From Patescibacteria group bacterium (lineage in GTDB: Bacteria > Patescibacteriota > Patescibacteriia > Patescibacteriales > UBA12465): DNA of 64,000 nt. The stretch spans positions 73,531 to 137,530 of the forward strand of contig JBAYIC010000001.1 in NCBI GenBank assembly GCA_041665845.1, given 5' to 3'. The notes under the pieces were generated by a model. The model was not told the DNA's origin. It saw only the letters and a list, made by a program, of their open reading frames with translations, and searched no databases. The stretch's first letter is position 1. Each line of letters starts with the position of its first letter. A program made the position numbers and the translations under genes. Below are positions 1-64,000 of the stretch, piece by piece.

Positions 1-36
1 TTCTTTTTATCAAAAATTACCTTCTTAGACATATAG

Positions 37-2058
37 TTAATTATTTATCTTTATTATACCAGCATTAATCCCGCCGTTAAAGCCTTCAGAGAAAGCGTAA
101 AAAGATTCTAGAAGAATACCGGAAATATCAAAAACTCTAACATGAGGAGCGGCTCCACGATAAGCACTCAGAATTATTTCAGAAATTCCATCACTATTTA
201 TATCACCGGCAGATAAATTAATTCCTCCTCGCCAATTTCTTCCATATCCTAAAAACTGATTTTTGACTTTAGCGCGATTATCAAAAATCTTAATTTGTGG
301 TTCTCGACCAGGGCCAGGAGAGACTATTATTTCTGCTTTATTATGGTCTTTGCGACCATCAAGATTAGCAACGGCAACGTTAACGCCGCCACGGAATTTT
401 TTTTCATAAGCCAAAAAAGAGCCAATTAATTTGCCCTCCAAGCTATATATTTTTACAAGCGGCTCACTACCAACCCCGTATCCAATAACTATTTCCGAAC
501 CATTTTTACCATCAATATCTCCAGAAGCAATACTTAGTCCGCCTCGCCATCCTTGGGCAGCAACAAAAAACTTATTTTTCAAAATACCCTTATTATTAAA
601 TATTTGAATCTGCGCATTCCCATTAGAAGCCGACGAAACAATAATCTCCTTAGCGCCGCTATTGTCTAAATCAATCAAGGCAACATTCAAGCCACCACGA
701 AATTTTCTATCACCCGCTAAAAATTCGTTTATTAATTTCCCCTTATTATTAATTATTTTCACTTTCGGTTCCTCGCCTTTAACCGCTCCAACGACTATTT
801 CTTCTACACCGTCATCATTGATATCACCAGCGACAAAACTGGCTCCACTTTTAATTGTTCCGACTGGTAAAGTATAAACTTGGTCACCATTAGCAGCAAC
901 GATTTTTGTTTTGTTCTCTCCTGAAGATGGAATTATTATCAACCGGCCGGAATTATTGTATAATTTTTCCTTAGCCATTTCTACCGCTCGGTTCACATTT
1001 AAACGCCCATTACCAAGTTGACCAAGATAATCTGGATTTAAACGACTAATGTTATCAGAAGAAGCAAATAAGATATTAACCGTTTCTCGACGACTAAGCT
1101 CTGGATTAGCTTGTTGGATTAAGGCTAAAGTTGCAGAGACTAATGGCGTCGCCATAGAGGTTCCAGACCAATAGCCATCATAATTAACTCCCGTTCCTGA
1201 TTGATTATTAGTAACCGTATTAAAAAAACTTATACCGGGAGCAGAAATATCAACACAGCTAAAACCATAACTAGAAAATTTTGTTTTTTGATCAAGCGCA
1301 TCAGTCGCGGCCACGCCAATAACCATATTTTCACCAATCATTTTTCCATCATAACAAGCAGGATATATTTTAGTCTTATCAATATTATAGCCTTCTCCAC
1401 CCGCTTGTTCATTTCCGGCCGCTGCAACAATCATTACTCCAGCTAAATGGGCGCGATTAATTGCCTCTTGTAACCCCGCACTATAATTAAAACTAACAAA
1501 ACTCAAATTAATTATATCCGCTCCATTATTGATAGCGTAATCAATAGCCCTGATAACATCGCTCACTCTTCCCTCGCCCTTATCATTTAAAGCTTTAAGC
1601 GCCATTATTTTCGCTCGCCAAGTAACTCCTACAACTCCTTGTCCATTATTACCGCGAGCGGCGATTACGCCGGCAACCATGGTTCCGTGTGAAACTCCGG
1701 CCTCGGTCCAACCGGTTGAAAATTTTGGCGAGGGATCGGGGGTATTAGTCGAAAAATCCCAACCGTTAATATCATCGATAAAACCATTTTGGTCATTATC
1801 AACACCGTCATCAGGAATTTCTCTAACATTTTTCCAAATATTTTCTATTAAATCGGGATGGTTTATTTCAACCCCCGAATCAATAACCGCAATTACCGTA
1901 TCTGGGCTTTCCGATACCTTATCCCAAGCACTATCAGCTTTTATTTTTGACAAGTACCATTGATTACTAAACAATGGATCATTAGGCGTTATCCCAGCCG
2001 AAACCGACCCGGCAAGAGCGAGAAATAATATAAAAAAAGATGTTATTATTTTCTTCAT
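37..2058 (-). CDS. secreted subtilisin-like (S8) serine peptidase fused to FG-GAP/VCBS-like beta-propeller repeats
   Basis: ORF track 37..2079 starts at GTG; the ATG at 2058 gives a signal peptide (MKKIITSFFILFLALAGSVSAG). Catalytic motifs are VIDSGV (Asp), HGTMVAGVIAA (His) and SGTSMATPLVSA (Ser). The C-terminal ~300 aa is 5-6 repeats of the form (F/W)RGG.N.A.GD.D.DG..EI. Confidence 0.85.
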   Translation of the reverse strand: MKKIITSFFILFLALAGSVSAGITPNDPLFSNQWYLSKIKADSAWDKVSESPDTVIAVIDSGVEINHPDLIENIWKNVREIPDDGVDNDQNGFIDDINGWDFSTNTPDPSPKFSTGWTEAGVSHGTMVAGVIAARGNNGQGVVGVTWRAKIMALKALNDKGEGRVSDVIRAIDYAINNGADIINLSFVSFNYSAGLQEAINRAHLAGVMIVAAAGNEQAGGEGYNIDKTKIYPACYDGKMIGENMVIGVAATDALDQKTKFSSYGFSCVDISAPGISFFNTVTNNQSGTGVNYDGYWSGTSMATPLVSATLALIQQANPELSRRETVNILFASSDNISRLNPDYLGQLGNGRLNVNRAVEMAKEKLYNNSGRLIIIPSSGENKTKIVAANGDQVYTLPVGTIKSGASFVAGDINDDGVEEIVVGAVKGEEPKVKIINNKGKLINEFLAGDRKFRGGLNVALIDLDNSGAKEIIVSSASNGNAQIQIFNNKGILKNKFFVAAQGWRGGLSIASGDIDGKNGSEIVIGYGVGSEPLVKIYSLEGKLIGSFLAYEKKFRGGVNVAVANLDGRKDHNKAEIIVSPGPGREPQIKIFDNRAKVKNQFLGYGRNWRGGINLSAGDINSDGISEIILSAYRGAAPHVRVFDISGILLESFYAFSEGFNGGINAGIIKINN

Positions 2059-2115
2059 ATAACATCTATATAATATCACAGAATCCCTTTTTTACAAACC
2101 GCGAGATAAGTCTGT

Positions 2116-3327
2116 TTAAGTGTTTAATATTTCTGCTAAAGTCTCTCGGGCACATTTTTCCCAACTGAAATTCTGCACTTGTTTTAAACCTTTAGCCACA
2201 AGTTCCGCCGATAATTTTTTATCTATTATTAAACGAGCCATCGCCTCTGAAATAGACTTCTTATCATTATGGTTAAAATACAAAACTGCATCAGCAGCAA
2301 CTTCTTCAAAAACCGGAATATCGGAAACGGCCGTTGGAACTCCACAAGCTAACGCTTGAAGAATAGGAATGCCAAATCCTTCGTGTTTAGAAGGAAAAAT
2401 AAAAGCACTAGCACCATTAAAAAGAAACGGCATATCTTTTTCGGCTACCCAGCCAGGCATCAAAACCTCATTATTAAGATTAAACTCTTCAATTACATAT
2501 TTTACCTCATCGTAACCAAAACTAGCATCACCAATAAGAACCATTTTTTCTTTAATATCTGGATAACTTTCTTTTAACATTGATAAAGCTTCAATCAAGG
2601 CTGGTGTATTTTTTTTCTTTTCTAAGCGACCAACGTAGAGAAAATATGGAGATTCTAATCCGTATTTTCTTAACACCTCATCAATCTTATCTTGACGACG
2701 ATCAAGCCTATATAAATCATCATTGTAGCCATTATGAACAACCGAAATTTTTTCGCTCTTGGTCCGAGGATAGAAATTCAATATTTCTTGTTTAGTAAAA
2801 TTAGAAACGGTAATAATTTTTTTTGCTTTATGTAAAGCAAAATTAGTCGACCAGTATAAATAATCCAATGACTCCGAGTGATATTTTCCCAGCGTAAATA
2901 TTCTAACCAAAAATCCAATAATTTTTTTAGATAGCGCTCGTTCAGTTTTCATTCCAGTCGAGCGATATAAATTTCTATCACAAGTAAAAGCAATATCGTG
3001 AATAGTATTGATAGTTTTTTTCGGATAAATAAGCGGCATGGTATGAGCCGGAATAAACAAAATATCGGGCCGCTTAAAAATCATTTCTAAAGTTAAGCGC
3101 CCTAAAGTCCAAAAAGAATAGAAAGGCCAATTTAAAAGTTTGAAAGAAAAATTTGGATTTTTTTCAACCGCCGCCTGCAACTCAGGTGAGGGTAATTTAT
3201 TTAAATAAAGAATGTATTTATTTTCTTGGTCTATTTTTGCTAAATTTTTTATTAAGTAAAAAGAATACCATTCGGTACCAGTTTTTCTTATTAAATTAGC
3301 CCTTGAGGCATCAATTCCTATTACCAT
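2116..3327 (-). CDS. glycosyltransferase, GT4-like (GT-B fold)
   Basis: 403 aa; the C-terminal signature PSKHEGFGIPILQALACGVPTAVSD is typical of retaining GT4 enzymes. Confidence 0.8.
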   Translation of the reverse strand: MVIGIDASRANLIRKTGTEWYSFYLIKNLAKIDQENKYILYLNKLPSPELQAAVEKNPNFSFKLLNWPFYSFWTLGRLTLEMIFKRPDILFIPAHTMPLIYPKKTINTIHDIAFTCDRNLYRSTGMKTERALSKKIIGFLVRIFTLGKYHSESLDYLYWSTNFALHKAKKIITVSNFTKQEILNFYPRTKSEKISVVHNGYNDDLYRLDRRQDKIDEVLRKYGLESPYFLYVGRLEKKKNTPALIEALSMLKESYPDIKEKMVLIGDASFGYDEVKYVIEEFNLNNEVLMPGWVAEKDMPFLFNGASAFIFPSKHEGFGIPILQALACGVPTAVSDIPVFEEVAADAVLYFNHNDKKSISEAMARLIIDKKLSAELVAKGLKQVQNFSWEKCARETLAEILNT

Positions 3328-3357
3328 AAATAAAAAGCAGCCAACCGAGGTTCGCCG

Positions 3358-4365
3358 CTATTTAGTCGCTAAGATACTTCTCTTATATGAATCTAGGTTA
3401 TCTAAAGCAATTCCAGTTCCTTTAGCAACACACAACATCGCATCATCGGCAACATAAGCCGGAACACCAGTTGTTCGCGCTATTAACTGATCCATGTTTC
3501 TTAAAAGTGAACTACCACCAGTAAGCACTATCCCTTTATCCATAATATCAGCTGATAATTCTGGCGGTGTTTTTTGTAAAACTTTTTTAGCGGCCGACAT
3601 AATAGCTTCGAGTTCATGCTGGATAGCTTCAGTAACATCGTCGCTAGAAACAGTAATACTGCGCGGTAAACCGGTAACGATATCACGACCACGAACTTCC
3701 ATATGAAGCTTATCTTCCATATACAAAGCCGAGCCAATATTTATTTTTATTTCCTCGGCTGTTCTTTCACCAATGGCTAAATTATATTTTTTTCTAACAT
3801 ACTCTAAAACAGCAGCATCAAATTTATTACCCCCAACTCTTACCGAAGTTGAAGCAACAACCCCTCCTAAAGAAATAACCGCCATCTCGGCTGTTCCCCC
3901 GCCAATATCAATTACCATATGACCGGTCGCCGAACCAATTGGAATATCAGCCCCAATCGCCGCCGCTACCGGCTCTTTAATAATGTAAGCCGCCTTAGCC
4001 CCAGCCGCAATAGTCGCTTCAATAACTGCACGTCTTTCAGTTGAAGAAATGCCGGCCGGAACAGCAACCATTACTTCCGGTCTAAACAAACGTAAACCGC
4101 CCAAAGTCTTATTAATAAAATATCTAATCATTGCTTCAGTTGCCCGATAATCAGCGATCACTCCGTCCTTAAGCGGTTTAACCGCCATAATAGTATCAGG
4201 CGTTCGGCCCAACATATCTTTGGCTTCATTGCCAACGGCTAGAATTTTTTTATCAGCAATTGAAACAGCAACCACGCTTGGTTCATTAACAACAATCCCG
4301 CGTCGAGGCAGATAAACTAAGGTATAGGTCGTTCCTAAATCAATTCCGATTTGTTTTATAAACAT
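3358..4365 (-). CDS. mreB: actin-like rod-shape protein MreB, second paralog
   Basis: ORF track starts at TTG 4380; the ATG at 4365 gives MFIKQIGIDLGTTYTLVY. Phosphate-1 (GIDLGT), DIGGGT and LTGGSS motifs are present and the protein aligns along its length with the MreB at 9089..10129. Confidence 0.85.
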   Translation of the reverse strand: MFIKQIGIDLGTTYTLVYLPRRGIVVNEPSVVAVSIADKKILAVGNEAKDMLGRTPDTIMAVKPLKDGVIADYRATEAMIRYFINKTLGGLRLFRPEVMVAVPAGISSTERRAVIEATIAAGAKAAYIIKEPVAAAIGADIPIGSATGHMVIDIGGGTAEMAVISLGGVVASTSVRVGGNKFDAAVLEYVRKKYNLAIGERTAEEIKINIGSALYMEDKLHMEVRGRDIVTGLPRSITVSSDDVTEAIQHELEAIMSAAKKVLQKTPPELSADIMDKGIVLTGGSSLLRNMDQLIARTTGVPAYVADDAMLCVAKGTGIALDNLDSYKRSILATK

Positions 4366-4422
4366 ATATACGTAATACAAAAGCTATTTTAACCTCTTAA
4401 CCCCCTTAAGTCAAACCACTAT

Positions 4423-4857
4423 TTAGTCAATCGACTGTTCATCATCTTCTTCATCATCATCTCGAGTTTTTTCTTGGTTACCAATTATCTTAATTACTTT
4501 TTCCGCAAATTGAAAAGTATCAAAATCGTCTTTAAAAAAGACATAATCAGCGCCCATTTCTAGACTACGTTGGCGGCTATCTTCATCGCTTAAGTCTGTA
4601 AAAATAAAAATCTCTTTTTCACCTAATTCTTCATCTGATTTTATTCTTTTCACAATATCAAACCCATCAATTTTAGGTAAAATAATATCAAGGATAATAT
4701 AATCAGGCTGAAATTCACGCAAATTATCAAGCAGCTCCTCAGCATCCTCTTCAGCCTCACTAACTTCTACTTCTAAGCCCGCGGCCGAAAATTGCGCTTC
4801 TAGACCGTATAGGATATTAGCATCATCTTCAATGATGAATATTTTTTTGTCTGTCAT
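4423..4857 (-). CDS. single-domain response regulator (CheY-like receiver) with acidic C-terminal tail
   Basis: 144 aa. Receiver residues are present: acidic pair (IIEDD), phospho-acceptor Asp in YIILDIILP, Thr in IFIFTDLS, Lys in YVFFKD. No output domain; the tail is DDDEEDDEQSID. Confidence 0.8.
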   Translation of the reverse strand: MTDKKIFIIEDDANILYGLEAQFSAAGLEVEVSEAEEDAEELLDNLREFQPDYIILDIILPKIDGFDIVKRIKSDEELGEKEIFIFTDLSDEDSRQRSLEMGADYVFFKDDFDTFQFAEKVIKIIGNQEKTRDDDEEDDEQSID

Positions 4858-4867
4858 ATTTGTTTTA

Positions 4868-5836
4868 TTATTTAGTTTTTATTTTTTCCCACCAATTTTT
4901 ATTTTCTTTATACCAGTTAACCGTCGCCTTGAGGCCGGCGGCAAAAGTGTAATGAGGCTCAAAACCTAATTCAGCCTTTGCTTTAGAAAAATCTATTGCG
5001 TATCTTAAATCATGTCCGAGACGATCCGCTACATATTCTATACTCTCTTCCCCCTTGCCCATCAACTCTAAAACATTTTTAGTTATTTCTAAATTACTTT
5101 TTTCACTGTTTCCGCCAAGACAATAAGTTTCGCCAATTCTACCTTTTTTGATAATTAAATCTACACCATAATTATGATCATCAACATGAATCCAATCACG
5201 AATATTTTTACCATTTCCATAAAGTGGAACTTTTTTCCCTTCTAATAAATTAGTAATAAAAAGTGGAATTAATTTTTCCGGATGCTGATAAGGGCCGTAA
5301 TTATTAGAGCAATTGGAAATTGTAATTGGTAATTTATAAGTATGAAAATAGGCTCTAACTAAATGGTCGCTCGCCGCTTTAGAAGCACTATAAGGAGAAC
5401 GCGGATCATAAGCAGTACTTTCATTAAATTTATTATCATTAAAATCAAGCGCTCCAAAAACTTCATCAGTAGAAATATGGTGGAATCTAATTCCACCGTT
5501 TATTCTAGCCGCTTCCAATAAAACTCGGGTTCCTTCAACGTTAGTTTTAATAAAATCAGCGCTATTTTTAATTGACCTGTCAACATGACTTTCGGCGGCG
5601 AAATGAACAATTAAATCAACTCCTTTTACCGCTTCAGCTACTAAAGCGGCATCACAGATATCACCATGGATAAATTCATAATTAGCTTTGTCCTCTAGAC
5701 TCGATAAATTATCTAAATTGCCGGCATATGTTAAAAGATCCAAGTTTCTTATTTGATCTTCAGGATATTTTTCTAACCAATAATGAATAAAATTAGAACC
5801 GATAAAGCCGGCGCCGCCGGTAACAAGTATTTTCAT
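4868..5836 (-). CDS. rfbB: dTDP-glucose 4,6-dehydratase
   Basis: 322 aa; Rossmann motif TGGAGFIGSN, catalytic YSASKAASDH (YxxxK), and SDR-extended family layout. Confidence 0.85.
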   Translation of the reverse strand: MKILVTGGAGFIGSNFIHYWLEKYPEDQIRNLDLLTYAGNLDNLSSLEDKANYEFIHGDICDAALVAEAVKGVDLIVHFAAESHVDRSIKNSADFIKTNVEGTRVLLEAARINGGIRFHHISTDEVFGALDFNDNKFNESTAYDPRSPYSASKAASDHLVRAYFHTYKLPITISNCSNNYGPYQHPEKLIPLFITNLLEGKKVPLYGNGKNIRDWIHVDDHNYGVDLIIKKGRIGETYCLGGNSEKSNLEITKNVLELMGKGEESIEYVADRLGHDLRYAIDFSKAKAELGFEPHYTFAAGLKATVNWYKENKNWWEKIKTK

Positions 5837-5837
5837 A

Positions 5838-6233
5838 TTAATTCTGTAATTTTTTTATTATTCCTTCCATCTCGCCTTCGTTATACTCAAAATGAGGCCA
5901 AGGGCTCAATCCATCATTATTATGACGAGGGATTACATGAAAATGAAAATGAGGAATTTCTTGTCCGGCAACCGGATCATTATTAACCGATAAATTGTAC
6001 CCAGGTATACCCAACTTAGTTTTCAATAAATAACCAACCCTCTTAACCGCTAAAATCAGAGCGGTTAAATCATCTTCTTCCACCTCTTCTAAATTAGCGA
6101 AATGCTTTTTAGGGATTACTAAAGTCTGTCCTGAGCTAACCGGTTTAATGTTCAAAAATGCTAAAATCCTATCATCTTCATAAACTTTATAACTAGGCAA
6201 ATCGCCGGCAACTATTTTACAAAAAATACACAT
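5838..6233 (-). CDS. HIT (histidine triad) family nucleotide hydrolase/transferase
   Basis: 131 aa; N-terminal CIFCKI and the histidine triad HFHFHVIP. Confidence 0.85.
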   Translation of the reverse strand: MCIFCKIVAGDLPSYKVYEDDRILAFLNIKPVSSGQTLVIPKKHFANLEEVEEDDLTALILAVKRVGYLLKTKLGIPGYNLSVNNDPVAGQEIPHFHFHVIPRHNNDGLSPWPHFEYNEGEMEGIIKKLQN

Positions 6234-6237
6234 ATTC

Positions 6238-6690
6238 TTAAATTATTTTATAGGGGCTAGATTCATCTTTTTCCCACCTAATTTCATCAACCTCTTCTTG
6301 CTTTTCTTTTCCTTTATAAAGCTTATCTGGGAAATTAAGACTTAGAGCGGGAATATCGGAAATACATTTATAACCATGAACAACTCCCGGAGGAACAATG
6401 ACTAGGGTCGGATTATTTTCGCCGACATTTATTTCCATTGCTTCATCCATAGTTTCTGAACTTTCTCGTCTATCCCAAAGATAAAGTCTAAAATTCCCAG
6501 GACCGAAGAAAACAAAACAATCACTTTGATAAACGTGCTCATGTGGTCCACGAATTACCCCCGGTTGAGTGAAACTAGCATAAGCCATAGCGGCTTTAAA
6601 ATCAAGCTCATCCTCTCTAAAAAGCTCAACTAGAAATCCTCGTTCATCGTGATTTTTAATTATTTCCTTTATTATTACATCTTTAATCAT
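6238..6690 (-). CDS. short cupin, dTDP-4-dehydrorhamnose 3,5-epimerase (RmlC)-like
   Basis: 150 aa; HDERGFLVELF and SFTQPGVIRGPHEH resemble the RmlC D.RG.F.E and GVLRGLH motifs; IVPPGVVHGY is a cupin strand. It is shorter than canonical RmlC. Confidence 0.6.
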   Translation of the reverse strand: MIKDVIIKEIIKNHDERGFLVELFREDELDFKAAMAYASFTQPGVIRGPHEHVYQSDCFVFFGPGNFRLYLWDRRESSETMDEAMEINVGENNPTLVIVPPGVVHGYKCISDIPALSLNFPDKLYKGKEKQEEVDEIRWEKDESSPYKII

Positions 6691-7679
6691 AATTTTATTC
6701 TTATTAATCCATTTTGAGCACCTAAATGAGCAATTTTAGAAGCGGTATTTCTTGCACTCAAAAATAAAGATTTCTTAATATTCCCCTTATATATTTCCAG
6801 CCCGGCCACAAAAGTAGAATTAAAAATATCACCAACACCGGTAATATCAACCCGTTTCTTTTCTTTAAAAATTGGTTGATAATAAAAATTTAAGCCATCA
6901 TAAGCATAGGCACCTTGACTACCAGAGGTGATAACTACTATTTGAGGGCCGAATTCTTTGATTATTTTTAATAAATTGTTTTCATCGTTAAAAAAAGCAT
7001 GTCCTAGCTTTTGCCCACCGGAGCCAGAAGACGCTAAAGCGAGCTCAATTGCTTCGTCTTTATTAACTAAAAAAACAAAGGTATTTTTTAAAAACGGGGC
7101 GAGCTTATCAAGCCCAGCAGAATATTGCGCCTCACTCGGATTCCACGCAATCTTAATCCCATACTTCTTTGCTAAAGGAAAAACTTTTTTCAAAATAGAG
7201 AGCCAATCTCCTGATAAAGATGAGATATAGATATTTTTTGTATTTTTTAAGAGTTTTAAATCTTTAGCGTCCAGTTTTAAAAACTTGTTTGCTCCGCGTT
7301 CTGTAAAAATTATTCTCTCACCAGTCTTGGATATCAAAATAAAAGAAAAGCCGCTATTTTCCCCAGGCAACTTCTTAACTAAATTTTTATATACTCCTCT
7401 AACTTGTAAATTTTTTATTATTGCTTTCCCGTTATCATCATCACCAATCGCCAATAAGCAAGCCGCTTTAAATTTAAAATTTGCAAAATTTACCGCCGCA
7501 TTAGCCGCTCCACCACCGTAAGTATAGTTAAAATTATCTATTCTAATCTTAGCGCCATATTCAAAAGCTAAAAGTTTTTGACGCAAAATGTCGCGTGGAT
7601 TTTCTATGAGAATTCCCTGATCTGTAAAAAAACTAATATCTCGAGTTGCTCCACCGATGGAAATAAAATCGTAAACCAT
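6687..7679 (-). CDS. PfkB/ribokinase-family carbohydrate kinase
   Basis: 330 aa; GGGAANAAV near the N-terminus and DITGVGDIFNSTFVAG (the DTxGAGD-type motif) near the C-terminus. A 4-nt overlap with the downstream cupin gene. Confidence 0.8.
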   Translation of the reverse strand: MVYDFISIGGATRDISFFTDQGILIENPRDILRQKLLAFEYGAKIRIDNFNYTYGGGAANAAVNFANFKFKAACLLAIGDDDNGKAIIKNLQVRGVYKNLVKKLPGENSGFSFILISKTGERIIFTERGANKFLKLDAKDLKLLKNTKNIYISSLSGDWLSILKKVFPLAKKYGIKIAWNPSEAQYSAGLDKLAPFLKNTFVFLVNKDEAIELALASSGSGGQKLGHAFFNDENNLLKIIKEFGPQIVVITSGSQGAYAYDGLNFYYQPIFKEKKRVDITGVGDIFNSTFVAGLEIYKGNIKKSLFLSARNTASKIAHLGAQNGLIRIKL

Positions 7680-7706
7680 AAATTTTAAAATAATATTTTT
7701 ATCATA

Positions 7707-8249
7707 TCATATTCTACCCTTTTTTTCCAGAAAAAACGGTTTAAATCTTTTAGCTAGTAAGGTCAGGATATTAAAAAACAAAATTGCCGCTAGGATATTC
7801 CAAACTAACTGATAAAATAACGCTTGCCAAAATGAGAAGTTAAATACGCTAAATCCGCTCTGCAAATCAGACGTTAAAAAAGCTAAAATAGCCGCTATTA
7901 AATTATAAACTAAAGTTGAAATCAGAAATAAAACCCCAAAAGAATATAAAGATTTATTAGTTAGCCAATTTTTAGAAATTAAATAAGCTATTAAAGCAAC
8001 CGCTCCTAAAGTAATGAGATAAAAACCAAAAAACTGAAAAGAGAAAATATCCATAAAAAAACCAAAAAAGAAGATAAAAATAATTGTTGATCTAGCCCGA
8101 AAGAAAAACAAAATAAAAATCATTAGTATTACACCAAGATTAATCTGACTAAAAGCTCCCGGCAAAGAACTAATAAAGGAAAACTGCAAAACTGAAATCA
8201 ACAAAGAAAAAAAAATTAAAATAATTATTTGCCCAATTTTATTAAACAT
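7707..8249 (-). CDS. mreD: polytopic membrane protein, MreD-like by position
   Basis: 180 aa, 5-6 predicted TM helices, immediately downstream of mreB-mreC (3-nt gap). The assignment rests mainly on synteny. Confidence 0.55.
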   Translation of the reverse strand: MFNKIGQIIILIFFSLLISVLQFSFISSLPGAFSQINLGVILMIFILFFFRARSTIIFIFFFGFFMDIFSFQFFGFYLITLGAVALIAYLISKNWLTNKSLYSFGVLFLISTLVYNLIAAILAFLTSDLQSGFSVFNFSFWQALFYQLVWNILAAILFFNILTLLAKRFKPFFLEKKGRI

Positions 8250-8252
8250 AGA

Positions 8253-9065
8253 TTAAGGAATAATTATCGAGACGACCGTTAAATCACTGAAATCTATCAG
8301 AGGCTCTATCGTCGCCGATTGCCAAACCTCATTGCTTTCGCTGGTAACATTGGAAACCCGACCAATTATCAGCCCTCGAGGAATACCTCCGCCTAAACCC
8401 GAAGTTACAACCATATTACCAATTGATATTTTCTCTAATTGGGGGATATAGCTCATTTCAATCGTTAAGCCAAGATTACCGTCGGTAATTCCTTTTGTTT
8501 TATCTTCGTTTTGCAAAGAAGCTGCTAATTGGCAACCGGGACTAGTTATTAAACAAACTCTTGAATTAATACTATTTGTTTCTACAATTTTTCCAATAAT
8601 AACACCCTCTTCACTTAAAACGCCTAACTCTGGGCGCAAACCATCTTTTTCTCCTTTATCAATAATAATATCACGGACATCTTTTGATACAGAAAATGAT
8701 TCATCTTTAGCTATTATATTAGCGAGAACTGCTTTAAACTTATTATTAGAAATAAAACCAAGTTGACCACGTAATTTTTTATTTTCTGATTCTATCTCGA
8801 GCCAATGAGAGTTGTTTATAGAGCTTGAAGCTATTTCGTTTTTTAAATAAGCAACCTCGGCCAACAATTCTTCTTTTGTACGGCGCTCATCATAAGCAGA
8901 ACCAAATCCCGTTCCCCATTCATATAATCTAGCACTTAAAGGCTTCATTAAAAACAAAAAAGCTTTTTCTATTGGACGAATAATTCCTATGACATGTAAA
9001 AAAACCAGTAGCCCGAGAACTACCGTAAAAATTAAAAGCGGATTATTTTTTTTGATTTTTATCAT
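8253..9065 (-). CDS. mreC: rod shape-determining protein MreC
   Basis: 270 aa; N-terminal TM anchor, a coiled-coil segment (LLAEVAYLKNEI...ENKKLRGQL), then a beta-rich domain with GLGGGIPRGLIIGRV. It sits directly after mreB. Confidence 0.8.
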   Translation of the reverse strand: MIKIKKNNPLLIFTVVLGLLVFLHVIGIIRPIEKAFLFLMKPLSARLYEWGTGFGSAYDERRTKEELLAEVAYLKNEIASSSINNSHWLEIESENKKLRGQLGFISNNKFKAVLANIIAKDESFSVSKDVRDIIIDKGEKDGLRPELGVLSEEGVIIGKIVETNSINSRVCLITSPGCQLAASLQNEDKTKGITDGNLGLTIEMSYIPQLEKISIGNMVVTSGLGGGIPRGLIIGRVSNVTSESNEVWQSATIEPLIDFSDLTVVSIIIP

Positions 9066-9088
9066 AGATAATTAATCAAACTGTAAGT

Positions 9089-10129
9089 TTAGTCATAACT
9101 TGTAGGTAAAACTACTTTTTCTAGGAGTTCTTTATTACTCAAAAGCAAACCGGTACCCCGAGCAACGCAAGTTAAAGGATCATCGACTATTTTAACCGGA
9201 ATTTTAGAAGCAGCGGAAATCGCCTTATCAAGTCCGCGCAGCAATGCGCCACCACCAGATAAATAAAGCCCTCTCTCATAAATATCAGAAACTAGTTCTG
9301 GTGGAGTCGTTTCTAAAATAGTTTTAATCGTTTCAATAATTTTACCCACCGTACGGCCGATTGCTTCTCTTATCTGTTTATCATTTATCATGATTGCTTT
9401 TGGTAAACCAGTTAAAAGATCACGTCCGCGAACCTCCATTTCTTTTGGTTCTTCCAAAGGAACGGCCGAGCCGATTCCAATTTTAATACTCTCCGCTAAT
9501 TGCTCGCCAATTAAAATATTAAATTCCTCACGAATATATTCAATGATATTACTATCAAATTCGTTCCCCGCCGCTTTTAAAGATTTCCAAGTTACTACTC
9601 CACCTAAAGAAATAACAGCAATTTCGGTAGTCCCGCCGCCAATATCAACAATCATGGTCGCCGTTGCATCGACAACCGGTAGCCTCGCACCAATAGCCGC
9701 GGCCATCGCTTCTTCAATTAAATAAACTTTACGCGCTCCGGCTGATTTAGCCGCATCTTCAACCGCCTTTTTTTCTACTTCAGTCAAATCAAGCGGTATT
9801 CCGATTACGACTCGCGGTCTGGAAATTAAAGCAAAATTATCATTATGGACCTTACTAATAAAATACTTGAGCATTTTTTCTGTTACTTCAAAATCTGAAA
9901 TCACACCATCAACTAAGGGCTTGATAGCTTCAATATGGCCAGGAGTTTTACCAACCATTTTTTTAGCTGCCTCGCCAACTTCTAGAATTTCATTAGTTCT
10001 CTTATTAATAGCAACAACGCTCGGTTCATTAATCACCAAGCCCTTACTGCTAAGATAAACCAAGGTATTTCTAGTACCTAGATCTATACCTAAATCATGA
10101 CTAAATCTTCCTAAAAATTTATTGAACAT
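9089..10129 (-). CDS. mreB: rod shape-determining protein MreB
   Basis: 346 aa; LGIDLGTRNTLVY, VDIGGGTTEIAV and LSGGGALLRGLD are canonical MreB motifs. Confidence 0.92.
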   Translation of the reverse strand: MFNKFLGRFSHDLGIDLGTRNTLVYLSSKGLVINEPSVVAINKRTNEILEVGEAAKKMVGKTPGHIEAIKPLVDGVISDFEVTEKMLKYFISKVHNDNFALISRPRVVIGIPLDLTEVEKKAVEDAAKSAGARKVYLIEEAMAAAIGARLPVVDATATMIVDIGGGTTEIAVISLGGVVTWKSLKAAGNEFDSNIIEYIREEFNILIGEQLAESIKIGIGSAVPLEEPKEMEVRGRDLLTGLPKAIMINDKQIREAIGRTVGKIIETIKTILETTPPELVSDIYERGLYLSGGGALLRGLDKAISAASKIPVKIVDDPLTCVARGTGLLLSNKELLEKVVLPTSYD

Positions 10130-10158
10130 AAAAACTAATTTTTATTGGTATTTTAAGT

Positions 10159-11385
10159 TTAACTCAATTTACTAACAATAGTTTCAGGAGTAATAATTTC
10201 ACTATCTTTTTCGCTTCTCTTTTTCAATTCAAATCCACCAGCTTGAATCGATTTTTTACTTATCACTAAACGATACGGGCAGCCAATTAAATCGGCATCA
10301 GCAAATTTCTCTCCAGCCGATAAATCTCTATCATCATATAAAACCTCTATCTTAGCGCTTAATAAATCTTGATAAACTTTAGTCGCTGTTTCATTTTCAT
10401 TAAGAGATAAAAGATGAACCTTGAAAGGAGCAACAGATTCTGGCCAAATAATACCTTTTTCATCATGGCAAACTTCAACAATAGCCGCCATCGATCTGCT
10501 GAGGCCTAATCCATAACAACCCATGATAACCGTTTTCTTTTCACCATTTTTATCTTGATATTTTAAATCGAATGGTTCTGAATATTTAGTTCCAAGTTTA
10601 AAGATGTTTCCCGCTTCAGTTGCCTTTTCTTCTCTTAAATCTTTACGACCGCATTTTGGGCAAGTATCTTGGTCAGCAATGATTTCTTTATTAACAGCCA
10701 TCTTACAATCATCACAAACATAAATAATATCTTCTCCTGCTTCAATTAGCGTTTGAAATTCATGAGAATATTTAGCAAAACTTCCGCCGGAAGCGTAAGT
10801 AAGGTAGGTTCTATCTCCTAAACCAAAACGATAAAAAATATTATTGTAAGCAACAATTGCTTTTTCATAATAATCATCTAAATCCGTCTGATCAGCATGA
10901 AAAGAATATAAATCTTTCATTAAAAATTCGCGACCGCGTAGTAAACCAGACTTAGCTCTCTTTTCATTACGGAATTTATTTTGAATTTGAAAAACCGCCA
11001 TCGGTAATTCACGGTAGGAATTAATAAATTTTTTAGCGAGCGGAGTAACTACTTCTTCATGAGTAGGATTAAGGGCATATTCTTTTTCGTCAGAACCTGA
11101 TGTTTTAAATAAAACATCGAGCGTATCCCAACGACCAGTGGCTTGCCAATTTTCACGTGGCGCTAAAGAAGGCATATTAATTTCTTGCCCGCCGATAGCG
11201 ACCATCTCCTCACAAATAATCTCTTTAATTTTATTAATAACTTTCCACCCAAGCGGCAAGAAGGAATAAACGCCGGCGGCTGATTTATCAACAAATCCAG
11301 CTCTAATTAGAGCTTGGGCGTTATAGCTAGCTTCATCCTTAGGAAGCTCCTTAACGGTTCTAGTGAAAAGTTGAGATTGTTTCAT
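10159..11385 (-). CDS. proS: prolyl-tRNA synthetase, bacterial-type but lacking the INS editing domain
   Basis: 408 aa. The N-terminus MKQSQLFTRTVKELP..AGFVDKSAAGVYSFLPLG, motif 2 FRNEKRAKSGLLRGREFLMKDLYSFH and motif 3 MGCYGLGLSRSMAAIVE all match. A CxxC...CxxC segment (CDDCKMAV...CPKCG) sits where INS normally is. Confidence 0.85.
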   Translation of the reverse strand: MKQSQLFTRTVKELPKDEASYNAQALIRAGFVDKSAAGVYSFLPLGWKVINKIKEIICEEMVAIGGQEINMPSLAPRENWQATGRWDTLDVLFKTSGSDEKEYALNPTHEEVVTPLAKKFINSYRELPMAVFQIQNKFRNEKRAKSGLLRGREFLMKDLYSFHADQTDLDDYYEKAIVAYNNIFYRFGLGDRTYLTYASGGSFAKYSHEFQTLIEAGEDIIYVCDDCKMAVNKEIIADQDTCPKCGRKDLREEKATEAGNIFKLGTKYSEPFDLKYQDKNGEKKTVIMGCYGLGLSRSMAAIVEVCHDEKGIIWPESVAPFKVHLLSLNENETATKVYQDLLSAKIEVLYDDRDLSAGEKFADADLIGCPYRLVISKKSIQAGGFELKKRSEKDSEIITPETIVSKLS

Positions 11386-11429
11386 ATATTTATTACTATC
11401 CTATCCAAAAAATGACTGCTTGTAAAGCT

Positions 11430-12008
11430 TCATTTTTGCATGATTTTTAAGGCTTGTTTAACTCTTTCGCCCGTATCTTTCAAAGACGAATCAACGGTCG
11501 ATAAAGCGGCTCTCGCTTCGCTCAGTGAATAGCCAAGAGATATCAGTGCATCCAACTCATCAGAAGATGCTAAAGATGAACCAGCTCTAATATCAGCTAC
11601 CGACGATATTTTTATAATCTTTGTTTTCAGTTCTAAAACTAAACGCTCAGCGGTCTTTTTTCCAATTCCCGAAACTTTAGTCAATAAATCAGCATCGCCC
11701 CTGATAATTGATTCTTTAATATCGCTCGCTGAAGCAATTGCTAAAACTCCTAAAGCTGATTTTGGTCCAACACCAGAAACGCTAATTAATAATTCAAAAA
11801 GATCTAACTCATCTAAACTTTTAAAGCCATAGAGATCGGACGCCTCTTCCCTTACGTGATGGTGAGTAAATACTTCCAACGACGCACCAATAATAATTTC
11901 ATTTAAAAAACTTTCACCGGCAAAAATAGCATAACCAACATCACGAACATCAAGAATAAAATAATTTAACGATTTAGCAATTGTTGTTCCGCGTAAATAT
12001 GAAATCAT
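11430..12008 (-). CDS. ruvA: Holliday junction branch-migration complex subunit RuvA
   Basis: 192 aa; MISYLRGT start and two helix-hairpin-helix motifs (VSGVGPKSALGVL, VSGIGKKTAERLVLELK). Confidence 0.9.
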   Translation of the reverse strand: MISYLRGTTIAKSLNYFILDVRDVGYAIFAGESFLNEIIIGASLEVFTHHHVREEASDLYGFKSLDELDLFELLISVSGVGPKSALGVLAIASASDIKESIIRGDADLLTKVSGIGKKTAERLVLELKTKIIKISSVADIRAGSSLASSDELDALISLGYSLSEARAALSTVDSSLKDTGERVKQALKIMQK

Positions 12009-12028
12009 AATTATTTATTATTGCTAAT

Positions 12029-13336
12029 TTAATCAATTAGTTTTCTTCTTAAAACGGCAAATTCCGGTAATTGTATTTTTCCTTCAAGTTCAATAAAACA
12101 TTTTTGCCCACCGCCACCGCCATGTGCCTCTTGAATTTCTTTGCCCGTGCTTGAGTCAAAAAGTTTTTCTAGTCTTAATTTAATTATATCATAACTCCTG
12201 CCAATAATCTCAATCTCATCTTCTACTTTAATAGTATTATGAACTTGAAAAAATAGACGAATCTTATTACTTTGCATTTCTGTTTTTAAAACTTGGCCAC
12301 AAAACTCCCAAGCGCTTTTATTATGCGAATTAGAAACATTTTGTTCCGCCTTGTCTCCCAATAAAAATCCCGAAGTATAACCCCGGTGAACTAATTTTGT
12401 TTCTAATTCTTGATATAAATAAGCTAATTCTTTTTGCAATTGCACGGTTGGAGTTTTGGCGATAATTAAATTAAGGGCCCGACGATAAGCGCCACAAACT
12501 GTTGCCTGATAATAAACGCTCTTGGCGCGACCCTCAATTTTGAAACTAGTAATTCCGGCCTTAATAAGTTCGACTAAATTTTTTATTAAACATAAATCTT
12601 TAGAGTTTAATAAATAAGCGCCATGTTGTTCTTCAACTAGCTCCAGTTCTTCTTCATGGCCGTTTGCTTTAAGAGTATAACGATTAACATCATATTGCCA
12701 ACGACAAGGCTGAGCACAATCGCCCAAGTTACCGCTACGATTAACAAATAATTTCGAAAGAAAACATCTCCCTGAATAAGCCATGCACATCGCTCCATGA
12801 ATAAAATATTCTAATTCAACTTTAGGTAGAGCACGATGTATTTCCTTAATTTCTTTTAGAGTTACCTCTCTCCCCAAAACAATTCGCGCTACTCCTTGCT
12901 TTGACCAAAATCTGGCCGCTTCTAAATTAGTACAATTAGCTTGAGTTGAGAGATGAATTTCGGCACCCGGCCAATTATTTTTTACTAAACTTAAAATTCC
13001 CGGATCGGAAACAATAATAGCATCAACGTTAAGCACTTTTATTTTTTTTAAATAAACAGCAAAACTTTTTAAATGGATATTATGCGCGAAAATATTAGCC
13101 GTTACATAAACTTTTTTCTCGTGCTCGTGAGCATATTTAACAGCCTCCCTTATCCCCTTAAGGTCAAATTCATTAATTCTTACACGTAAAGAAAAATCTG
13201 GAATACCTAAATAAACCGCATCGGCGCCATAAGCAAAAGCCGTTTTCATTTTTAGAGTATTTCCGGCCGGAGCTAGAAGTTCCAAAACTGATTTTTTTAT
13301 TTTTTGAGATTTTGCTTTTACTACAGGTTTCTTCAT
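12029..13336 (-). CDS. peptidase U32 family protein
   Basis: 435 aa; the U32 signature region EYFIHGAMCMAYSGRCFLS and the N-terminal LELLAPAGN...GADAVYLG. Confidence 0.8.
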   Translation of the reverse strand: MKKPVVKAKSQKIKKSVLELLAPAGNTLKMKTAFAYGADAVYLGIPDFSLRVRINEFDLKGIREAVKYAHEHEKKVYVTANIFAHNIHLKSFAVYLKKIKVLNVDAIIVSDPGILSLVKNNWPGAEIHLSTQANCTNLEAARFWSKQGVARIVLGREVTLKEIKEIHRALPKVELEYFIHGAMCMAYSGRCFLSKLFVNRSGNLGDCAQPCRWQYDVNRYTLKANGHEEELELVEEQHGAYLLNSKDLCLIKNLVELIKAGITSFKIEGRAKSVYYQATVCGAYRRALNLIIAKTPTVQLQKELAYLYQELETKLVHRGYTSGFLLGDKAEQNVSNSHNKSAWEFCGQVLKTEMQSNKIRLFFQVHNTIKVEDEIEIIGRSYDIIKLRLEKLFDSSTGKEIQEAHGGGGGQKCFIELEGKIQLPEFAVLRRKLID

Positions 13337-13338
13337 AT

Positions 13339-14286
13339 TTAAGATCTTTTTACTCTCATAAGACCGCTTACAGTAATAACTTCGATTCCCTTCTTTTCAA
13401 TTTCATCTAACAATAAATTCATACCTAAAGAATCTGAGGCCATATGTCCAGCAATAACAACATTAATATGATATTTTTCCGCTTCTTTACGATGCTCTTC
13501 CGACATATGCATTCCAATTACTGTTCCAATTCCATATTGAGACATCTTTTCATAAATATCTTTAGAGCCAGAAGTTCCGCCGGTAAATTCCGTAACTACA
13601 ATTTTTCCGCAAGAATTATCCTCACTCCCGGAAAAAATCATTGGACCGGCTTTTTTCTTTTTAGCCATTACGTATTCAGGGATAGTCTCTAGTAAATCTA
13701 TAATATCACTAACTGTTTCTAATTCTTTCTCTTTCTTTTTAAATAAATCAACCAAAAAATTAGCGCCTAAATTATCCGCCGGAGTGTGGATGCACATGAA
13801 ATTAGTATCAAGAATCTTAGCGGCATCAACCGCTCTATCATGGTTAATTGGAGAAATACCGCGATGAACTTCACTAATTCGTGATTTGATTACTGATTCA
13901 GAAATATTAATTGGGACGCCATAATTAGCTAAGACCTGGGCCTGAAGCTTCATTACATCGGATAAATCAGCTAGCGCTATGCCTTCGGGATGATGAGCTA
14001 AAACTAAATCAATATCACCAAGTTGACGAGCTAATAATAATTCTGGAGTCTCCATGTCGATTCCAACCATGATTTTTTTTACTTCTCGCTCGTTATCAAA
14101 TAGAACACGAGCATCAGAATAAGGATTGGATAATTTTTCTAAATCAAAATTTTCCTTTTCTTTATCAGACGAGGCTTCATATTTTTTATTGATACGAGCT
14201 AAATATTTTTTTACCTCGTCCTTCCCTCTTAAATCAGAATCAATCCCCAACTGAATAGCGAGTTGATATATTTCTTTTACCTTCAT
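13339..14286 (-). CDS. NIF3/DUF34-like dinuclear-metal protein (tentative)
   Basis: 315 aa; spaced His/Asp motifs LVLAHHPEG, CIHTPADN and IAGHMASDSLG resemble NIF3-family metal ligands. This is motif-level evidence only. Confidence 0.45.
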   Translation of the reverse strand: MKVKEIYQLAIQLGIDSDLRGKDEVKKYLARINKKYEASSDKEKENFDLEKLSNPYSDARVLFDNEREVKKIMVGIDMETPELLLARQLGDIDLVLAHHPEGIALADLSDVMKLQAQVLANYGVPINISESVIKSRISEVHRGISPINHDRAVDAAKILDTNFMCIHTPADNLGANFLVDLFKKKEKELETVSDIIDLLETIPEYVMAKKKKAGPMIFSGSEDNSCGKIVVTEFTGGTSGSKDIYEKMSQYGIGTVIGMHMSEEHRKEAEKYHINVVIAGHMASDSLGMNLLLDEIEKKGIEVITVSGLMRVKRS

Positions 14287-14306
14287 AGTTATATAGTTAT
14301 AAATAA

Positions 14307-15059
14307 TTATCCCTGCTTTTTACCAAAGCCCTCGAAAGCTTTCAAAATTTCAACCGGGGTCATAAAGACGACCGTATTTGATTGATCAGATGAAATATCA
14401 TTAATAGCTTGTAGAGTTCTAAGATGCAAGGCGCCATTAGAAGCGGCTAAAATCGAAGCGGCTTGAGCAATATTGGAAGCGGCCGCAAGCTCACCTTCAG
14501 AATTAATAATGACCGCTCTCTTTTCGCGCTCAGCCTCAGCTTGTTTAGCGATCGTTCTTTCCATTGATTCCGGAAGAGAAACATCTTTTAGCTCAACATT
14601 ATTTACTTTAATTCCCCATTCATCTGTTTCTTTATCAACAATTTCTTTAATTCGATCGGCAATTTCGTCGCGCTTACTAAGAAGTTCGTCTAAAGTTACC
14701 GAACCAACTATATTACGCATTGTTGTTTGCGCGTATTGTGAAATCGCATAGAAAAAATTCTCAACTTCAATCACCGCTTTTTCCGCAAAAGCAACTTTAT
14801 AATAAATAACAGCGTTAACGGTAACGGAAACATTATCGCGAGTAATTGCTTTTTGATCTGGAACATCAACCGCTTTAACACGAATATCAACTTTCTTAAA
14901 AGTCTGAAAAATCGGAATAAGTAATCTCCAGCCCGGTTCCATAATTCCTGAATATTTCCCCATCGTGAAACGTACACCTCTTTCGTACTGATTAATTTGT
15001 TTTAAACTAGACAAGATTAGGATACCAACGATGATAATGATGTAGATAAATAATCCCAT
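14307..15059 (-). CDS. SPFH/band-7 (stomatin/prohibitin-like) membrane protein
   Basis: 250 aa; N-terminal TM anchor, then an SPFH core (VDIRVKAVDVPDQKAITRDNVSVTVNAVIYYKV...) and an EAEREKRA coiled segment. Confidence 0.85.
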   Translation of the reverse strand: MGLFIYIIIIVGILILSSLKQINQYERGVRFTMGKYSGIMEPGWRLLIPIFQTFKKVDIRVKAVDVPDQKAITRDNVSVTVNAVIYYKVAFAEKAVIEVENFFYAISQYAQTTMRNIVGSVTLDELLSKRDEIADRIKEIVDKETDEWGIKVNNVELKDVSLPESMERTIAKQAEAEREKRAVIINSEGELAAASNIAQAASILAASNGALHLRTLQAINDISSDQSNTVVFMTPVEILKAFEGFGKKQG

Positions 15060-15085
15060 ACATTTAATGATTAAATTAATTAATT

Positions 15086-18076
15086 TTATTTTTTTAAACT
15101 AATAATTATTTTCTCGCCATTAATATTAATTTCTTTTTGTATCTCGCTCTCAGAAACTGTTTCCGATAATTCTAAGGAATCGCTTAAAGTTTCGCGCTTT
15201 ATTTCTGCGCTCATTTTTTCAATTGTTTCTTTAATCTCTAAATTTGTACTCATTATACAAACTTGCGTCCGATCACCTAAACTTAAACCAACATCTTTAC
15301 GAAGCATATTAATGAAACGAATCAATTCTCGCTTAATGCCTTCAAGTTTCAATTCTGGAGTAATTTCTGTATCGAGCTCAAGTTCTAAATTTTCTGAACC
15401 AGCTATAAATTCTAAACTTTGGATATTAAGTTCATCTTTAATAATAACAACATATTTTTCATCTACAGAAACGCCGCCCTTAACTGTTACTTTGGAAAGC
15501 ATTTGTCTAATCTTTATTCCCGCTTCATCACGCTTGGCTAAACCAAGTTCTACTATTTTACGAGCTACTTCCATTTTTACTAAAACGTCACTAGCTTCAA
15601 GCTCGAGCTTTATCGGCCAAGCTTCTAAATGAATCGAGTTATTTTCGTTTTTAAAATCGTAACCCATTAATTTTTGCCATAAATTTTCAGAAATGAAGGG
15701 CGTAAACGGTGCCATCACTTTTGCTAATTCTAACAGTATCAACTTAGTAGTAATTAATGCGCTCTTTTTATCGCTTTCATCGTCTGACTTAAATCTATCT
15801 CGACTTCTTCTTAAATACCAAGTTGAGAATTCATCAATGAACTCAGTAATTGGACGCATCGCTTTAGGTAAATTATAAGCTGACATCGCTGCGGAAACTT
15901 CTTCTAAAAAAGCATTAAATTTATTTATAATCCATTTATCTAAAACATTTTCACTCTTTACTGCTTCAAGTTTTAAACTCTCTTCGTTTAGCCCCTGCAA
16001 AACTTCTGAATTTTCCGTCGCATATAGTTCATAAAATTTATAAACATTAAACAGCAACATGATATTTTTGCGAAGCGATTCTTCAACGCCTTTTTCCGAA
16101 AAATTTAAATTCTCGGCTTGCATAACCGGAGATGATAATAAATAGGCGCGTAAAGCATCGGAACCATACTTATCCATGACTAGTGCTGGATCAGGATAAT
16201 TTTTTAATTTTTTAGCCATCTTCTTACCATCTTCCGCTAAAACAATTCCATTAGCGATTACATTGCTAAAGGCATGTTTTTCTAAGAGACCTCCGGAAAC
16301 AACATGTAAATAATAAAACCAGGTACGAGTTTGATCAACACCCTCAGCGATAAATTGAGCCGGAAAAGTTTTTTCAAATTTGTTTTTATTTTCAAAGGGA
16401 TAATGAAGTTGCGCATAAGGCATAGAGCCTGATTCAAACCAACAATCAATTACATCAGAGATGCGCTTCATGACTCCGCCACATTTTTCACAAGGGATAG
16501 TAATTGGATCAACTTTATCTTTATGAATATCAGTAATATTTTTTACGCCAGATAATTGTTCTAATTCTGAAACACTACCTATCATTTTTTGATAGCCGCA
16601 AGAACATTCCCAAATTGGAATAGCGCTCGCCCAGAAACGTTGGCGAGAAATTGACCAATCACGCGCTCCTTCTAACCAATTTCCAAAACGGCCATCTTTT
16701 AAATAATCCGGGGACCAATTTATTTCTTTAGCACTTTCTAATAATTGAGTTTTAATTTTTGTGACATTAATAAACCAAGAAGAAGTCGCATAATTAATTA
16801 ACGGAGTATCACAACGCCAACAATGCGGATAACTATGCTCATATTTTTCTTTATGAAATAACGTCCCGTGACCGGCTAAATATTTTATAATTTCAATATC
16901 AGTTGCCATGTGGTCTTCAGCCGGTTTAACATGCAAACCTTGGAAATCAGTTACTTCCGACTTAAACATTCCGTCCATACCAACGTGTTGAATAAATGGT
17001 AAATTATTAGCTTTACCGAGATTCATATCATCTTCACCAAATGCCGGAGCGATATGGACTACACCAACGCCGTCAGTAGTAGTAACAAAATCAGCCGCAT
17101 AAACTTTCCAGCCATTCTCACGATTCTCTAATTTTTCATCGCTCGCGTAATAATTGAAGAGTGGTTCATATTCTAAACCAACTAAATCAAAACCCTTGAT
17201 ATCATTATGAACTATTTCTATTTCTTTATCTTTCAAAACATCTTTAATGCGGTCACTAGCTAGAATTAAGAGTTCCGGAACATCCTTAATTCTTAAGGCT
17301 GTATAAGTAATATCCTTACCAACCGCTAAAGCGGCATTACCAATTAAAGTCCAGGGGGTAGTTGTCCATGCTAAAATATAAGCCGACTCTTTAGTTTCAT
17401 ATTTACCGGCTCCCCATTTTTGACCGGGTTTCAAATGAAATTTAGCAATCACGCTCAAATCTTTTATATCCTTATAACCCTCACTAACTTCCGATTGCGA
17501 TAAAGTAGTTTCGCAACGTGGACAAATATGCATCGAGCGATGAGCTTTATAAATTAACTCTTTATCCCAAAGCTGCTTAAGCTCCCACCAAATAGTTTCC
17601 ATGTAATTTAAATCCATGGTGCGATAAGAATTTTCCATATCAGCCCAACGACCCAAACGATTAATTACCGTTTTCCATTCATCAATATAAGTTGAAACGC
17701 GAGCACGGCATAAATCATTAAATTTAGCGACGCCTAATTTTTCAATTTCTTTTTTTGTTTTGGTTCCCAATTCTTTTTCAACAATATTTTCAATCGGCAA
17801 ACCATGACAATCCCAACCCCATTTTCGTTCAACGCGATAGCCATTCATCGTTTGATAACGAGGAATGACATCTTTCATAATGCTACCGACTAAATGGCCA
17901 TAATGTGGAGTTCCGGTCGCAAATGGCGGTCCGTCATAAAAAACATAATCACCCTTAGGCGCTTCTTTGGTAATTGATTTTTCAAAAATATTAGATTGAT
18001 TCCAAAAAGATAAAGCCTCTTCCTCCATCAGGACGAAGGCGCTTTTTGGTTTTTCGTTTTCAGATTGTTTATTCAT
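15086..18076 (-). CDS. ileS: isoleucyl-tRNA synthetase (type 2-like)
   Basis: 996 aa; HIGH-type motif PHYGHLVG, KMSKS-type KKMAKKLKNY, a CP1 editing insertion and zinc-knuckle cysteines. Confidence 0.92.
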   Translation of the reverse strand: MNKQSENEKPKSAFVLMEEEALSFWNQSNIFEKSITKEAPKGDYVFYDGPPFATGTPHYGHLVGSIMKDVIPRYQTMNGYRVERKWGWDCHGLPIENIVEKELGTKTKKEIEKLGVAKFNDLCRARVSTYIDEWKTVINRLGRWADMENSYRTMDLNYMETIWWELKQLWDKELIYKAHRSMHICPRCETTLSQSEVSEGYKDIKDLSVIAKFHLKPGQKWGAGKYETKESAYILAWTTTPWTLIGNAALAVGKDITYTALRIKDVPELLILASDRIKDVLKDKEIEIVHNDIKGFDLVGLEYEPLFNYYASDEKLENRENGWKVYAADFVTTTDGVGVVHIAPAFGEDDMNLGKANNLPFIQHVGMDGMFKSEVTDFQGLHVKPAEDHMATDIEIIKYLAGHGTLFHKEKYEHSYPHCWRCDTPLINYATSSWFINVTKIKTQLLESAKEINWSPDYLKDGRFGNWLEGARDWSISRQRFWASAIPIWECSCGYQKMIGSVSELEQLSGVKNITDIHKDKVDPITIPCEKCGGVMKRISDVIDCWFESGSMPYAQLHYPFENKNKFEKTFPAQFIAEGVDQTRTWFYYLHVVSGGLLEKHAFSNVIANGIVLAEDGKKMAKKLKNYPDPALVMDKYGSDALRAYLLSSPVMQAENLNFSEKGVEESLRKNIMLLFNVYKFYELYATENSEVLQGLNEESLKLEAVKSENVLDKWIINKFNAFLEEVSAAMSAYNLPKAMRPITEFIDEFSTWYLRRSRDRFKSDDESDKKSALITTKLILLELAKVMAPFTPFISENLWQKLMGYDFKNENNSIHLEAWPIKLELEASDVLVKMEVARKIVELGLAKRDEAGIKIRQMLSKVTVKGGVSVDEKYVVIIKDELNIQSLEFIAGSENLELELDTEITPELKLEGIKRELIRFINMLRKDVGLSLGDRTQVCIMSTNLEIKETIEKMSAEIKRETLSDSLELSETVSESEIQKEININGEKIIISLKK

Positions 18077-18083
18077 ATAATAT

Positions 18084-18563
18084 TTAAAATTTATTTACTT
18101 CTTCTAATTTTTGCGAGATTATCTTTCCAGCGCTGCTTGGATTTGAGGGATGCTCAAAAATGAATTCTCCTTTAAACTTTTTTCGCCTTAAAAACAAAGG
18201 AAACCATAAAATATCATCAGCCCACATCTTATCAAACGGAATATCTTTTTCATCAAACCATTGCGGTTTCATTTCTTCCGTCTCTATCGGTTCGCCGGAA
18301 AAATTATCTATTCTAAAAATATGAACTTGCAGATCATCAGTCTCATCTTCAAACTTAAAATTTAATATACCAATTTTTTCACAATCATCAGCCACTATCC
18401 CCGCTTCCTCGAATAATTCTCTTTTAGTCGTTTCTTCAATTGTTTCTCCAACATCTTGTTTTCCTCCAAATCCGTTCCATCTACCCGCTCCAAATCCGCG
18501 TTTCTTAAAGCCAAGGAGAACTTTATTATTTTTACAAATTATCGCTAGACTTAATTCTTTCAT
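18084..18563 (-). CDS. Nudix hydrolase (MutT/MTH1-like)
   Basis: 159 aa; complete Nudix box GGKQDVGETIEETTKRELFEEAGI. Confidence 0.85.
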   Translation of the reverse strand: MKELSLAIICKNNKVLLGFKKRGFGAGRWNGFGGKQDVGETIEETTKRELFEEAGIVADDCEKIGILNFKFEDETDDLQVHIFRIDNFSGEPIETEEMKPQWFDEKDIPFDKMWADDILWFPLFLRRKKFKGEFIFEHPSNPSSAGKIISQKLEEVNKF

Positions 18564-18567
18564 AGCT

Positions 18568-18957
18568 CTATAAAAATTTAATCAATTCTTCTGGTGTTTT
18601 TATAATTCCGCTAAATAGTACTGGACGACAATTTTCTTTATCGTCCCCAGACTGAGCATAAATAGGTTTATCAAGAGCAGCTGCATATCCTATTTCCATA
18701 GTTGTGCTAACGCCAGAATATCCATCTTTATTATAAATATAAATTACATCAGCTTTTCTTATCTTATAAAAATGATCATGAGTTAATCCCAGCGCAACAA
18801 ATTTTTTATCAGAATCTTTTATATCATCCCAAATTCCGCCAGAAGCGCGATAAAGATGCGGTTCAAAAACAACTACGCCTAGTTCTTTAAGCGAACTCGC
18901 AAATTCTCTCATTTCTGGAGCGAAGCTTGAACTTCCGCAAATTACGACTGATTTCAT
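18568..18957 (-). CDS. nucleoside 2-deoxyribosyltransferase-like protein (tentative)
   Basis: 129 aa flavodoxin-like pattern: MKSVVICGSSSF..., ADVIYIYN...GVSTTMEIGYAAALDKPIY. It resembles the Nuc_deoxyrib_tr superfamily at motif level only. Confidence 0.45.
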   Translation of the reverse strand: MKSVVICGSSSFAPEMREFASSLKELGVVVFEPHLYRASGGIWDDIKDSDKKFVALGLTHDHFYKIRKADVIYIYNKDGYSGVSTTMEIGYAAALDKPIYAQSGDDKENCRPVLFSGIIKTPEELIKFL

Positions 18958-18990
18958 ATTTTTATTTTTATACTTAAACTTTTAATTTAA

Positions 18991-19719
18991 TTATTGCTCC
19001 AACTCTTCTATTGCTTCATTTAATACTTCTAGCAATAACCGAGAATTATCATATACATGTTGCCAATAAGCGGCTGGTTGGTGTATAGAGCTCGGTATAT
19101 AATCTAACTTACTTTTTTGCGCCGCAGTCAAATCTACCTTGTTATAAGCACTATCATATTCTTCATATTCGCAATCAGATAAGCCCATTTGCTTACGATA
19201 CGGCCGCCAAACTTGATCTAACTTTTCTTGAGCGAGATCTCTCATCTTCTTCGCTTCCTCGCATTTATCACGGAGATTTAAAAGCAAATCAATGCGCCTA
19301 ACATCTTTTTTATCAGAAAGCTTTTCCAGCCTTCGGTCTAAATTATGTTCCAATTTTACAATATTTTTTTCTTCTCCTGTTAAAAACCCTGAAAGGATGG
19401 AATTATCTATTTCTTCCTTTCCTTCAAAACGTATTTTATCTCTTTTCGATTCTATTCCTTCCCACACCCTATGTTCTGGGTCGTCTTCTGAAATACATCC
19501 ATTTCCTTCACCGCGAAAATCTACCAAATCAGACATTTCGATTTCAGAACAAATACTATTATCTTGACGAAACTTTATAAAATCACGCAAAACAACAGCT
19601 TGCTCAAAATCATCTTCTTTAATAGCCTCCTCTAATTGCTTGTTTAAAATATCAATATTTTGATCTGGTATTTTTTCGATGTGGTTTTTGGTTGAAGCAA
19701 ATTGTTTTTCAAAACCCAT
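18991..19719 (-). CDS. hypothetical acidic protein with an N-terminal UVR-like motif
   Basis: 242 aa; LNKQLEEAIKEDDFEQAVVLRDFIKF resembles the UvrB/UvrC-type UVR helix-hairpin. I do not recognise the rest. Confidence 0.4.
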   Translation of the reverse strand: MGFEKQFASTKNHIEKIPDQNIDILNKQLEEAIKEDDFEQAVVLRDFIKFRQDNSICSEIEMSDLVDFRGEGNGCISEDDPEHRVWEGIESKRDKIRFEGKEEIDNSILSGFLTGEEKNIVKLEHNLDRRLEKLSDKKDVRRIDLLLNLRDKCEEAKKMRDLAQEKLDQVWRPYRKQMGLSDCEYEEYDSAYNKVDLTAAQKSKLDYIPSSIHQPAAYWQHVYDNSRLLLEVLNEAIEELEQ

Positions 19720-19725
19720 ATATTT

Positions 19726-20139
19726 CTATTTTATTATGTTCAAAAAAAATTTTAAATCTCTAGCCGAGTTATCATGCAAATCATAATCAAAAACTTTATC
19801 GAGTTTTATCCAATCAAAATCCGCTCCTTCTCCCAACCGCATTTGTGATTTTTCTAGCCGGCTTTCCACAAAAAATATATTCCTATGTCTTTGGCTCCTA
19901 TTGTTAAAATAATTGCATAATGGTTTAATTTGATTTTCCAAAATATCAATATTTAGTTCTTCTTTCATTTCTCGAATAAACGTTTGAACTGGAGTTTCAC
20001 CATTTTCCCCAGCTCCACCAAAAAATGCCCATTGATTAGGATTATGTTCAGTATTTCCGTCTCGTTTGTGTAACAATACCTCTTTCGTTTCAGAATTATA
20101 TAAAAATCCCCCAGCGTATATTTTATCTTTATTTTCCAT
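19726..20139 (-). CDS. Nudix hydrolase
   Basis: 137 aa; Nudix box GGAGENGETPVQTFIREMKEELNI. An 11-nt overlap with the upstream gene. Confidence 0.8.
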   Translation of the reverse strand: MENKDKIYAGGFLYNSETKEVLLHKRDGNTEHNPNQWAFFGGAGENGETPVQTFIREMKEELNIDILENQIKPLCNYFNNRSQRHRNIFFVESRLEKSQMRLGEGADFDWIKLDKVFDYDLHDNSARDLKFFLNIIK

Positions 20140-20542
20140 TTTCCATAATAGTTATCGCCTCCATTATATATTCACTACGCAACTTATTTTTCATATTCTT
20201 AATTTCTTCTAAAGTAAACCAGCCGGCGTTAAGAATTTCATCTTTAGGCCAAGTTAATTCTCCGCCAATAATTCGTGCCTCATAGGCGTGTTTGGGAGGG
20301 GTTTGCGCATGGGCTTGAAATATATCAATCTTACGAATCAACTCAACCTCATATCCAGATTCCTCTTTTGCTTCGCGGATAGCCGCCTCTTCTATTGTTT
20401 CTCCTTCGTCTACTTTTCCGGCCGGAAAATTCCATAATTCATGGATTTTTCCACCGGGACAATTTTCTTGGACCAATAAGTATTTATTATCTCGCTTAAT
20501 AACTACCCCAGCAACAATATTTGTTGTGATTAATGTTTTCAT
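20129..20542 (-). CDS. Nudix hydrolase
   Basis: ORF track runs 20129..20632; the ATG at 20542 (MKTLITTNIVAGVVIKRDNKYLLVQE) avoids overlap with the MazG-like gene. Nudix box PAGKVDEGETIEEAAIREAKEESGY. Confidence 0.8.
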   Translation of the reverse strand: MKTLITTNIVAGVVIKRDNKYLLVQENCPGGKIHELWNFPAGKVDEGETIEEAAIREAKEESGYEVELIRKIDIFQAHAQTPPKHAYEARIIGGELTWPKDEILNAGWFTLEEIKNMKNKLRSEYIMEAITIMENGK

Positions 20543-20552
20543 AATTTTATTT

Positions 20553-20870
20553 TTATTTCCATTCCCTCTTTTTATTAATTTCTTCTTTATTCCTAAAGGC
20601 TGTTTCAAGGTTGATATTATATTGGTTTGCAATTGAAGAAATATAAATTATAATATCGGCCAATTCTTCTTCCACCGATGTAAAACTGGAATTCAAATCA
20701 GTTTTCATCTTTTCGGTCTTTCTCACCGCTTTAAATAACTCACCAACTTCTTCTCCTAAAAGAAGGCAATTTTGAATAGTCGAAACATCCGTAAAACCTC
20801 TTTCCGTTTCAAGTTCTTTTACATACGCTTGAATTTCTTTAAGCGTTGGCTTGTCTTTTAAGATTGGCAT
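20553..20870 (-). CDS. MazG-like all-alpha nucleoside triphosphate pyrophosphohydrolase
   Basis: 105 aa; LLLGEEVGELFKAVRK and EEELADIIIYISSIAN match the MazG EExxE/ExxD helix pair. Confidence 0.7.
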   Translation of the reverse strand: MPILKDKPTLKEIQAYVKELETERGFTDVSTIQNCLLLGEEVGELFKAVRKTEKMKTDLNSSFTSVEEELADIIIYISSIANQYNINLETAFRNKEEINKKREWK

Positions 20871-20873
20871 AAA

Positions 20874-21335
20874 TTATTTCCCATGACATTCTCGAAATTT
20901 TTTCCCACTACCACATAAACAAAGAGGATTTTCACTCAAAAAAGATTTAGTAGCTGGAAAAATATTTTCTGGAAGTGATGCCAATGGAAACCATTTCATA
21001 TCAGAAAATTTATCTGGTTCCATTAACTTAGCTTCTCCGCTATATTTTTTAGCCTTCATGTGAATAGTAACATAGTGTTTATTTTCTTCCGGGTAAACAT
21101 TACTAATCACGCCAACAATATCGACTCCACTGACATCGATACCAACTTCTTCTTTAGTTTCACGGGCGCCTGCTTCTAAAAATGTTTCACCATATTCCAT
21201 GTGCCCACCAGGCGCACACCAAAAACCAGCAGCATGAGCCGAACTTCTAAACGATAACAATAACTCATTATTATCATTAACAAGATAAACACCAACACCA
21301 ACTTTAGGACGAAGATCTTTATTTGTTTCGGTCAT
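20874..21335 (-). CDS. Nudix hydrolase with C-terminal SEC-C zinc-binding motif
   Basis: ORF track runs 20874..21395; the ATG at 21335 (MTETNKDLRPKVGVGVYLV) lies 4 nt after the secA stop. Nudix box PGGHMEYGETFLEAGARETKEEVGI; the C-terminus is CLCGSGKKFRECHGK. Confidence 0.8.
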   Translation of the reverse strand: MTETNKDLRPKVGVGVYLVNDNNELLLSFRSSAHAAGFWCAPGGHMEYGETFLEAGARETKEEVGIDVSGVDIVGVISNVYPEENKHYVTIHMKAKKYSGEAKLMEPDKFSDMKWFPLASLPENIFPATKSFLSENPLCLCGSGKKFRECHGK

Positions 21336-21339
21336 ATTA

Positions 21340-24072
21340 TTATTTCCCATGACATTTCTTATACTTTTTTCCGCTCCCACAAGGGCATAAATCATTGCGT
21401 CCTACTTTATCACCATCTTCATCCTTAACTTTTTCTTTAATCAAATCAATAGTATTACGCTCCTCGGCTTGTTTATGCATTTCTTTCTGAGCACCGGTAA
21501 ATTCAAGTTTCTTCTCTGGTTGGCTCGCAAATAATTTTATCGCTTCATTTTCCATAGTTTGTTCAGCGGCCATTACAAAAGCATCCCCGGTCTTAAAAAT
21601 AGAATAAGCAACATTTTTATTAATTAGTCCATTTAACTCTTGATACATCAAATATGCTTCCTTCTTATACTCAACTAGAGGATCGCGCTGACCATAACCG
21701 CGCAAACCAATTCCACGACGTAAATAATCAATAGTTTCTAAATGTTCAACCCAAAGCTCATCGATTGTTCTAATTAAAATTCCTTTTTCAATACTCTTAA
21801 AATCAACACCAGCCGCATCAAATTTTTCCGACATCACTCTGTATCTATTAGCTATTTCCTCTTCTAAGTAACTTGTAATTGCTTCTCTAATACTATCTGC
21901 TCGTCCACCAGCAGCGATAAAAGAAGAAAGTTTTTCCTTTAATTCATCACCGGTTGTAATAATGGTCTTGAGGGTTTCGTATATTTCTTGAATATTCCAT
22001 TCGGCTGTTTGCTCAGAGGCGGTATGAAAAATAATAACATTCTTAACTTCTTCCTTAATCATCGAGACTATAATTTCTGACAATTTTTTAGGAGTCTCCT
22101 CATCTTTATTTACGCCCTCGCTAATATCAATAATTTCACGACGACGTTTATAAATAGAGGTTCGATGTTTATTAATTACATCGTCATATTCAACTAAATG
22201 TTTTCTCATATCAAAATTGTTGCCCTCAACTTTCTTTTGAGCACTTTCAATTGATTTAGAAATCATTTTGTTTTCTATCGGCATATCAGCCGGAACATTT
22301 AGAGTCTTCATTAACCCCTTCATCCTATCGCCGCCGAAAATTCTCATTAAATCATCATCGGTCGAAACATAGAACTGTGAAGAACCAGGATCGCCCTGGC
22401 GTCCGGCGCGGCCTCTTAACTGATTATCAATGCGGCGTGATTCATGACGTTCGGTACCAACAACATGCAAACCGCCTAAATTTCTAACTTCTTCTTGTTC
22501 TTCTTTAATCGGAGGATTACCGCCTAAAATAATATCAACACCACGACCAGCCATATTAGTGGCGAGTGTAATTGCACCTTTGCGTCCGGCCTGAGCGACT
22601 ATTTCCGCTTCTTTTTGATGGTTTTTAGCATTTAACATGAGCGGTCTTAAGCCTTCACGTTCCATAAGTTCAGTTAAAATTTCGTTCTTTTCAATAGAAA
22701 TCGTACCGATTAAAATCGGTTGGCCTTTAGCATTTCGTTCTTTAACATCACGGATAACGGCATGAAATTTATCCATTTCCGTGCGATATATCAAATCATT
22801 TAAATCTTTTCTAATGTTTGCTTTATTAGTCGGGATAACAATCGTTTCTAATTTATAAATCTTATGGAATTCTTCCGCTTCGGTCGCGGCTGTTCCGGTC
22901 ATACCTGATAGCTTCTTATACATTCTAAATAAATTCTGAAAAGTAATAGTCGCCATGGTTTGCGATTCTTTTTGAACCTGTACACCCTCTTTAGCCTCAA
23001 TCGCTTGATGCAAACCTTCGCTATAACGACGACCTGGCATCATGCGACCGGTAAATTCATCAACGATAATAATTTCACCGTCTTTTACAACATAATCTCT
23101 ATCTCGTTTGAACAAAACCCTAGCCTTTAAAGCTTGCTCAAGATGATGGACTTCCTTTATTCCACCTTCAACATAAATATTTCCCAAACCTAAGATTTTT
23201 TCTACTTTAGTAATTCCGCCTTCCGTTAGAGTTGAAGCGCGTAATTTTTCATCAACATTATAATCTTCATTTTCCTCCAAATGTTCAACAATTTGCGCAA
23301 ACTTAGTATACCTATCGCCAGATTCTTCGGCTGGAGCGGAAATAATTAAAGGAGTTCTAGCTTCATCAATTAAAATAGAATCAATTTCATCAACAATCGC
23401 ATAATGAAGTGAGCGTTGAACAGTCTGATCTAAAGAATAAACCATGTTATCTCTCAAATAATCAAATCCAAATTCATTATTAGTCCCGTAAGTAATATCG
23501 CAATAATAGGCTTCGCGACGTGGAACACGACGAAAATGTTGTAAACGCTCGTCAAATTGACTTTCATCAATATGGGAGGGGTCATAAATATAAGCATTAT
23601 CATGAATAATAACACCAATGCTCATACCAAGCGCATAATAAACTGGAGCCATCCAACCAGCGCCAACTCGAGCTAAATAATCGTTAACGGTAATTAAGTG
23701 AACACCTTTTCCTTCAAGAGCATTTAAATACATCGGTAAGGTCGCAACTAAAGTTTTACCTTCACCAGTTCTCATTTCCGCAATCTGACCGCGATGAAGA
23801 ACCATGCCGCCAACTAGCTGAACGTCGTAATGTCTTTGACCTAATATACGACTAGCCGCTTCTCTAACTGCCGCAAAAGCTTCGGGCAAAATATCGTCTA
23901 AAGATGAGCCATTTTCAAGACGATTTTTAAAATCTCCGGTCTTAGCTTTTAGCTCGTCTTCCTTCAATTTCTTATATTCTTCCTCTAGACCATTAATCTT
24001 ATCGACTATTGGTTGCATCTCTCTAATTACTTTATCGTTTGCATCTGGGAACAATTTGCTGAAAATACTCAT
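21340..24072 (-). CDS. secA: preprotein translocase ATPase SecA
   Basis: ORF track starts at TTG 24093; the ATG at 24072 gives MSIFSKLF. Walker A MRTGEGKTLVATLP, DEAD-like VDEIDSILIDEARTPLIIS, and the C-terminal SEC-C motif CPCGSGKKYKKCHGK. Confidence 0.95.
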   Translation of the reverse strand: MSIFSKLFPDANDKVIREMQPIVDKINGLEEEYKKLKEDELKAKTGDFKNRLENGSSLDDILPEAFAAVREAASRILGQRHYDVQLVGGMVLHRGQIAEMRTGEGKTLVATLPMYLNALEGKGVHLITVNDYLARVGAGWMAPVYYALGMSIGVIIHDNAYIYDPSHIDESQFDERLQHFRRVPRREAYYCDITYGTNNEFGFDYLRDNMVYSLDQTVQRSLHYAIVDEIDSILIDEARTPLIISAPAEESGDRYTKFAQIVEHLEENEDYNVDEKLRASTLTEGGITKVEKILGLGNIYVEGGIKEVHHLEQALKARVLFKRDRDYVVKDGEIIIVDEFTGRMMPGRRYSEGLHQAIEAKEGVQVQKESQTMATITFQNLFRMYKKLSGMTGTAATEAEEFHKIYKLETIVIPTNKANIRKDLNDLIYRTEMDKFHAVIRDVKERNAKGQPILIGTISIEKNEILTELMEREGLRPLMLNAKNHQKEAEIVAQAGRKGAITLATNMAGRGVDIILGGNPPIKEEQEEVRNLGGLHVVGTERHESRRIDNQLRGRAGRQGDPGSSQFYVSTDDDLMRIFGGDRMKGLMKTLNVPADMPIENKMISKSIESAQKKVEGNNFDMRKHLVEYDDVINKHRTSIYKRRREIIDISEGVNKDEETPKKLSEIIVSMIKEEVKNVIIFHTASEQTAEWNIQEIYETLKTIITTGDELKEKLSSFIAAGGRADSIREAITSYLEEEIANRYRVMSEKFDAAGVDFKSIEKGILIRTIDELWVEHLETIDYLRRGIGLRGYGQRDPLVEYKKEAYLMYQELNGLINKNVAYSIFKTGDAFVMAAEQTMENEAIKLFASQPEKKLEFTGAQKEMHKQAEERNTIDLIKEKVKDEDGDKVGRNDLCPCGSGKKYKKCHGK

Positions 24073-24160
24073 ATTTTTTCTATTAATAACCAAAAAATTG
24101 CCGAATCAAACGGCTTTTATTCTAAGTTCAGTATAATACGGATTTTCAATAAAATAAATA

Positions 24161-24189
24161 TTGACAAAATATAGATAAAATTATAGTAT
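24161..24189 (+). promoter_or_regulatory. candidate sigma70-type promoter for the MutS-like gene
   Basis: TTGACA (24161..24166), 17-nt spacer, TAGTAT (24184..24189). A perfect TATAAT also occurs at 24204..24209 with a poor -35. Confidence 0.4.
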
Positions 24190-24190
24190 T
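24176..24190 (+). repeat. 15-nt exact repeat taaaattatagtatt, copy A
   Basis: Identical to 31363..31377. Both copies end exactly 56 nt before the ATG of a plus-strand gene (24247 and 31434). Confidence 0.9.
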
Positions 24191-24246
24191 AAAAATTAAA
24201 TTGTATAATTAAAAACTGAATATTAAACAACCAAAAAAAGAAAATC

Positions 24247-26199
24247 ATGAAAAAAAACACGACGACCGTAAGCTCTCCTGGTTTTTTTTGGAGAAACAAC
24301 CCCAAGCTTAAAAAGCTTGTAGTATTGAACCCTGGCGATTTTCATCGCCCAGAAATAAAAATGCTTTCCCGCTTTAAAGAAAACTGCGGGTTAAATGATT
24401 TCGAAGAGATTAGGGCAAGAAACGAACTCTTGACGTTCATGCAGAATCATCCCGAATTTCGTCTCAAGCTTAATGAGATCATGCCATTGTTAGAAAACAC
24501 CGTTTCTCTTCCTATGTCAGAAAACGATTTTCTTGCATTTTACGAGCAAGATAATGCTTACTGGAAACTAACTGATAGCTTTCTTTCCACCCTTAAACTC
24601 AATGATGACTGTCCACAAAGAGTAAAAGAGTTTATGAACGCTATGGCAGCTGCTAACGGTTTAAGGGTCTATGAAAAAAACATGGCCGAACGTATTTCTG
24701 CAGATTTGAAAAAAGTAACCTTCATGGAGGGCATATTGGAATTTAATCTGCAGAATGAAAAAGAGATTGAACACACAATTATCGGACAACGCGCTTTCAG
24801 TTCTGCTTGGTCGTACAATTACACGGCGCCCATTCCAAAATTCATCAAAAATGGATGGCTGTTTAAAGTATTAGGAATCACTAAATTAATCCAGGTATTA
24901 GCCGACAAAAAAGCAGAGAGAGAATCAAAACGTTCGGCCCTTATTCTGAAAATGCCGGACAAACTAAAAGAGGACATCATCCATGGGATTAACGGACTTA
25001 TCTATCCTGGCTATAAAACAACCGGGATACGATTTAATACCTTGAAATCTGACTCCACTGAAGAAACACACGAGATATTTGATTTTCTGCGCAAAATGCC
25101 AGGGACGGATATATTAGTAAGCTTCAACTATGGAGATTCGGGGCTAAGCATTACACCGCTTAGCATTAAGCTGCACAATATTAAGGATGCTTATCTGCGG
25201 ACTGAGATTGGATATCAATACAAAGGATATACAAATGAAGAGGCAAAATTAATACAGAACCGGCTGGAAGAGGCAAAGACTAAAGCAAATGCGATATCAG
25301 CTATTGAAAAAGCATCAAAAACAATTGCTTTTTTTGCAGAACATCTCGACTTTTGTCTGAGGAGAACTTATAAGATATCTTCCACAGGAACTGATACAGA
25401 GTTTCGTTGGAATTTTCTGAATAATATCTATAATACCGAAGACAATCGGCCTATTTGCAAGGAGTTATTAAGCAACAGAAAATTTTTCTGGGGAATGGTC
25501 TCTGAATTGTATGAAATAAGCAATTTATTGGAGGTTTTTGAAAACCTGGCTAAAGAAAAAAATGTTCCTTTATGTATTCCAAAAATTATGAACGGAAAAA
25601 GCGGAATCACTTTCAAGAATCTTGCTCCTATCGATATGTTCGAGCAAAAAAAGAAAATGTATCCCTTCTCTTTTCCGGAAATAAATGGTCGCATGATTTG
25701 TTTGACAGGTAGGCATGGCCGAGGGAAAAGTGTCGCTGGCAACAGTGTACTTCAAGCTCTCTGGTTGGCTCAATCAGGACTCCCGGTATTTGCGGAATCA
25801 TTTGAATTTGATGTAAAAGATGTAATCGGTGCTGTTACTAATGATACTGGTGATGGCTCCAAGGCTACGGTTTTTGTTAAAAAAACTAAAAACCTATTAC
25901 AAAACATTCAAAAAGTACCAGTAGAAAAATCGCTTATTTTCATTGACGAGATTGGAAATGGTACTCAAGAAGATGCCGGGCTTGAACTCGGTAAATTGAT
26001 TTTGAACACTTTGGCTGACAAGAAATACAGCGTAATTTTCAACACCCAAATTATGGCTCTAGCAGAATACGCTGAAAAAAATCTTGAAGCTAAATGTTTA
26101 AAGGTGGATAAAAACCATCAATTCTCTCCTGGAATCGGTCAAGGTGAAATGACTGAACTCATTAAAGAACTTGGGTTAACCAAGTATTTGAAAAGATGA
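24247..26199 (+). CDS. MutS domain V-like ABC ATPase with an unrecognised N-terminal region
   Basis: 650 aa. The C-terminal ~170 aa carry a Walker A LTGRHGRGKS, a MutS-like LQALWLAQSGLPVFAESFEF, a Walker B LIFIDEIGNGTQEDAG and a terminal F.PG.G.G pattern. No recognisable mismatch-binding domain and no Smr or nuclease tail. Confidence 0.6.
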   Translation: MKKNTTTVSSPGFFWRNNPKLKKLVVLNPGDFHRPEIKMLSRFKENCGLNDFEEIRARNELLTFMQNHPEFRLKLNEIMPLLENTVSLPMSENDFLAFYEQDNAYWKLTDSFLSTLKLNDDCPQRVKEFMNAMAAANGLRVYEKNMAERISADLKKVTFMEGILEFNLQNEKEIEHTIIGQRAFSSAWSYNYTAPIPKFIKNGWLFKVLGITKLIQVLADKKAERESKRSALILKMPDKLKEDIIHGINGLIYPGYKTTGIRFNTLKSDSTEETHEIFDFLRKMPGTDILVSFNYGDSGLSITPLSIKLHNIKDAYLRTEIGYQYKGYTNEEAKLIQNRLEEAKTKANAISAIEKASKTIAFFAEHLDFCLRRTYKISSTGTDTEFRWNFLNNIYNTEDNRPICKELLSNRKFFWGMVSELYEISNLLEVFENLAKEKNVPLCIPKIMNGKSGITFKNLAPIDMFEQKKKMYPFSFPEINGRMICLTGRHGRGKSVAGNSVLQALWLAQSGLPVFAESFEFDVKDVIGAVTNDTGDGSKATVFVKKTKNLLQNIQKVPVEKSLIFIDEIGNGTQEDAGLELGKLILNTLADKKYSVIFNTQIMALAEYAEKNLEAKCLKVDKNHQFSPGIGQGEMTELIKELGLTKYLKR

Positions 26200-26230
26200 T
26201 CATAAAAATAATTATAAATTGTCCTTTGCA

Positions 26231-26262
26231 AAAAAGCTGCTTTAACTAAAAGCAGCTTTTTT
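26231..26262. terminator. bidirectional intrinsic terminator between convergent genes
   Basis: aaaaaGCTGCTTTtaactAAAGCAGCttttt: a perfect stem flanked by an A-run and a T-run. Confidence 0.8.
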
Positions 26263-26283
26263 CTTTGCCAAACATCCAAGAAA

Positions 26284-27267
26284 TTATTCCTTATGCGCCC
26301 TGTTATCAACTTCGTATTTAGTATTTTGAGCCTCAAAGAAATTAACGAGTTCTAAAGTATCAGTTTCCGTCGCCATCCATTGGGCCGGATTAATCGTTTT
26401 AAAATGAGGCTCAAAGCCTAATTCCTCCAAACGTCTATCGGCAATATATTCAACATATTGATTAACATAATCAGCATTTATTCCCAAGATTCCGCGAGGA
26501 AACATATCACGATTATAAGCCGTCTCTAAATTAACGCCATCAATAACAATATTTTTTATTTCTTCAGCAAATTCAGGAGTAGCTAACTCTGGATTTTCTT
26601 CCAAAATTGTTAAAATTAAATTAATGCCAAATTTAAGATGTAGACTTTCATCACGAACTACCCAATCAATCATTGAGCCGAAATTCTTTAATTTTTGTTT
26701 CTGACGAAAACTTAAAGCAACCATAAAGCCGGAATAAAACCAAGTTCCTTCCATAACAATATTATAGGCGACCAAATTACGAACGAATTCCCTTTTCCCG
26801 TCGAGCGTTTCAATATCTAAACTCGTATCGTTCATGCGATTTAAAAATTTAGAAATAAAATCTTCTTTAGCTTTAATGGATGGGATTTCTAAATGTTGAG
26901 CAAAAATCTTTTCCTTATCAAGTGGAAAAGTTTCTAAAACATATTCAAAGGCAACGCAATGATTTGCTTCTTCCCACATCTGCTTGGCTAGATATAAGTG
27001 TGCTTCCGGCGCCTTTAAATACGGATAGACTCCAAGCGCTAAAGTCCGGTTAACAATTAACTCGCCCGGATTGAAAAAACTCATCAAAAAACTAACCGCC
27101 CCTTTTTCATCTTCAGTCATCTTGCGCCAATCATCCAAATCTTCCCCCAGCGCTATTTCATGCGGAAACCAAGTATTAGCTACCGCCTGATTATATAAAT
27201 CATAAGCCCATTGATATTTAATGGGGCGAAGATTCATATCTTCGTTTAGTGGTTTTCCTAATATCAT
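26284..27267 (-). CDS. nrdB: ribonucleotide reductase small subunit, R2c-like (Phe at the radical-Tyr position)
   Basis: The ORF track (26284..27465) runs into nrdA. Plausible starts are ATG 27267 or ATG 27237 (MNLRPIKYQWAYDLY). Ferritin-like ligand motifs are FFNPGELIV, EEANHCVAF, MEGTWFYSGF and RDESLHLKF. Confidence 0.85.
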   Translation of the reverse strand: MILGKPLNEDMNLRPIKYQWAYDLYNQAVANTWFPHEIALGEDLDDWRKMTEDEKGAVSFLMSFFNPGELIVNRTLALGVYPYLKAPEAHLYLAKQMWEEANHCVAFEYVLETFPLDKEKIFAQHLEIPSIKAKEDFISKFLNRMNDTSLDIETLDGKREFVRNLVAYNIVMEGTWFYSGFMVALSFRQKQKLKNFGSMIDWVVRDESLHLKFGINLILTILEENPELATPEFAEEIKNIVIDGVNLETAYNRDMFPRGILGINADYVNQYVEYIADRRLEELGFEPHFKTINPAQWMATETDTLELVNFFEAQNTKYEVDNRAHKE

Positions 27268-27292
27268 ATATGTAAAAATATTAATAAATAAA

Positions 27293-29845
27293 TTATTGAC
27301 AGCTATCGCATTGCGCTCTTTCTTGAGGATCAATGGGGCAGGCTTTATAGTCATTTTTAGCTTCAGTCTCTTCATTTTGCATTGGCGCAGTCGCTTCAAC
27401 TTTAACGGAAACGGCGACGGCTCCAAAACCGGACCGACTAACAGCACCAAAACCAGCTTTCCCAATCGCAGTTGATTTATTAATAGCGAGCGTACTTTGT
27501 TCAGCGCTATGACGTGGCTTCATGTGTAAATAATAAGTAGTCTTTAATCCCCTCTCCCAAGCATCAACATAAACTTTCATTACATTATCTATGTCTCTTG
27601 ATTCTAAATACATATTACGGCTAATCGCTTGATCAACCCATTTTTGCGCACGAGAAGCAACTTCCACAAAGGCTTGCGGATCGACCGAAAAAGAATCTTT
27701 ATAAACGAGTTTTATCTCAGCTGGAATATAATCAAGATCACTAATATCGCCATATGATGCTAAAATATCATCTTTAGCCTTTTCCCATAATCCAAGCTCT
27801 TTTAGTTTGGTTACTAAATTAATATTTAGTTCCATGTGCTTACCACCCAAGGTGTTGCGGCTAAAAATTTGGGCAAAACGCGGATCAATTCCGGTTGAAG
27901 TTCCGGCGACCAATCCGATATTAGCAGTTGGAGCAATAGCCATTAGAGTTGAATTACGCATACCAATTTTTACTTTAGCGCGTAAATTATTCCAATCAAG
28001 ACTAAAAGATTTATTAATTAAGGCTACGCCATCATTATTTGCTCCAGCCGTACGATTATCTTCCAAAATTTTAATGGTATCGAGTGGAACAAGACCCTTT
28101 GACCACAAAGAGCCAGGAAAATTATCGTAAGTCCCTCTCTCTTTTGCTAAATTTGTACTTTCATCTATTGCTTGATAGCTAATGAATTCCATCACCTTAT
28201 CAGTTAATTCATAAGCAGCGACTGAATCATAAGCAATATCAAATCTTTCAAATAAATCAGCTAACCCCATCACACCAAGACCAATTGCTCGATTGTGAGT
28301 ATCAAAATTTCTTGCCTCTTCAATCGGCGGTTCATTAATATCAACTAAGTTATCAAGCTGACGAACAGCAAGACGAACACTCTTGTTAAGTTCTTCCCAA
28401 TTAATTTCTATTCTAGTTGAAACGCCCGAATCATCTGCGCCTTCTTTAAGATGTCTAACTAAATTTATAGAAGCTAAATTACAAACCGCAACATTATCTT
28501 TATTGGTCGGCAAAGTTATTTCGGTACATAAATTAGAGCCATAAATTGTTCCGGTATTATTATTTAAAGCCCGAACATTAATAGCATCTTTAAAAGTTAT
28601 CCAAGGATGCGCGGCCGCTTGGAGAGATACTATAATCTGACGAAATTGATCAAGCGCTTTAATTTTTTTATAAGCCTTTAATTCACCGGACTCGGCCATA
28701 GCACAATATTCTTGATAACGACTACTAAAAGCTTCGCCATACAAATCAACTAAATCAGCCGTATCTTTAGGATCAAATAAATACCAATAATCATCGGCCT
28801 TTACTCGTTTCATAAATTCATCAGAAATATAGACAGCGGTATTAGCAGTTCTCGTACGACGATAATCATCACCAGCGTTTTGTTTTAAGTCTAAATATTC
28901 TTGAAAATCAAAATGCCAATTTTCCATATAAAAACAGAGGGCGCCCATTTTTTTTCCGGCTCGAGAAATTGCACGAATTGCTGAATCAATAATATGTAAA
29001 AATGGAATTGGTCCAGAAGAAAAAGTATTGTTAGTTGAAATTGGCGAACCGCTTGCTCGTAATTTAGTAACTGCTAAACCTATTCCACCAGTTGCTTTAG
29101 ATAATTTTAAAACATCAGAGACGGTTTTTCCGATATGGTCAACGTTATCTTCCATTTCCATAATAAAGCAATTGCTTAAGCGTGGCTTCAAAGCACCAGC
29201 GTTAACATTGGTTGAACCACCGGGAATATAATATAGTTGCGACATCCTGTCATAGAATTCACCGGCTACTTCATTTAAATTCTTTTCGTTCCAGGCAAGG
29301 CCCATCGCTAAACGCAACCAAAAATATTGCGGCGTTTCCATTAATTTTTGCTTATCATCACGCATCATATAGCGACGAGACAGGGTTTCCAGCCCAGCGT
29401 AGGTAAATAAATCATCTCTTTCCGGCTTAATTAATTCCGATAAGTTGTTCCAATCAAAAATTTCTAATTTTGGTGAAAGCCAACCTTTCTCAATTCCCGC
29501 TTTTAGCTCTTTTCCCCAAGCAGATTTATATATCTCTAAAAAATTTGCATCGCTAGAACTAACGCCCAATGCTTCAAGATAAATTAATTCTAAAAGTAAG
29601 CCAGCGGCTAATTTGTCATAAGCCGGGTCGTCTTTAATATGTTGAGCGGCAGATTGCATAAGGGCTCGGTCAACTTCCTGTTCAGGCATATTTTCATAAA
29701 GAGTAGAAAATGTTTCCTCAGCAACGGCTTTAATACTCTCGCCTGGTAGGCCTGATTTTTTCCCGGCGGAAATTAATTTTTTTTCTAAATCAGAAGTAGA
29801 AATTTCTTTGATTTCACCACTGTATAGAGTGATTCGTTTAGACAT
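27293..29845 (-). CDS. nrdA: ribonucleotide reductase large (alpha) subunit, class I
   Basis: 850 aa; active-site loop YGSNLCTEITLP, the ten-stranded barrel region, and a C-terminal redox cysteine pair CDSCQ. Confidence 0.9.
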   Translation of the reverse strand: MSKRITLYSGEIKEISTSDLEKKLISAGKKSGLPGESIKAVAEETFSTLYENMPEQEVDRALMQSAAQHIKDDPAYDKLAAGLLLELIYLEALGVSSSDANFLEIYKSAWGKELKAGIEKGWLSPKLEIFDWNNLSELIKPERDDLFTYAGLETLSRRYMMRDDKQKLMETPQYFWLRLAMGLAWNEKNLNEVAGEFYDRMSQLYYIPGGSTNVNAGALKPRLSNCFIMEMEDNVDHIGKTVSDVLKLSKATGGIGLAVTKLRASGSPISTNNTFSSGPIPFLHIIDSAIRAISRAGKKMGALCFYMENWHFDFQEYLDLKQNAGDDYRRTRTANTAVYISDEFMKRVKADDYWYLFDPKDTADLVDLYGEAFSSRYQEYCAMAESGELKAYKKIKALDQFRQIIVSLQAAAHPWITFKDAINVRALNNNTGTIYGSNLCTEITLPTNKDNVAVCNLASINLVRHLKEGADDSGVSTRIEINWEELNKSVRLAVRQLDNLVDINEPPIEEARNFDTHNRAIGLGVMGLADLFERFDIAYDSVAAYELTDKVMEFISYQAIDESTNLAKERGTYDNFPGSLWSKGLVPLDTIKILEDNRTAGANNDGVALINKSFSLDWNNLRAKVKIGMRNSTLMAIAPTANIGLVAGTSTGIDPRFAQIFSRNTLGGKHMELNINLVTKLKELGLWEKAKDDILASYGDISDLDYIPAEIKLVYKDSFSVDPQAFVEVASRAQKWVDQAISRNMYLESRDIDNVMKVYVDAWERGLKTTYYLHMKPRHSAEQSTLAINKSTAIGKAGFGAVSRSGFGAVAVSVKVEATAPMQNEETEAKNDYKACPIDPQERAQCDSCQ

Positions 29846-29913
29846 AATTTTATAGTCATCTTAGTTTTTTAATATCCGATGTTTTAGCTTATGTAGTGGT
29901 CGGAGTACTATTT

Positions 29914-29942
29914 ATTATACTATATATTGTGTACAGCGACAA
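29914..29942 (-). promoter_or_regulatory. candidate nrdAB promoter
   Basis: On the minus strand: TTGTCG (29942..29937), 17-nt spacer, TATAAT (29919..29914), about 70 nt upstream of the nrdA ATG. Confidence 0.55.
29917..29932 (-). promoter_or_regulatory. NrdR-box-like operator
   Basis: The minus-strand sequence ACACAATATATAGTAT matches the published 16-bp NrdR consensus acaCwAtATaTwGtgt at 15 of 16 positions. It overlaps the spacer and -10 of the candidate promoter. A degenerate second box (29885..29900) has its centre 32 bp away. Confidence 0.55.
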
Positions 29943-29957
29943 GAGCCAAAAACCCTA

Positions 29958-29985
29958 ATAAAAAAGCCCCTTCCGTAAAAGGGGC
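29958..29985 (-). terminator. intrinsic terminator after the purM-like gene
   Basis: On the minus strand: GCCCCTTttacggAAGGGGC followed by TTTTTTATT. Confidence 0.8.
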
Positions 29986-30017
29986 CTCTTATCAAACCAA
30001 TAATGTTTTTAAAATGT

Positions 30018-31208
30018 TCAGTAATGAAAATCTCCATAAGGAGTTTGCAAAATCACTTCATTCCCCGGTTTAGCTCCGGAGGAAGAAATTACTTTGCCAA
30101 GCTGTTTGAAATTTATACCGCAACTATCGGTTGCGATTTCGATTGCTTGTCTTAAAATAGGATTATTTTCTCCTACTATATCAATCCCTACCCCGCAATT
30201 AAAATCGCGATACATATCCTCCCAAATTTCACCTGATTCTTGTTGAATCAATTGAAAAATTGGTGGAGGAGTAGGCATTCTTTTAATGTAACAGACATTG
30301 TTCCCGACATGTGAAATCTTTGTAACGCCACCCCCAGTATTCATGGATATTCCATGAAGCATGTGCAAAGCATCTTTTGCTTTCAGCTCGACAATTATTT
30401 CACGAATAATGAAAGCCCATTGGCGGGTTGGTGATAAAATAGCTTCGCCGACCGACATACCGCCAAGAATATCAGGACAATCGTTAGGTTGAAAACGACC
30501 TTTAAAAAACTCACCGTCTCTTTTCAGGGTCGGATATTTTTCATCAAAGGATTTATCCATTAAACAACTGCGACTTAAAGTTAACCCGTTAGACATAATC
30601 CCTGAATTTCTATGTGTTTCCCAAATTGCTCGACCATCGCTTAGTAAGCCAAAAATGATATCTCCTGGTTTTACGTTGCCAGTCACAACTTCAAACTTTT
30701 TAGCCCAGGCCATAATAGCGATGTCAAAAACTCCGGAACGAACTTGATCGCGTAAGTCAGCTGTTTCACCACCAAGAAATTTGATGTCAAAACCACGCTG
30801 ATAATACAAATCAATTAAATAAGTAAAACGACGAGAAACAGCGCGTAAAATTACTTCTTTTAATTCCCCATCCAGGTTTAAATTGAGAACATCGGACATC
30901 AGCCATGGCCCGAAAACAAATCCGGAAGCAGAAATATCGCCGGCATTCATAGACAGGGCATCATCAACCATCCCTTCAAAAACGGTATCGTCTCCAAATT
31001 CATAGTAATGCAATAAGCGCTGAATAAATTTTGAGCCATCGCCATCTTGATGCTGGGTAACAACTCTTCTTTTGTTAGTTGGGTCGGTAATAATGTTAAC
31101 AAAGGCCCAAGGATATTCATTATTAATGATATCTTTAAAACTTTGTCGAACAATTGTTTTTTCAGGGTCAACGCCAAGGCGTTCATACATACTTTTTCTG
31201 GTAGTCAT
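30018..31208 (-). CDS. purM: AIR synthase (PurM), long ~390-aa form
   Basis: 396 aa; YERLGVDPEK N-terminus, DALSMNAGDISASG, FLGGETADL and NTGGGVTK are PurM/AIR-synthase-related motifs. It resembles the long form I recall from Bacteroidota. Confidence 0.7.
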   Translation of the reverse strand: MTTRKSMYERLGVDPEKTIVRQSFKDIINNEYPWAFVNIITDPTNKRRVVTQHQDGDGSKFIQRLLHYYEFGDDTVFEGMVDDALSMNAGDISASGFVFGPWLMSDVLNLNLDGELKEVILRAVSRRFTYLIDLYYQRGFDIKFLGGETADLRDQVRSGVFDIAIMAWAKKFEVVTGNVKPGDIIFGLLSDGRAIWETHRNSGIMSNGLTLSRSCLMDKSFDEKYPTLKRDGEFFKGRFQPNDCPDILGGMSVGEAILSPTRQWAFIIREIIVELKAKDALHMLHGISMNTGGGVTKISHVGNNVCYIKRMPTPPPIFQLIQQESGEIWEDMYRDFNCGVGIDIVGENNPILRQAIEIATDSCGINFKQLGKVISSSGAKPGNEVILQTPYGDFHY

Positions 31209-31323
31209 GTTGCACGATTTTTTTTGGTTAGTACTTGAAAAAAAATTTTAGTTTTTAAATAACAAAAAGTAATAGTAACATCAATTACCTTTTATTGTCA
31301 AATTAGCATAAACTAGCAAAATT

Positions 31324-31352
31324 TTGACATTTATTTGCTTTTATATTAATAT
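31324..31352 (+). promoter_or_regulatory. candidate purC promoter
   Basis: TTGACA (31324..31329), 17-nt spacer, TAATAT (31347..31352). Confidence 0.55.
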
Positions 31353-31362
31353 CTCTTGATAC

Positions 31363-31377
31363 TAAAATTATAGTATT
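31363..31377 (+). repeat. 15-nt exact repeat taaaattatagtatt, copy B
   Basis: Identical to 24176..24190. It ends 56 nt before the purC ATG. Confidence 0.9.
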
Positions 31378-31433
31378 CAGAGTTAATTTTCGGGGCTAAT
31401 AACCCTACAATCGTTCATTAAAAACAATTTATT

Positions 31434-32516
31434 ATGCAAAAAATTCCTGTAGAACTCCAAAACGATTGGCTTAGCCAATATCTTTTAAGTATGGGGCTAA
31501 TTAGGCTTTCCCAAGGAAAAGTACGCGACACTTGGTCGCTACGCAACCTCTTAGGACATGACAAATTCTTACTGGTTGTCGCTAGCGACAGAATTAGTAT
31601 CTTTGATTATGTATTGAAAGCTCTTGTTCCCCTAAAAGGCGTATCACTTACCGTCTTGACTCATTTTTGGTTGACGGAAGTCTTAAAGGACTTTCCTCAT
31701 CATCTAATTCCGTCCAAAATGAATAAGCAATTTAATTTCGCTTATGATTTAAGAATGGGGTATCTCTCAAAGCTACCAATCGAACGCTGTTTGGTGGTAG
31801 AAAATCTTTCCGGTCAGATGTATCCGGCAGAACTTATTTTCCGTGGTCATGTTGGCGGCTCGATCTGGCCTGGTTATTTAGAGAATGGAATCGTTGCCGG
31901 GCAACAACTACCTCTTGGCTTACAGAAATGGTCTAAATTAGACGAACCAATTTTTACACCTTCCACTAAAGCCGAATTTGGCAACGACATCAACAAAGAT
32001 GTCGACTATTTCTATAATCAGATGAAAAATTTAGGTAAGGAAGACGAAGCTCGTCAAATGGTTAAAGATTTAAAGAGGGCCTATGAAATCGCTTATGCCT
32101 ATGCGCAAAAAAAAGGTATCATAATTTTGGATACCAAGTTTGAAGTTGGAGGTAAATTGGCTGATGAAATCCTTACTCCTGACTCTTCGCGATTTGCCGA
32201 AGAAGAAGATTGGAAACTTGCCATGGAAAAAGGTCGAGATCCAAAATTCTTGGACAAACAGCCGGTACGTGATTGGGGCGCAACTGTCCTTACTCCCTTC
32301 CTTGATGATAATTGTCAACCAATAATTGGTATCAACAAGTTAAAATCCGAGAATCCAGAGTACGAACAATACATTGAGTTTGTTCAAAATCTGGAAATAC
32401 CTGATTGGGTAATTTCAGAGGCCGCAGAAAGATACCCGAGAATCTGTAAAATGATTACCGGCTACGACCTGGATGATTATTTGAAAAATTGCATGGGAGC
32501 CGAACTTCGTGCTTAA
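31434..32516 (+). CDS. purC: SAICAR synthetase (PurC), long form
   Basis: 360 aa; GKVRDTW, LLVVASDRISIFDYVL and IILDTKFEVG are PurC motifs. Confidence 0.85.
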   Translation: MQKIPVELQNDWLSQYLLSMGLIRLSQGKVRDTWSLRNLLGHDKFLLVVASDRISIFDYVLKALVPLKGVSLTVLTHFWLTEVLKDFPHHLIPSKMNKQFNFAYDLRMGYLSKLPIERCLVVENLSGQMYPAELIFRGHVGGSIWPGYLENGIVAGQQLPLGLQKWSKLDEPIFTPSTKAEFGNDINKDVDYFYNQMKNLGKEDEARQMVKDLKRAYEIAYAYAQKKGIIILDTKFEVGGKLADEILTPDSSRFAEEEDWKLAMEKGRDPKFLDKQPVRDWGATVLTPFLDDNCQPIIGINKLKSENPEYEQYIEFVQNLEIPDWVISEAAERYPRICKMITGYDLDDYLKNCMGAELRA

Positions 32517-32537
32517 ATTTAAACCTAAATTTGTAAA

Positions 32538-33071
32538 ATGAAAAGAAAAATGGCAATTATCGTCGGATCGATAAGTGATTTATCGCAATCCGATAAGGGA
32601 TTTAAATTCCTCAACACCGTCCAAGACAAAGTTGATGTAATCGGTGTATACGTTAGGAGCCAACATCGCAACACTCTTGATGTCCAAAAACTATTGAAGG
32701 AATTAGTCCAGAAAAAAGTTGATGTTATTATTATGGGCGCTGGTTGGGCCAACCACTTAACCGGTTGTGGCGATGCATTTTTAAGATACACTTTACTCGA
32801 TGATAGAATTGTCGTGATCGGTGTCGCGTTTGAGGATGCGGGAAATCCAATGCACACCGAAGCGGCATTACTCTCTATCACCGAAGTCCCGGGGACTCAG
32901 GTGGTTTTTCAAAACGAAAATGGACCTTTTAAAGGCCGCGAAGGTTTTTTTCAAGCATGCAAAGTAGCGACTGAAAAAGAGCTGCCGAAAATAAAACTTC
33001 CTGAACCTAAACCCACAAGGGACTTAAGTCTGCAGGAAGCGTTGGAAGTAGCCTCAGCACTGAACAGTTAA
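32538..33071 (+). CDS. purE: PurE-like (AIR carboxylase/N5-CAIR mutase family), divergent
   Basis: 177 aa; MAIIVGSISD, VRSQHRNT (cf. SAHRTP) and IIMGAGWANHLTG (cf. AGGAAHLPG). The motifs are divergent and no purK is adjacent. Confidence 0.6.
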   Translation: MKRKMAIIVGSISDLSQSDKGFKFLNTVQDKVDVIGVYVRSQHRNTLDVQKLLKELVQKKVDVIIMGAGWANHLTGCGDAFLRYTLLDDRIVVIGVAFEDAGNPMHTEAALLSITEVPGTQVVFQNENGPFKGREGFFQACKVATEKELPKIKLPEPKPTRDLSLQEALEVASALNS

Positions 33072-33079
33072 ACCTAACA

Positions 33080-33110
33080 AAAAAGGATTGCCTTACCAGC
33101 AATCCTTTTT
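33080..33110. terminator. bidirectional intrinsic terminator
   Basis: aaaaaGGATTGCcttaccaGCAATCCttttt between convergent purE-like and flavoprotein genes. Confidence 0.8.
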
Positions 33111-33132
33111 AAATTCCAAATATGTTATGTCG

Positions 33133-34359
33133 CTAAATAGAATCTCCCGCGACCCAACCGGTACTCCAAGCGGACTGGAGATTATAACCGCCAGTCGGCC
33201 CAGCGATATCAAGCACTTCACCCGCTAGAAATAAGTTAGAAATTATTTTTGAACGCATCGTTTTAGAATCAACTTCTTTCAAATCAACACCGCCTACAGT
33301 AACCATCGCTCTATCAAAACCTTCAATCGATTTAACTTGTAAACTAATTAGTTTCATTACCTCGACTAATTTCTTGCGCTCTTCCCGGCTAATTGAATTA
33401 GACATCCGTTCAACTTTCAGTCCAGCTAAAATTAAAATTGTCTCCGCTAAACGCGCGGGTAAAAATTCTTCTAAACTATTTTTTAAAAATTTATTACTAG
33501 TTGATATAATACTTAATAATTTTTTATCCAATTCCTCCTTCAAATATTCCGGTTGTAAATCTATTTCTAATCTATAATTAGAAGCAAATTTAAAATCAAC
33601 AAAACGACTAATATTTATCGCCGCCGGTCCGCTAAGTCCAGTTGCGGTAAAAATAATCGCTCCCTGCTCCTTGGCGACTTTTTTATTTTTCAAGTATAAA
33701 TTCAAAACAACATTTTCTAAGCTTAAACCTTCTAAATCATAAACAAATTTTTCTTTCGTTGAAATACGAGTAAGCGCCGGACGTAAAGGTTTAATGGTAT
33801 GCCCAAGCTTTTCAAGGAGCAAATGACCATCGCCGCTTGAACCGGTTCCCGGATATGATAAACCACCCGTTGCAATTAAAAAGTTATCAGCTAAAATTTC
33901 TTCTCCACTAAGTAGAACCGCCTTCTCTATTTTATTATTTTTTAGAGTTAAATCGCTAACTGGACTAGATTTTTGAATTACCCCGCCCTTCTCTTTAATC
34001 CCATCAACTAAAACATTTAAAATATCATTTGCTATGTCGCTAACGGGAAAAACTTTATTATCATTTTCAGTTTTTAATTTTACATTGCGGCTCTCAAAAA
34101 AGTCTATCGTTTCTAAAACGCCAAAGCGGCTAAAAGCCGAGAGTAAAAATGAACTAGCTGCTCCGAAATTGGTAGCCATTAAACGATAATCAGGAATATT
34201 GTTAGTAACATTACAACGTCCGCCCCCGGTTATGAGTAGTTTTACCCCCAAGCGCGGGTTCTTCTCAATTACAATAACTTTATGGCCTAGCTCACTAGCT
34301 CTATGTGCGGCCATCAGTCCGGAGGCACCGCCGCCAATAACTGCTAAATCGTATTTCAT
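33133..34359 (-). CDS. HI0933/BaiN-like NAD(FAD)-utilising flavoprotein
   Basis: 408 aa; dinucleotide motif YDLAVIGGGASGLMAA, GGGRCNVTN, and the C-terminal GEVLDIAGPTGGYNLQ. Confidence 0.8.
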   Translation of the reverse strand: MKYDLAVIGGGASGLMAAHRASELGHKVIVIEKNPRLGVKLLITGGGRCNVTNNIPDYRLMATNFGAASSFLLSAFSRFGVLETIDFFESRNVKLKTENDNKVFPVSDIANDILNVLVDGIKEKGGVIQKSSPVSDLTLKNNKIEKAVLLSGEEILADNFLIATGGLSYPGTGSSGDGHLLLEKLGHTIKPLRPALTRISTKEKFVYDLEGLSLENVVLNLYLKNKKVAKEQGAIIFTATGLSGPAAINISRFVDFKFASNYRLEIDLQPEYLKEELDKKLLSIISTSNKFLKNSLEEFLPARLAETILILAGLKVERMSNSISREERKKLVEVMKLISLQVKSIEGFDRAMVTVGGVDLKEVDSKTMRSKIISNLFLAGEVLDIAGPTGGYNLQSAWSTGWVAGDSI

Positions 34360-34364
34360 AAAAA

Positions 34365-35657
34365 CTAATAAGCGTTCATTTCTAAACTAGCTAAATCTTT
34401 TTTAATCGCTTCAACTAAAAGTTCCGGATTAGCAAATTTTTCCAATTCTCTAATTTTTCCTAAAATCTCTATTCTTAATTCTTCGCCATAAATATCACTA
34501 GAAAAATCTTTAATTAAAATCTCTAAAGATACTTCTTCTCGAAAAACATCCTTAAAACCGAAATGCATCAAACCTAAATAATTTTTACCATCAAAATTAA
34601 CTTTTACTGCGTAAACGCCATGAGCAATATCTAAATCGACTTTATCTAAATTAGCTGTCGGATAACCTAATAATTTCCCCTTACCTTGGCCATGAATAAC
34701 TCGGCCCGTGAAAGTTATTTTTTTCAAACGTCCAAGAACAGAAATTTTATAAAAAGCGAATAAAAGAATTCCTAAGGCAATAAGTTGTAATAAGTTAAGA
34801 TAATTATGGTTAAAAACATAATCTAAAACTAGAGCGGAAAATGGCCAAAATAATTCCAAGACTGTTGCGGCTGAAGCGGGAACGCGACGTAAACCAAAAT
34901 AATAAACAAACATCGAACCGGCTCCTGAAGTCAAAACAATTATACCGAGTAGTCCCCATTGTTCAGGACTAACAACGCCAAAATTTTTAAATGGTACAGT
35001 AATCGCTATTAAAATAAGTGCTAAAATCGAAGTTAAGCCGAAACGTAAAGCGGCTACCGCTTTGTAATCAAGGTGGTTAGAAATGCGCTTACCAAAGACC
35101 GTTGAAGAACCAAAAGCAAAAGCGGCAATAAAAGCAAATAAAGCCCCACTATGTGTCCAATTAACTCCCGAGAGATCTAAACCAGTTTTTGCAAAAGCAA
35201 TAAAATAACTAGCGACAATAGCAATCAAAGCCCATCGATAAAATCTCTTATCTAATTTTTCTTTTAGAATAAGACGCGCGAGTAACAAAGCAAAGATTGG
35301 TTGCAATTTTTGCAAGATAACTACAGTCGCAAAACTAACTTCCCCGTCCATCGCTGAAAAAAAGGCTTTAGTAATAAAAATAGTTCCAATCAAACCGCCG
35401 AATACACTAATCCAACCCAAGGCCAGCCAACTTTTAGTACTTAGCGATTTAATCTTATGCCAAGATAAAAAAATAAACGGACTCAAAATTACAAAGCCAA
35501 GAACATGCTCTAGAAAGACGACTAACTCAGCCGGAAGAACATAAAATTTTGGCCGAATAAATAAGCCATCAATACTCCAAAATAAAGCCGCTAACATAAT
35601 TGCTAACGAGCCGATAATTTGTCCTGGCTTTAAACCAAATTTATTATTAGTAAACAT
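34365..35657 (-). CDS. fusion: EamA/DMT-type 10-TM transporter + riboflavin kinase domain
   Basis: 430 aa. Residues ~1-300 are two EamA-like 5-TM halves. The C-terminal ~125 aa carry flavokinase motifs FTGRVIHGQGKGKLLGYPTANL, HGVYAVKV, LEILIKDFSSDIYGEEL and IRELEKF. Confidence 0.75.
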   Translation of the reverse strand: MFTNNKFGLKPGQIIGSLAIMLAALFWSIDGLFIRPKFYVLPAELVVFLEHVLGFVILSPFIFLSWHKIKSLSTKSWLALGWISVFGGLIGTIFITKAFFSAMDGEVSFATVVILQKLQPIFALLLARLILKEKLDKRFYRWALIAIVASYFIAFAKTGLDLSGVNWTHSGALFAFIAAFAFGSSTVFGKRISNHLDYKAVAALRFGLTSILALILIAITVPFKNFGVVSPEQWGLLGIIVLTSGAGSMFVYYFGLRRVPASAATVLELFWPFSALVLDYVFNHNYLNLLQLIALGILLFAFYKISVLGRLKKITFTGRVIHGQGKGKLLGYPTANLDKVDLDIAHGVYAVKVNFDGKNYLGLMHFGFKDVFREEVSLEILIKDFSSDIYGEELRIEILGKIRELEKFANPELLVEAIKKDLASLEMNAY

Positions 35658-35660
35658 ACA

Positions 35661-35957
35661 TTACCTTTTAAATAAAAATAAATATAAAAAATATATAAAT
35701 GCCGCATTTTCTATCATTAAAAGCGGAATACCAAGTAAAAAATACCATTTCCTCGTTTTATGCCTAAACGCAAACATTCCAACATAAACACCCAAGCTAC
35801 CAAAAGCTGTTGCTAAGAAGAATAGCATCCCTTCCGAAATACGAGAAGACCCTAACTTAGTTGATTTTATTTTATCGCTCAACATGATAAAAAAGGCAAT
35901 CAGATTAACAGCGAGAAAAAAACCGAGAAAATATAATAATTGGCTATCAATAGACAT
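35661..35957 (-). CDS. DUF1294-family small membrane protein
   Basis: 98 aa, 3 TM helices, with the characteristic FRHKTRKWYF motif. Confidence 0.7.
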   Translation of the reverse strand: MSIDSQLLYFLGFFLAVNLIAFFIMLSDKIKSTKLGSSRISEGMLFFLATAFGSLGVYVGMFAFRHKTRKWYFLLGIPLLMIENAAFIYFLYLFLFKR

Positions 35958-36082
35958 AAACCTGTTTATTTTTGCGGGATTTAAATTCTAAATTACACTT
36001 TAGCATTAAATTAACAAAAAATACATAATTTAGGCAACAAATATTGCCTTAAAGCCTATCTTAGCCTATGATATGGCTAGAT

Positions 36083-37855
36083 ATGTCTATCCTTTTACAA
36101 GTAAACAATTTGAGTAAAGAATATAGCGGCCAAAAAATTTTTTCTGACCTCTCTTTTGTTATTTCCGAAAAACAAAAAATAGGCGTGATCGGAAAAAATG
36201 GTGCCGGTAAGTCCACACTATTTCGCATTCTAACCGGCGAAGAAAGTACTGATAGCGGCGAAATAATAATTCACGAAGATACTAGTATTGGATACCTAAA
36301 ACAAAATAACGATTGGGAAGAAGACGAAAGTGCTCTTGGTTATTTAGTTCGTCAAAGTGGCCGTCCAGAGTGGAGAGCGCAACAAGTCGCTAGTAAATTT
36401 GAACTCGACGCTAATAAACTAAAACAAAATGCTAGCAGTCTTTCCGGTGGTTGGCGGATGCGTTTGCGCCTAACCGGGATGCTTCTAAAAGAACCCAATC
36501 TATTTTTACTTGACGAACCAAGTAATTATTTAGATTTAAATACTTTAATCTTACTAGAAAATTATCTCAGCGCTTATCGGGGAAGTTTTTTAATTATTTC
36601 TCATGACCGTGAATTTCTCAAGCGCACTTGCCAAGAAACTATAGAAATTTCTAAAACTGGTTGTTATCATTACCCAGGAAATATTGAAGCCTATCTCGCT
36701 TTTAAAGAGCAAAAACTAAGCACTCTTATTAAAGCTAATGAAAGCTTAGAAAGACAACAACAACATTGGCAAGAATTTGTCGATCGTTTTCGTTATAAAG
36801 CTTCTAAAGCAAAACAAGCTCAAGCCGTCGTGCGCAAAATAAGTAAATTAGAAGAAAAAAGAATCACTATTGAGCATGAAGCCGGAATAAATAGAATAAC
36901 TATCCCCGCGGTTCCTAAAAAAAATAACTTTGCTTTAAAAATAAATAATTTAGATATTGGGTACGAGAATAACGTCGTAGTTGCGGGTATAGATTTCGAT
37001 TGTCGCTCGGGAGAAAAATTAGCGATTCTTGGCCTAAATGGCCAAGGTAAAACTACTTTAATTAAAACTATAACCGGCCGCATTCCCGCACTTGGCGGAT
37101 CATTTCGCTTCGCCGCTAATACCCATCTAGTCTATCATGGGCAAGAAGAAATGGATGCTATGAACGAGCAAGAACAAGCCGGTGATTTCATCCGCCGCGT
37201 TGCTTCATCGGATTTAAAAACTGAAGCTGTCTTAAAAATGGCCGGAGACTTCCTATTTCGAGAAGAAGAACTCAAAAAGCCGATTTCTGTTTTATCAGGC
37301 GGCGAGAGATCTCGCCTTCTTTTAGCGGGGCTATTACTTTCTAAACCGGATATCTTAGTTTTAGATGAACCGACTTGTCATCTTGATTTTGAAACTACCG
37401 AGGCGTTAGCAATTGCTTTACAGAAATTTTCCGGAACTGTATTTTTTGCAAGTCATGATAGAACATTTTCTAGCTTGGTAGCAACCGGAATCGTGGAAAT
37501 AAAAAATGGCCAAGCTAAGCGTTGCCATGAAGAATATAATGAATATGTCACTAAATTAGAAAAACAATTATGGAAAAAAGCGGAAGAGGAAGAAAAATCT
37601 GCTCCATCTGAAAATAAATCGCTTGATAGAGAGCACTACTTAGAAAATAAAGCGAGACAAAAAAAGATCTTATCTCTTGAGAGAGAATTAGAAAAAATGC
37701 AGACTTACAAGCAGGAACTAATGGAATATTTTTTAGAACATTACAGCGACTACAAATCAGAAAAAGTTCAAGAGTTAGAAGATATTAAAAGATTAATCGA
37801 AGATAAAGAGGAAAGATGGCTAGCTTTAAGCGAAGAGAATAATGTTAAATCCTAA
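36083..37855 (+). CDS. ABC-F family ATPase (two ABC domains, no TMD)
   Basis: ORF track starts at ATG 36068; the ATG at 36083 (MSILLQVNNLSKEY) fits ABC-F N-termini. Walker A GKNGAGKST and GLNGQGKTT, signatures LSGGWRMRL and LSGGERSRL, and a C-terminal coiled-coil extension. Confidence 0.9.
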   Translation: MSILLQVNNLSKEYSGQKIFSDLSFVISEKQKIGVIGKNGAGKSTLFRILTGEESTDSGEIIIHEDTSIGYLKQNNDWEEDESALGYLVRQSGRPEWRAQQVASKFELDANKLKQNASSLSGGWRMRLRLTGMLLKEPNLFLLDEPSNYLDLNTLILLENYLSAYRGSFLIISHDREFLKRTCQETIEISKTGCYHYPGNIEAYLAFKEQKLSTLIKANESLERQQQHWQEFVDRFRYKASKAKQAQAVVRKISKLEEKRITIEHEAGINRITIPAVPKKNNFALKINNLDIGYENNVVVAGIDFDCRSGEKLAILGLNGQGKTTLIKTITGRIPALGGSFRFAANTHLVYHGQEEMDAMNEQEQAGDFIRRVASSDLKTEAVLKMAGDFLFREEELKKPISVLSGGERSRLLLAGLLLSKPDILVLDEPTCHLDFETTEALAIALQKFSGTVFFASHDRTFSSLVATGIVEIKNGQAKRCHEEYNEYVTKLEKQLWKKAEEEEKSAPSENKSLDREHYLENKARQKKILSLERELEKMQTYKQELMEYFLEHYSDYKSEKVQELEDIKRLIEDKEERWLALSEENNVKS

Positions 37856-38520
37856 TTGCTAAAAGGATTGAAGTTAGTCTTATAATCATAGAAATCTTCA
37901 GCTTCTCTTTTCTTCAGAAAACCAACAATTCTATAAGTAAGCGGTGTAAATAAAATCTCAATTAAAGTTTTAAAAATATAATTAGAAACAACCAGGGTGA
38001 TAAGTAAAGAATTCGGCAAAACTCCAGCAAAAGCAATTATCACAAAAATTAAGCTATCAATAAACTCTCCGACTATTGTCGAACTGATAGTTCTAGTCCA
38101 AAGATATTTTCCCTTGGTGATTATTTTCATCTTCGCGAGAATAAATGAATTAATAAATTCACCACAGAAATAAGCAGCTAGGCTTGCTAAAATGATTCTC
38201 GGCGCTGAACCTAAAATTATATTATAAGCGTCTTGGTTATCCCAGCCAGGAGCCGACGGTAATTTACCGACCAACATTAAAACTAAAGCCATAATTAAGG
38301 CTGAGAAAAAACCCAACCAAATTACTTGCTTTGATTTTTTATAACCATATACTTCAGTTAAAATATCACCAAAGATATAACTCATCGGGAAAAGCAGTGT
38401 TCCCCCATCGAAAGTAAACCATTTTAAATCAACTATCTTGGTTGAAGCGATATTAGAAATAAGTAAAACTGAAACGAAAAATACGCTGATAACGCTAAAA
38501 TACTTATAGGATTTTTCCAT
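37852..38520 (-). CDS. YhhQ/DUF165 (queuosine-precursor transporter) family membrane protein
   Basis: 222 aa; FPMSYIFGDILTEVYGY and SSTIVGEFIDSLIF are motifs typical of the YhhQ family. The stop codon overlaps the convergent ABC-F stop by 4 nt. Confidence 0.7.
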   Translation of the reverse strand: MEKSYKYFSVISVFFVSVLLISNIASTKIVDLKWFTFDGGTLLFPMSYIFGDILTEVYGYKKSKQVIWLGFFSALIMALVLMLVGKLPSAPGWDNQDAYNIILGSAPRIILASLAAYFCGEFINSFILAKMKIITKGKYLWTRTISSTIVGEFIDSLIFVIIAFAGVLPNSLLITLVVSNYIFKTLIEILFTPLTYRIVGFLKKREAEDFYDYKTNFNPFSN

Positions 38521-38547
38521 ATAATTTAATTGCTAGCGAACAGGGTT

Positions 38548-39849
38548 CTAATAAATCAGACTTCCCTGTTTTTTGTAAGATTTTTGTTTAATATTTAATT
38601 TTGCTTGTTCGGAGAGAAGTAAAAGTTCTTTATCATAAGAAAATATTTGAGGATCAAGCTTATAGGCCATATCATTAATACCTAAAAGATATAGACCTTC
38701 TAAACTTGTTAAACGTGATAAAGCAACATAACCCATACCATAGCCGAAAGAGCGGCTTAAATCAATCTCAGCGCTATCTAGAGTCATGCCTTGACTCTTA
38801 TGAACGGTAATTGCCCAAGCTAAACGAAGCGGAAGCTGAGTAATCTTAGCGAGGACTCTATTATCGTCATCGATAGTCCAGCTATCCGGTATCGCTAAAA
38901 TATTTTCACCCGAATTCAAACGGACAATCGGAAAATTGTTGTCATCAAAATCAACCACCACCCCTGTACTCCCATTTACGTAAACCGTTTTATCATCTTT
39001 AAATTTATTTTTTACAAACATAACCAGCGCCCCTTTCTTTAAAATCAAATCGGTCGGCGCTAAACAATTTTTCTTTAAAGATTCAACTAATTTTTTTTCA
39101 CCATCGCTCGTCATGCAATAAGTAAATTCTGGCGCATCGATTTTTTGAAGTTCAGAATTATTAATAGCATCAACATCGGCGTTATGAGTAAATAGGCGAA
39201 CTGGTTTCGCTCCTGTTTTGATTTTCTGGTTCATTCTTCCCTTTAATAATTCGATTATATCAGAACCAACATTATCATCTCTTAAACTTTTTAAAACTCG
39301 AGTTATTTTTTTATCGTTTTGGCGATGTTGTTCATCTAAATAGCAAACTCTTAAATCCATTTCCGACCAAACATTAGCTTTATAAACAAATTCTGCCTCT
39401 TCTGACCCTGATGATATCGGTGGGAGTTGAAAAAAATCACCGGACATAATAATTTGAATCCCACCAAATGGTAAAAGATTTTTCTTAAACGCCTGACAGA
39501 CACTATCAATGATATCTAAGCGATGAGCATGAAGCATTGAAATTTCATCAATCACTAAAACTTCGGTTTTCTCAAATTGTTTTTTTAAATATGGTTTTTT
39601 AGTAAGCGCCTTAATCTCGCTCGAGCTTAAATGATCTTTGATTCCAATTCCCGCCCAAGAATGAATAGTGCGTCCTCCGATATGCGTCGCGGCGATACCG
39701 GTTGAGGCAGTAATGGCAACGCCGATATTTTTCTTTTTTAAATAAGCGATATACTGATTCAATAAAAAAGTCTTCCCGCTTCCCGCCGGTCCGGTTAAAA
39801 GAACGTTATGCCCCGCTTCTAAAATTGCTAAAGCTTCTTTTTGTTTCAT
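38548..39849 (-). CDS. PIF1/RecD-like SF1B DNA helicase
   Basis: ORF track starts at TTG 39888, inside the purL terminator; the ATG at 39849 gives MKQKEALAIL. Walker A LLTGPAGSGKTFLL, Walker B VLVIDEISML, and the late motif ITVHKSQGMTLD. Confidence 0.8.
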   Translation of the reverse strand: MKQKEALAILEAGHNVLLTGPAGSGKTFLLNQYIAYLKKKNIGVAITASTGIAATHIGGRTIHSWAGIGIKDHLSSSEIKALTKKPYLKKQFEKTEVLVIDEISMLHAHRLDIIDSVCQAFKKNLLPFGGIQIIMSGDFFQLPPISSGSEEAEFVYKANVWSEMDLRVCYLDEQHRQNDKKITRVLKSLRDDNVGSDIIELLKGRMNQKIKTGAKPVRLFTHNADVDAINNSELQKIDAPEFTYCMTSDGEKKLVESLKKNCLAPTDLILKKGALVMFVKNKFKDDKTVYVNGSTGVVVDFDDNNFPIVRLNSGENILAIPDSWTIDDDNRVLAKITQLPLRLAWAITVHKSQGMTLDSAEIDLSRSFGYGMGYVALSRLTSLEGLYLLGINDMAYKLDPQIFSYDKELLLLSEQAKLNIKQKSYKKQGSLIY

Positions 39850-39885
39850 AGTCTTAACAGTATAGTATGAAAACTGCTTTATAAG

Positions 39886-39922
39886 CAAAAAAATCCCCGC
39901 CTGTCGTTAAACAAACGGGGAT
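39886..39922 (-). terminator. intrinsic terminator after purL
   Basis: On the minus strand: ATCCCCG-16 nt loop-CGGGGAT followed by TTTTTTTG. Confidence 0.7.
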
Positions 39923-39942
39923 AAAATAGTGTGGTACAAATT

Positions 39943-42900
39943 TTATTTTTTCTTCATGCACCATTCAAAGGCATTTTGGGTCATCATCATCCAGGGGGCA
40001 GCTCGTAATTCTTGCTTCCACTTTTCCGGCATATAAGCCCATTGCCATTTTAAGAATGTACGCTCCGGATGAGGCATCATCGCTAAATGACGACCAGTTT
40101 CATCACAAATCCCAGTAATACCATCGGCTGAACCGTTGGAGTTAAAGGGGTATTTTTCGGTGATAGAACCAGTATCATCAACAAAACGAATTGGAGCTAA
40201 GTTTTTTTCTTTAATCAGCGATAACATCGATTCATCGCAATGAAGCAAACCTTCTCCGTGTGCCGACCAAATACCCAAAGTAGAACCGGCCATACCTTTA
40301 AGCATCATGGCATTGCTAGGTAAAATGGTAACTGTCGGAAAACGTGATTCAAACCGGCCAGATTTGTTTTTAATAAATCTTGCTTTTCTGATATCAGGCG
40401 TTCCTTTAACCGGAATCCAACCTAGAAGAGCGGCTAATTGGCAACCGTTGCAAACACTGAGTGAGAATGTATCAGGACGGGCATAGAAATCATCAAACAT
40501 TTGTTGAACTTTTTCGTTGAACAAAATAATTGCCGCCCAACCTTTAGCTGCATCAAAGACATCAGCGTTAGCAAATCCGCCAACGAAAACAACTCCTCTA
40601 AATTTCAACAAATTAACTTTTCCATTTAGCAAATCATGCATATGAATATCTGTTACCTTAAAACCAGCTAATTCAAAATAGGAATTCATCTCCCGGTCAC
40701 CGTTTGAGCCTTTTGTCCGGATGATCGCTACTTTTGGCTTGTCTTCACTATTCATAGTTAAAATAGCAAGTGAAGTCAGCTCCGGAACGAAACTCAAGCG
40801 ATAAGGAGGTTGATGGATATTCTTGATATTTAACTTTTCTTCTTCAACACATTTAGGATTACACTGCAATTTTTCTAATTCATAGCTTGTTGATTCCCAA
40901 ATTTGTCTTAAATCAATCATATCCTTATCAAGAATCACTTTCTTGCTTTGATTATTCTTTCGACCAAAAATCGTCACCTGCCTATCAACAATCGTATTCC
41001 CAATAATCTGGTAAGGAACCTCGTAGAAATTTAATAAGGCAACAATGCCTTCTTCATTTTCTGGTAAGTATTCCATCAGCCAACCGGCTTCTTCAGCAAA
41101 CATTTTGCTAAGATAAGAATTGGTTCCGCAATTAATCGTTCCTCTAAAACCAGAGTCTCCAGAGAAAAGCATTTCCAGTAAACTAACGATTAAACCACCG
41201 TCGCTTATATCATGCAAAGATAGGGCTAAATCCCGCTCAACAAAATTCTGAATAAGATTGAAAGCGTCTAAAAATAATACGTCATCATTCATATCCGGAC
41301 ATTTGTTGCCTAATTGCTCGTATACTTGAGCTAAAGCGGAACCGCCTAAACGGCATTTTCCACCAGCTAAATCGATATGCAAAATTTTGCTTTCTCCGGG
41401 ACGTTTAATATCTGGATTAACAACTTTAGTAATATCGGGCATCGAGCAATAAGCAGAAATCACAAGTTCCATCGGCGATTTTACGAGTTCAGTTTCTCCA
41501 TTAGGATGTTTGACTTTGGTAGCCATAGATAAGCTATCTTTACCGCCATCAACTGCAATCCCAAGCTTGATCATTAAATCGCGCATCGAGGCGGCGGCGC
41601 GATACATTCTCGCACCCTCACCTGGAAGCTTAGGAGCTCCCATCCAATTAGCAGAACATTTAACATCCTTAATATTGCTTATCCTGGCACTTGCGATATT
41701 AGTTAAAGCTTCAATAACCGCCATTCTAGCTCCCGCCATTTCGTTAACCAACATTTTACCGGGTTGTTCGCCAATGGATATGGCCGCGCCTGAATATAAA
41801 CCATGATTATTGGAAAAATGACTCTGGGAAATAACCGCAACATCAGCAACTGCTAATTGTGGATAACCGCAACATTGCTGTTGTTTGACTAAACCGGTAA
41901 CACTCCGATCTTTTTTGTTAACCAAAAATCTTTTTGAACCAACCGAAAGTAATCTTAACACTCGATTTAAAGCTTCAAAAACGGTTAATTCTTTTGGCAA
42001 ATTTAAAGGTTTAAGTCCTAAAGGAATTGTTTCGGATGTAAAAGTTTTTTGCGGTAAATTGCCTAAAACTTTTTGCAGTTCCATTTGAACTGGAGTGGTA
42101 TTATCTTTACTATCAACAACTGTAAAAATACCATCACCGGTCACTTCACCTAAAACCTCACAGTTTACCCCTTCTCGGTCACAAATTGCTTGGAATAATT
42201 CTAAGTGTTCCGGTCTAATAAGTAGACCCATACGCTCTTGATATTCGCAAACCCATAACTCAAGAACGGACATGGTTGGATCGCTGGAATTTATCTTCCG
42301 AATATAAATCTTCCCACCAGCTTTTTCAACTAATTCTTTGAGGACATTGGCGGGGCCACCGGCTCCTTGGTCATGAATACTCACAATGGGGTTGAAATCG
42401 CCCATCTCGATACAAGCGCGAATAACCCTATCCATGTTTTTCTCCACTTCAGGGTCACCACGCTGAACAGCGTTAAAATCAACCGATTCCTTGTTCTCTC
42501 CCTGCATTTTAGAAGATGCCGCTCCACCACCAAAACCAACACGACAAGCCGGACCGCCGATTTGAATAATCAGCATTCCCTTTTCTGCATTTTGTTTTTC
42601 CAGATGACGCGCATCTATTTGGCCTACACCACCGGTGAATAAAATTGGTTTTAACCATTCATAACGGATACCGTTAGGTAAATAATACGCTCCAGAACGA
42701 GTAAAACCTTGAATAACCGGTTCGCCAAATTCATTTCCATAACGGCTCGTTCCGTCAGAACCAAAGATGATTATGTCTTGGGCATAAGCTAAGTTGCTCG
42801 GATAAACGGAAGGCTTTTCCCAAGGCAAAAAATATCCAGGAAGATTCAAGTTGCCAACTGCATACCCAGTTGTTCCAGCAACTACCAAGCCGCCACATCC

Positions 42901-43776
42901 AGTTGCTTCATCATCGCGAATTCGTCCGCCAGTTCCAGTTTGTGCACCAGGAAATGGTGAAACAAAGGTAGGGAAATTATGAGTTTCCGCTGTAAACAAA
43001 AAGTGATATTCAACTAATTGTTCGGTGAATTCAGATGCTTGTCCCGGTTTATCAGGAATGAGTGTCCAAATATCATAACCGATAATAACACTTGAGTTAT
43101 CTCTGAAAGCAACTAAGCTATTAGACGGATTAGCCTTTAGAGTTGACTGGACAATGTCCATCAGCGTCTCCGGCATCTCTACTCCATCAATAACTTGTTT
43201 ACCCTTCCAGTAACCGTGCCGACAGTGTTCGCTGTTAGCATTCATAAGATCTATAATCTCGACAATCGTCGGATTACGTTTCAGTTCAACAACAAAATAA
43301 TCATAATATAACTGCTTGTCATATTCATCCATCGACAAGCCTTCAATTTCATTAAAAGCGGCTAAACCTTTTTCGATGAGTTGGACTTCATAAACTTCCG
43401 CCGGTTCTTGGCCGGTTGAAAAAGTTTTTATAGGCTCCGGATAAATACATTCTCTCATCCGATCAAAAGGAACTTTCGCCCCGACAATACGTCTCGATAC
43501 CTCAAGGCGAGTAATTTTTTCCCCAAAGCCGCAACTGTTCAGGATTGATAAAGCATTGGAGTTAAAAGGAGTTGCGACACCAAGTCTTGGGCCAATTTCA
43601 ATAGCCTCGGGTAAAGAAGTTTTAGTAGATAAACGCCAAGCTTCAAAAGTCTCGGCTAAAAGCCATTTAAGAATCTTAAGCTCTTTTTCACTCAACATCT
43701 TATTTACTTCGATGTTGTAACATAACTCGACCCCCTGTTCTCCGGGTCGGTAAAAATGCATAACCGTTTTCTTCAT
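39943..43776 (-). CDS. purL: phosphoribosylformylglycinamidine (FGAM) synthase, large single-chain form
   Basis: 1277 aa. N-terminal PurS-like segment, duplicated AIR-synthase-like domains, and a C-terminal glutaminase with SVCNGCQLAA (nucleophile Cys) and MMPHPER. Confidence 0.92.
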   Translation of the reverse strand: MKKTVMHFYRPGEQGVELCYNIEVNKMLSEKELKILKWLLAETFEAWRLSTKTSLPEAIEIGPRLGVATPFNSNALSILNSCGFGEKITRLEVSRRIVGAKVPFDRMRECIYPEPIKTFSTGQEPAEVYEVQLIEKGLAAFNEIEGLSMDEYDKQLYYDYFVVELKRNPTIVEIIDLMNANSEHCRHGYWKGKQVIDGVEMPETLMDIVQSTLKANPSNSLVAFRDNSSVIIGYDIWTLIPDKPGQASEFTEQLVEYHFLFTAETHNFPTFVSPFPGAQTGTGGRIRDDEATGCGGLVVAGTTGYAVGNLNLPGYFLPWEKPSVYPSNLAYAQDIIIFGSDGTSRYGNEFGEPVIQGFTRSGAYYLPNGIRYEWLKPILFTGGVGQIDARHLEKQNAEKGMLIIQIGGPACRVGFGGGAASSKMQGENKESVDFNAVQRGDPEVEKNMDRVIRACIEMGDFNPIVSIHDQGAGGPANVLKELVEKAGGKIYIRKINSSDPTMSVLELWVCEYQERMGLLIRPEHLELFQAICDREGVNCEVLGEVTGDGIFTVVDSKDNTTPVQMELQKVLGNLPQKTFTSETIPLGLKPLNLPKELTVFEALNRVLRLLSVGSKRFLVNKKDRSVTGLVKQQQCCGYPQLAVADVAVISQSHFSNNHGLYSGAAISIGEQPGKMLVNEMAGARMAVIEALTNIASARISNIKDVKCSANWMGAPKLPGEGARMYRAAASMRDLMIKLGIAVDGGKDSLSMATKVKHPNGETELVKSPMELVISAYCSMPDITKVVNPDIKRPGESKILHIDLAGGKCRLGGSALAQVYEQLGNKCPDMNDDVLFLDAFNLIQNFVERDLALSLHDISDGGLIVSLLEMLFSGDSGFRGTINCGTNSYLSKMFAEEAGWLMEYLPENEEGIVALLNFYEVPYQIIGNTIVDRQVTIFGRKNNQSKKVILDKDMIDLRQIWESTSYELEKLQCNPKCVEEEKLNIKNIHQPPYRLSFVPELTSLAILTMNSEDKPKVAIIRTKGSNGDREMNSYFELAGFKVTDIHMHDLLNGKVNLLKFRGVVFVGGFANADVFDAAKGWAAIILFNEKVQQMFDDFYARPDTFSLSVCNGCQLAALLGWIPVKGTPDIRKARFIKNKSGRFESRFPTVTILPSNAMMLKGMAGSTLGIWSAHGEGLLHCDESMLSLIKEKNLAPIRFVDDTGSITEKYPFNSNGSADGITGICDETGRHLAMMPHPERTFLKWQWAYMPEKWKQELRAAPWMMMTQNAFEWCMKKK

Positions 43777-43935
43777 GATTCCGTGTTTTAAGATTAGTGA
43801 TTAATATTAATAATTGTTAAAGAAATTTCAAATAATAACCTAATTAAATAAAATTAGGCATCATCACAAATTACCCCAAAAGACTAAAGAAGTCAAATGA
43901 GGCGATAAAAAGATAATAAAGAAATAATAAAGAGT

Positions 43936-44742
43936 TTATTCTTGAAGTTTAAAATTAATATTAGCAGAAAATGTTTCTCCTGGCCTAATTATCTTCGGGC
44001 TATTTAGTAAGCCATCTACATCTCTCATTATCGGTTCTATGCAAATAAAGTCTTTTCCCGGTTGAGACCAAATCCAGATTTTTTTGTATTCAATCGAAGC
44101 GTCTATAACAAGCGTTCCCAGCTCGGGAATTTTGATTTTCAAAACTGCTTTCGGATTTCTTAATTTGGGATTATCTAAATACAAAGTTCCACCGCTTATC
44201 CAAACTTCTCTATTATTTTCCGCTTCTTCTCCTCCCGCAAAATCGAAGTTAATATTATTTTTTTCACTGTTTGGAACTTTGAAATAAGGATGAAAGCCCA
44301 TTGAAATTGGTAAGGACGCAATCTCTTCCTTATTTTCTATATTACAGCCTAAGGTGAAGGAATTATCTTCTTCAAACCTTCCTAACAAAGAAAAATTAAA
44401 ATCATAAGGATATAGTTTCCTTGTTTCCTTGTTAGATATTAATGATTCTTTTAATTCATTGCCCACACTCTCATCTTGCCAAACTAAATTTCTCGCGAAG
44501 CCATGCTGTTTTAAATCAGGAAATTCCGAATTTTCTTTTAATGCTCCGGCGTTAGGGAAAAGAATGGGGATGCCGCCTCTAACATTTTTCTCTGAATCTA
44601 AAAAAGTTTCTTCATCAAAATATAAAATCTCTTGACCATTTAATTTTAATGAAGTAATAATTCCTCCTCGCTGCGCACAGTAAGAAAAAGAGTTTTTGTT
44701 TAACCCATTAATAGTTTTAATTTCTAAAATTTTATTTTTGAT
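43936..44742 (-). CDS. aldose 1-epimerase (galactose mutarotase-like) family protein; start codon unresolved
   Basis: ORF track calls only 43936..44466 (GTG). The same frame is open up to 44769 and encodes the expected N-terminal half (...KNKILEIKTINGLNKNSFSY..GGIITSLKLNGQEILYFD..RGGIPILFPNAG..QHGFARN..W). The downstream part contains the GFHPYF motif. There is no in-frame ATG/GTG/TTG upstream of 44466. The end coordinate 44742 assumes an ATC start and is a guess. Confidence 0.6.
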   Translation of the reverse strand: MKNKILEIKTINGLNKNSFSYCAQRGGIITSLKLNGQEILYFDEETFLDSEKNVRGGIPILFPNAGALKENSEFPDLKQHGFARNLVWQDESVGNELKESLISNKETRKLYPYDFNFSLLGRFEEDNSFTLGCNIENKEEIASLPISMGFHPYFKVPNSEKNNINFDFAGGEEAENNREVWISGGTLYLDNPKLRNPKAVLKIKIPELGTLVIDASIEYKKIWIWSQPGKDFICIEPIMRDVDGLLNSPKIIRPGETFSANINFKLQE

Positions 44743-44755
44743 ATTATTATAGTAA

Positions 44756-45880
44756 TTATTTTTGTTTCGTTAATATTTTCCTTAGAAGTTTTGAATATTC
44801 AAATTCACCTGAAATTAAATCAAAACACAAATTAACATACTTTTTACCTTCACCTATCTTTTTTAAAAAATAAGGGTGCAAAGTTCTATAAAAAAATATT
44901 CTTTTAAAAATGTCGGCAATTACAAATTCTCTGTAAAAATTTTTATAAAAATATTTTTCGTAATTTTCTTTTGTATTATTACCCAAGATACAACGTGCTA
45001 CTGCTAAGCCGCTAAAAACGGCGTAATGAATTCCTTCTCCGGTAATCGGATCAACCAATCCAGCCGCATCGCCAATTAACAAAACATTATCTTTAACCGG
45101 TTTACGAAGCAAATTATGCATCGGGACGGGAAAGCCTTTAATTTCGCTTTTATATTTATCAGCCTTAGCACCTAAAACTAATGTTAAAAAATCAGCAAAA
45201 AGTTTCCCCATATCTGCTTCATTCTTGCCGATTATTCCACCAATGCCTATCGAGGCTTTATTTTTTTTAGGAAACACCCAAGCATAACCACAATTAATAA
45301 AGCCAAAATATAATTGCGGGAATATACCATCTTTTAAACAAACGATATCTTGATAATCAGCTTCGATTTCTAAGGCCAAAGTTTTTTTCGCCCTAACTTT
45401 ATTACTTACAAATTTTCTCACGACGCTATTAGCGCCATCTGCCCCAATAATAAATTCCGATTCAAGAGTTAAACCTGAGGCTAAAAATACTTTTTTATTT
45501 TCTACCTTTACCACTCGATCTTGTTTATATGCGCAACCAGCTGATAGCGCTTTATTAAAAAGATAAGCATCGAACTCTATTCTATTAACAAAATACAAAT
45601 TTCTCGTAGCCGAGATACATTCATTTAATCTAGACCCGTCCTTTTTATAAATTTCGTAACAATTATTCTTACTATCAATTATTTTTTCTAGTTCTAAATC
45701 ACCATAAACTTCATTTAATATCTTAATACATTTTTCGGTAATCATGCCGCCGCATAATTTTTCTCGCGGAAATACTTCCTTATCAATAATTAGAACTCTT
45801 TTCCCTGATTTGGCTAACGCAAAACCAGCCGTTGCTCCGGCTGGTCCTCCGCCAATAATAATTATGTCGTAGCTATCCAT
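44756..45880 (-). CDS. geranylgeranyl reductase-family FAD-dependent oxidoreductase
   Basis: The ORF track (to 45982) runs through a tRNA; the ATG at 45880 gives MDSYDIIIIGGGPAGATAG. Also GADGANSVVRK and LIGDAAGLVDPITGEGI. Confidence 0.8.
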   Translation of the reverse strand: MDSYDIIIIGGGPAGATAGFALAKSGKRVLIIDKEVFPREKLCGGMITEKCIKILNEVYGDLELEKIIDSKNNCYEIYKKDGSRLNECISATRNLYFVNRIEFDAYLFNKALSAGCAYKQDRVVKVENKKVFLASGLTLESEFIIGADGANSVVRKFVSNKVRAKKTLALEIEADYQDIVCLKDGIFPQLYFGFINCGYAWVFPKKNKASIGIGGIIGKNEADMGKLFADFLTLVLGAKADKYKSEIKGFPVPMHNLLRKPVKDNVLLIGDAAGLVDPITGEGIHYAVFSGLAVARCILGNNTKENYEKYFYKNFYREFVIADIFKRIFFYRTLHPYFLKKIGEGKKYVNLCFDLISGEFEYSKLLRKILTKQK

Positions 45881-45909
45881 ATAAACGAATTTACAAGGAT
45901 GTTTTAATG

Positions 45910-45980
45910 CACGGGATGAGGGAATCGAACCCCCGCCAGCGGTTTTGGAGACCGTTATACTACCACTATACGAATCCCGC
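45910..45980 (-). tRNA. tRNA-Trp (anticodon CCA)
   Basis: Hand-folded cloverleaf: acceptor GCGGGAT/ATCCCGT (one G-U pair), anticodon arm ACGGT-CTCCAAA-ACCGC, T arm GGGGG-TTCGATT-CCCTC, discriminator G. CCA is not encoded. The D stem is weak (2 Watson-Crick and 2 wobble pairs). Confidence 0.8.
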
Positions 45981-46004
45981 AAAAATACTCCTAAAAAGGA
46001 GTAT
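45981..46004 (-). terminator. hairpin plus U-run directly abutting the tRNA-Trp 5' end
   Basis: On the minus strand: ATACTCC-tttta-GGAGTAT followed by TTTTT, then the first base of the tRNA. Confidence 0.55.
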
Positions 46005-46052
46005 CTGTATTATAACAATTTAAATACTCTTGTCTATACCTAGCATAATATA

Positions 46053-46193
46053 CTATTCCTCTACTTCAAACCCCTCTTTCTTAATCTGCATCTCTTCACC
46101 ACAACAAATAATTTTTCCGCCGCCATCACGAACGAATTTTACTTCATTCCCGCAAATTCGGCAAAAATAAATTTTGTCTGTTCTTTCACTCAT
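46053..46193 (-). CDS. desulforedoxin-like small iron-binding protein (46 aa)
   Basis: Not in the ORF track because it is under 60 aa. Translation: MSERTDKIYFCRICGNEVKFVRDGGGKIICCGEEMQIKKEGFEVEE. The C-x2-C...GGG...C-C pattern matches desulforedoxin and the N-terminal domain of desulfoferrodoxin. It sits 11 nt downstream of rubrerythrin. Confidence 0.75.
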   Translation of the reverse strand: MSERTDKIYFCRICGNEVKFVRDGGGKIICCGEEMQIKKEGFEVEE

Positions 46194-46204
46194 AATATTA
46201 TAAA

Positions 46205-46735
46205 TTAATAAGTTTCAACAAAGACCTCAAAATGCGCTCGAGGATGAGAGCAGGCCGGACAAACTAACGGCGCTTCAGTTCCTTCATGAATATGGCCGCA
46301 ATTATTACATTTCCAGCGCTTTACTTCCGGCTTTTTAAATACTTCACCGTTTTCAATATTAGCTAATAATTTTTCATATCGAGCGGCATGCGAAGCTTCA
46401 ACTTCACCGACTTCTTTAAATACTTTAGCAATCTCCGGATGACCTTCTTCAAGTGCATCCTTTTCCATTTGCGGATACATCGTAACGGTTTCATGTTTTT
46501 CGCCGGCAATGGCCGCTTTTAAATCTTCAACAACATCTTCACTCACATAACCAAGAAGCTTGGCCCAAAGTTTAGCATGTTCTTTTTCGTTTAACGCTGT
46601 TTCTTCAAAAATATTAGCAATTTGGACATAACCAGCTTTTCGAAAAATGGAAGCAAAATAATCATATTTGTTTCTCGCCATCGATTCACCAGCAAACGCA
46701 TCTTCTAAATTTTTCTTAGTCTTTGGTCCTAACAT
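46205..46735 (-). CDS. rubrerythrin
   Basis: 176 aa. Diiron four-helix bundle motifs (GESMARNKY, EKEHAKLW, GEKHE, EASHAARY) plus a C-terminal rubredoxin-like CNNCGH...CPACSHP. Confidence 0.9.
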   Translation of the reverse strand: MLGPKTKKNLEDAFAGESMARNKYDYFASIFRKAGYVQIANIFEETALNEKEHAKLWAKLLGYVSEDVVEDLKAAIAGEKHETVTMYPQMEKDALEEGHPEIAKVFKEVGEVEASHAARYEKLLANIENGEVFKKPEVKRWKCNNCGHIHEGTEAPLVCPACSHPRAHFEVFVETY

Positions 46736-46760
46736 ATTTTTGAAATTAACTTATTTAATT

Positions 46761-47861
46761 TTATTTTTTAGACTTTTTTTTATTATCATTGTCCTCAGGA
46801 TCACAACCCTCTAAATCGCCGCAAAATTCAAGCGCATAAATATGAAAGATTGTTACAGCTAAGGCGATAATAAGCGGACCAAGCACTACGCCCCAAAATC
46901 CAAACATCACAATCCCTCCTAAAATAGAAAATAAAACAAAAACTGGATTAACCTCAGCCTTGCCCTTAATCATATAGGCTCGAATAATATTATCAACTGT
47001 CCCAATAATCAAAGAGCCCCAGATCAAAACAAATACGCCTTGCCAAACCTGACCGATCAAAAGATAATAAAAACCAACCGGAATATAAAATAAAGCCGAG
47101 CCAATATACGGAATCAAAGATAAAATAGCAACTAAAACGCCAGCTAAAAACGGTGGAAAACCAACAACCGCAAAACCAATTGCACCTACAGCTCCTTGGG
47201 CAATTGCCGTTACAAAAGTAGAAACAAAGGTCGTATAACTTACCGCTCGAAATTTCTGAAAAATCTCTTTATCATATTTATTAGGAAGCGGGGATAAATA
47301 CATGATCTTTTGCAACATATTCTTACCATCAACAAAAAAGAAAAACATCGCCATGATAATCAAGAGCAATGAGACAATAAAATCAGCCGTTCCTTTAACC
47401 GCAAAAGTCGCTCCAGAAATTATCCAATTACTCGAACTCTTTAAAGTAGTTAAAGCGAACGATTTAATATTTTCGTTTTTTTCACTAAAACCAATCAAGT
47501 CAAAATTCTTAAGAAGACTACGGCTAAAAGTTTCTGTTTTAAAAACATCATTAATATCATGATTATCAAAAAAATCTACCGCCTGGGAATAAGCGATAAC
47601 CGATTTCTCACCAGCATAAGCAATTCCTTTCACCGCCGGAACAACAATCACCAAAATTAAAAACAAACACATAAGCAACGCCGCCAAATTCTTTCGCCCT
47701 TTAAAACTTTTAGCCAAAAGTTCATAGGGACGATAAAAAATAGAAACGAGAATGATAGATACCAATAGTTCTGTTAGAAATGGCTTAAAGACTAAGTAGC
47801 ACCCGACAATAACCAAAAACACCAGAATCAGAAGAAACGGTTTAGTTAAACTTTTCGTCAT
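46761..47861 (-). CDS. AI-2E/UPF0118 (PerM-like) family transporter
   Basis: ORF track starts at GTG 47885; the ATG at 47861 gives MTKSLTKPF. 7-8 TM helices and the conserved tail IPYIGS...G.VDN.IR... Confidence 0.75.
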   Translation of the reverse strand: MTKSLTKPFLLILVFLVIVGCYLVFKPFLTELLVSIILVSIFYRPYELLAKSFKGRKNLAALLMCLFLILVIVVPAVKGIAYAGEKSVIAYSQAVDFFDNHDINDVFKTETFSRSLLKNFDLIGFSEKNENIKSFALTTLKSSSNWIISGATFAVKGTADFIVSLLLIIMAMFFFFVDGKNMLQKIMYLSPLPNKYDKEIFQKFRAVSYTTFVSTFVTAIAQGAVGAIGFAVVGFPPFLAGVLVAILSLIPYIGSALFYIPVGFYYLLIGQVWQGVFVLIWGSLIIGTVDNIIRAYMIKGKAEVNPVFVLFSILGGIVMFGFWGVVLGPLIIALAVTIFHIYALEFCGDLEGCDPEDNDNKKKSKK

Positions 47862-47924
47862 ATAAGTTGTAATTTTTGGCCGCACCCTTGTGAATAAGGG
47901 TTGGGGAGGCAGACAAAAATTTAA

Positions 47925-48080
47925 TTATTTAGTTTCTTTGTGAAGAGTGTGCGCTTTGCATTTATTGCAATACTTTTTCATTTCTAAACGCTCTTTCAAA
48001 GTCTTTTTGTTTTTGTGAGAATGGTAGTTAGTAGTTTTACAAACTGTACATTCCAATTTCATCATGTTGTCTTGAGACAT
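47925..48080 (-). CDS. rpmG: 50S ribosomal protein L33
   Basis: Not in the ORF track (51 aa). Translation: [51 protein letters not shown], with the L33 CxxC...CxxC zinc-ribbon pattern. Confidence 0.9.
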
Positions 48081-48198
48081 ATCTGTTTCTGTTGTTCGCT
48101 TTTTTAAATATTCTCCAAAGCCGAACTAACTTTAAATTATTTACCCTCTAACAATATATAAAAACCCAATAAAAGTCAAATATTACGGCAAAATTAGG

Positions 48199-49095
48199 CT
48201 ATTTTTGGCAATAATTGCAGTAATGAGTACCTCTACCGGCTAATTTAATCTTAATTATTTCTTTTTTGCAGTTAGGGCACGGCAATTTTCCACGGCCATA
48301 AACATTGAGCAATTTGGAGAAATTCCCTTTTCTTCCTGAAGAATCAACATAATTATTAAAAGTTGTTCCTCTACTTTCAATCGCTTTTTTAATAATTTTA
48401 TTCATCGATTGATACAAGTTCTTAGCTTCTTCCTTTTTAATACTACCAGCTAATCGAGTCGGCTTAATTTTAGCTAAAAACAAAGATTCATCGACGTAAA
48501 TATTACCTAAACCAGCTATCATTTTCTGATCCAGAAGAAAGGCTTTAATATTTTTTTTCTTATTTTTTAATTTTTCTATTAAATACTCCACCGATAACTT
48601 TGCAGAAAGCGGTTCCGGGCCATATCCGACTTTAATAATTTTTTCAAGCTCAATCTCAGAAACAATTTTCAAATAACCAAATTTACGTAAGTCATTAAAA
48701 AATAATTTATCGCCATTTTTAAATTCAATTATCGCTCGAGTATGACGATTAGGTAAATTGCCGCCGACTGAGGACGCAAAAGAATCTCCGCTTAAACTAT
48801 GTCCACCAGCCACTTGTTTTCCCTTACTTACTAAAATGAGTTGACCAGTCATTTTAAGATGAACGAGCAAATATAATTTTTCCTTATCGTCCGTTTTCTG
48901 TTTTATTTTTAGAGCAAGCAATTTCCCCGTTCTACCTATATTTTCAATTTTATGACCAACTAACGCATATACAAAAAAAGCCGCCTTGTTTTTAGCGCTT
49001 TTAGGAGACAAAAGTTTAACAGTAGAAATTTCAGAGCCGATAATACTTCCGGCCAAATCGCGCCGAATAGTTTCCACTTCTGGAAGTTCTGGCAT
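48199..49095 (-). CDS. mutM: formamidopyrimidine-DNA glycosylase
   Basis: 298 aa; N-terminal MPELPEVETIRR (catalytic Pro2/Glu3), an H2TH region, and a C-terminal zinc finger CPNCKK...YCNYCQ. Confidence 0.92.
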   Translation of the reverse strand: MPELPEVETIRRDLAGSIIGSEISTVKLLSPKSAKNKAAFFVYALVGHKIENIGRTGKLLALKIKQKTDDKEKLYLLVHLKMTGQLILVSKGKQVAGGHSLSGDSFASSVGGNLPNRHTRAIIEFKNGDKLFFNDLRKFGYLKIVSEIELEKIIKVGYGPEPLSAKLSVEYLIEKLKNKKKNIKAFLLDQKMIAGLGNIYVDESLFLAKIKPTRLAGSIKKEEAKNLYQSMNKIIKKAIESRGTTFNNYVDSSGRKGNFSKLLNVYGRGKLPCPNCKKEIIKIKLAGRGTHYCNYCQK

Positions 49096-49107
49096 AAGAA
49101 TTAAATA

Positions 49108-49212
49108 TTAAAAAGACAAAAGAAGAATAATCACTATCGTTAAGGCAAGAAGCCCGATAGCAAACATTTGAGCTAGACCAATTCCAATTTTTTTAGGATT
49201 AATTATCGCCAT
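49108..49212 (-). CDS. possible 34-aa single-TM peptide
   Basis: ATG..TAA ORF MAIINPKKIGIGLAQMFAIGLLALTIVIILLLSF between tRNA-Tyr and mutM. It is hydrophobic but has no homology support. Confidence 0.25.
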   Translation of the reverse strand: MAIINPKKIGIGLAQMFAIGLLALTIVIILLLSF

Positions 49213-49228
49213 AAATGTAATATAAGTG

Positions 49229-49312
49229 TGGGCCGAGAAGGATTCGAACCTTCGAAGGCACAAGGCCAGCAGATTTACAGTCTGCCCCAGTTGACCGCTT
49301 TGGTATCGACCC
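49229..49312 (-). tRNA. tRNA-Tyr (anticodon GTA), class II with long variable arm
   Basis: Hand-folded: acceptor GGGTCGA/TCGGCCC, anticodon arm GCAGA-CTGTAAA-TCTGC, long variable arm, T arm GAAGG-TTCGAAT-CCTTC, discriminator A. Confidence 0.85.
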
Positions 49313-49364
49313 GTTTACTTGTATATCGTAAAAAGATTAGCCAGGGCAAATCAATTACTGTTTA

Positions 49365-49393
49365 ATAATAGATAAATTATTTTTTCTTGTCAA
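49365..49393 (-). promoter_or_regulatory. candidate promoter for tRNA-Tyr
   Basis: On the minus strand: TTGACA (49393..49388), 17-nt spacer, TATTAT (49370..49365), about 50 nt upstream of the tRNA. Confidence 0.55.
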
Positions 49394-49418
49394 ACCAGAA
49401 AAATATCGAAGTAGAGCG

Positions 49419-49784
49419 TTATTTTTTGATACCTTCAATTACTACTCTAACTAAGCCATAGGCGGAAAATATAACGACTAGGCCAATTGCTGACCAAACA
49501 ATAATATCTCTTCCCTTCTTTACTTTTTCCTGATTACCGGAAGAGGTCATCCAAGTTATACCGCCGAAAACAAACATCAAAAGCGCGATGGAACCGACTA
49601 CGCCAAGAACAGAATTAATAACTTGACCGATTAATTCTTGCGGCGTGTTAACATTAAGTGGGTTTGAGATACAATTTGGGCTATCGGCCGGACAGCCTTC
49701 AGCGCCATCAGCCAAGACTGGAATTGCAACAAAAATGGTGAAGATAAATAGACTTAGAAAAACGAAAGATATTATTTTTTTCAT
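49419..49784 (-). CDS. TrbC/VirB2-like (type IV secretion-type) pilin family protein
   Basis: ORF track starts at TTG 49802; the ATG at 49784 gives a signal peptide (MKKIISFVFLSLFIFTIFVAIPVLA). The mature part has two hydrophobic helices separated by a basic loop (GSIALLMFVFGGITWMTSSGNQEKVKKGRDIIVWSAIGLVVIFSAYGLV), the VirB2/TrbC topology. Confidence 0.6.
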   Translation of the reverse strand: MKKIISFVFLSLFIFTIFVAIPVLADGAEGCPADSPNCISNPLNVNTPQELIGQVINSVLGVVGSIALLMFVFGGITWMTSSGNQEKVKKGRDIIVWSAIGLVVIFSAYGLVRVVIEGIKK

Positions 49785-49820
49785 ATTTTTATTCTTACTC
49801 AAATAATAACATTTTTGAAC

Positions 49821-49861
49821 AAAAAAAAGAAGGGGTTGCGATTTTTTATCACTTCCCCCTC
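49821..49861 (-). terminator. intrinsic terminator after the 260-aa gene
   Basis: On the minus-strand RNA: GAGGGGG-19 nt loop-CCCCUUC (one G-U pair) followed by UUUUUUUU. Confidence 0.5.
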
Positions 49862-49873
49862 AAAAATATCTAT

Positions 49874-50656
49874 TTAATTAACAACCATTCTTACGGTCGT
49901 TAATTGATTAGACGCTAGTTCAAACCTTGGGTTTTCCTTGTTAGGAAAAACCACTTGCATATTTGGCGCATCATGCGTCGGGGCAGTACCATCAGCCCAG
50001 ACAATATCGTAACCATTCCCGGTTTGTGATGCAAGTGCATACTTGCGACAAGTTTGGTCACTTCTTACATTAATGATAAACGGTGTTTTACCATTTATAT
50101 TAATAAAGTAAATGCCCTTCGTAAAAATTGAGTCTTTACTACTTTGGGTTGGAGGTACTACAACTGGTGGTTGCACGGGTGGTTGCTGAATTACAACTGG
50201 TTCTTCAGGATAATAAAGATTGTCAATTGAATCCAATAACCTTTTGGCTTTTTCAACCTTTCCAGCTTTTAGTAAATCGGTGTATTGACCGAGTAGGGCA
50301 TCTTTTTTGTAATTTTTAACGCCCTCTAAGATCAAATCGGCTTTAACCTGAACCGAATCAACCTTTTGGCCAATGAACAAATCAGAACTCAAGTTTCCCC
50401 AAGAAACCTTAGAAGCGGTAATTGGGAAAAAACTGGTAAAGAGCGCCCAGCCAATAATAGCTACAGCCGGAACATAAAGCCACTGGCTGGTTTGCTCAGC
50501 AATCCAGCAAAAAATGACCGCTAAAGCAACTGCCCAGAAACTCCAGGCGAAAGCCAGATGGCAAATCAAACCGATACCAAAAGCGAGGATCGGCAGTTTC
50601 CAGAACTTCAGTGTTGCGAGGGTTCTTACCTTCGCTTCTATTTCTTCTTTTTTCAT
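49874..50656 (-). CDS. hypothetical membrane protein (3 TM + Pro-rich linker + beta-rich C-terminal domain)
   Basis: 260 aa; I recognise no family. TM helices lie in residues ~20-85, the linker is PVVIQQPPVQPPVVVPP, and G+C is elevated. Confidence 0.6.
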   Translation of the reverse strand: MKKEEIEAKVRTLATLKFWKLPILAFGIGLICHLAFAWSFWAVALAVIFCWIAEQTSQWLYVPAVAIIGWALFTSFFPITASKVSWGNLSSDLFIGQKVDSVQVKADLILEGVKNYKKDALLGQYTDLLKAGKVEKAKRLLDSIDNLYYPEEPVVIQQPPVQPPVVVPPTQSSKDSIFTKGIYFININGKTPFIINVRSDQTCRKYALASQTGNGYDIVWADGTAPTHDAPNMQVVFPNKENPRFELASNQLTTVRMVVN

Positions 50657-50680
50657 TTCTCTTTTTTTGTTTTTTTGTTT

Positions 50681-51910
50681 TTACTTAAACATTGCCCGGA
50701 AAATTGCGGGCACGAATTCAACTACGGCATCAGAAACTAGATGCACTGGAAATTCGCTCCACATTGGACCTTTACGGGTCGGTGCGGGAGTAGAGGAATC
50801 AGTAGATGTAACGACTGGTTCTTTGTGTCTAGCAACCGCATAGGCGCCAGACCAAGCAACCAGTTTTTCAAACCAGGGGTCACCCGCCTGAACATAATCA
50901 CGGTCTCGAAGTCTTTCAACAACGAGACCAAATTCTTCAGCGATTTCCTCCCTTAACGAAAGTGGTCCATAAATAAGGAAAATCAGCGTTAAAATAAAAG
51001 CTGCTTTCCAAATCCAGTGATGCCAGTGCCCCGAAACTTCGGTCGGCCGAATTGGATGGGTTTGTTCCGGAAAGGCTTGTTCCATAACCTGATTGTAAAC
51101 GAGCTCCTGTTTAGAGAAGCCATCGTCATTTCTGAACCAGTTTTGGTGGAACAATGGTTGCCCCACTCCAATGCAAATTGCCCATACCCAGAAGACTGCG
51201 GCCGTGCACATTAATAAGAATGCCCGTCCGTTATTGGTTTTGAAAAACCAAGCGGCGCTAAATTTTTTGCGCCTTTTCCCTCTGCGCTTTGGTCTGGTGA
51301 TTCGAATACGAGCGTGGTCTTCAATTCCGCTCACGATTGCTTGTAAAGGCAGATCAGCACCAGGGGCAATAACTCCGGGAACGATGAATTCACCAATGCC
51401 GCGCTTGTCGGTTTTAACGACGTACTTGGTATTGTTGAAAATTACATCCACGTTAAGCAACAGCCCGTAACCATGGGCCTTAATAACCCGAATAAATACC
51501 TTAAAGTGTCCTTTTCCATCACTTGTACGAATCAAAATGATTTTTTGAGGGTCACTTTTAATTGCACCAGCAACGGGAGCTGCCTTTTCCGGAATTTCTA
51601 CCTCTACATAACCTTTTTCCGTCGAGTCCTTCAAAAAAACCTCGAAAGAAAAGATTTGTTTTTTTGCGGTTTGAACGTAAGGAACTTTATGTTCCAGAAA
51701 TCCAATTGCATCCGTATCAGTCGCCAGAACTTGTTTATGGTTCTGGAAAATGATAACTCCGAGCGCACAAGGGGTCGAATCTTTGCTGGTTCTAATGCGA
51801 ATGTTGATGTGCGTGTCATCAACAAACGACGTCACATCCAAACCGAATTTCGGAGTGGACGGTTTTACTACTGGTTTTGGGGCTCCTGCGCCCGCGCCTG
51901 CTACTGCCAT
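50681..51910 (-). CDS. hypothetical membrane protein (two beta-rich N-terminal repeats, polybasic stretch, 2 TM)
   Basis: 409 aa; I recognise no family. AAGGAG lies 7 nt before the ATG. RPKRRGKRRKK precedes TM1. G+C is clearly elevated, which produces many shadow ORFs in the track. Confidence 0.65.
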   Translation of the reverse strand: MAVAGAGAGAPKPVVKPSTPKFGLDVTSFVDDTHINIRIRTSKDSTPCALGVIIFQNHKQVLATDTDAIGFLEHKVPYVQTAKKQIFSFEVFLKDSTEKGYVEVEIPEKAAPVAGAIKSDPQKIILIRTSDGKGHFKVFIRVIKAHGYGLLLNVDVIFNNTKYVVKTDKRGIGEFIVPGVIAPGADLPLQAIVSGIEDHARIRITRPKRRGKRRKKFSAAWFFKTNNGRAFLLMCTAAVFWVWAICIGVGQPLFHQNWFRNDDGFSKQELVYNQVMEQAFPEQTHPIRPTEVSGHWHHWIWKAAFILTLIFLIYGPLSLREEIAEEFGLVVERLRDRDYVQAGDPWFEKLVAWSGAYAVARHKEPVVTSTDSSTPAPTRKGPMWSEFPVHLVSDAVVEFVPAIFRAMFK

Positions 51911-52002
51911 GTTTTTTCTCCTTTTTAGTTTATGTTTTTACTTGTATTTACTTGTTAATGAACAATGTTTGCTATATACTCCTAGCTCTCATTGTTAAGA
52001 AC

Positions 52003-52031
52003 ATTATAGCATAGTTTTACGATTTTGTCAA
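52003..52031 (-). promoter_or_regulatory. perfect consensus sigma70 promoter for the 409-aa/260-aa cassette
   Basis: On the minus strand: TTGACA (52031..52026), exactly 17 nt, TATAAT (52008..52003), about 90 nt upstream of ATG 51910. Confidence 0.7.
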
Positions 52032-52060
52032 TATAAAAGCCCAGCGATTGCTACTGGGCT
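52032..52060 (-). terminator. intrinsic terminator after the 331-aa gene
   Basis: On the minus strand: AGCCCAG-tagcaatcg-CTGGGCT followed by TTTTATATT. It abuts the -35 of the next promoter. Confidence 0.75.
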
Positions 52061-52120
52061 TAGAAAAAGAGTAAATATACCAAATTTTTGACTAATAATA
52101 AACAAAATAAAATAAAGGAA

Positions 52121-53116
52121 CTATTCAAATTGACATTTTATACTATCAAGTTGCTTATAAATTCTATATACATCATTATCTTTTGAATAGGCACATAAAC
52201 CATCTTTTAAATAAACAGATAAACCATCTTTCGGGTAAATTTTTAATAAATAAGAATCATTTAAATAATATGTCTGACCATTTATAACTGCCCTTGCATC
52301 CGATCCACATCCGCGAATAAACCCGGCATAATAATTAAAGCTTAATCTAAGACTTTTTCCGTCAATATTTAAAAAACCAAATACATGTTCACCTTCCAAT
52401 AGTTTAATGATAACGCTATCGCCCGAAATCATTTTCTTAATTAGTAAATCATCTGTATGACGATTTAAACGCTCAGATATGCACAAGAATAATGTCTCTC
52501 TTGTATTGTTAGTAAATTTTACAGAATAAACAGCGGCTTCTATTTCTAGTCCAGATAAACTCGACTCATTAGGTTTAGCATTTTTGGCCAATCCTGATTG
52601 AGTCATATATTTAAGCACAACTTCTTTATTTATCTCCTTCAGCTCATCCCCTGTCATTGGATCATAACCTTCCGAAGAATAAAATCTGTATTCCCCGTTT
52701 GGAGAAATTGAATAATACTTCATTGGTTTTCCCGTATCAGGATTAAAAAAAACATTTTGCGAAGAAAAATAAGAAGCAACACAGAGCGCTGCAAAAACAA
52801 CTATAACAGATACTCTCTTTATTTTTTTATTCTTCTGAGGAACAGGAAAAAAAGATAATATAAATCCGCCAATCGGCAGAAGTAAAATTCCGGCTAATAA
52901 AAAAGCGCTTATTCCTTTAGCGAGTAACATGTCGAAACCTGTGTAGGCTCTAACATGATTTTCCAACCAACCAAAAGCTTGAAGCAAAAAAATAATATTA
53001 CCGGTTGCTAAGAGGATTAAGAAGATAACAATAAACACAAAGATAATTAAGATTTGCCTAAATACTTTAGAAAAATCAAACTTACCATTTTCCAAGAAAT
53101 GCCTTATTTGTTTCAT
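52121..53116 (-). CDS. hypothetical membrane protein
   Basis: 331 aa; 3-4 N-terminal TM helices, then a ~200-aa soluble domain. Very AT-rich; I recognise no family. Confidence 0.6.
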   Translation of the reverse strand: MKQIRHFLENGKFDFSKVFRQILIIFVFIVIFLILLATGNIIFLLQAFGWLENHVRAYTGFDMLLAKGISAFLLAGILLLPIGGFILSFFPVPQKNKKIKRVSVIVVFAALCVASYFSSQNVFFNPDTGKPMKYYSISPNGEYRFYSSEGYDPMTGDELKEINKEVVLKYMTQSGLAKNAKPNESSLSGLEIEAAVYSVKFTNNTRETLFLCISERLNRHTDDLLIKKMISGDSVIIKLLEGEHVFGFLNIDGKSLRLSFNYYAGFIRGCGSDARAVINGQTYYLNDSYLLKIYPKDGLSVYLKDGLCAYSKDNDVYRIYKQLDSIKCQFE

Positions 53117-53231
53117 GAGTTATTTATTTTAAATGGTTATTTTTTAACGTACATAAATTCTCAATATATTAAGACAATATGGCTAAATTGTCAAACAAAA
53201 AAACAACCCCATTAAGGGTCGCCTTTCTCTG

Positions 53232-53304
53232 AGCCGTTGACCGGGATTGAACCGGTGACCTTCTCCTTACCATGGAGATGCTCTACCAGCTGAGCTACAA
53301 CGGC
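53232..53304 (-). tRNA. tRNA-Thr (anticodon GGT)
   Basis: Hand-folded with all stems perfect: GCCGTTG/CAACGGC, GCTC/GAGC, TCTCC-ATGGTAA-GGAGA, ACCGG-TTCAATC-CCGGT; 73 nt. Confidence 0.9.
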
Positions 53305-53310
53305 GAATTT

Positions 53311-54129
53311 TTACAAATTTTCTTCAAGAGCTTCAATTTCTTTCTTAATCTCTTCTAACTTCTGATTTTCTGGGTTAGCAATTGCTAATTTCTCAAAATA
53401 TCTAATAGCTAAATCTTTATCTTTCCTCATTATACTTAAATCCAAAATTAAATCAAGATAACGCGGACTATTTGGTTCAAATTCTAAGGCCTCGGAAACA
53501 TTATCAAAAGCAGCTTCAAAATTTCCCGCTTCTTTTTCTAACCAAGCAAGCGAAAAATATATTTCCTGAATACTCAAATCGCCTAAAATCTCCTTATCAT
53601 CTCGATATTGCTTCGCAAGCCTTAGGGTATACTCGTAAGTTTGACGTGCCTCCGGATATTTTTTCAATTTTTCATAAATACTTCCTAGCTTAAAAAAAGC
53701 GCCTAAATTTTTCTGATCAAGACTTATTATTTCCACTAATTTTTCTTCCGCTTCATTAAAATTTTCTTTCTTAACTGAATCTTCGACCGTAAACAGTAAG
53801 TCTTTAATTCTTTTTTGTTTTTCTGGCCAAGGGATTTTAGCTTCTATTTTATAACTAAGCTTTATCTTCTTTAAATTATTCTGAGCGCCTTTTAGAACCT
53901 TGGCAATATTTGAATTAACTACCAAAAAAACTCTTCCAAAAAATCCGCTCCATTTAGCAAGATCTCTTTCTACTCGCGCTTTAATTATCATATTCTTAAA
54001 TTTCGATTCCTTTTCGCCCGGCATATTATTTACATCCAAAATTGCTAGAGCCGGTAGCTTCTTAACAATAATAGCAAAAATTACTGCTAAACAAATGAGT
54101 ATTAAAACAATAGAAATTATAGTAAGCAT
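53311..54129 (-). CDS. membrane-anchored TPR-repeat protein
   Basis: 272 aa; N-terminal TM helix, then 3-4 TPR-like repeats (e.g. GAFFKLGSIYEKLKKYPEARQTYEYTLRL, YFSLAWLEKEAGNFEAAFDNVSEALEFEP). Confidence 0.7.
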   Translation of the reverse strand: MLTIISIVLILICLAVIFAIIVKKLPALAILDVNNMPGEKESKFKNMIIKARVERDLAKWSGFFGRVFLVVNSNIAKVLKGAQNNLKKIKLSYKIEAKIPWPEKQKRIKDLLFTVEDSVKKENFNEAEEKLVEIISLDQKNLGAFFKLGSIYEKLKKYPEARQTYEYTLRLAKQYRDDKEILGDLSIQEIYFSLAWLEKEAGNFEAAFDNVSEALEFEPNSPRYLDLILDLSIMRKDKDLAIRYFEKLAIANPENQKLEEIKKEIEALEENL

Positions 54130-54131
54130 AT

Positions 54132-54863
54132 CTAATTATTAATTATCTGAATAAATTCCCGAGCATCTAAACTTGCGCCACCGACTAAAAGCCCATCAAC
54201 ATTTTTTTGATTTAAAAACTCAGCGGCATTCTTTATATTAACACTACCTCCATAAATTATCCTAATCTTTTTGTCTAAAATTTTAGCCGCTTCGGATTTG
54301 ATAAACACATGAATTGCTTCAGCTTCAAATGGAATAATGGCCTCCCCCGTTCCTATCGCCCAAATCGGTTCATAAGCGATAACTAGCCCAGCAGAATTTT
54401 TAATTTTAATATCTTTTAAAGCACCTTTAATTTGTCCGAGTAATACTTTTTTAGTTAAACCCGCCTCTCTTTCTGCCAAGTTCTCTCCGATACAAACAAC
54501 GGGGATAAGCTTGGCCGCTAAAGCTGAACTTATTTTTTTATTAATTAACTCTGAGTCTTCTCCTAAAACTGTTCGCCTCTCCCAATGTCCGATAATAACA
54601 TAATTTGCCCCTATTTCTTTCAAGCTAACCGGCGAAACTTCACCCGTTAAAGCGCCACTCGCTTTAATCGCACAATCTTGAGCGCCTAAATATAAATCAG
54701 TTCCTTTAAAAACCGAAGCCGCATAAACTAAAGATAAATAATCAGGACAAATTACTATTTCATTATTAGTCTTTTTTATTTTTTGCTTCAAATCTTTAAC
54801 TAAAATCTGGCTATTTTTAAAGCCTAACTGCATTTTCCAATTAGCAATAATAATTTTTTTCAT
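54132..54863 (-). CDS. tpiA: triosephosphate isomerase
   Basis: 243 aa; IIANWKM, IIGHWERR (the SER motif variant) and AYEPIWAIGTG. Confidence 0.9.
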   Translation of the reverse strand: MKKIIIANWKMQLGFKNSQILVKDLKQKIKKTNNEIVICPDYLSLVYAASVFKGTDLYLGAQDCAIKASGALTGEVSPVSLKEIGANYVIIGHWERRTVLGEDSELINKKISSALAAKLIPVVCIGENLAEREAGLTKKVLLGQIKGALKDIKIKNSAGLVIAYEPIWAIGTGEAIIPFEAEAIHVFIKSEAAKILDKKIRIIYGGSVNIKNAAEFLNQKNVDGLLVGGASLDAREFIQIINN

Positions 54864-54864
54864 A

Positions 54865-55794
54865 TTATTTATCCTTATTTTCTTTAGCCCAAGTAATAGT
54901 CCTTCTAATCCCCTCCGCTAAATCTATTTTCGGCTCCCAATTCAAAACATCCTTAGCGCGCTGACGACTTAAACAACTTCTTCTCTGCTCACCCGCTTTA
55001 GCCGGCTCTTCTTTAATTTTTATTTTTTCTCTCAAAGCGGCTTCAATTTGTTCTCGAACATCTAATAAGCTAATTTCTTTTCCTATTCCAATGTTTATTT
55101 CTCCGCGGCAATCGATTCCTTTCGCTAAACTTAACGCTTCCGCGACATCAATTACGCAAACGAAATCTCTTGTTTGTTTGCCATCCCCGAATTGTTTACT
55201 TTCTAAGCCCTTAATTGCGTTATCAACAAATATTGCAACTACTCCAGCTTCTCCGCCCTTAAATTGACGGGGGCCATAGACGTTGGCAAATCTGAGAATA
55301 GTATAGTTCAAACCGTAAACTTGATAATAATAATTTAAATATTTTTCAAAAGTGAGTTTATGAATTCCATAAGGAGAGACTGGATAAGTCGGTGCGTATT
55401 CGGCAGTCGGAATTTCTTCAGCATCACCATAAATCGCACCGCCAGTAGAAGCAAAAATAATTTTTTCTATCTTGTATTCTAAACAGTTCTCTAAAATATT
55501 TAAACCTCCCAGGATATTTATATCATTATCCAAACAAGGATTAGCAACTGAAACCCTAACGTCAATTTGCGCCGCTAAATGATAAACAAAATCAAATCCT
55601 TCTTTCTTAAAGATTTTATTTATTTTTTTTGATCGAATATCAACTTTATAAAAACTGGCTTTCGGATTCAGATAGCTTTTCTTCCCGGAAGATAAATTAT
55701 CAATTACAACAACCTCGTTCCCTTCGGAAATAAGTTTATCAACTAAAGTTGAACCGATAAATCCGGCACCGCCGGTTACTAATATTTTAGACAT
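54865..55794 (-). CDS. NAD-dependent nucleotide-sugar epimerase/dehydratase (GalE-like)
   Basis: 309 aa; VTGGAGFIGS and the catalytic YGIHK (YxxxK). Confidence 0.8.
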   Translation of the reverse strand: MSKILVTGGAGFIGSTLVDKLISEGNEVVVIDNLSSGKKSYLNPKASFYKVDIRSKKINKIFKKEGFDFVYHLAAQIDVRVSVANPCLDNDINILGGLNILENCLEYKIEKIIFASTGGAIYGDAEEIPTAEYAPTYPVSPYGIHKLTFEKYLNYYYQVYGLNYTILRFANVYGPRQFKGGEAGVVAIFVDNAIKGLESKQFGDGKQTRDFVCVIDVAEALSLAKGIDCRGEINIGIGKEISLLDVREQIEAALREKIKIKEEPAKAGEQRRSCLSRQRAKDVLNWEPKIDLAEGIRRTITWAKENKDK

Positions 55795-55822
55795 ATATTG
55801 TATAATAACATGATTTTTTGAT

Positions 55823-55861
55823 AAAAAAAAGCCCAGTTTCCGTTTGAAACGAAAACCGGGC
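55823..55861 (-). terminator. strong intrinsic terminator
   Basis: On the minus strand: GCCCGGTTTTCGTTTcAAACGGAAACTGGGC followed by TTTTTTTT. Confidence 0.8.
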
Positions 55862-55884
55862 AGACGCCATATTTTTTAGTCTTA

Positions 55885-56334
55885 TCACCTATACAAACCG
55901 GAAAATATCCGTTCACCATAAATGAGTTTCACTTCATCAACCACATCAATTTTCCAACCATTTTGGCGTGATTTAAAAATATCAACATAATATAGTGATA
56001 GGCTTTTATCGACTAATACAATGTTGTGACTTCCTTTATCACGTAGACCAAAATCATTTTCAAGCCGCAACAAACTAAGAATATACGGATATCTGAGCGG
56101 CGGAAACTGAAACCAGTTAATTTGATTAAACCGATTAATAGAATCAGCTACCACTTGGCGGCAAGCTAATTCTCTTTCTTCGTAATAACCGAATCTTTCC
56201 TGAAAAAAAAGTTTCTCAAATTTACGGCTAGCCGTAACTCCCGTCTGCACTAAAGCATCGCCAAAAAGCATAGACTCAGCATTATACTGCGGTACCATTA
56301 AAGTACCGACGTTTTCCAATAATTTTTTTTCCAT
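55885..56334 (-). CDS. hypothetical cytoplasmic protein
   Basis: 149 aa ORF; I recognise no motifs. Confidence 0.5.
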   Translation of the reverse strand: MEKKLLENVGTLMVPQYNAESMLFGDALVQTGVTASRKFEKLFFQERFGYYEERELACRQVVADSINRFNQINWFQFPPLRYPYILSLLRLENDFGLRDKGSHNIVLVDKSLSLYYVDIFKSRQNGWKIDVVDEVKLIYGERIFSGLYR

Positions 56335-56339
56335 TTATG

Positions 56340-56726
56340 TTAGTTTTTTGATTCGAGAGTTTCTTCATCAGCTGGATGTTTGCGATAATAGGACATCCCC
56401 GAAAAAAAGAAGACTAAAACAATAATAGCATGAACGATAACGGAATATCTGATAGTAGAAGGAAAAATCAGATCGCTCATAATACTAAAATTCATAAAGA
56501 AAATAAAAAATCTAATGAAGCCGACAAATGTATTCTTATCGATGTTCTTAGGGAACATGAAGAATTCAAGAAATGTCCGAGGAAGAGTTGCAATCGCCAA
56601 TATAACTATAAAGGCGAAGTAGGTATCCAAAGGATTTTGGACAAAACAAAAAAAATAAATTAGACCAACCATCCCAATGATAAAAAGAGATGTGGCCATT
56701 ACCATAAGTGCTTTAATTTTTTTCAT
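56340..56726 (-). CDS. hypothetical 4-TM membrane protein
   Basis: 128 aa, four hydrophobic helices, 5 nt upstream of the 149-aa gene. Confidence 0.5.
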   Translation of the reverse strand: MKKIKALMVMATSLFIIGMVGLIYFFCFVQNPLDTYFAFIVILAIATLPRTFLEFFMFPKNIDKNTFVGFIRFFIFFMNFSIMSDLIFPSTIRYSVIVHAIIVLVFFFSGMSYYRKHPADEETLESKN

Positions 56727-56916
56727 GATTCTTAATTTTGTTTGTTTGTTACTTAAAAAGAATATTTTTTAAATTGTTAATATACATTTTATTTCTCGTA
56801 GCTACCCGCGACGAATGGGAATATCAATTTTTTGACATCAAATTATCTTAAAATAAAACGAGGATTTAGTCAATAGAAGACAAATAATATTAGCTGATTT
56901 ATACGCTAAACTTCCC

Positions 56917-56945
56917 TTGCTTTCCTGAGATATTTTTGCTAAAAT
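56917..56945 (+). promoter_or_regulatory. candidate gyrB promoter
   Basis: TTGCTT (56917..56922), 17-nt spacer, TAAAAT (56940..56945). Confidence 0.45.
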
Positions 56946-56978
56946 ATTAGCAGATAATTAATAAACTTTTAACTATAA

Positions 56979-59063
<2,085 letters not shown>

Positions 59064-59099
59064 AAATAGTCGCCCACATAACTACGACTAATTATATTT

Positions 59100-59531
59100 A
59101 TGTATATTTATATTCTTACGCCCATCGTTTCCTTTATTATCGCCCAGGGATTAAAAGTGTTTATTAAATCATTTAACAAAAAGATCACTTGGCATGATGT
59201 CTTCGCTTATTCCGATATGCCTTCTGGACATACCTCGGTTGTTGTGGCCATAACAGCTATCATCGGGTTAAAACTTGGGGTTAGCTCTCCTATTTTCGCC
59301 GTCGCTTTTGTTTTTGCCATGATTGTTATAGTTGATGCTATTGGCCTGAGAAACTATCTCGGTCAACATGGGAAAACTTTAAATATCTTAGTTAAAGATT
59401 TAAAAGAGGATGATTTTCTTGATAACTCTTATCCAAAATTATTGGAAAAGATTGGCCATACCCCCTTGCAAGTTGTGGCTGGAGCAACTATTGGAATTCT
59501 AACTAGTATTGCTTCTTGGTTGATATTTTAA
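59100..59531 (+). CDS. DUF212/divergent PAP2 (acid phosphatase/vanadium haloperoxidase-related) membrane protein
   Basis: 143 aa, 4 TM helices, with the MPSGHTS motif. Confidence 0.65.
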   Translation: MYIYILTPIVSFIIAQGLKVFIKSFNKKITWHDVFAYSDMPSGHTSVVVAITAIIGLKLGVSSPIFAVAFVFAMIVIVDAIGLRNYLGQHGKTLNILVKDLKEDDFLDNSYPKLLEKIGHTPLQVVAGATIGILTSIASWLIF

Positions 59532-59554
59532 TTTTGAAATTAACTATATAAATT

Positions 59555-59586
59555 AAAAAAGCCTCAAGTACAATTGAGGCTTTTTT
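59555..59586. terminator. bidirectional intrinsic terminator
   Basis: aaaaaaGCCTCAAgtacaaTTGAGGCtttttt between convergent genes. Confidence 0.8.
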
Positions 59587-59619
59587 ATTAGACGAATGCA
59601 CTTTTAAATGTGCACGTGG

Positions 59620-59901
59620 CTAACAAGAAATGTAAAGGAAGCCTTCTTTTTTTTGCACAGTAAGGAAATGTGCTGCATACCCTCTCGCATCCACAAATGC
59701 ATCATACATTTGAGCAATTTTGAATTTTGGTATGTCTAATTTATGCAAATCTTCCTTTTCTTTTCCCCAGGCGGCATCAAGAATTTTTTTGATACCATCC
59801 TTAGTTTCCATCTCCGGTTCGGCTAAATTGAAGCCGAAATGCTGATTAAGGATTGAGAGAATTTCCCTTTCTCTAGGATCCAGTTCGGTGGGTTTTTTCA
59901 T
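59620..59901 (-). CDS. hypothetical protein
   Basis: 93 aa ORF; I recognise no motifs. Confidence 0.4.
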   Translation of the reverse strand: MKKPTELDPREREILSILNQHFGFNLAEPEMETKDGIKKILDAAWGKEKEDLHKLDIPKFKIAQMYDAFVDARGYAAHFLTVQKKEGFLYISC

Positions 59902-59959
59902 GGCTAGAAATTGTTTTTAAATTTATATACTATATTTTAAATAACTATTTATATAAGTT

Positions 59960-60859
59960 TTATTCAGAAATTATCAAGCTAACTCCCGCCATCAAATCAT
60001 CCCTTTCTAACTTTAACAAATCTAATATCGTTGGCGCAATATCTGCTAAAGTTCCGGCTGGTTCTAACAAACTTAAATCTCCGGCTGGAGCATCCTTAAG
60101 CCCGATTGTCTTGCCAACAAATTCTTGGCCAATAATTATAAATGGAACTGGATTATCAGTAATGTTTTTATCAAGCAAGTCAGTCGACATATCTCTCATC
60201 CTTTCGGCATTACCATGTGCGGAACTTACTACCAACACTCCGTTTCTATCTATGATTTCTTTAGCTAAACGTCGGATAGCTTTATCAATCGCTTCTGCTG
60301 CTTTTATAACTTCTGAAAAATCGGAAGAAGAAGCGACTGCATCTAAAATCGGAATAGAAGCAACGATAAAATCATATTTATCATTTTTTACAGCCCTTAA
60401 AGAGTCTTTAATAATTTTTTGCAAAGATAAAAAAACATTAAATGATTCATCGCCGGAAACTGAAATAGTTAACCAATCCTCACCTATTAATTTTTCCTCT
60501 CTATGCCCATTAAAAAAACTGGTTAAAGCGGCTAATCGTTCACTATCAAAGATTTTCAATTGCTTAAGACCAGCATCGGAAATAATTTTTGTTAAATCAT
60601 TTTTTGCTTCTCCGTTTTCATCTTCAAAACTACACCCAGCGCCTAGTCTTAAATATCGAGCATTTACACTACCAGCTCCGGTTTCTAAAATTGCTGTTGG
60701 GAATTCTTTCGCTAGTTTAAAAAAATACGGCGTCTTAGCTGAACCAATGGCGTTAGCTTCACCCTTCTCGGCTATTCCCCAGCCATCAAGTAATAACAAA
60801 AATACCAGCTTTGGCCTTAAAGCTCTAGATTCATCTTCTTCGGTATTATTATTTTCCAT
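59960..60859 (-). CDS. domain-deleted, ligand-degenerate cofactor-independent phosphoglycerate mutase (iPGM)-like protein
   Basis: 299 aa. The N-terminal LVFLLLLDGWGI..NAIGSAKTP and the C-terminal GLKQLKIFDSERLAALTSFFNG..EDW, KYDFIV, SAHGNAE, DNPVPFII and LADIAPTILDLL align with the iPGM phosphatase domain. The ~230-aa transferase domain and the Ser-nucleophile segment are absent. An 11-nt overlap with the eno stop. Confidence 0.7.
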   Translation of the reverse strand: MENNNTEEDESRALRPKLVFLLLLDGWGIAEKGEANAIGSAKTPYFFKLAKEFPTAILETGAGSVNARYLRLGAGCSFEDENGEAKNDLTKIISDAGLKQLKIFDSERLAALTSFFNGHREEKLIGEDWLTISVSGDESFNVFLSLQKIIKDSLRAVKNDKYDFIVASIPILDAVASSSDFSEVIKAAEAIDKAIRRLAKEIIDRNGVLVVSSAHGNAERMRDMSTDLLDKNITDNPVPFIIIGQEFVGKTIGLKDAPAGDLSLLEPAGTLADIAPTILDLLKLERDDLMAGVSLIISE

Positions 60860-62111
60860 TTCTTTTTAAAATATTATCAATCTCCAATAAACGATTATAT
60901 TTAGCAATTCTTTCACCTCGGGATAACGAACCAGCTTTAAGATAATCGGCCTGAGAGGCAACCGCTAAGTCAACAATGAAATCATCATTAGTTTCTCCGC
61001 TTCGATGAGAGACAATAACCTTATAATTATGTTTATTGGCTAATTTTATACATTCTACAGTTTCCGTCAAGGTGCCAATCTGATTAGGCTTAATTATCAA
61101 GGCATTAGCAGCTTTTTCTTTAATTCCTGTACGTAAACGATCAGAATTAGTCGTAAATAAGTCATCGCCAACTATCAGCATATCTTTCCCAAGTTCAGCT
61201 GTTAAACTGCGCCAATTATCCCAATCGTCTTCCGCCAATCCGTCTTCTAAATAAATAATCGGATATTTTTTAAACCAAGAATCATACAAACCGATAAGAT
61301 TATCAGCGGTAAAATAAGCTTTATCAAGCGGGAAAACATAACGCTTAGTATTTGCTTCAAATAAAACTGAAGAACCAACATCTATTCCTAACCAAAAATC
61401 TTGACCAGCATTGTAACCAGCGCGCATTGCCGCCGCTAATATTAATTCGATGGCTTCGATACTAGAATCCAAATCAGGCGCATAACCACCTTCAGCACCT
61501 GTATCGGTATCGTAACCAGCGCTTTTTAGCTCTTCGCCCAGTACATGAAAAATATCAGCTCCCTGTTCAATCATTTTCGCTGCTTCTGCTTTTTTAGGAA
61601 TTATTAAAAATTCTTGAAAATCTAAATTAGTATCGGCATGTCTACCGCCATTAAAAATATTAAAAATAGGAACCGGAATCATTGGAGCGGCGAAAGAATA
61701 AGTTGCTCCTAAATATTCAAATAATTCTTGTTTTTTGCTTTTTGCACCAGCTCGAGCACAAGCCAAAGAAACGGCTAATATTGTATTAGCGCCTAAATTA
61801 GATTTATTTTTAGTTCCATCAAGTTCAACTAATTTTTTATCTATTTCTAATTGACGAGTTGCATCAAGTCCTAAAATAACCGGAGCAATAATTTCATTTA
61901 TTTTTGAGACTGCTTTTAAAACACCTCTCCCCCCATAACGTTTTTTATCACCATCGCGCAACTCAAAAGCTTCATACATTCCGACCGAGAGACCGCTAGG
62001 AACACTAGCGCAAGCAGTTGTCCCATTATCAAGAATTACTTCGGCTTCTAAAGTCGGCCAACCGCGAGAATCTAAAATCTCTCGAGCTTTAAGACTTTTT
62101 ATTTTTGGCAT
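60849..62111 (-). CDS. eno: enolase
   Basis: 420 aa; AREILDSRGWPT, IKPNQIGTLTE and SHRSGETND. Confidence 0.95.
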   Translation of the reverse strand: MPKIKSLKAREILDSRGWPTLEAEVILDNGTTACASVPSGLSVGMYEAFELRDGDKKRYGGRGVLKAVSKINEIIAPVILGLDATRQLEIDKKLVELDGTKNKSNLGANTILAVSLACARAGAKSKKQELFEYLGATYSFAAPMIPVPIFNIFNGGRHADTNLDFQEFLIIPKKAEAAKMIEQGADIFHVLGEELKSAGYDTDTGAEGGYAPDLDSSIEAIELILAAAMRAGYNAGQDFWLGIDVGSSVLFEANTKRYVFPLDKAYFTADNLIGLYDSWFKKYPIIYLEDGLAEDDWDNWRSLTAELGKDMLIVGDDLFTTNSDRLRTGIKEKAANALIIKPNQIGTLTETVECIKLANKHNYKVIVSHRSGETNDDFIVDLAVASQADYLKAGSLSRGERIAKYNRLLEIDNILKRNGK

Positions 62112-62120
62112 ATATTTAAA

Positions 62121-63278
62121 TTAAGAAACAATTTTCTTAAGACCAGGCATTTTTTCACCACCTAAATAAGATAGCATCGCGCCACCAGCTGTTGAAACCC
62201 AATCAACGTACTGCATCATTCCACTCATTTTCAGCGCCTCAACAGTTTCTCCGCCCCCAACTAAACCATAAGCCTTGCCGGTAGAACGAGTAGCGATAAG
62301 GCGTGCAATTGAGAGAGTTCCATTTTTAAAATGTTCTTCCTCAAACTTTCCCATCGGTCCATTCCAAATAATAGTTTGTGCTTTTTTAATGTAAGTTGCG
62401 TAAAGAGTAGTAGTTTCTGGACCAATATCTAAAATAGCATCATTTTTTTTAACTTCACTAGTCTTTTTTAAAGATATTTTCCCTTTAGTACTTCTAACAA
62501 CAACATCAACCGGTAAAATTATTTTAGTATCTTTCATTTTTCCTCTTAACAGTTTTTTGATTGTTAGCATACTATCAGCATCATACAAAGAACGGCCAAT
62601 CTCTAATTTGTTAAACTTAAAAAAATTATTAGCTAGGCCACCTCCCAAAAGAATTTGGTTAGCGACCGGATATAGTTTTGAAATAAGCGGCGCCTTAGTG
62701 TTTATTTTAGCTCCGCCCATAATAACAACAAAAGGTTTTTTTGGCTTTATTACTTTATTTAAAGCTTTTAATTCTTTCTCTAATAAAAGTCCGGCAAATG
62801 ATGGTAAATAATCTTTCACGGCCGAAACTGAAGCCTGAGCGCGATGGGAAACAGCAAAAGCATCATTAACATACAAATCAGCTAACCCGGCTAATTGCTT
62901 AGCGAAAATCTGATCGTCTTCCAGTTCTCCTTTATTAAAACGTAAATTTTCTAAAAATATTATTTCCCCATCTCCCATTTTCTTAACCGCCGCTTCAACT
63001 TTCGCGTTGATTGTTTCAGAAATAAATTTTATTTTTTTATTTAAAATTTTTCGTAAGCGCGCAACAACCGGAGCGACTGAAAGGTTAGAATCGCTTAAGT
63101 GTGTAATAATTATTATTTTTGCTTTTTGAGATAAAAGCAGCTTTATTGTCTCTAAACCAGCAACTATCTTATAATCATCTCTAACTTTATTATTCTCTAG
63201 AGGAACATTAAAATCAACTCGCAGAAGAACGCGTTTTCCTTTAAAATTTTTAAAATAATTAACGGATTTTATTTTCAC
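62121..63278 (-). CDS. pgk: phosphoglycerate kinase
   Basis: 385 aa with a GTG start; LLRVDFNVP, NDAFAVSHRAQAS and GGGETV. Confidence 0.93.
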   Translation of the reverse strand: MKIKSVNYFKNFKGKRVLLRVDFNVPLENNKVRDDYKIVAGLETIKLLLSQKAKIIIITHLSDSNLSVAPVVARLRKILNKKIKFISETINAKVEAAVKKMGDGEIIFLENLRFNKGELEDDQIFAKQLAGLADLYVNDAFAVSHRAQASVSAVKDYLPSFAGLLLEKELKALNKVIKPKKPFVVIMGGAKINTKAPLISKLYPVANQILLGGGLANNFFKFNKLEIGRSLYDADSMLTIKKLLRGKMKDTKIILPVDVVVRSTKGKISLKKTSEVKKNDAILDIGPETTTLYATYIKKAQTIIWNGPMGKFEEEHFKNGTLSIARLIATRSTGKAYGLVGGGETVEALKMSGMMQYVDWVSTAGGAMLSYLGGEKMPGLKKIVS

Positions 63279-63289
63279 AAATGATAAAG

Positions 63290-64000
63290 TTATTTTTTCT
63301 CTCCCAATTTAATACTAGCTTCTTTTTCTATACCGCTTCTTTGATAAGTAAGGGTAATAGAATCTCCCGGATTATAAGCAGCAATAATATCAGCTAAATC
63401 ATTAGCCGAGTCCAACTCTTGATTATTAATCCAAGTTATTATATCGCCTTCCTTGAGACCGGCGAGACCAGCTGGGCTGTTTTTTAAAACAGCTGGGAGA
63501 TCTTCTGATTTATGTAACCAAGCACCTTTTTCTACATTTAAACCTAAAATTTGCGTCGAACTTAAATCTAGATAATTCACTCCTAAAAACGGCTGTGAAG
63601 CAATACCTTTCTTAAAAAAACTTTGCCAATAAGCATTATAAGAAAAGGCAGGAATAATTTCTTTATTAGCGCCAACAACCGCGACTAAATCTCCAGCTAA
63701 ATTAAAGACGAAAGAATTTTCAAATTTGTCGCCCAAATCTCCCGCTAAAGTAAACCGAGCATTCAATGAATCGCTGCTTAAAACCGGCGGGATTTTTTTA
63801 AATGAGGATAAGGAGGTTAAAAAAACATTACTAAAATCATCAACTACTAACACCGATTGTCCGAGTGAAATATCGGATCTTAAAACAATTTTTTTAACTG
63901 ATAAATTACTAGCAGCCGCTAAATGTAAAAAAATTAAATCTCCCGGTAAATCATCAAAACTCGCAATCTGATCTAATTTATAAATTTTACGATCATTAGT
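63290..64000 (-). CDS. PDZ-domain protein, HtrA-like C-terminal part (5' end outside the window)
   Basis: The frame stays open from 63853 to the window edge. The PDZ motif is GLAGLKEGDIITWINNQEL...GDSITLTYQR. The preceding segment GDKFENSFVFNLAGDLVAVVG resembles a degenerate GNSGGP loop. Confidence 0.5.
   Translation of the reverse strand, partial: TNDRKIYKLDQIASFDDLPGDLIFLHLAAASNLSVKKIVLRSDISLGQSVLVVDDFSNVFLTSLSSFKKIPPVLSSDSLNARFTLAGDLGDKFENSFVFNLAGDLVAVVGANKEIIPAFSYNAYWQSFFKKGIASQPFLGVNYLDLSSTQILGLNVEKGAWLHKSEDLPAVLKNSPAGLAGLKEGDIITWINNQELDSANDLADIIAAYNPGDSITLTYQRSGIEKEASIKLGEKK

Follow-up and report, generated by a model that had tools for sequence, protein, structure and literature searches.

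TraQ and TraX of F and TraF of RP4 belong to small sets of inner-membrane proteins that are encoded near a pilin gene and act on the membrane pool of VirB2/TraA-type pilin. In Patescibacteria, VirB2-like pilins are widespread and sometimes essential, though the structures that they form and their partners in these are not known (PMC12102498). Genes for these pilins were catalogued in 1,948 VirB4-containing assemblies, where they are chromosomal, often form arrays and have no known function; the catalogue consists of genes near virB4 (Quinonero-Coronel et al. 2025, PMC12102498). Here we describe a two-gene operon that lies beside a pilin gene of this kind in a 64-kb window (the whole stretch of DNA that was analysed, 64,000 nucleotides). 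All genes and signals discussed below are on the minus strand unless stated otherwise.

According to the ORF listing, gene 1 (50681..51910) encodes a protein of 409 aa and gene 2 (49874..50656) a protein of 260 aa; the genes are co-directional and separated by 24 nt. The next gene is that of the VirB2-like pilin (49419..49784), which was identified by profile matches and orthologue alignment; its ORF as listed starts at TTG 49802 and would give 127 aa, and the ATG at 49784 gives 121 aa. Two tRNA genes bracket the locus: tRNA-Tyr(GTA) downstream (49228..49312) and tRNA-Thr(GGT) upstream (53231..53304), just after a TPR gene. Both are conserved landmarks, and their positions were identical in six and four related loci, respectively. 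This arrangement of the two ORFs, the tRNAs and the pilin gene agrees with an earlier note on this DNA, which was made from the sequence alone. The tRNA-bracketed interval contains four ORFs only, of 331, 409, 260 and 127 aa. The 331-aa gene (52121..53116) encodes a membrane protein, is low in GC and occupies a variable slot between tRNA-Thr and the promoter of gene 1. Its product has no family match in profile searches of Pfam, PHROGs, NCBIfam and PADLOC, a homologue is absent from every related locus, and in relatives the slot adjoining tRNA-Thr holds other genes. This gene is outside the conserved module and is the sole gene of the interval that behaves as variable. We also rejected the plus-strand shadow ORFs at 50.5-52.0 kb as genes, because the GC-richer stretch has fewer stop codons and such ORFs are its expected by-product.

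The pilin gene is a clear member of PF18895 (T4SS_pilin; 54.1 bits, cut-off 26.6, E 1.7e-14). In addition, it matched TrbC (29.7, cut-off 27.9, E 7.6e-07) and the pilin-like family NF045849 (E 6e-10), and its product has a signal peptide, a Cys pair, an NPL motif and a pair of hydrophobic helices with a short basic loop between them. In this the locus resembles the pilin loci described in Patescibacteria. It differs from them in that no VirB4, VirB6, VirB3 or TrsD was found within the 64-kb window, nor any VirB4-sized ATPase or T4SS channel protein; the Pfam scan covered all window ORFs of at least 590 aa and 52 of the 57 called ORFs overall, and its matches were housekeeping proteins. It also differs in having conserved partners, which come from two families for which Pfam, NCBIfam, PHROGs and PADLOC have no profile.

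In the AlphaFold model of the 409-aa protein (pLDDT 77), a disordered N-terminus is followed by two Ig-like beta-sandwiches of ~85 aa each (~22-106 and ~123-205), a polybasic stretch, TM1 (~226-249), a Trp/His-rich loop of ~50 aa and TM2 (~295-318). After TM2 there is an acidic, helical region in which the motifs REE and GDP are invariant, and the C-terminal part consists of a disordered Ser/Thr-rich stretch and an amphipathic helix. The protein has no signal peptide. In an alignment of 27 homologues the motifs TNNGR, REE and GDP were highly conserved. The number of Ig domains varied among homologues from one to about four. Foldseek searches of the PDB and BFVD returned generic Ig-like matches only, including tandem Ig and MG domains. 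The protein itself gave no match to the Pfam Ig-like models Big_3_5, Big_13 and CarboxypepD_reg at E<=1; the family profile matched giant repeat proteins built of domains of these types. Gene 1 is similar to the bacterial Ig-like families, among them the complement MG and SiiE BIg folds, in its family-profile and Foldseek matches, but unlike them it has neither a direct Pfam match nor a signal peptide, and its charge distribution would place the domains in the cytoplasm. Both the Ig-like domains and the acidic helical domain are predicted from this distribution to be cytoplasmic, and the two-helix hairpin is predicted to be an anchor with the conserved aromatic/His loop outside. Ig-like domains are mostly extracellular and a variable number of them is typical of surface proteins; the predicted cytoplasmic placement sits uneasily with both.

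Similarly, we modelled the 260-aa protein (AlphaFold, pLDDT 70). Its N-terminus is basic and is followed by three TM helices, a conserved VDSVQVKADLILE helix, a helical hairpin, a proline-rich linker and a C-terminal beta-sandwich of ~85 aa. Its highly conserved motif is VDSVQVKAD. A fold search (Foldseek against the PDB and BFVD) gave weak CBM_E1/cupin-like matches only, with E about 0.02. Taking the topology from charge counts and the fold from the model, we predict that the beta-sandwich stands outside the cell on the proline-rich tether. For both proteins the numbers of TM helices, the beta domains, the polybasic stretch and the proline-rich linker had been noticed before, and they match the AlphaFold models, hydropathy and charge counts.

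Neither protein gave a significant match in Pfam, PHROGs, NCBIfam or PADLOC. When the two family profiles were compared with PDB sequences, no family emerged and the only match was a marginal one to the Ig domain of a collagen adhesin (E 0.005). A second, word-indexed profile search added zero new homologues; two distant or short homologues sit on ~1-kb contigs without informative gene context. Searches of Pfam, NCBIfam, PHROGs and PDB sequences detected no homology of either protein to a T4SS subunit or to a characterised accessory factor of pilins, and the fold searches gave no match specific to a T4SS subunit. Full-text literature searches on this pilin family and on abundant CPR proteins yielded no account of the two families. 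A phage or defence origin of the pair was rejected, given the absence of significant PHROG or PADLOC matches, the core housekeeping functions of the neighbours and the stable synteny.

The order gene 1, gene 2, T4SS_pilin between tRNA-Thr and tRNA-Tyr was found in 12 distinct related contigs from Falkowbacteria and other Patescibacteria, including the 977-kb Falkowbacteria chromosome record CP066698.1. Besides the seven loci whose shared neighbours are described below, the loci with the trio include L011-L015 and L017 of a genome collection; locus L016 is too short and only gene 1 is visible there. In the distant relative L025, genes for 417 aa and 255 aa precede a pilin gene in a different neighbourhood, and in L021 the corresponding proteins have 331 aa and 259 aa, again followed by a pilin; the order of the three genes is kept in both loci despite the loss of all other synteny. 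L025 also has a second pilin gene, and the product of the gene before it, a protein of 346 aa, matches the gene-2 family profile over its C-terminal part (hhalign probability 88%, E 3e-6). In L020, genes for 430 aa and 286 aa adjoin a five-gene pilin-like array, which fits the arrays in described Patescibacteria loci. What the locus shows is a highly conserved pilin orthologue accompanied by two families of membrane proteins that have not been characterised. The order of the trio outlasts the surrounding synteny, and a gene-2-like beta domain is also encoded beside another pilin gene. In the cell envelope, the two products would therefore most likely serve the VirB2-like pilin as a stoichiometric partner, as a platform or as an anchor complex. 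To the reading as a whole, an ancestral, vertically inherited and strongly expressed membrane operon whose products are the likely partner, platform or anchor of this pilin, we give a probability of about 0.5.

The pilin gene is separated from the operon by transcription signals. Gene 2 is followed by an intrinsic terminator (49821..49861) that consists of a two-tier GC-rich hairpin (49861-49829) and a T8 run (49828-49821), and in 14/14 other loci examined an equivalent strong hairpin with a U-run separates gene 2 from the pilin gene. The pilin gene has a promoter-like extended -10 element of its own, TGtTATTAT (49803..49811), whose function is putative; a TGnTATAAT element precedes the pilin gene at the equivalent position in every locus examined. 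The three genes are therefore not one transcript. Such separate units, the lack of T4SS machinery nearby and the fact that pilin-like genes in these genomes also adjoin unrelated genes, e.g. glycoside hydrolases, would be expected if the two products were abundant proteins of the envelope or of a membrane scaffold (a membrane skeleton with a cell-wall tether, for instance) that function independently of the pilin, their adjacency to it reflecting no more than conserved gene order and shared high expression. The proline-rich linker and small CBM-like beta domain of the gene-2 protein also resemble wall-spanning tethers. We regard this explanation as possible though rather doubtful, since it does not readily account for the order of the trio in L025 and L021, for the gene-2-like protein before the second pilin in L025 or for the pair that abuts the pilin array in L020.

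In front of gene 1, a perfect sigma-70-type promoter (52003..52031) with TTGACA at 52031-52026, a 17-nt spacer and TATAAT at 52008-52003 scores 12/12 and has an extended -10 through a TG at 52011-52010 (TTGACA-17-TGnTATAAT); no other site in the 64-kb window matches perfectly, and 0.00 such sites are expected from 100 shuffles. The promoter before the gene-1 orthologue is perfect in 10 distinct loci and near-perfect in 3 others (L009, TAGTAT; L015, TATGAT; L025, TTGACT/TATAGT), and that of the more distant L020 is near-perfect as well (TTGACT/TAGTAT). The leader extends for 92 nt from the -10 hexamer to the ATG (51911..52002), and its fold has a free energy of -9.8 kcal/mol (z -2.5). It contains a two-tier stem-loop (51996-51961) that begins 7 nt downstream of the -10 hexamer. 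A conserved TAAAC(C/T)AAA motif is also present, as is AAGGAG (51923-51918), the Shine-Dalgarno sequence. On the upstream side, an intrinsic-terminator-like hairpin (52037..52061) ends the 331-aa gene and directly abuts the -35 hexamer; its stem has 9 bp with 5 GC pairs, and a T-rich tail follows. The promoter, the leader of ~90 nt with AAGGAG and the terminators on both sides had all been pointed out in the earlier note, and its description of an insulated membrane-protein unit of no known family also stands, the family searches being negative and terminators flanking the unit.

The signals of strong expression that had been proposed are all concordant and are conserved across relatives, and together they suggest that the operon may be strongly transcribed and translated. 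Most of the relatives' leaders contain comparable 5'-proximal hairpins that differ in sequence and have modest z-scores. Rfam gave no match for the leader or for the intergenic sequences, and when eleven leader sequences were aligned jointly no consensus structure emerged. Because of this and the modest z-scores, a conserved RNA element in the leader is not claimed; the hairpins are supported sequence by sequence only. The mRNAs of E. coli ompA and of the Lactobacillus S-layer gene slpA combine strong promoters with 5'-terminal stabilising stem-loops and encode abundant envelope proteins. With these the operon shares a consensus promoter, a long leader that opens with a hairpin, a strong Shine-Dalgarno sequence and an envelope gene. 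It differs from them in the missing consensus leader structure, in the putative nature of any stabilising role of its hairpin and in its products, which are integral membrane proteins without signal peptides and not porins or S-layer proteins.

The base composition of the two genes was also examined. The whole-gene GC of gene 1 is 0.459 (45.9%), the highest among the 57 window ORFs (z about +3.2; window genes, mean 0.359, sd 0.031), and its GC3 is likewise the highest of the 57; gene 2 has 0.413 (41.3%, z about +1.7) and the 331-aa gene 0.315. The hand counts in the earlier note thus had the direction of the contrast right, but they were too high. The amino-acid composition of gene 1 predicts a GC of 0.410, compared with a gene mean of 0.360, and the observed value lies 0.050 above this prediction (z about 3); half of the GC excess is due to amino-acid composition and half to codon choice. 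At two-fold NNY codons the C fraction is 0.50 in gene 1 and 0.33 in gene 2, and 0.151±0.056 with a maximum of 0.318 in 48 same-strand genes. The use of GAA/GAG and CAA/CAG is unchanged; apart from amino-acid composition, the shift is specific to NNC over NNT and lacks the even spread of a uniformly foreign composition. In six related loci, L025 among them, the C fraction of the gene-1 orthologue is higher than that of any same-strand neighbour, and orthologues down to 37% identity show the shift in GC and codons as well.

A consensus promoter, a strong RBS and a codon bias distinct from the bulk of genes, which are criteria of highly expressed genes, are all seen here, and we infer that both genes are apparently very strongly expressed. 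The bias towards C-ending codons looks like selection linked to high expression, which we would favour over a foreign origin. Enolase, PGK, TIM and MreB in the window have ordinary GC3; translational selection is therefore not general here, and the codon shift could have another cause.

The predicted level of expression also bears on the possibility that the two proteins are dedicated maturation or insertion factors which, like TraQ, TraX and TraF, would act on the VirB2-like propilin as catalysts or chaperones without being part of a structure. As in the F and RP4 systems, a small set of inner-membrane proteins is encoded beside the pilin gene; the linkage is tight, and both integral membrane proteins have highly conserved motifs. 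Unlike TraQ, TraX and TraF, to which they show no sequence or fold similarity, the two proteins have tandem Ig-like domains and a Pro-linker with a beta-sandwich, and they have no similarity to any peptidase or acyltransferase family. In contrast to those factors, their expression signals would imply very high expression: a maximal promoter, a strong RBS and an expression-type codon bias suggest stoichiometric amounts, and the variation in Ig-domain number points to a structural part or to that of a spacer. We therefore consider maturation factors unlikely.

Finally, we looked at the descent of the operon. Shared neighbours (epimerase-TIM-TPR-tRNA-Thr on one side, tRNA-Tyr-Fpg-AI-2E-rubrerythrin-tRNA-Trp on the other) were found in seven related loci. 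The trio occupies the same site in every related contig with enough flanking sequence, presence/absence polymorphism was not found, and the identity of the trio to the window drops in parallel with that of Fpg, the AI-2E transporter and TIM. There is no integrase or recombinase among the four ORFs of the interval by size and profile searches, and positions 49100-53400 contain no tRNA-derived direct repeats, only low-complexity A/T repeats; both absences had been reported before. The segment has flanking tRNAs, atypical composition and an adjoining variable slot in common with tRNA-associated genomic islands, but unlike them it has no integrase, direct repeats or presence/absence polymorphism, and its tRNAs are synteny landmarks. 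Although gene 1 tops the window in GC and GC3 and the slot beside tRNA-Thr varies between genomes, the earlier note's proposal of horizontal acquisition, by which a membrane cassette would have entered the tRNA-bracketed segment and elevated GC would mark it as foreign, is very improbable, because the same site between the same tRNAs is kept in relatives, identity decays alongside the housekeeping neighbours, and a shift specific to NNC over NNT that is shared by orthologues as distant as 37% identity is not that of unameliorated foreign DNA. As evidence against acquisition, that note had named in advance conservation of the pair at this locus in the lineage and assignment to a known family; we found the conservation, and the pair maps to no known family. 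The cassette is an ancestral operon and not a recent import.

The reading that we prefer, an ancestral operon serving the neighbouring pilin, would work as follows. In Patescibacteria (CPR), including Candidatus Falkowbacteria, the chromosomal operon would be passed on vertically and transcribed from a sigma-70 promoter of maximal strength into a bicistronic mRNA with a 5'-proximal stem-loop, a strong ribosome-binding site and an end at the intrinsic terminator, and the pilin gene immediately downstream would be transcribed from its own extended -10 promoter. The raised G+C would come partly from proteins richer in Ala, Gly, Pro, Val, Thr and Arg and for the rest from C-ending codons, with very high expression as the best-fitting selection. 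Both products would be abundant integral membrane proteins, gene 1 with its Ig-like and acidic helical domains in the cytoplasm and gene 2 with its beta-sandwich outside the cell. Of these elements, conservation, synteny, the expression signals, the codon pattern and the classes of fold are observed, and strong expression, topology and a physical or functional link to the pilin are predictions. A more speculative version, which seems to us rather improbable, is that the trio forms a self-contained and very abundant pilin-based envelope or host-contact structure in one branch of Patescibacteria, in which a cytoplasmic scaffold of Ig domains from gene 1 and a tethered beta-sandwich from gene 2, facing outward, would organise or anchor the pilin independently of VirB4 or upstream of it.

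The locus also carries a caution for AT-rich reduced genomes: where GC peaks sharply between tRNA genes, the peak can belong to a core operon that is conserved and highly expressed, and not to a genomic island. The operon beside the pilin suggests an undescribed pilin-associated envelope module in ultra-small Patescibacteria. If the coupling is real, the gene-1 and gene-2 proteins would be candidate pilin partners with the strongest expression signals and with no secretion ATPase nearby; and if the trio does organise the pilin, it would represent a pilin-handling complex of a new kind and may give the first functional handle on the many orphan VirB2-like pilins of the CPR.

The window is core chromosome of low GC content (36.0%) from a Patescibacteria (CPR) metagenome-assembled genome. 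Its further genes encode MreB (two copies), MreC, SecA, IleRS, ribonucleotide reductase, PurL, enolase, PGK, TIM and rubrerythrin; part of the gene identities came from direct matching and the remainder were assigned by synteny. The two MreB paralogues and MreC lie within 7 kb of this reduced genome (3358–4380, 8253–9065 and 9089–10129, all on the minus strand). ORF calling placed both genes of the cassette on the minus strand, gene 1 (409 aa) at 50681–51910 and gene 2 (260 aa) at 49874–50656; NCBI lists their products as WCT50_00705 and WCT50_00700 of 'Patescibacteria group bacterium', on a 206,756-bp contig. The interval is bracketed by tRNA-Tyr and tRNA-Thr. It also holds a small gene for a T4SS_pilin/VirB2-like protein (PF18895, E 1.7e-14) and, between tRNA-Thr and the cassette promoter, a gene for a 331-aa membrane protein (52121–53116, minus strand). 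The observation in the earlier note was largely confirmed: ORFs, promoter, leader, terminators, bracketing tRNAs and pilin neighbour were all present as described.

The promoter, located by sequence scan at 52031–52003, is TTGACA-17-TATAAT with a TG extended -10. Nowhere else in the 64 kb does a perfect match occur, and the count in 100 shuffles was 0.00. The -10 hexamer lies 92 nt from the ATG of gene 1, which is preceded at 7 nt by AAGGAG. A hairpin scan detected a terminator directly upstream of the -35 hexamer (52061–52037), and sequence and folding revealed a two-tier hairpin with T8 after gene 2 (49861–49821). When related loci (contig stretches around homologues, L001–L025) were compared, 10 distinct loci proved to have the perfect promoter, nearly always with TGn, upstream of their gene-1 orthologue, and it was usually unique within 13–17 kb of each locus; near-perfect versions occur in L009, L015, L025 and the more distant L020. 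In every locus gene 2 is separated from the pilin gene by a strong hairpin with a U-run, followed by a TGnTATAAT-type element. Because all three elements are kept, the proposal of an insulated two-gene unit proved correct; this unit is under selection, with the pilin gene forming a unit of its own. L022 contains three perfect promoters, at 7660–7688 (minus), 7813–7841 (plus) and 11873–11901 (plus), of which one diverges from the cassette promoter and another precedes a 179-aa gene without assigned function, found after tRNA-Tyr in several relatives and absent from the window.

The leader (51911–52002 in the window) varies from 45 to 159 nt across loci. In most close relatives a two-tier hairpin starts 6–8 nt past the -10 hexamer, approximately at the 5′ end of the transcript; that of the window has -9.8 kcal/mol (z -2.5). 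Hairpin sequences vary between subgroups. Joint alignment of the leaders gave no consensus structure and Rfam no match for the leader, so it is only plausible that the 5′ hairpin stabilises the mRNA. Among the short leader motifs shared by many relatives, AATGAG(A/T)A and GGCAA are 5′-proximal, and TAAAC(C/T)AAA lies 15–25 nt ahead of the start codon; several relatives have no recognisable Shine-Dalgarno. The longer leaders of L022 (7842–8000, 159 nt) and L025 (7876–8000, 125 nt) resemble attenuators in that the promoter is followed by a GC-rich hairpin and then a U-run; the leader in the window lacks the U-run.

The searches found 28 homologues of gene 1 and 12 of gene 2, all unannotated and all in Patescibacteria or unclassified metagenome contigs. 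DNA around them was fetched, and the arrangement was judged in loci with enough sequence. Every locus long enough to show it had the order epimerase, TIM, TPR protein, tRNA-Thr, a variable slot, promoter, gene 1, gene 2, terminator, pilin gene, tRNA-Tyr, (a small gene), Fpg, AI-2E transporter, rubrerythrin and tRNA-Trp, including two contigs (959 kb and 881 kb), CP066698.1 (a 977-kb Falkowbacteria chromosome record) and several shorter contigs. In a GTDB-based collection gene 1 was present in twelve species genomes, and wherever these contigs reach far enough, local HMM searches located gene 2 and the pilin gene next to gene 1. The identity of gene 1, gene 2 and pilin to the window falls with distance in step with Fpg, AI-2E and TIM: 61/56/75% versus 73/72/64% in the nearest genome, and 48/34/51% versus 49/63/50% in a more distant one. 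The kept arrangement and the parallel decay indicate that the tRNAs are conserved landmarks, not island borders. As the earlier note had reported, the interval contains no integrase and no tRNA-derived repeats.

The elevated GC content was seen in the right direction by that note, although the contrast is smaller than its hand counts: in gene 1 GC reaches 45.9%, more than in any other of the 57 ORFs, and GC3 42.2%, each at about +3 sd; the GC values are 41.3% for gene 2 and 31.5% for the 331-aa gene. With background codon usage, the amino-acid composition of gene 1 alone predicts 41.0%, versus a gene mean of 36.0%, and codon choice supplies the remaining +5.0 points (z ~3). C-ending codons are preferred over background (TTC 0.45/0.16, TAC 0.50/0.17, CAC 0.47/0.16, AAC 0.41/0.21, GAC 0.34/0.14, ACC 0.49/0.21), ATA (0.04 vs 0.22) and TTA (0.21 vs 0.47) are avoided, and GAA/GAG and CAA/CAG are used as in the background. 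The C fraction at two-fold NNY codons is 0.50 in gene 1, 0.33 in gene 2 and 0.23 in the pilin gene, against 0.151±0.056 (maximum 0.318) in 48 same-strand window genes. Third-position C is markedly more frequent in the few plus-strand genes (24247–26199, 31434–33071 and 36068–37855) than in those of the minus strand. This agrees with the GC skew, which is strongly negative on the plus strand throughout the window, and makes codon comparisons valid only within one strand. The gene-1 orthologue tops all same-strand neighbours in this fraction in L001, L003, L005, L007, L022 and L025, and its GC elevation recurs, e.g. 49.3% versus 35.5% in L001. Since the bias is kept across orthologues only 37–52% identical, it is very unlikely to be residual foreign composition and looks like selection tied to expression, with the caveat that the glycolytic genes and MreB of the window have no such bias. 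Horizontal acquisition, as the GC-elevated, tRNA-bracketed segment had been read, is thus refuted by the conserved site, the parallel decay of identity with housekeeping genes, the lack of integrase and tRNA-derived repeats, and the bias shared by orthologues. The cassette is ancestral, not imported.

The sole variable element of the interval is the slot next to tRNA-Thr. The 331-aa gene occupying it in the window has no homologue in any related locus; it has its own promoter-like site (53194–53166, 10/12) and a 24-nt tandem repeat (52178–52225) encoding KDGLSVYL/KDGLCAYS. Other genomes carry here one or two opposite-strand genes of ~145 aa (L001 6850–7745, L003 7265–7702, L005 6859–7751, L009 7028–7776), an ABC ATPase, or a secretin-containing block. 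The ~145-aa proteins of most relatives are soluble, have no assigned family and are divergently transcribed upstream of the cassette promoter; tblastn found no trace of them in the window. In L007 (CP066698.1) a four-gene block after tRNA-Thr (1863–5755) includes a secretin (PF00263) homologue, notable because this lineage is generally regarded as lacking an outer membrane.

Neither protein matched Pfam, NCBIfam, PHROGs, PADLOC or any PDB sequence, which bears out their description as of unknown family. The model of the gene 1 product (pLDDT 77) has two Ig-like sandwiches, a conserved TNNGR motif and two TM helices, between which lies a Trp/His-rich loop of ~50 aa. An acidic helix carries the invariant R320-E321-E322; further features are a DxxxxxxGDP motif and a C-terminal amphipathic helix. 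Foldseek returned only generic tandem Ig-like or MG domains, and the family profile extends to giant Big_3_5/Big_13/CarboxypepD_reg repeat proteins. Family-wide counts give a net charge of +4 before TM1, and the Ig-like domains are predicted to be cytoplasmic; such placement is unusual, and their copy number varies as in surface proteins. Basic at its N-terminus, the gene 2 product (pLDDT 70) has three TM helices and a conserved helical hairpin; a Pro-rich linker leads to a ~85-aa beta-sandwich, which is predicted to face outward and only weakly resembles small carbohydrate-binding or cupin-like modules.

Gene 1, gene 2 and the pilin gene form a module. In the distant relative L025 (profile E 2.5e-35) they occur as 417 aa, 255 aa and pilin in a wholly different neighbourhood; in L021 the order is a one-Ig-domain version of gene 1 (331 aa), a gene for a 259-aa protein of gene-2 architecture, and a pilin gene; in L020 the pair adjoins five pilin-like genes directly downstream (7835–11151, minus strand). 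Several products of this array have long N-terminal extensions rich in Cys or Ser, and one of 267 aa contains a tandem pair of pilin modules. In these distant loci the gene-2 proteins were too diverged for the first HMM; they align with the same architecture and motifs and were recovered by a broader profile. A second pilin gene in L025 is preceded by a 346-aa protein (together 1839–3322, minus strand) with a C-terminal part that hhalign matches to the gene-2 family (probability 88%, E 3e-6), which suggests that a beta-domain protein plus pilin is a recurring pairing. A full-database search with the gene-1 profile yielded 252 cluster representatives (82 below 1e-30), among them forms of up to 660 aa with extra N-terminal Ig-like domains and short forms with the membrane module only. 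In L021 a masked or unresolved N run (~5680–5790), in a GC-rich stretch encoding Pro/Thr repeats just upstream of the gene-1 homologue, makes its true start and promoter unreadable.

We conclude with high confidence that the cassette is a core operon for two novel families of membrane proteins, inherited vertically and, from its signals, strongly expressed; with moderate confidence, it works alongside the neighbouring VirB2-like pilin in an abundant complex of the envelope. Pfam scans of 52 of the 57 window ORFs, including every one of 590 aa or more, found no VirB4-class ATPase. VirB2-like pilins occur widely in Patescibacteria and are essential in Saccharimonadia, the only lineage where this was tested; they have been catalogued relative to virB4, and partners such as gene 1 and gene 2 are not listed (PMC12102498). 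What remains is a lineage-specific, conserved and uncharacterised pilin-linked module.
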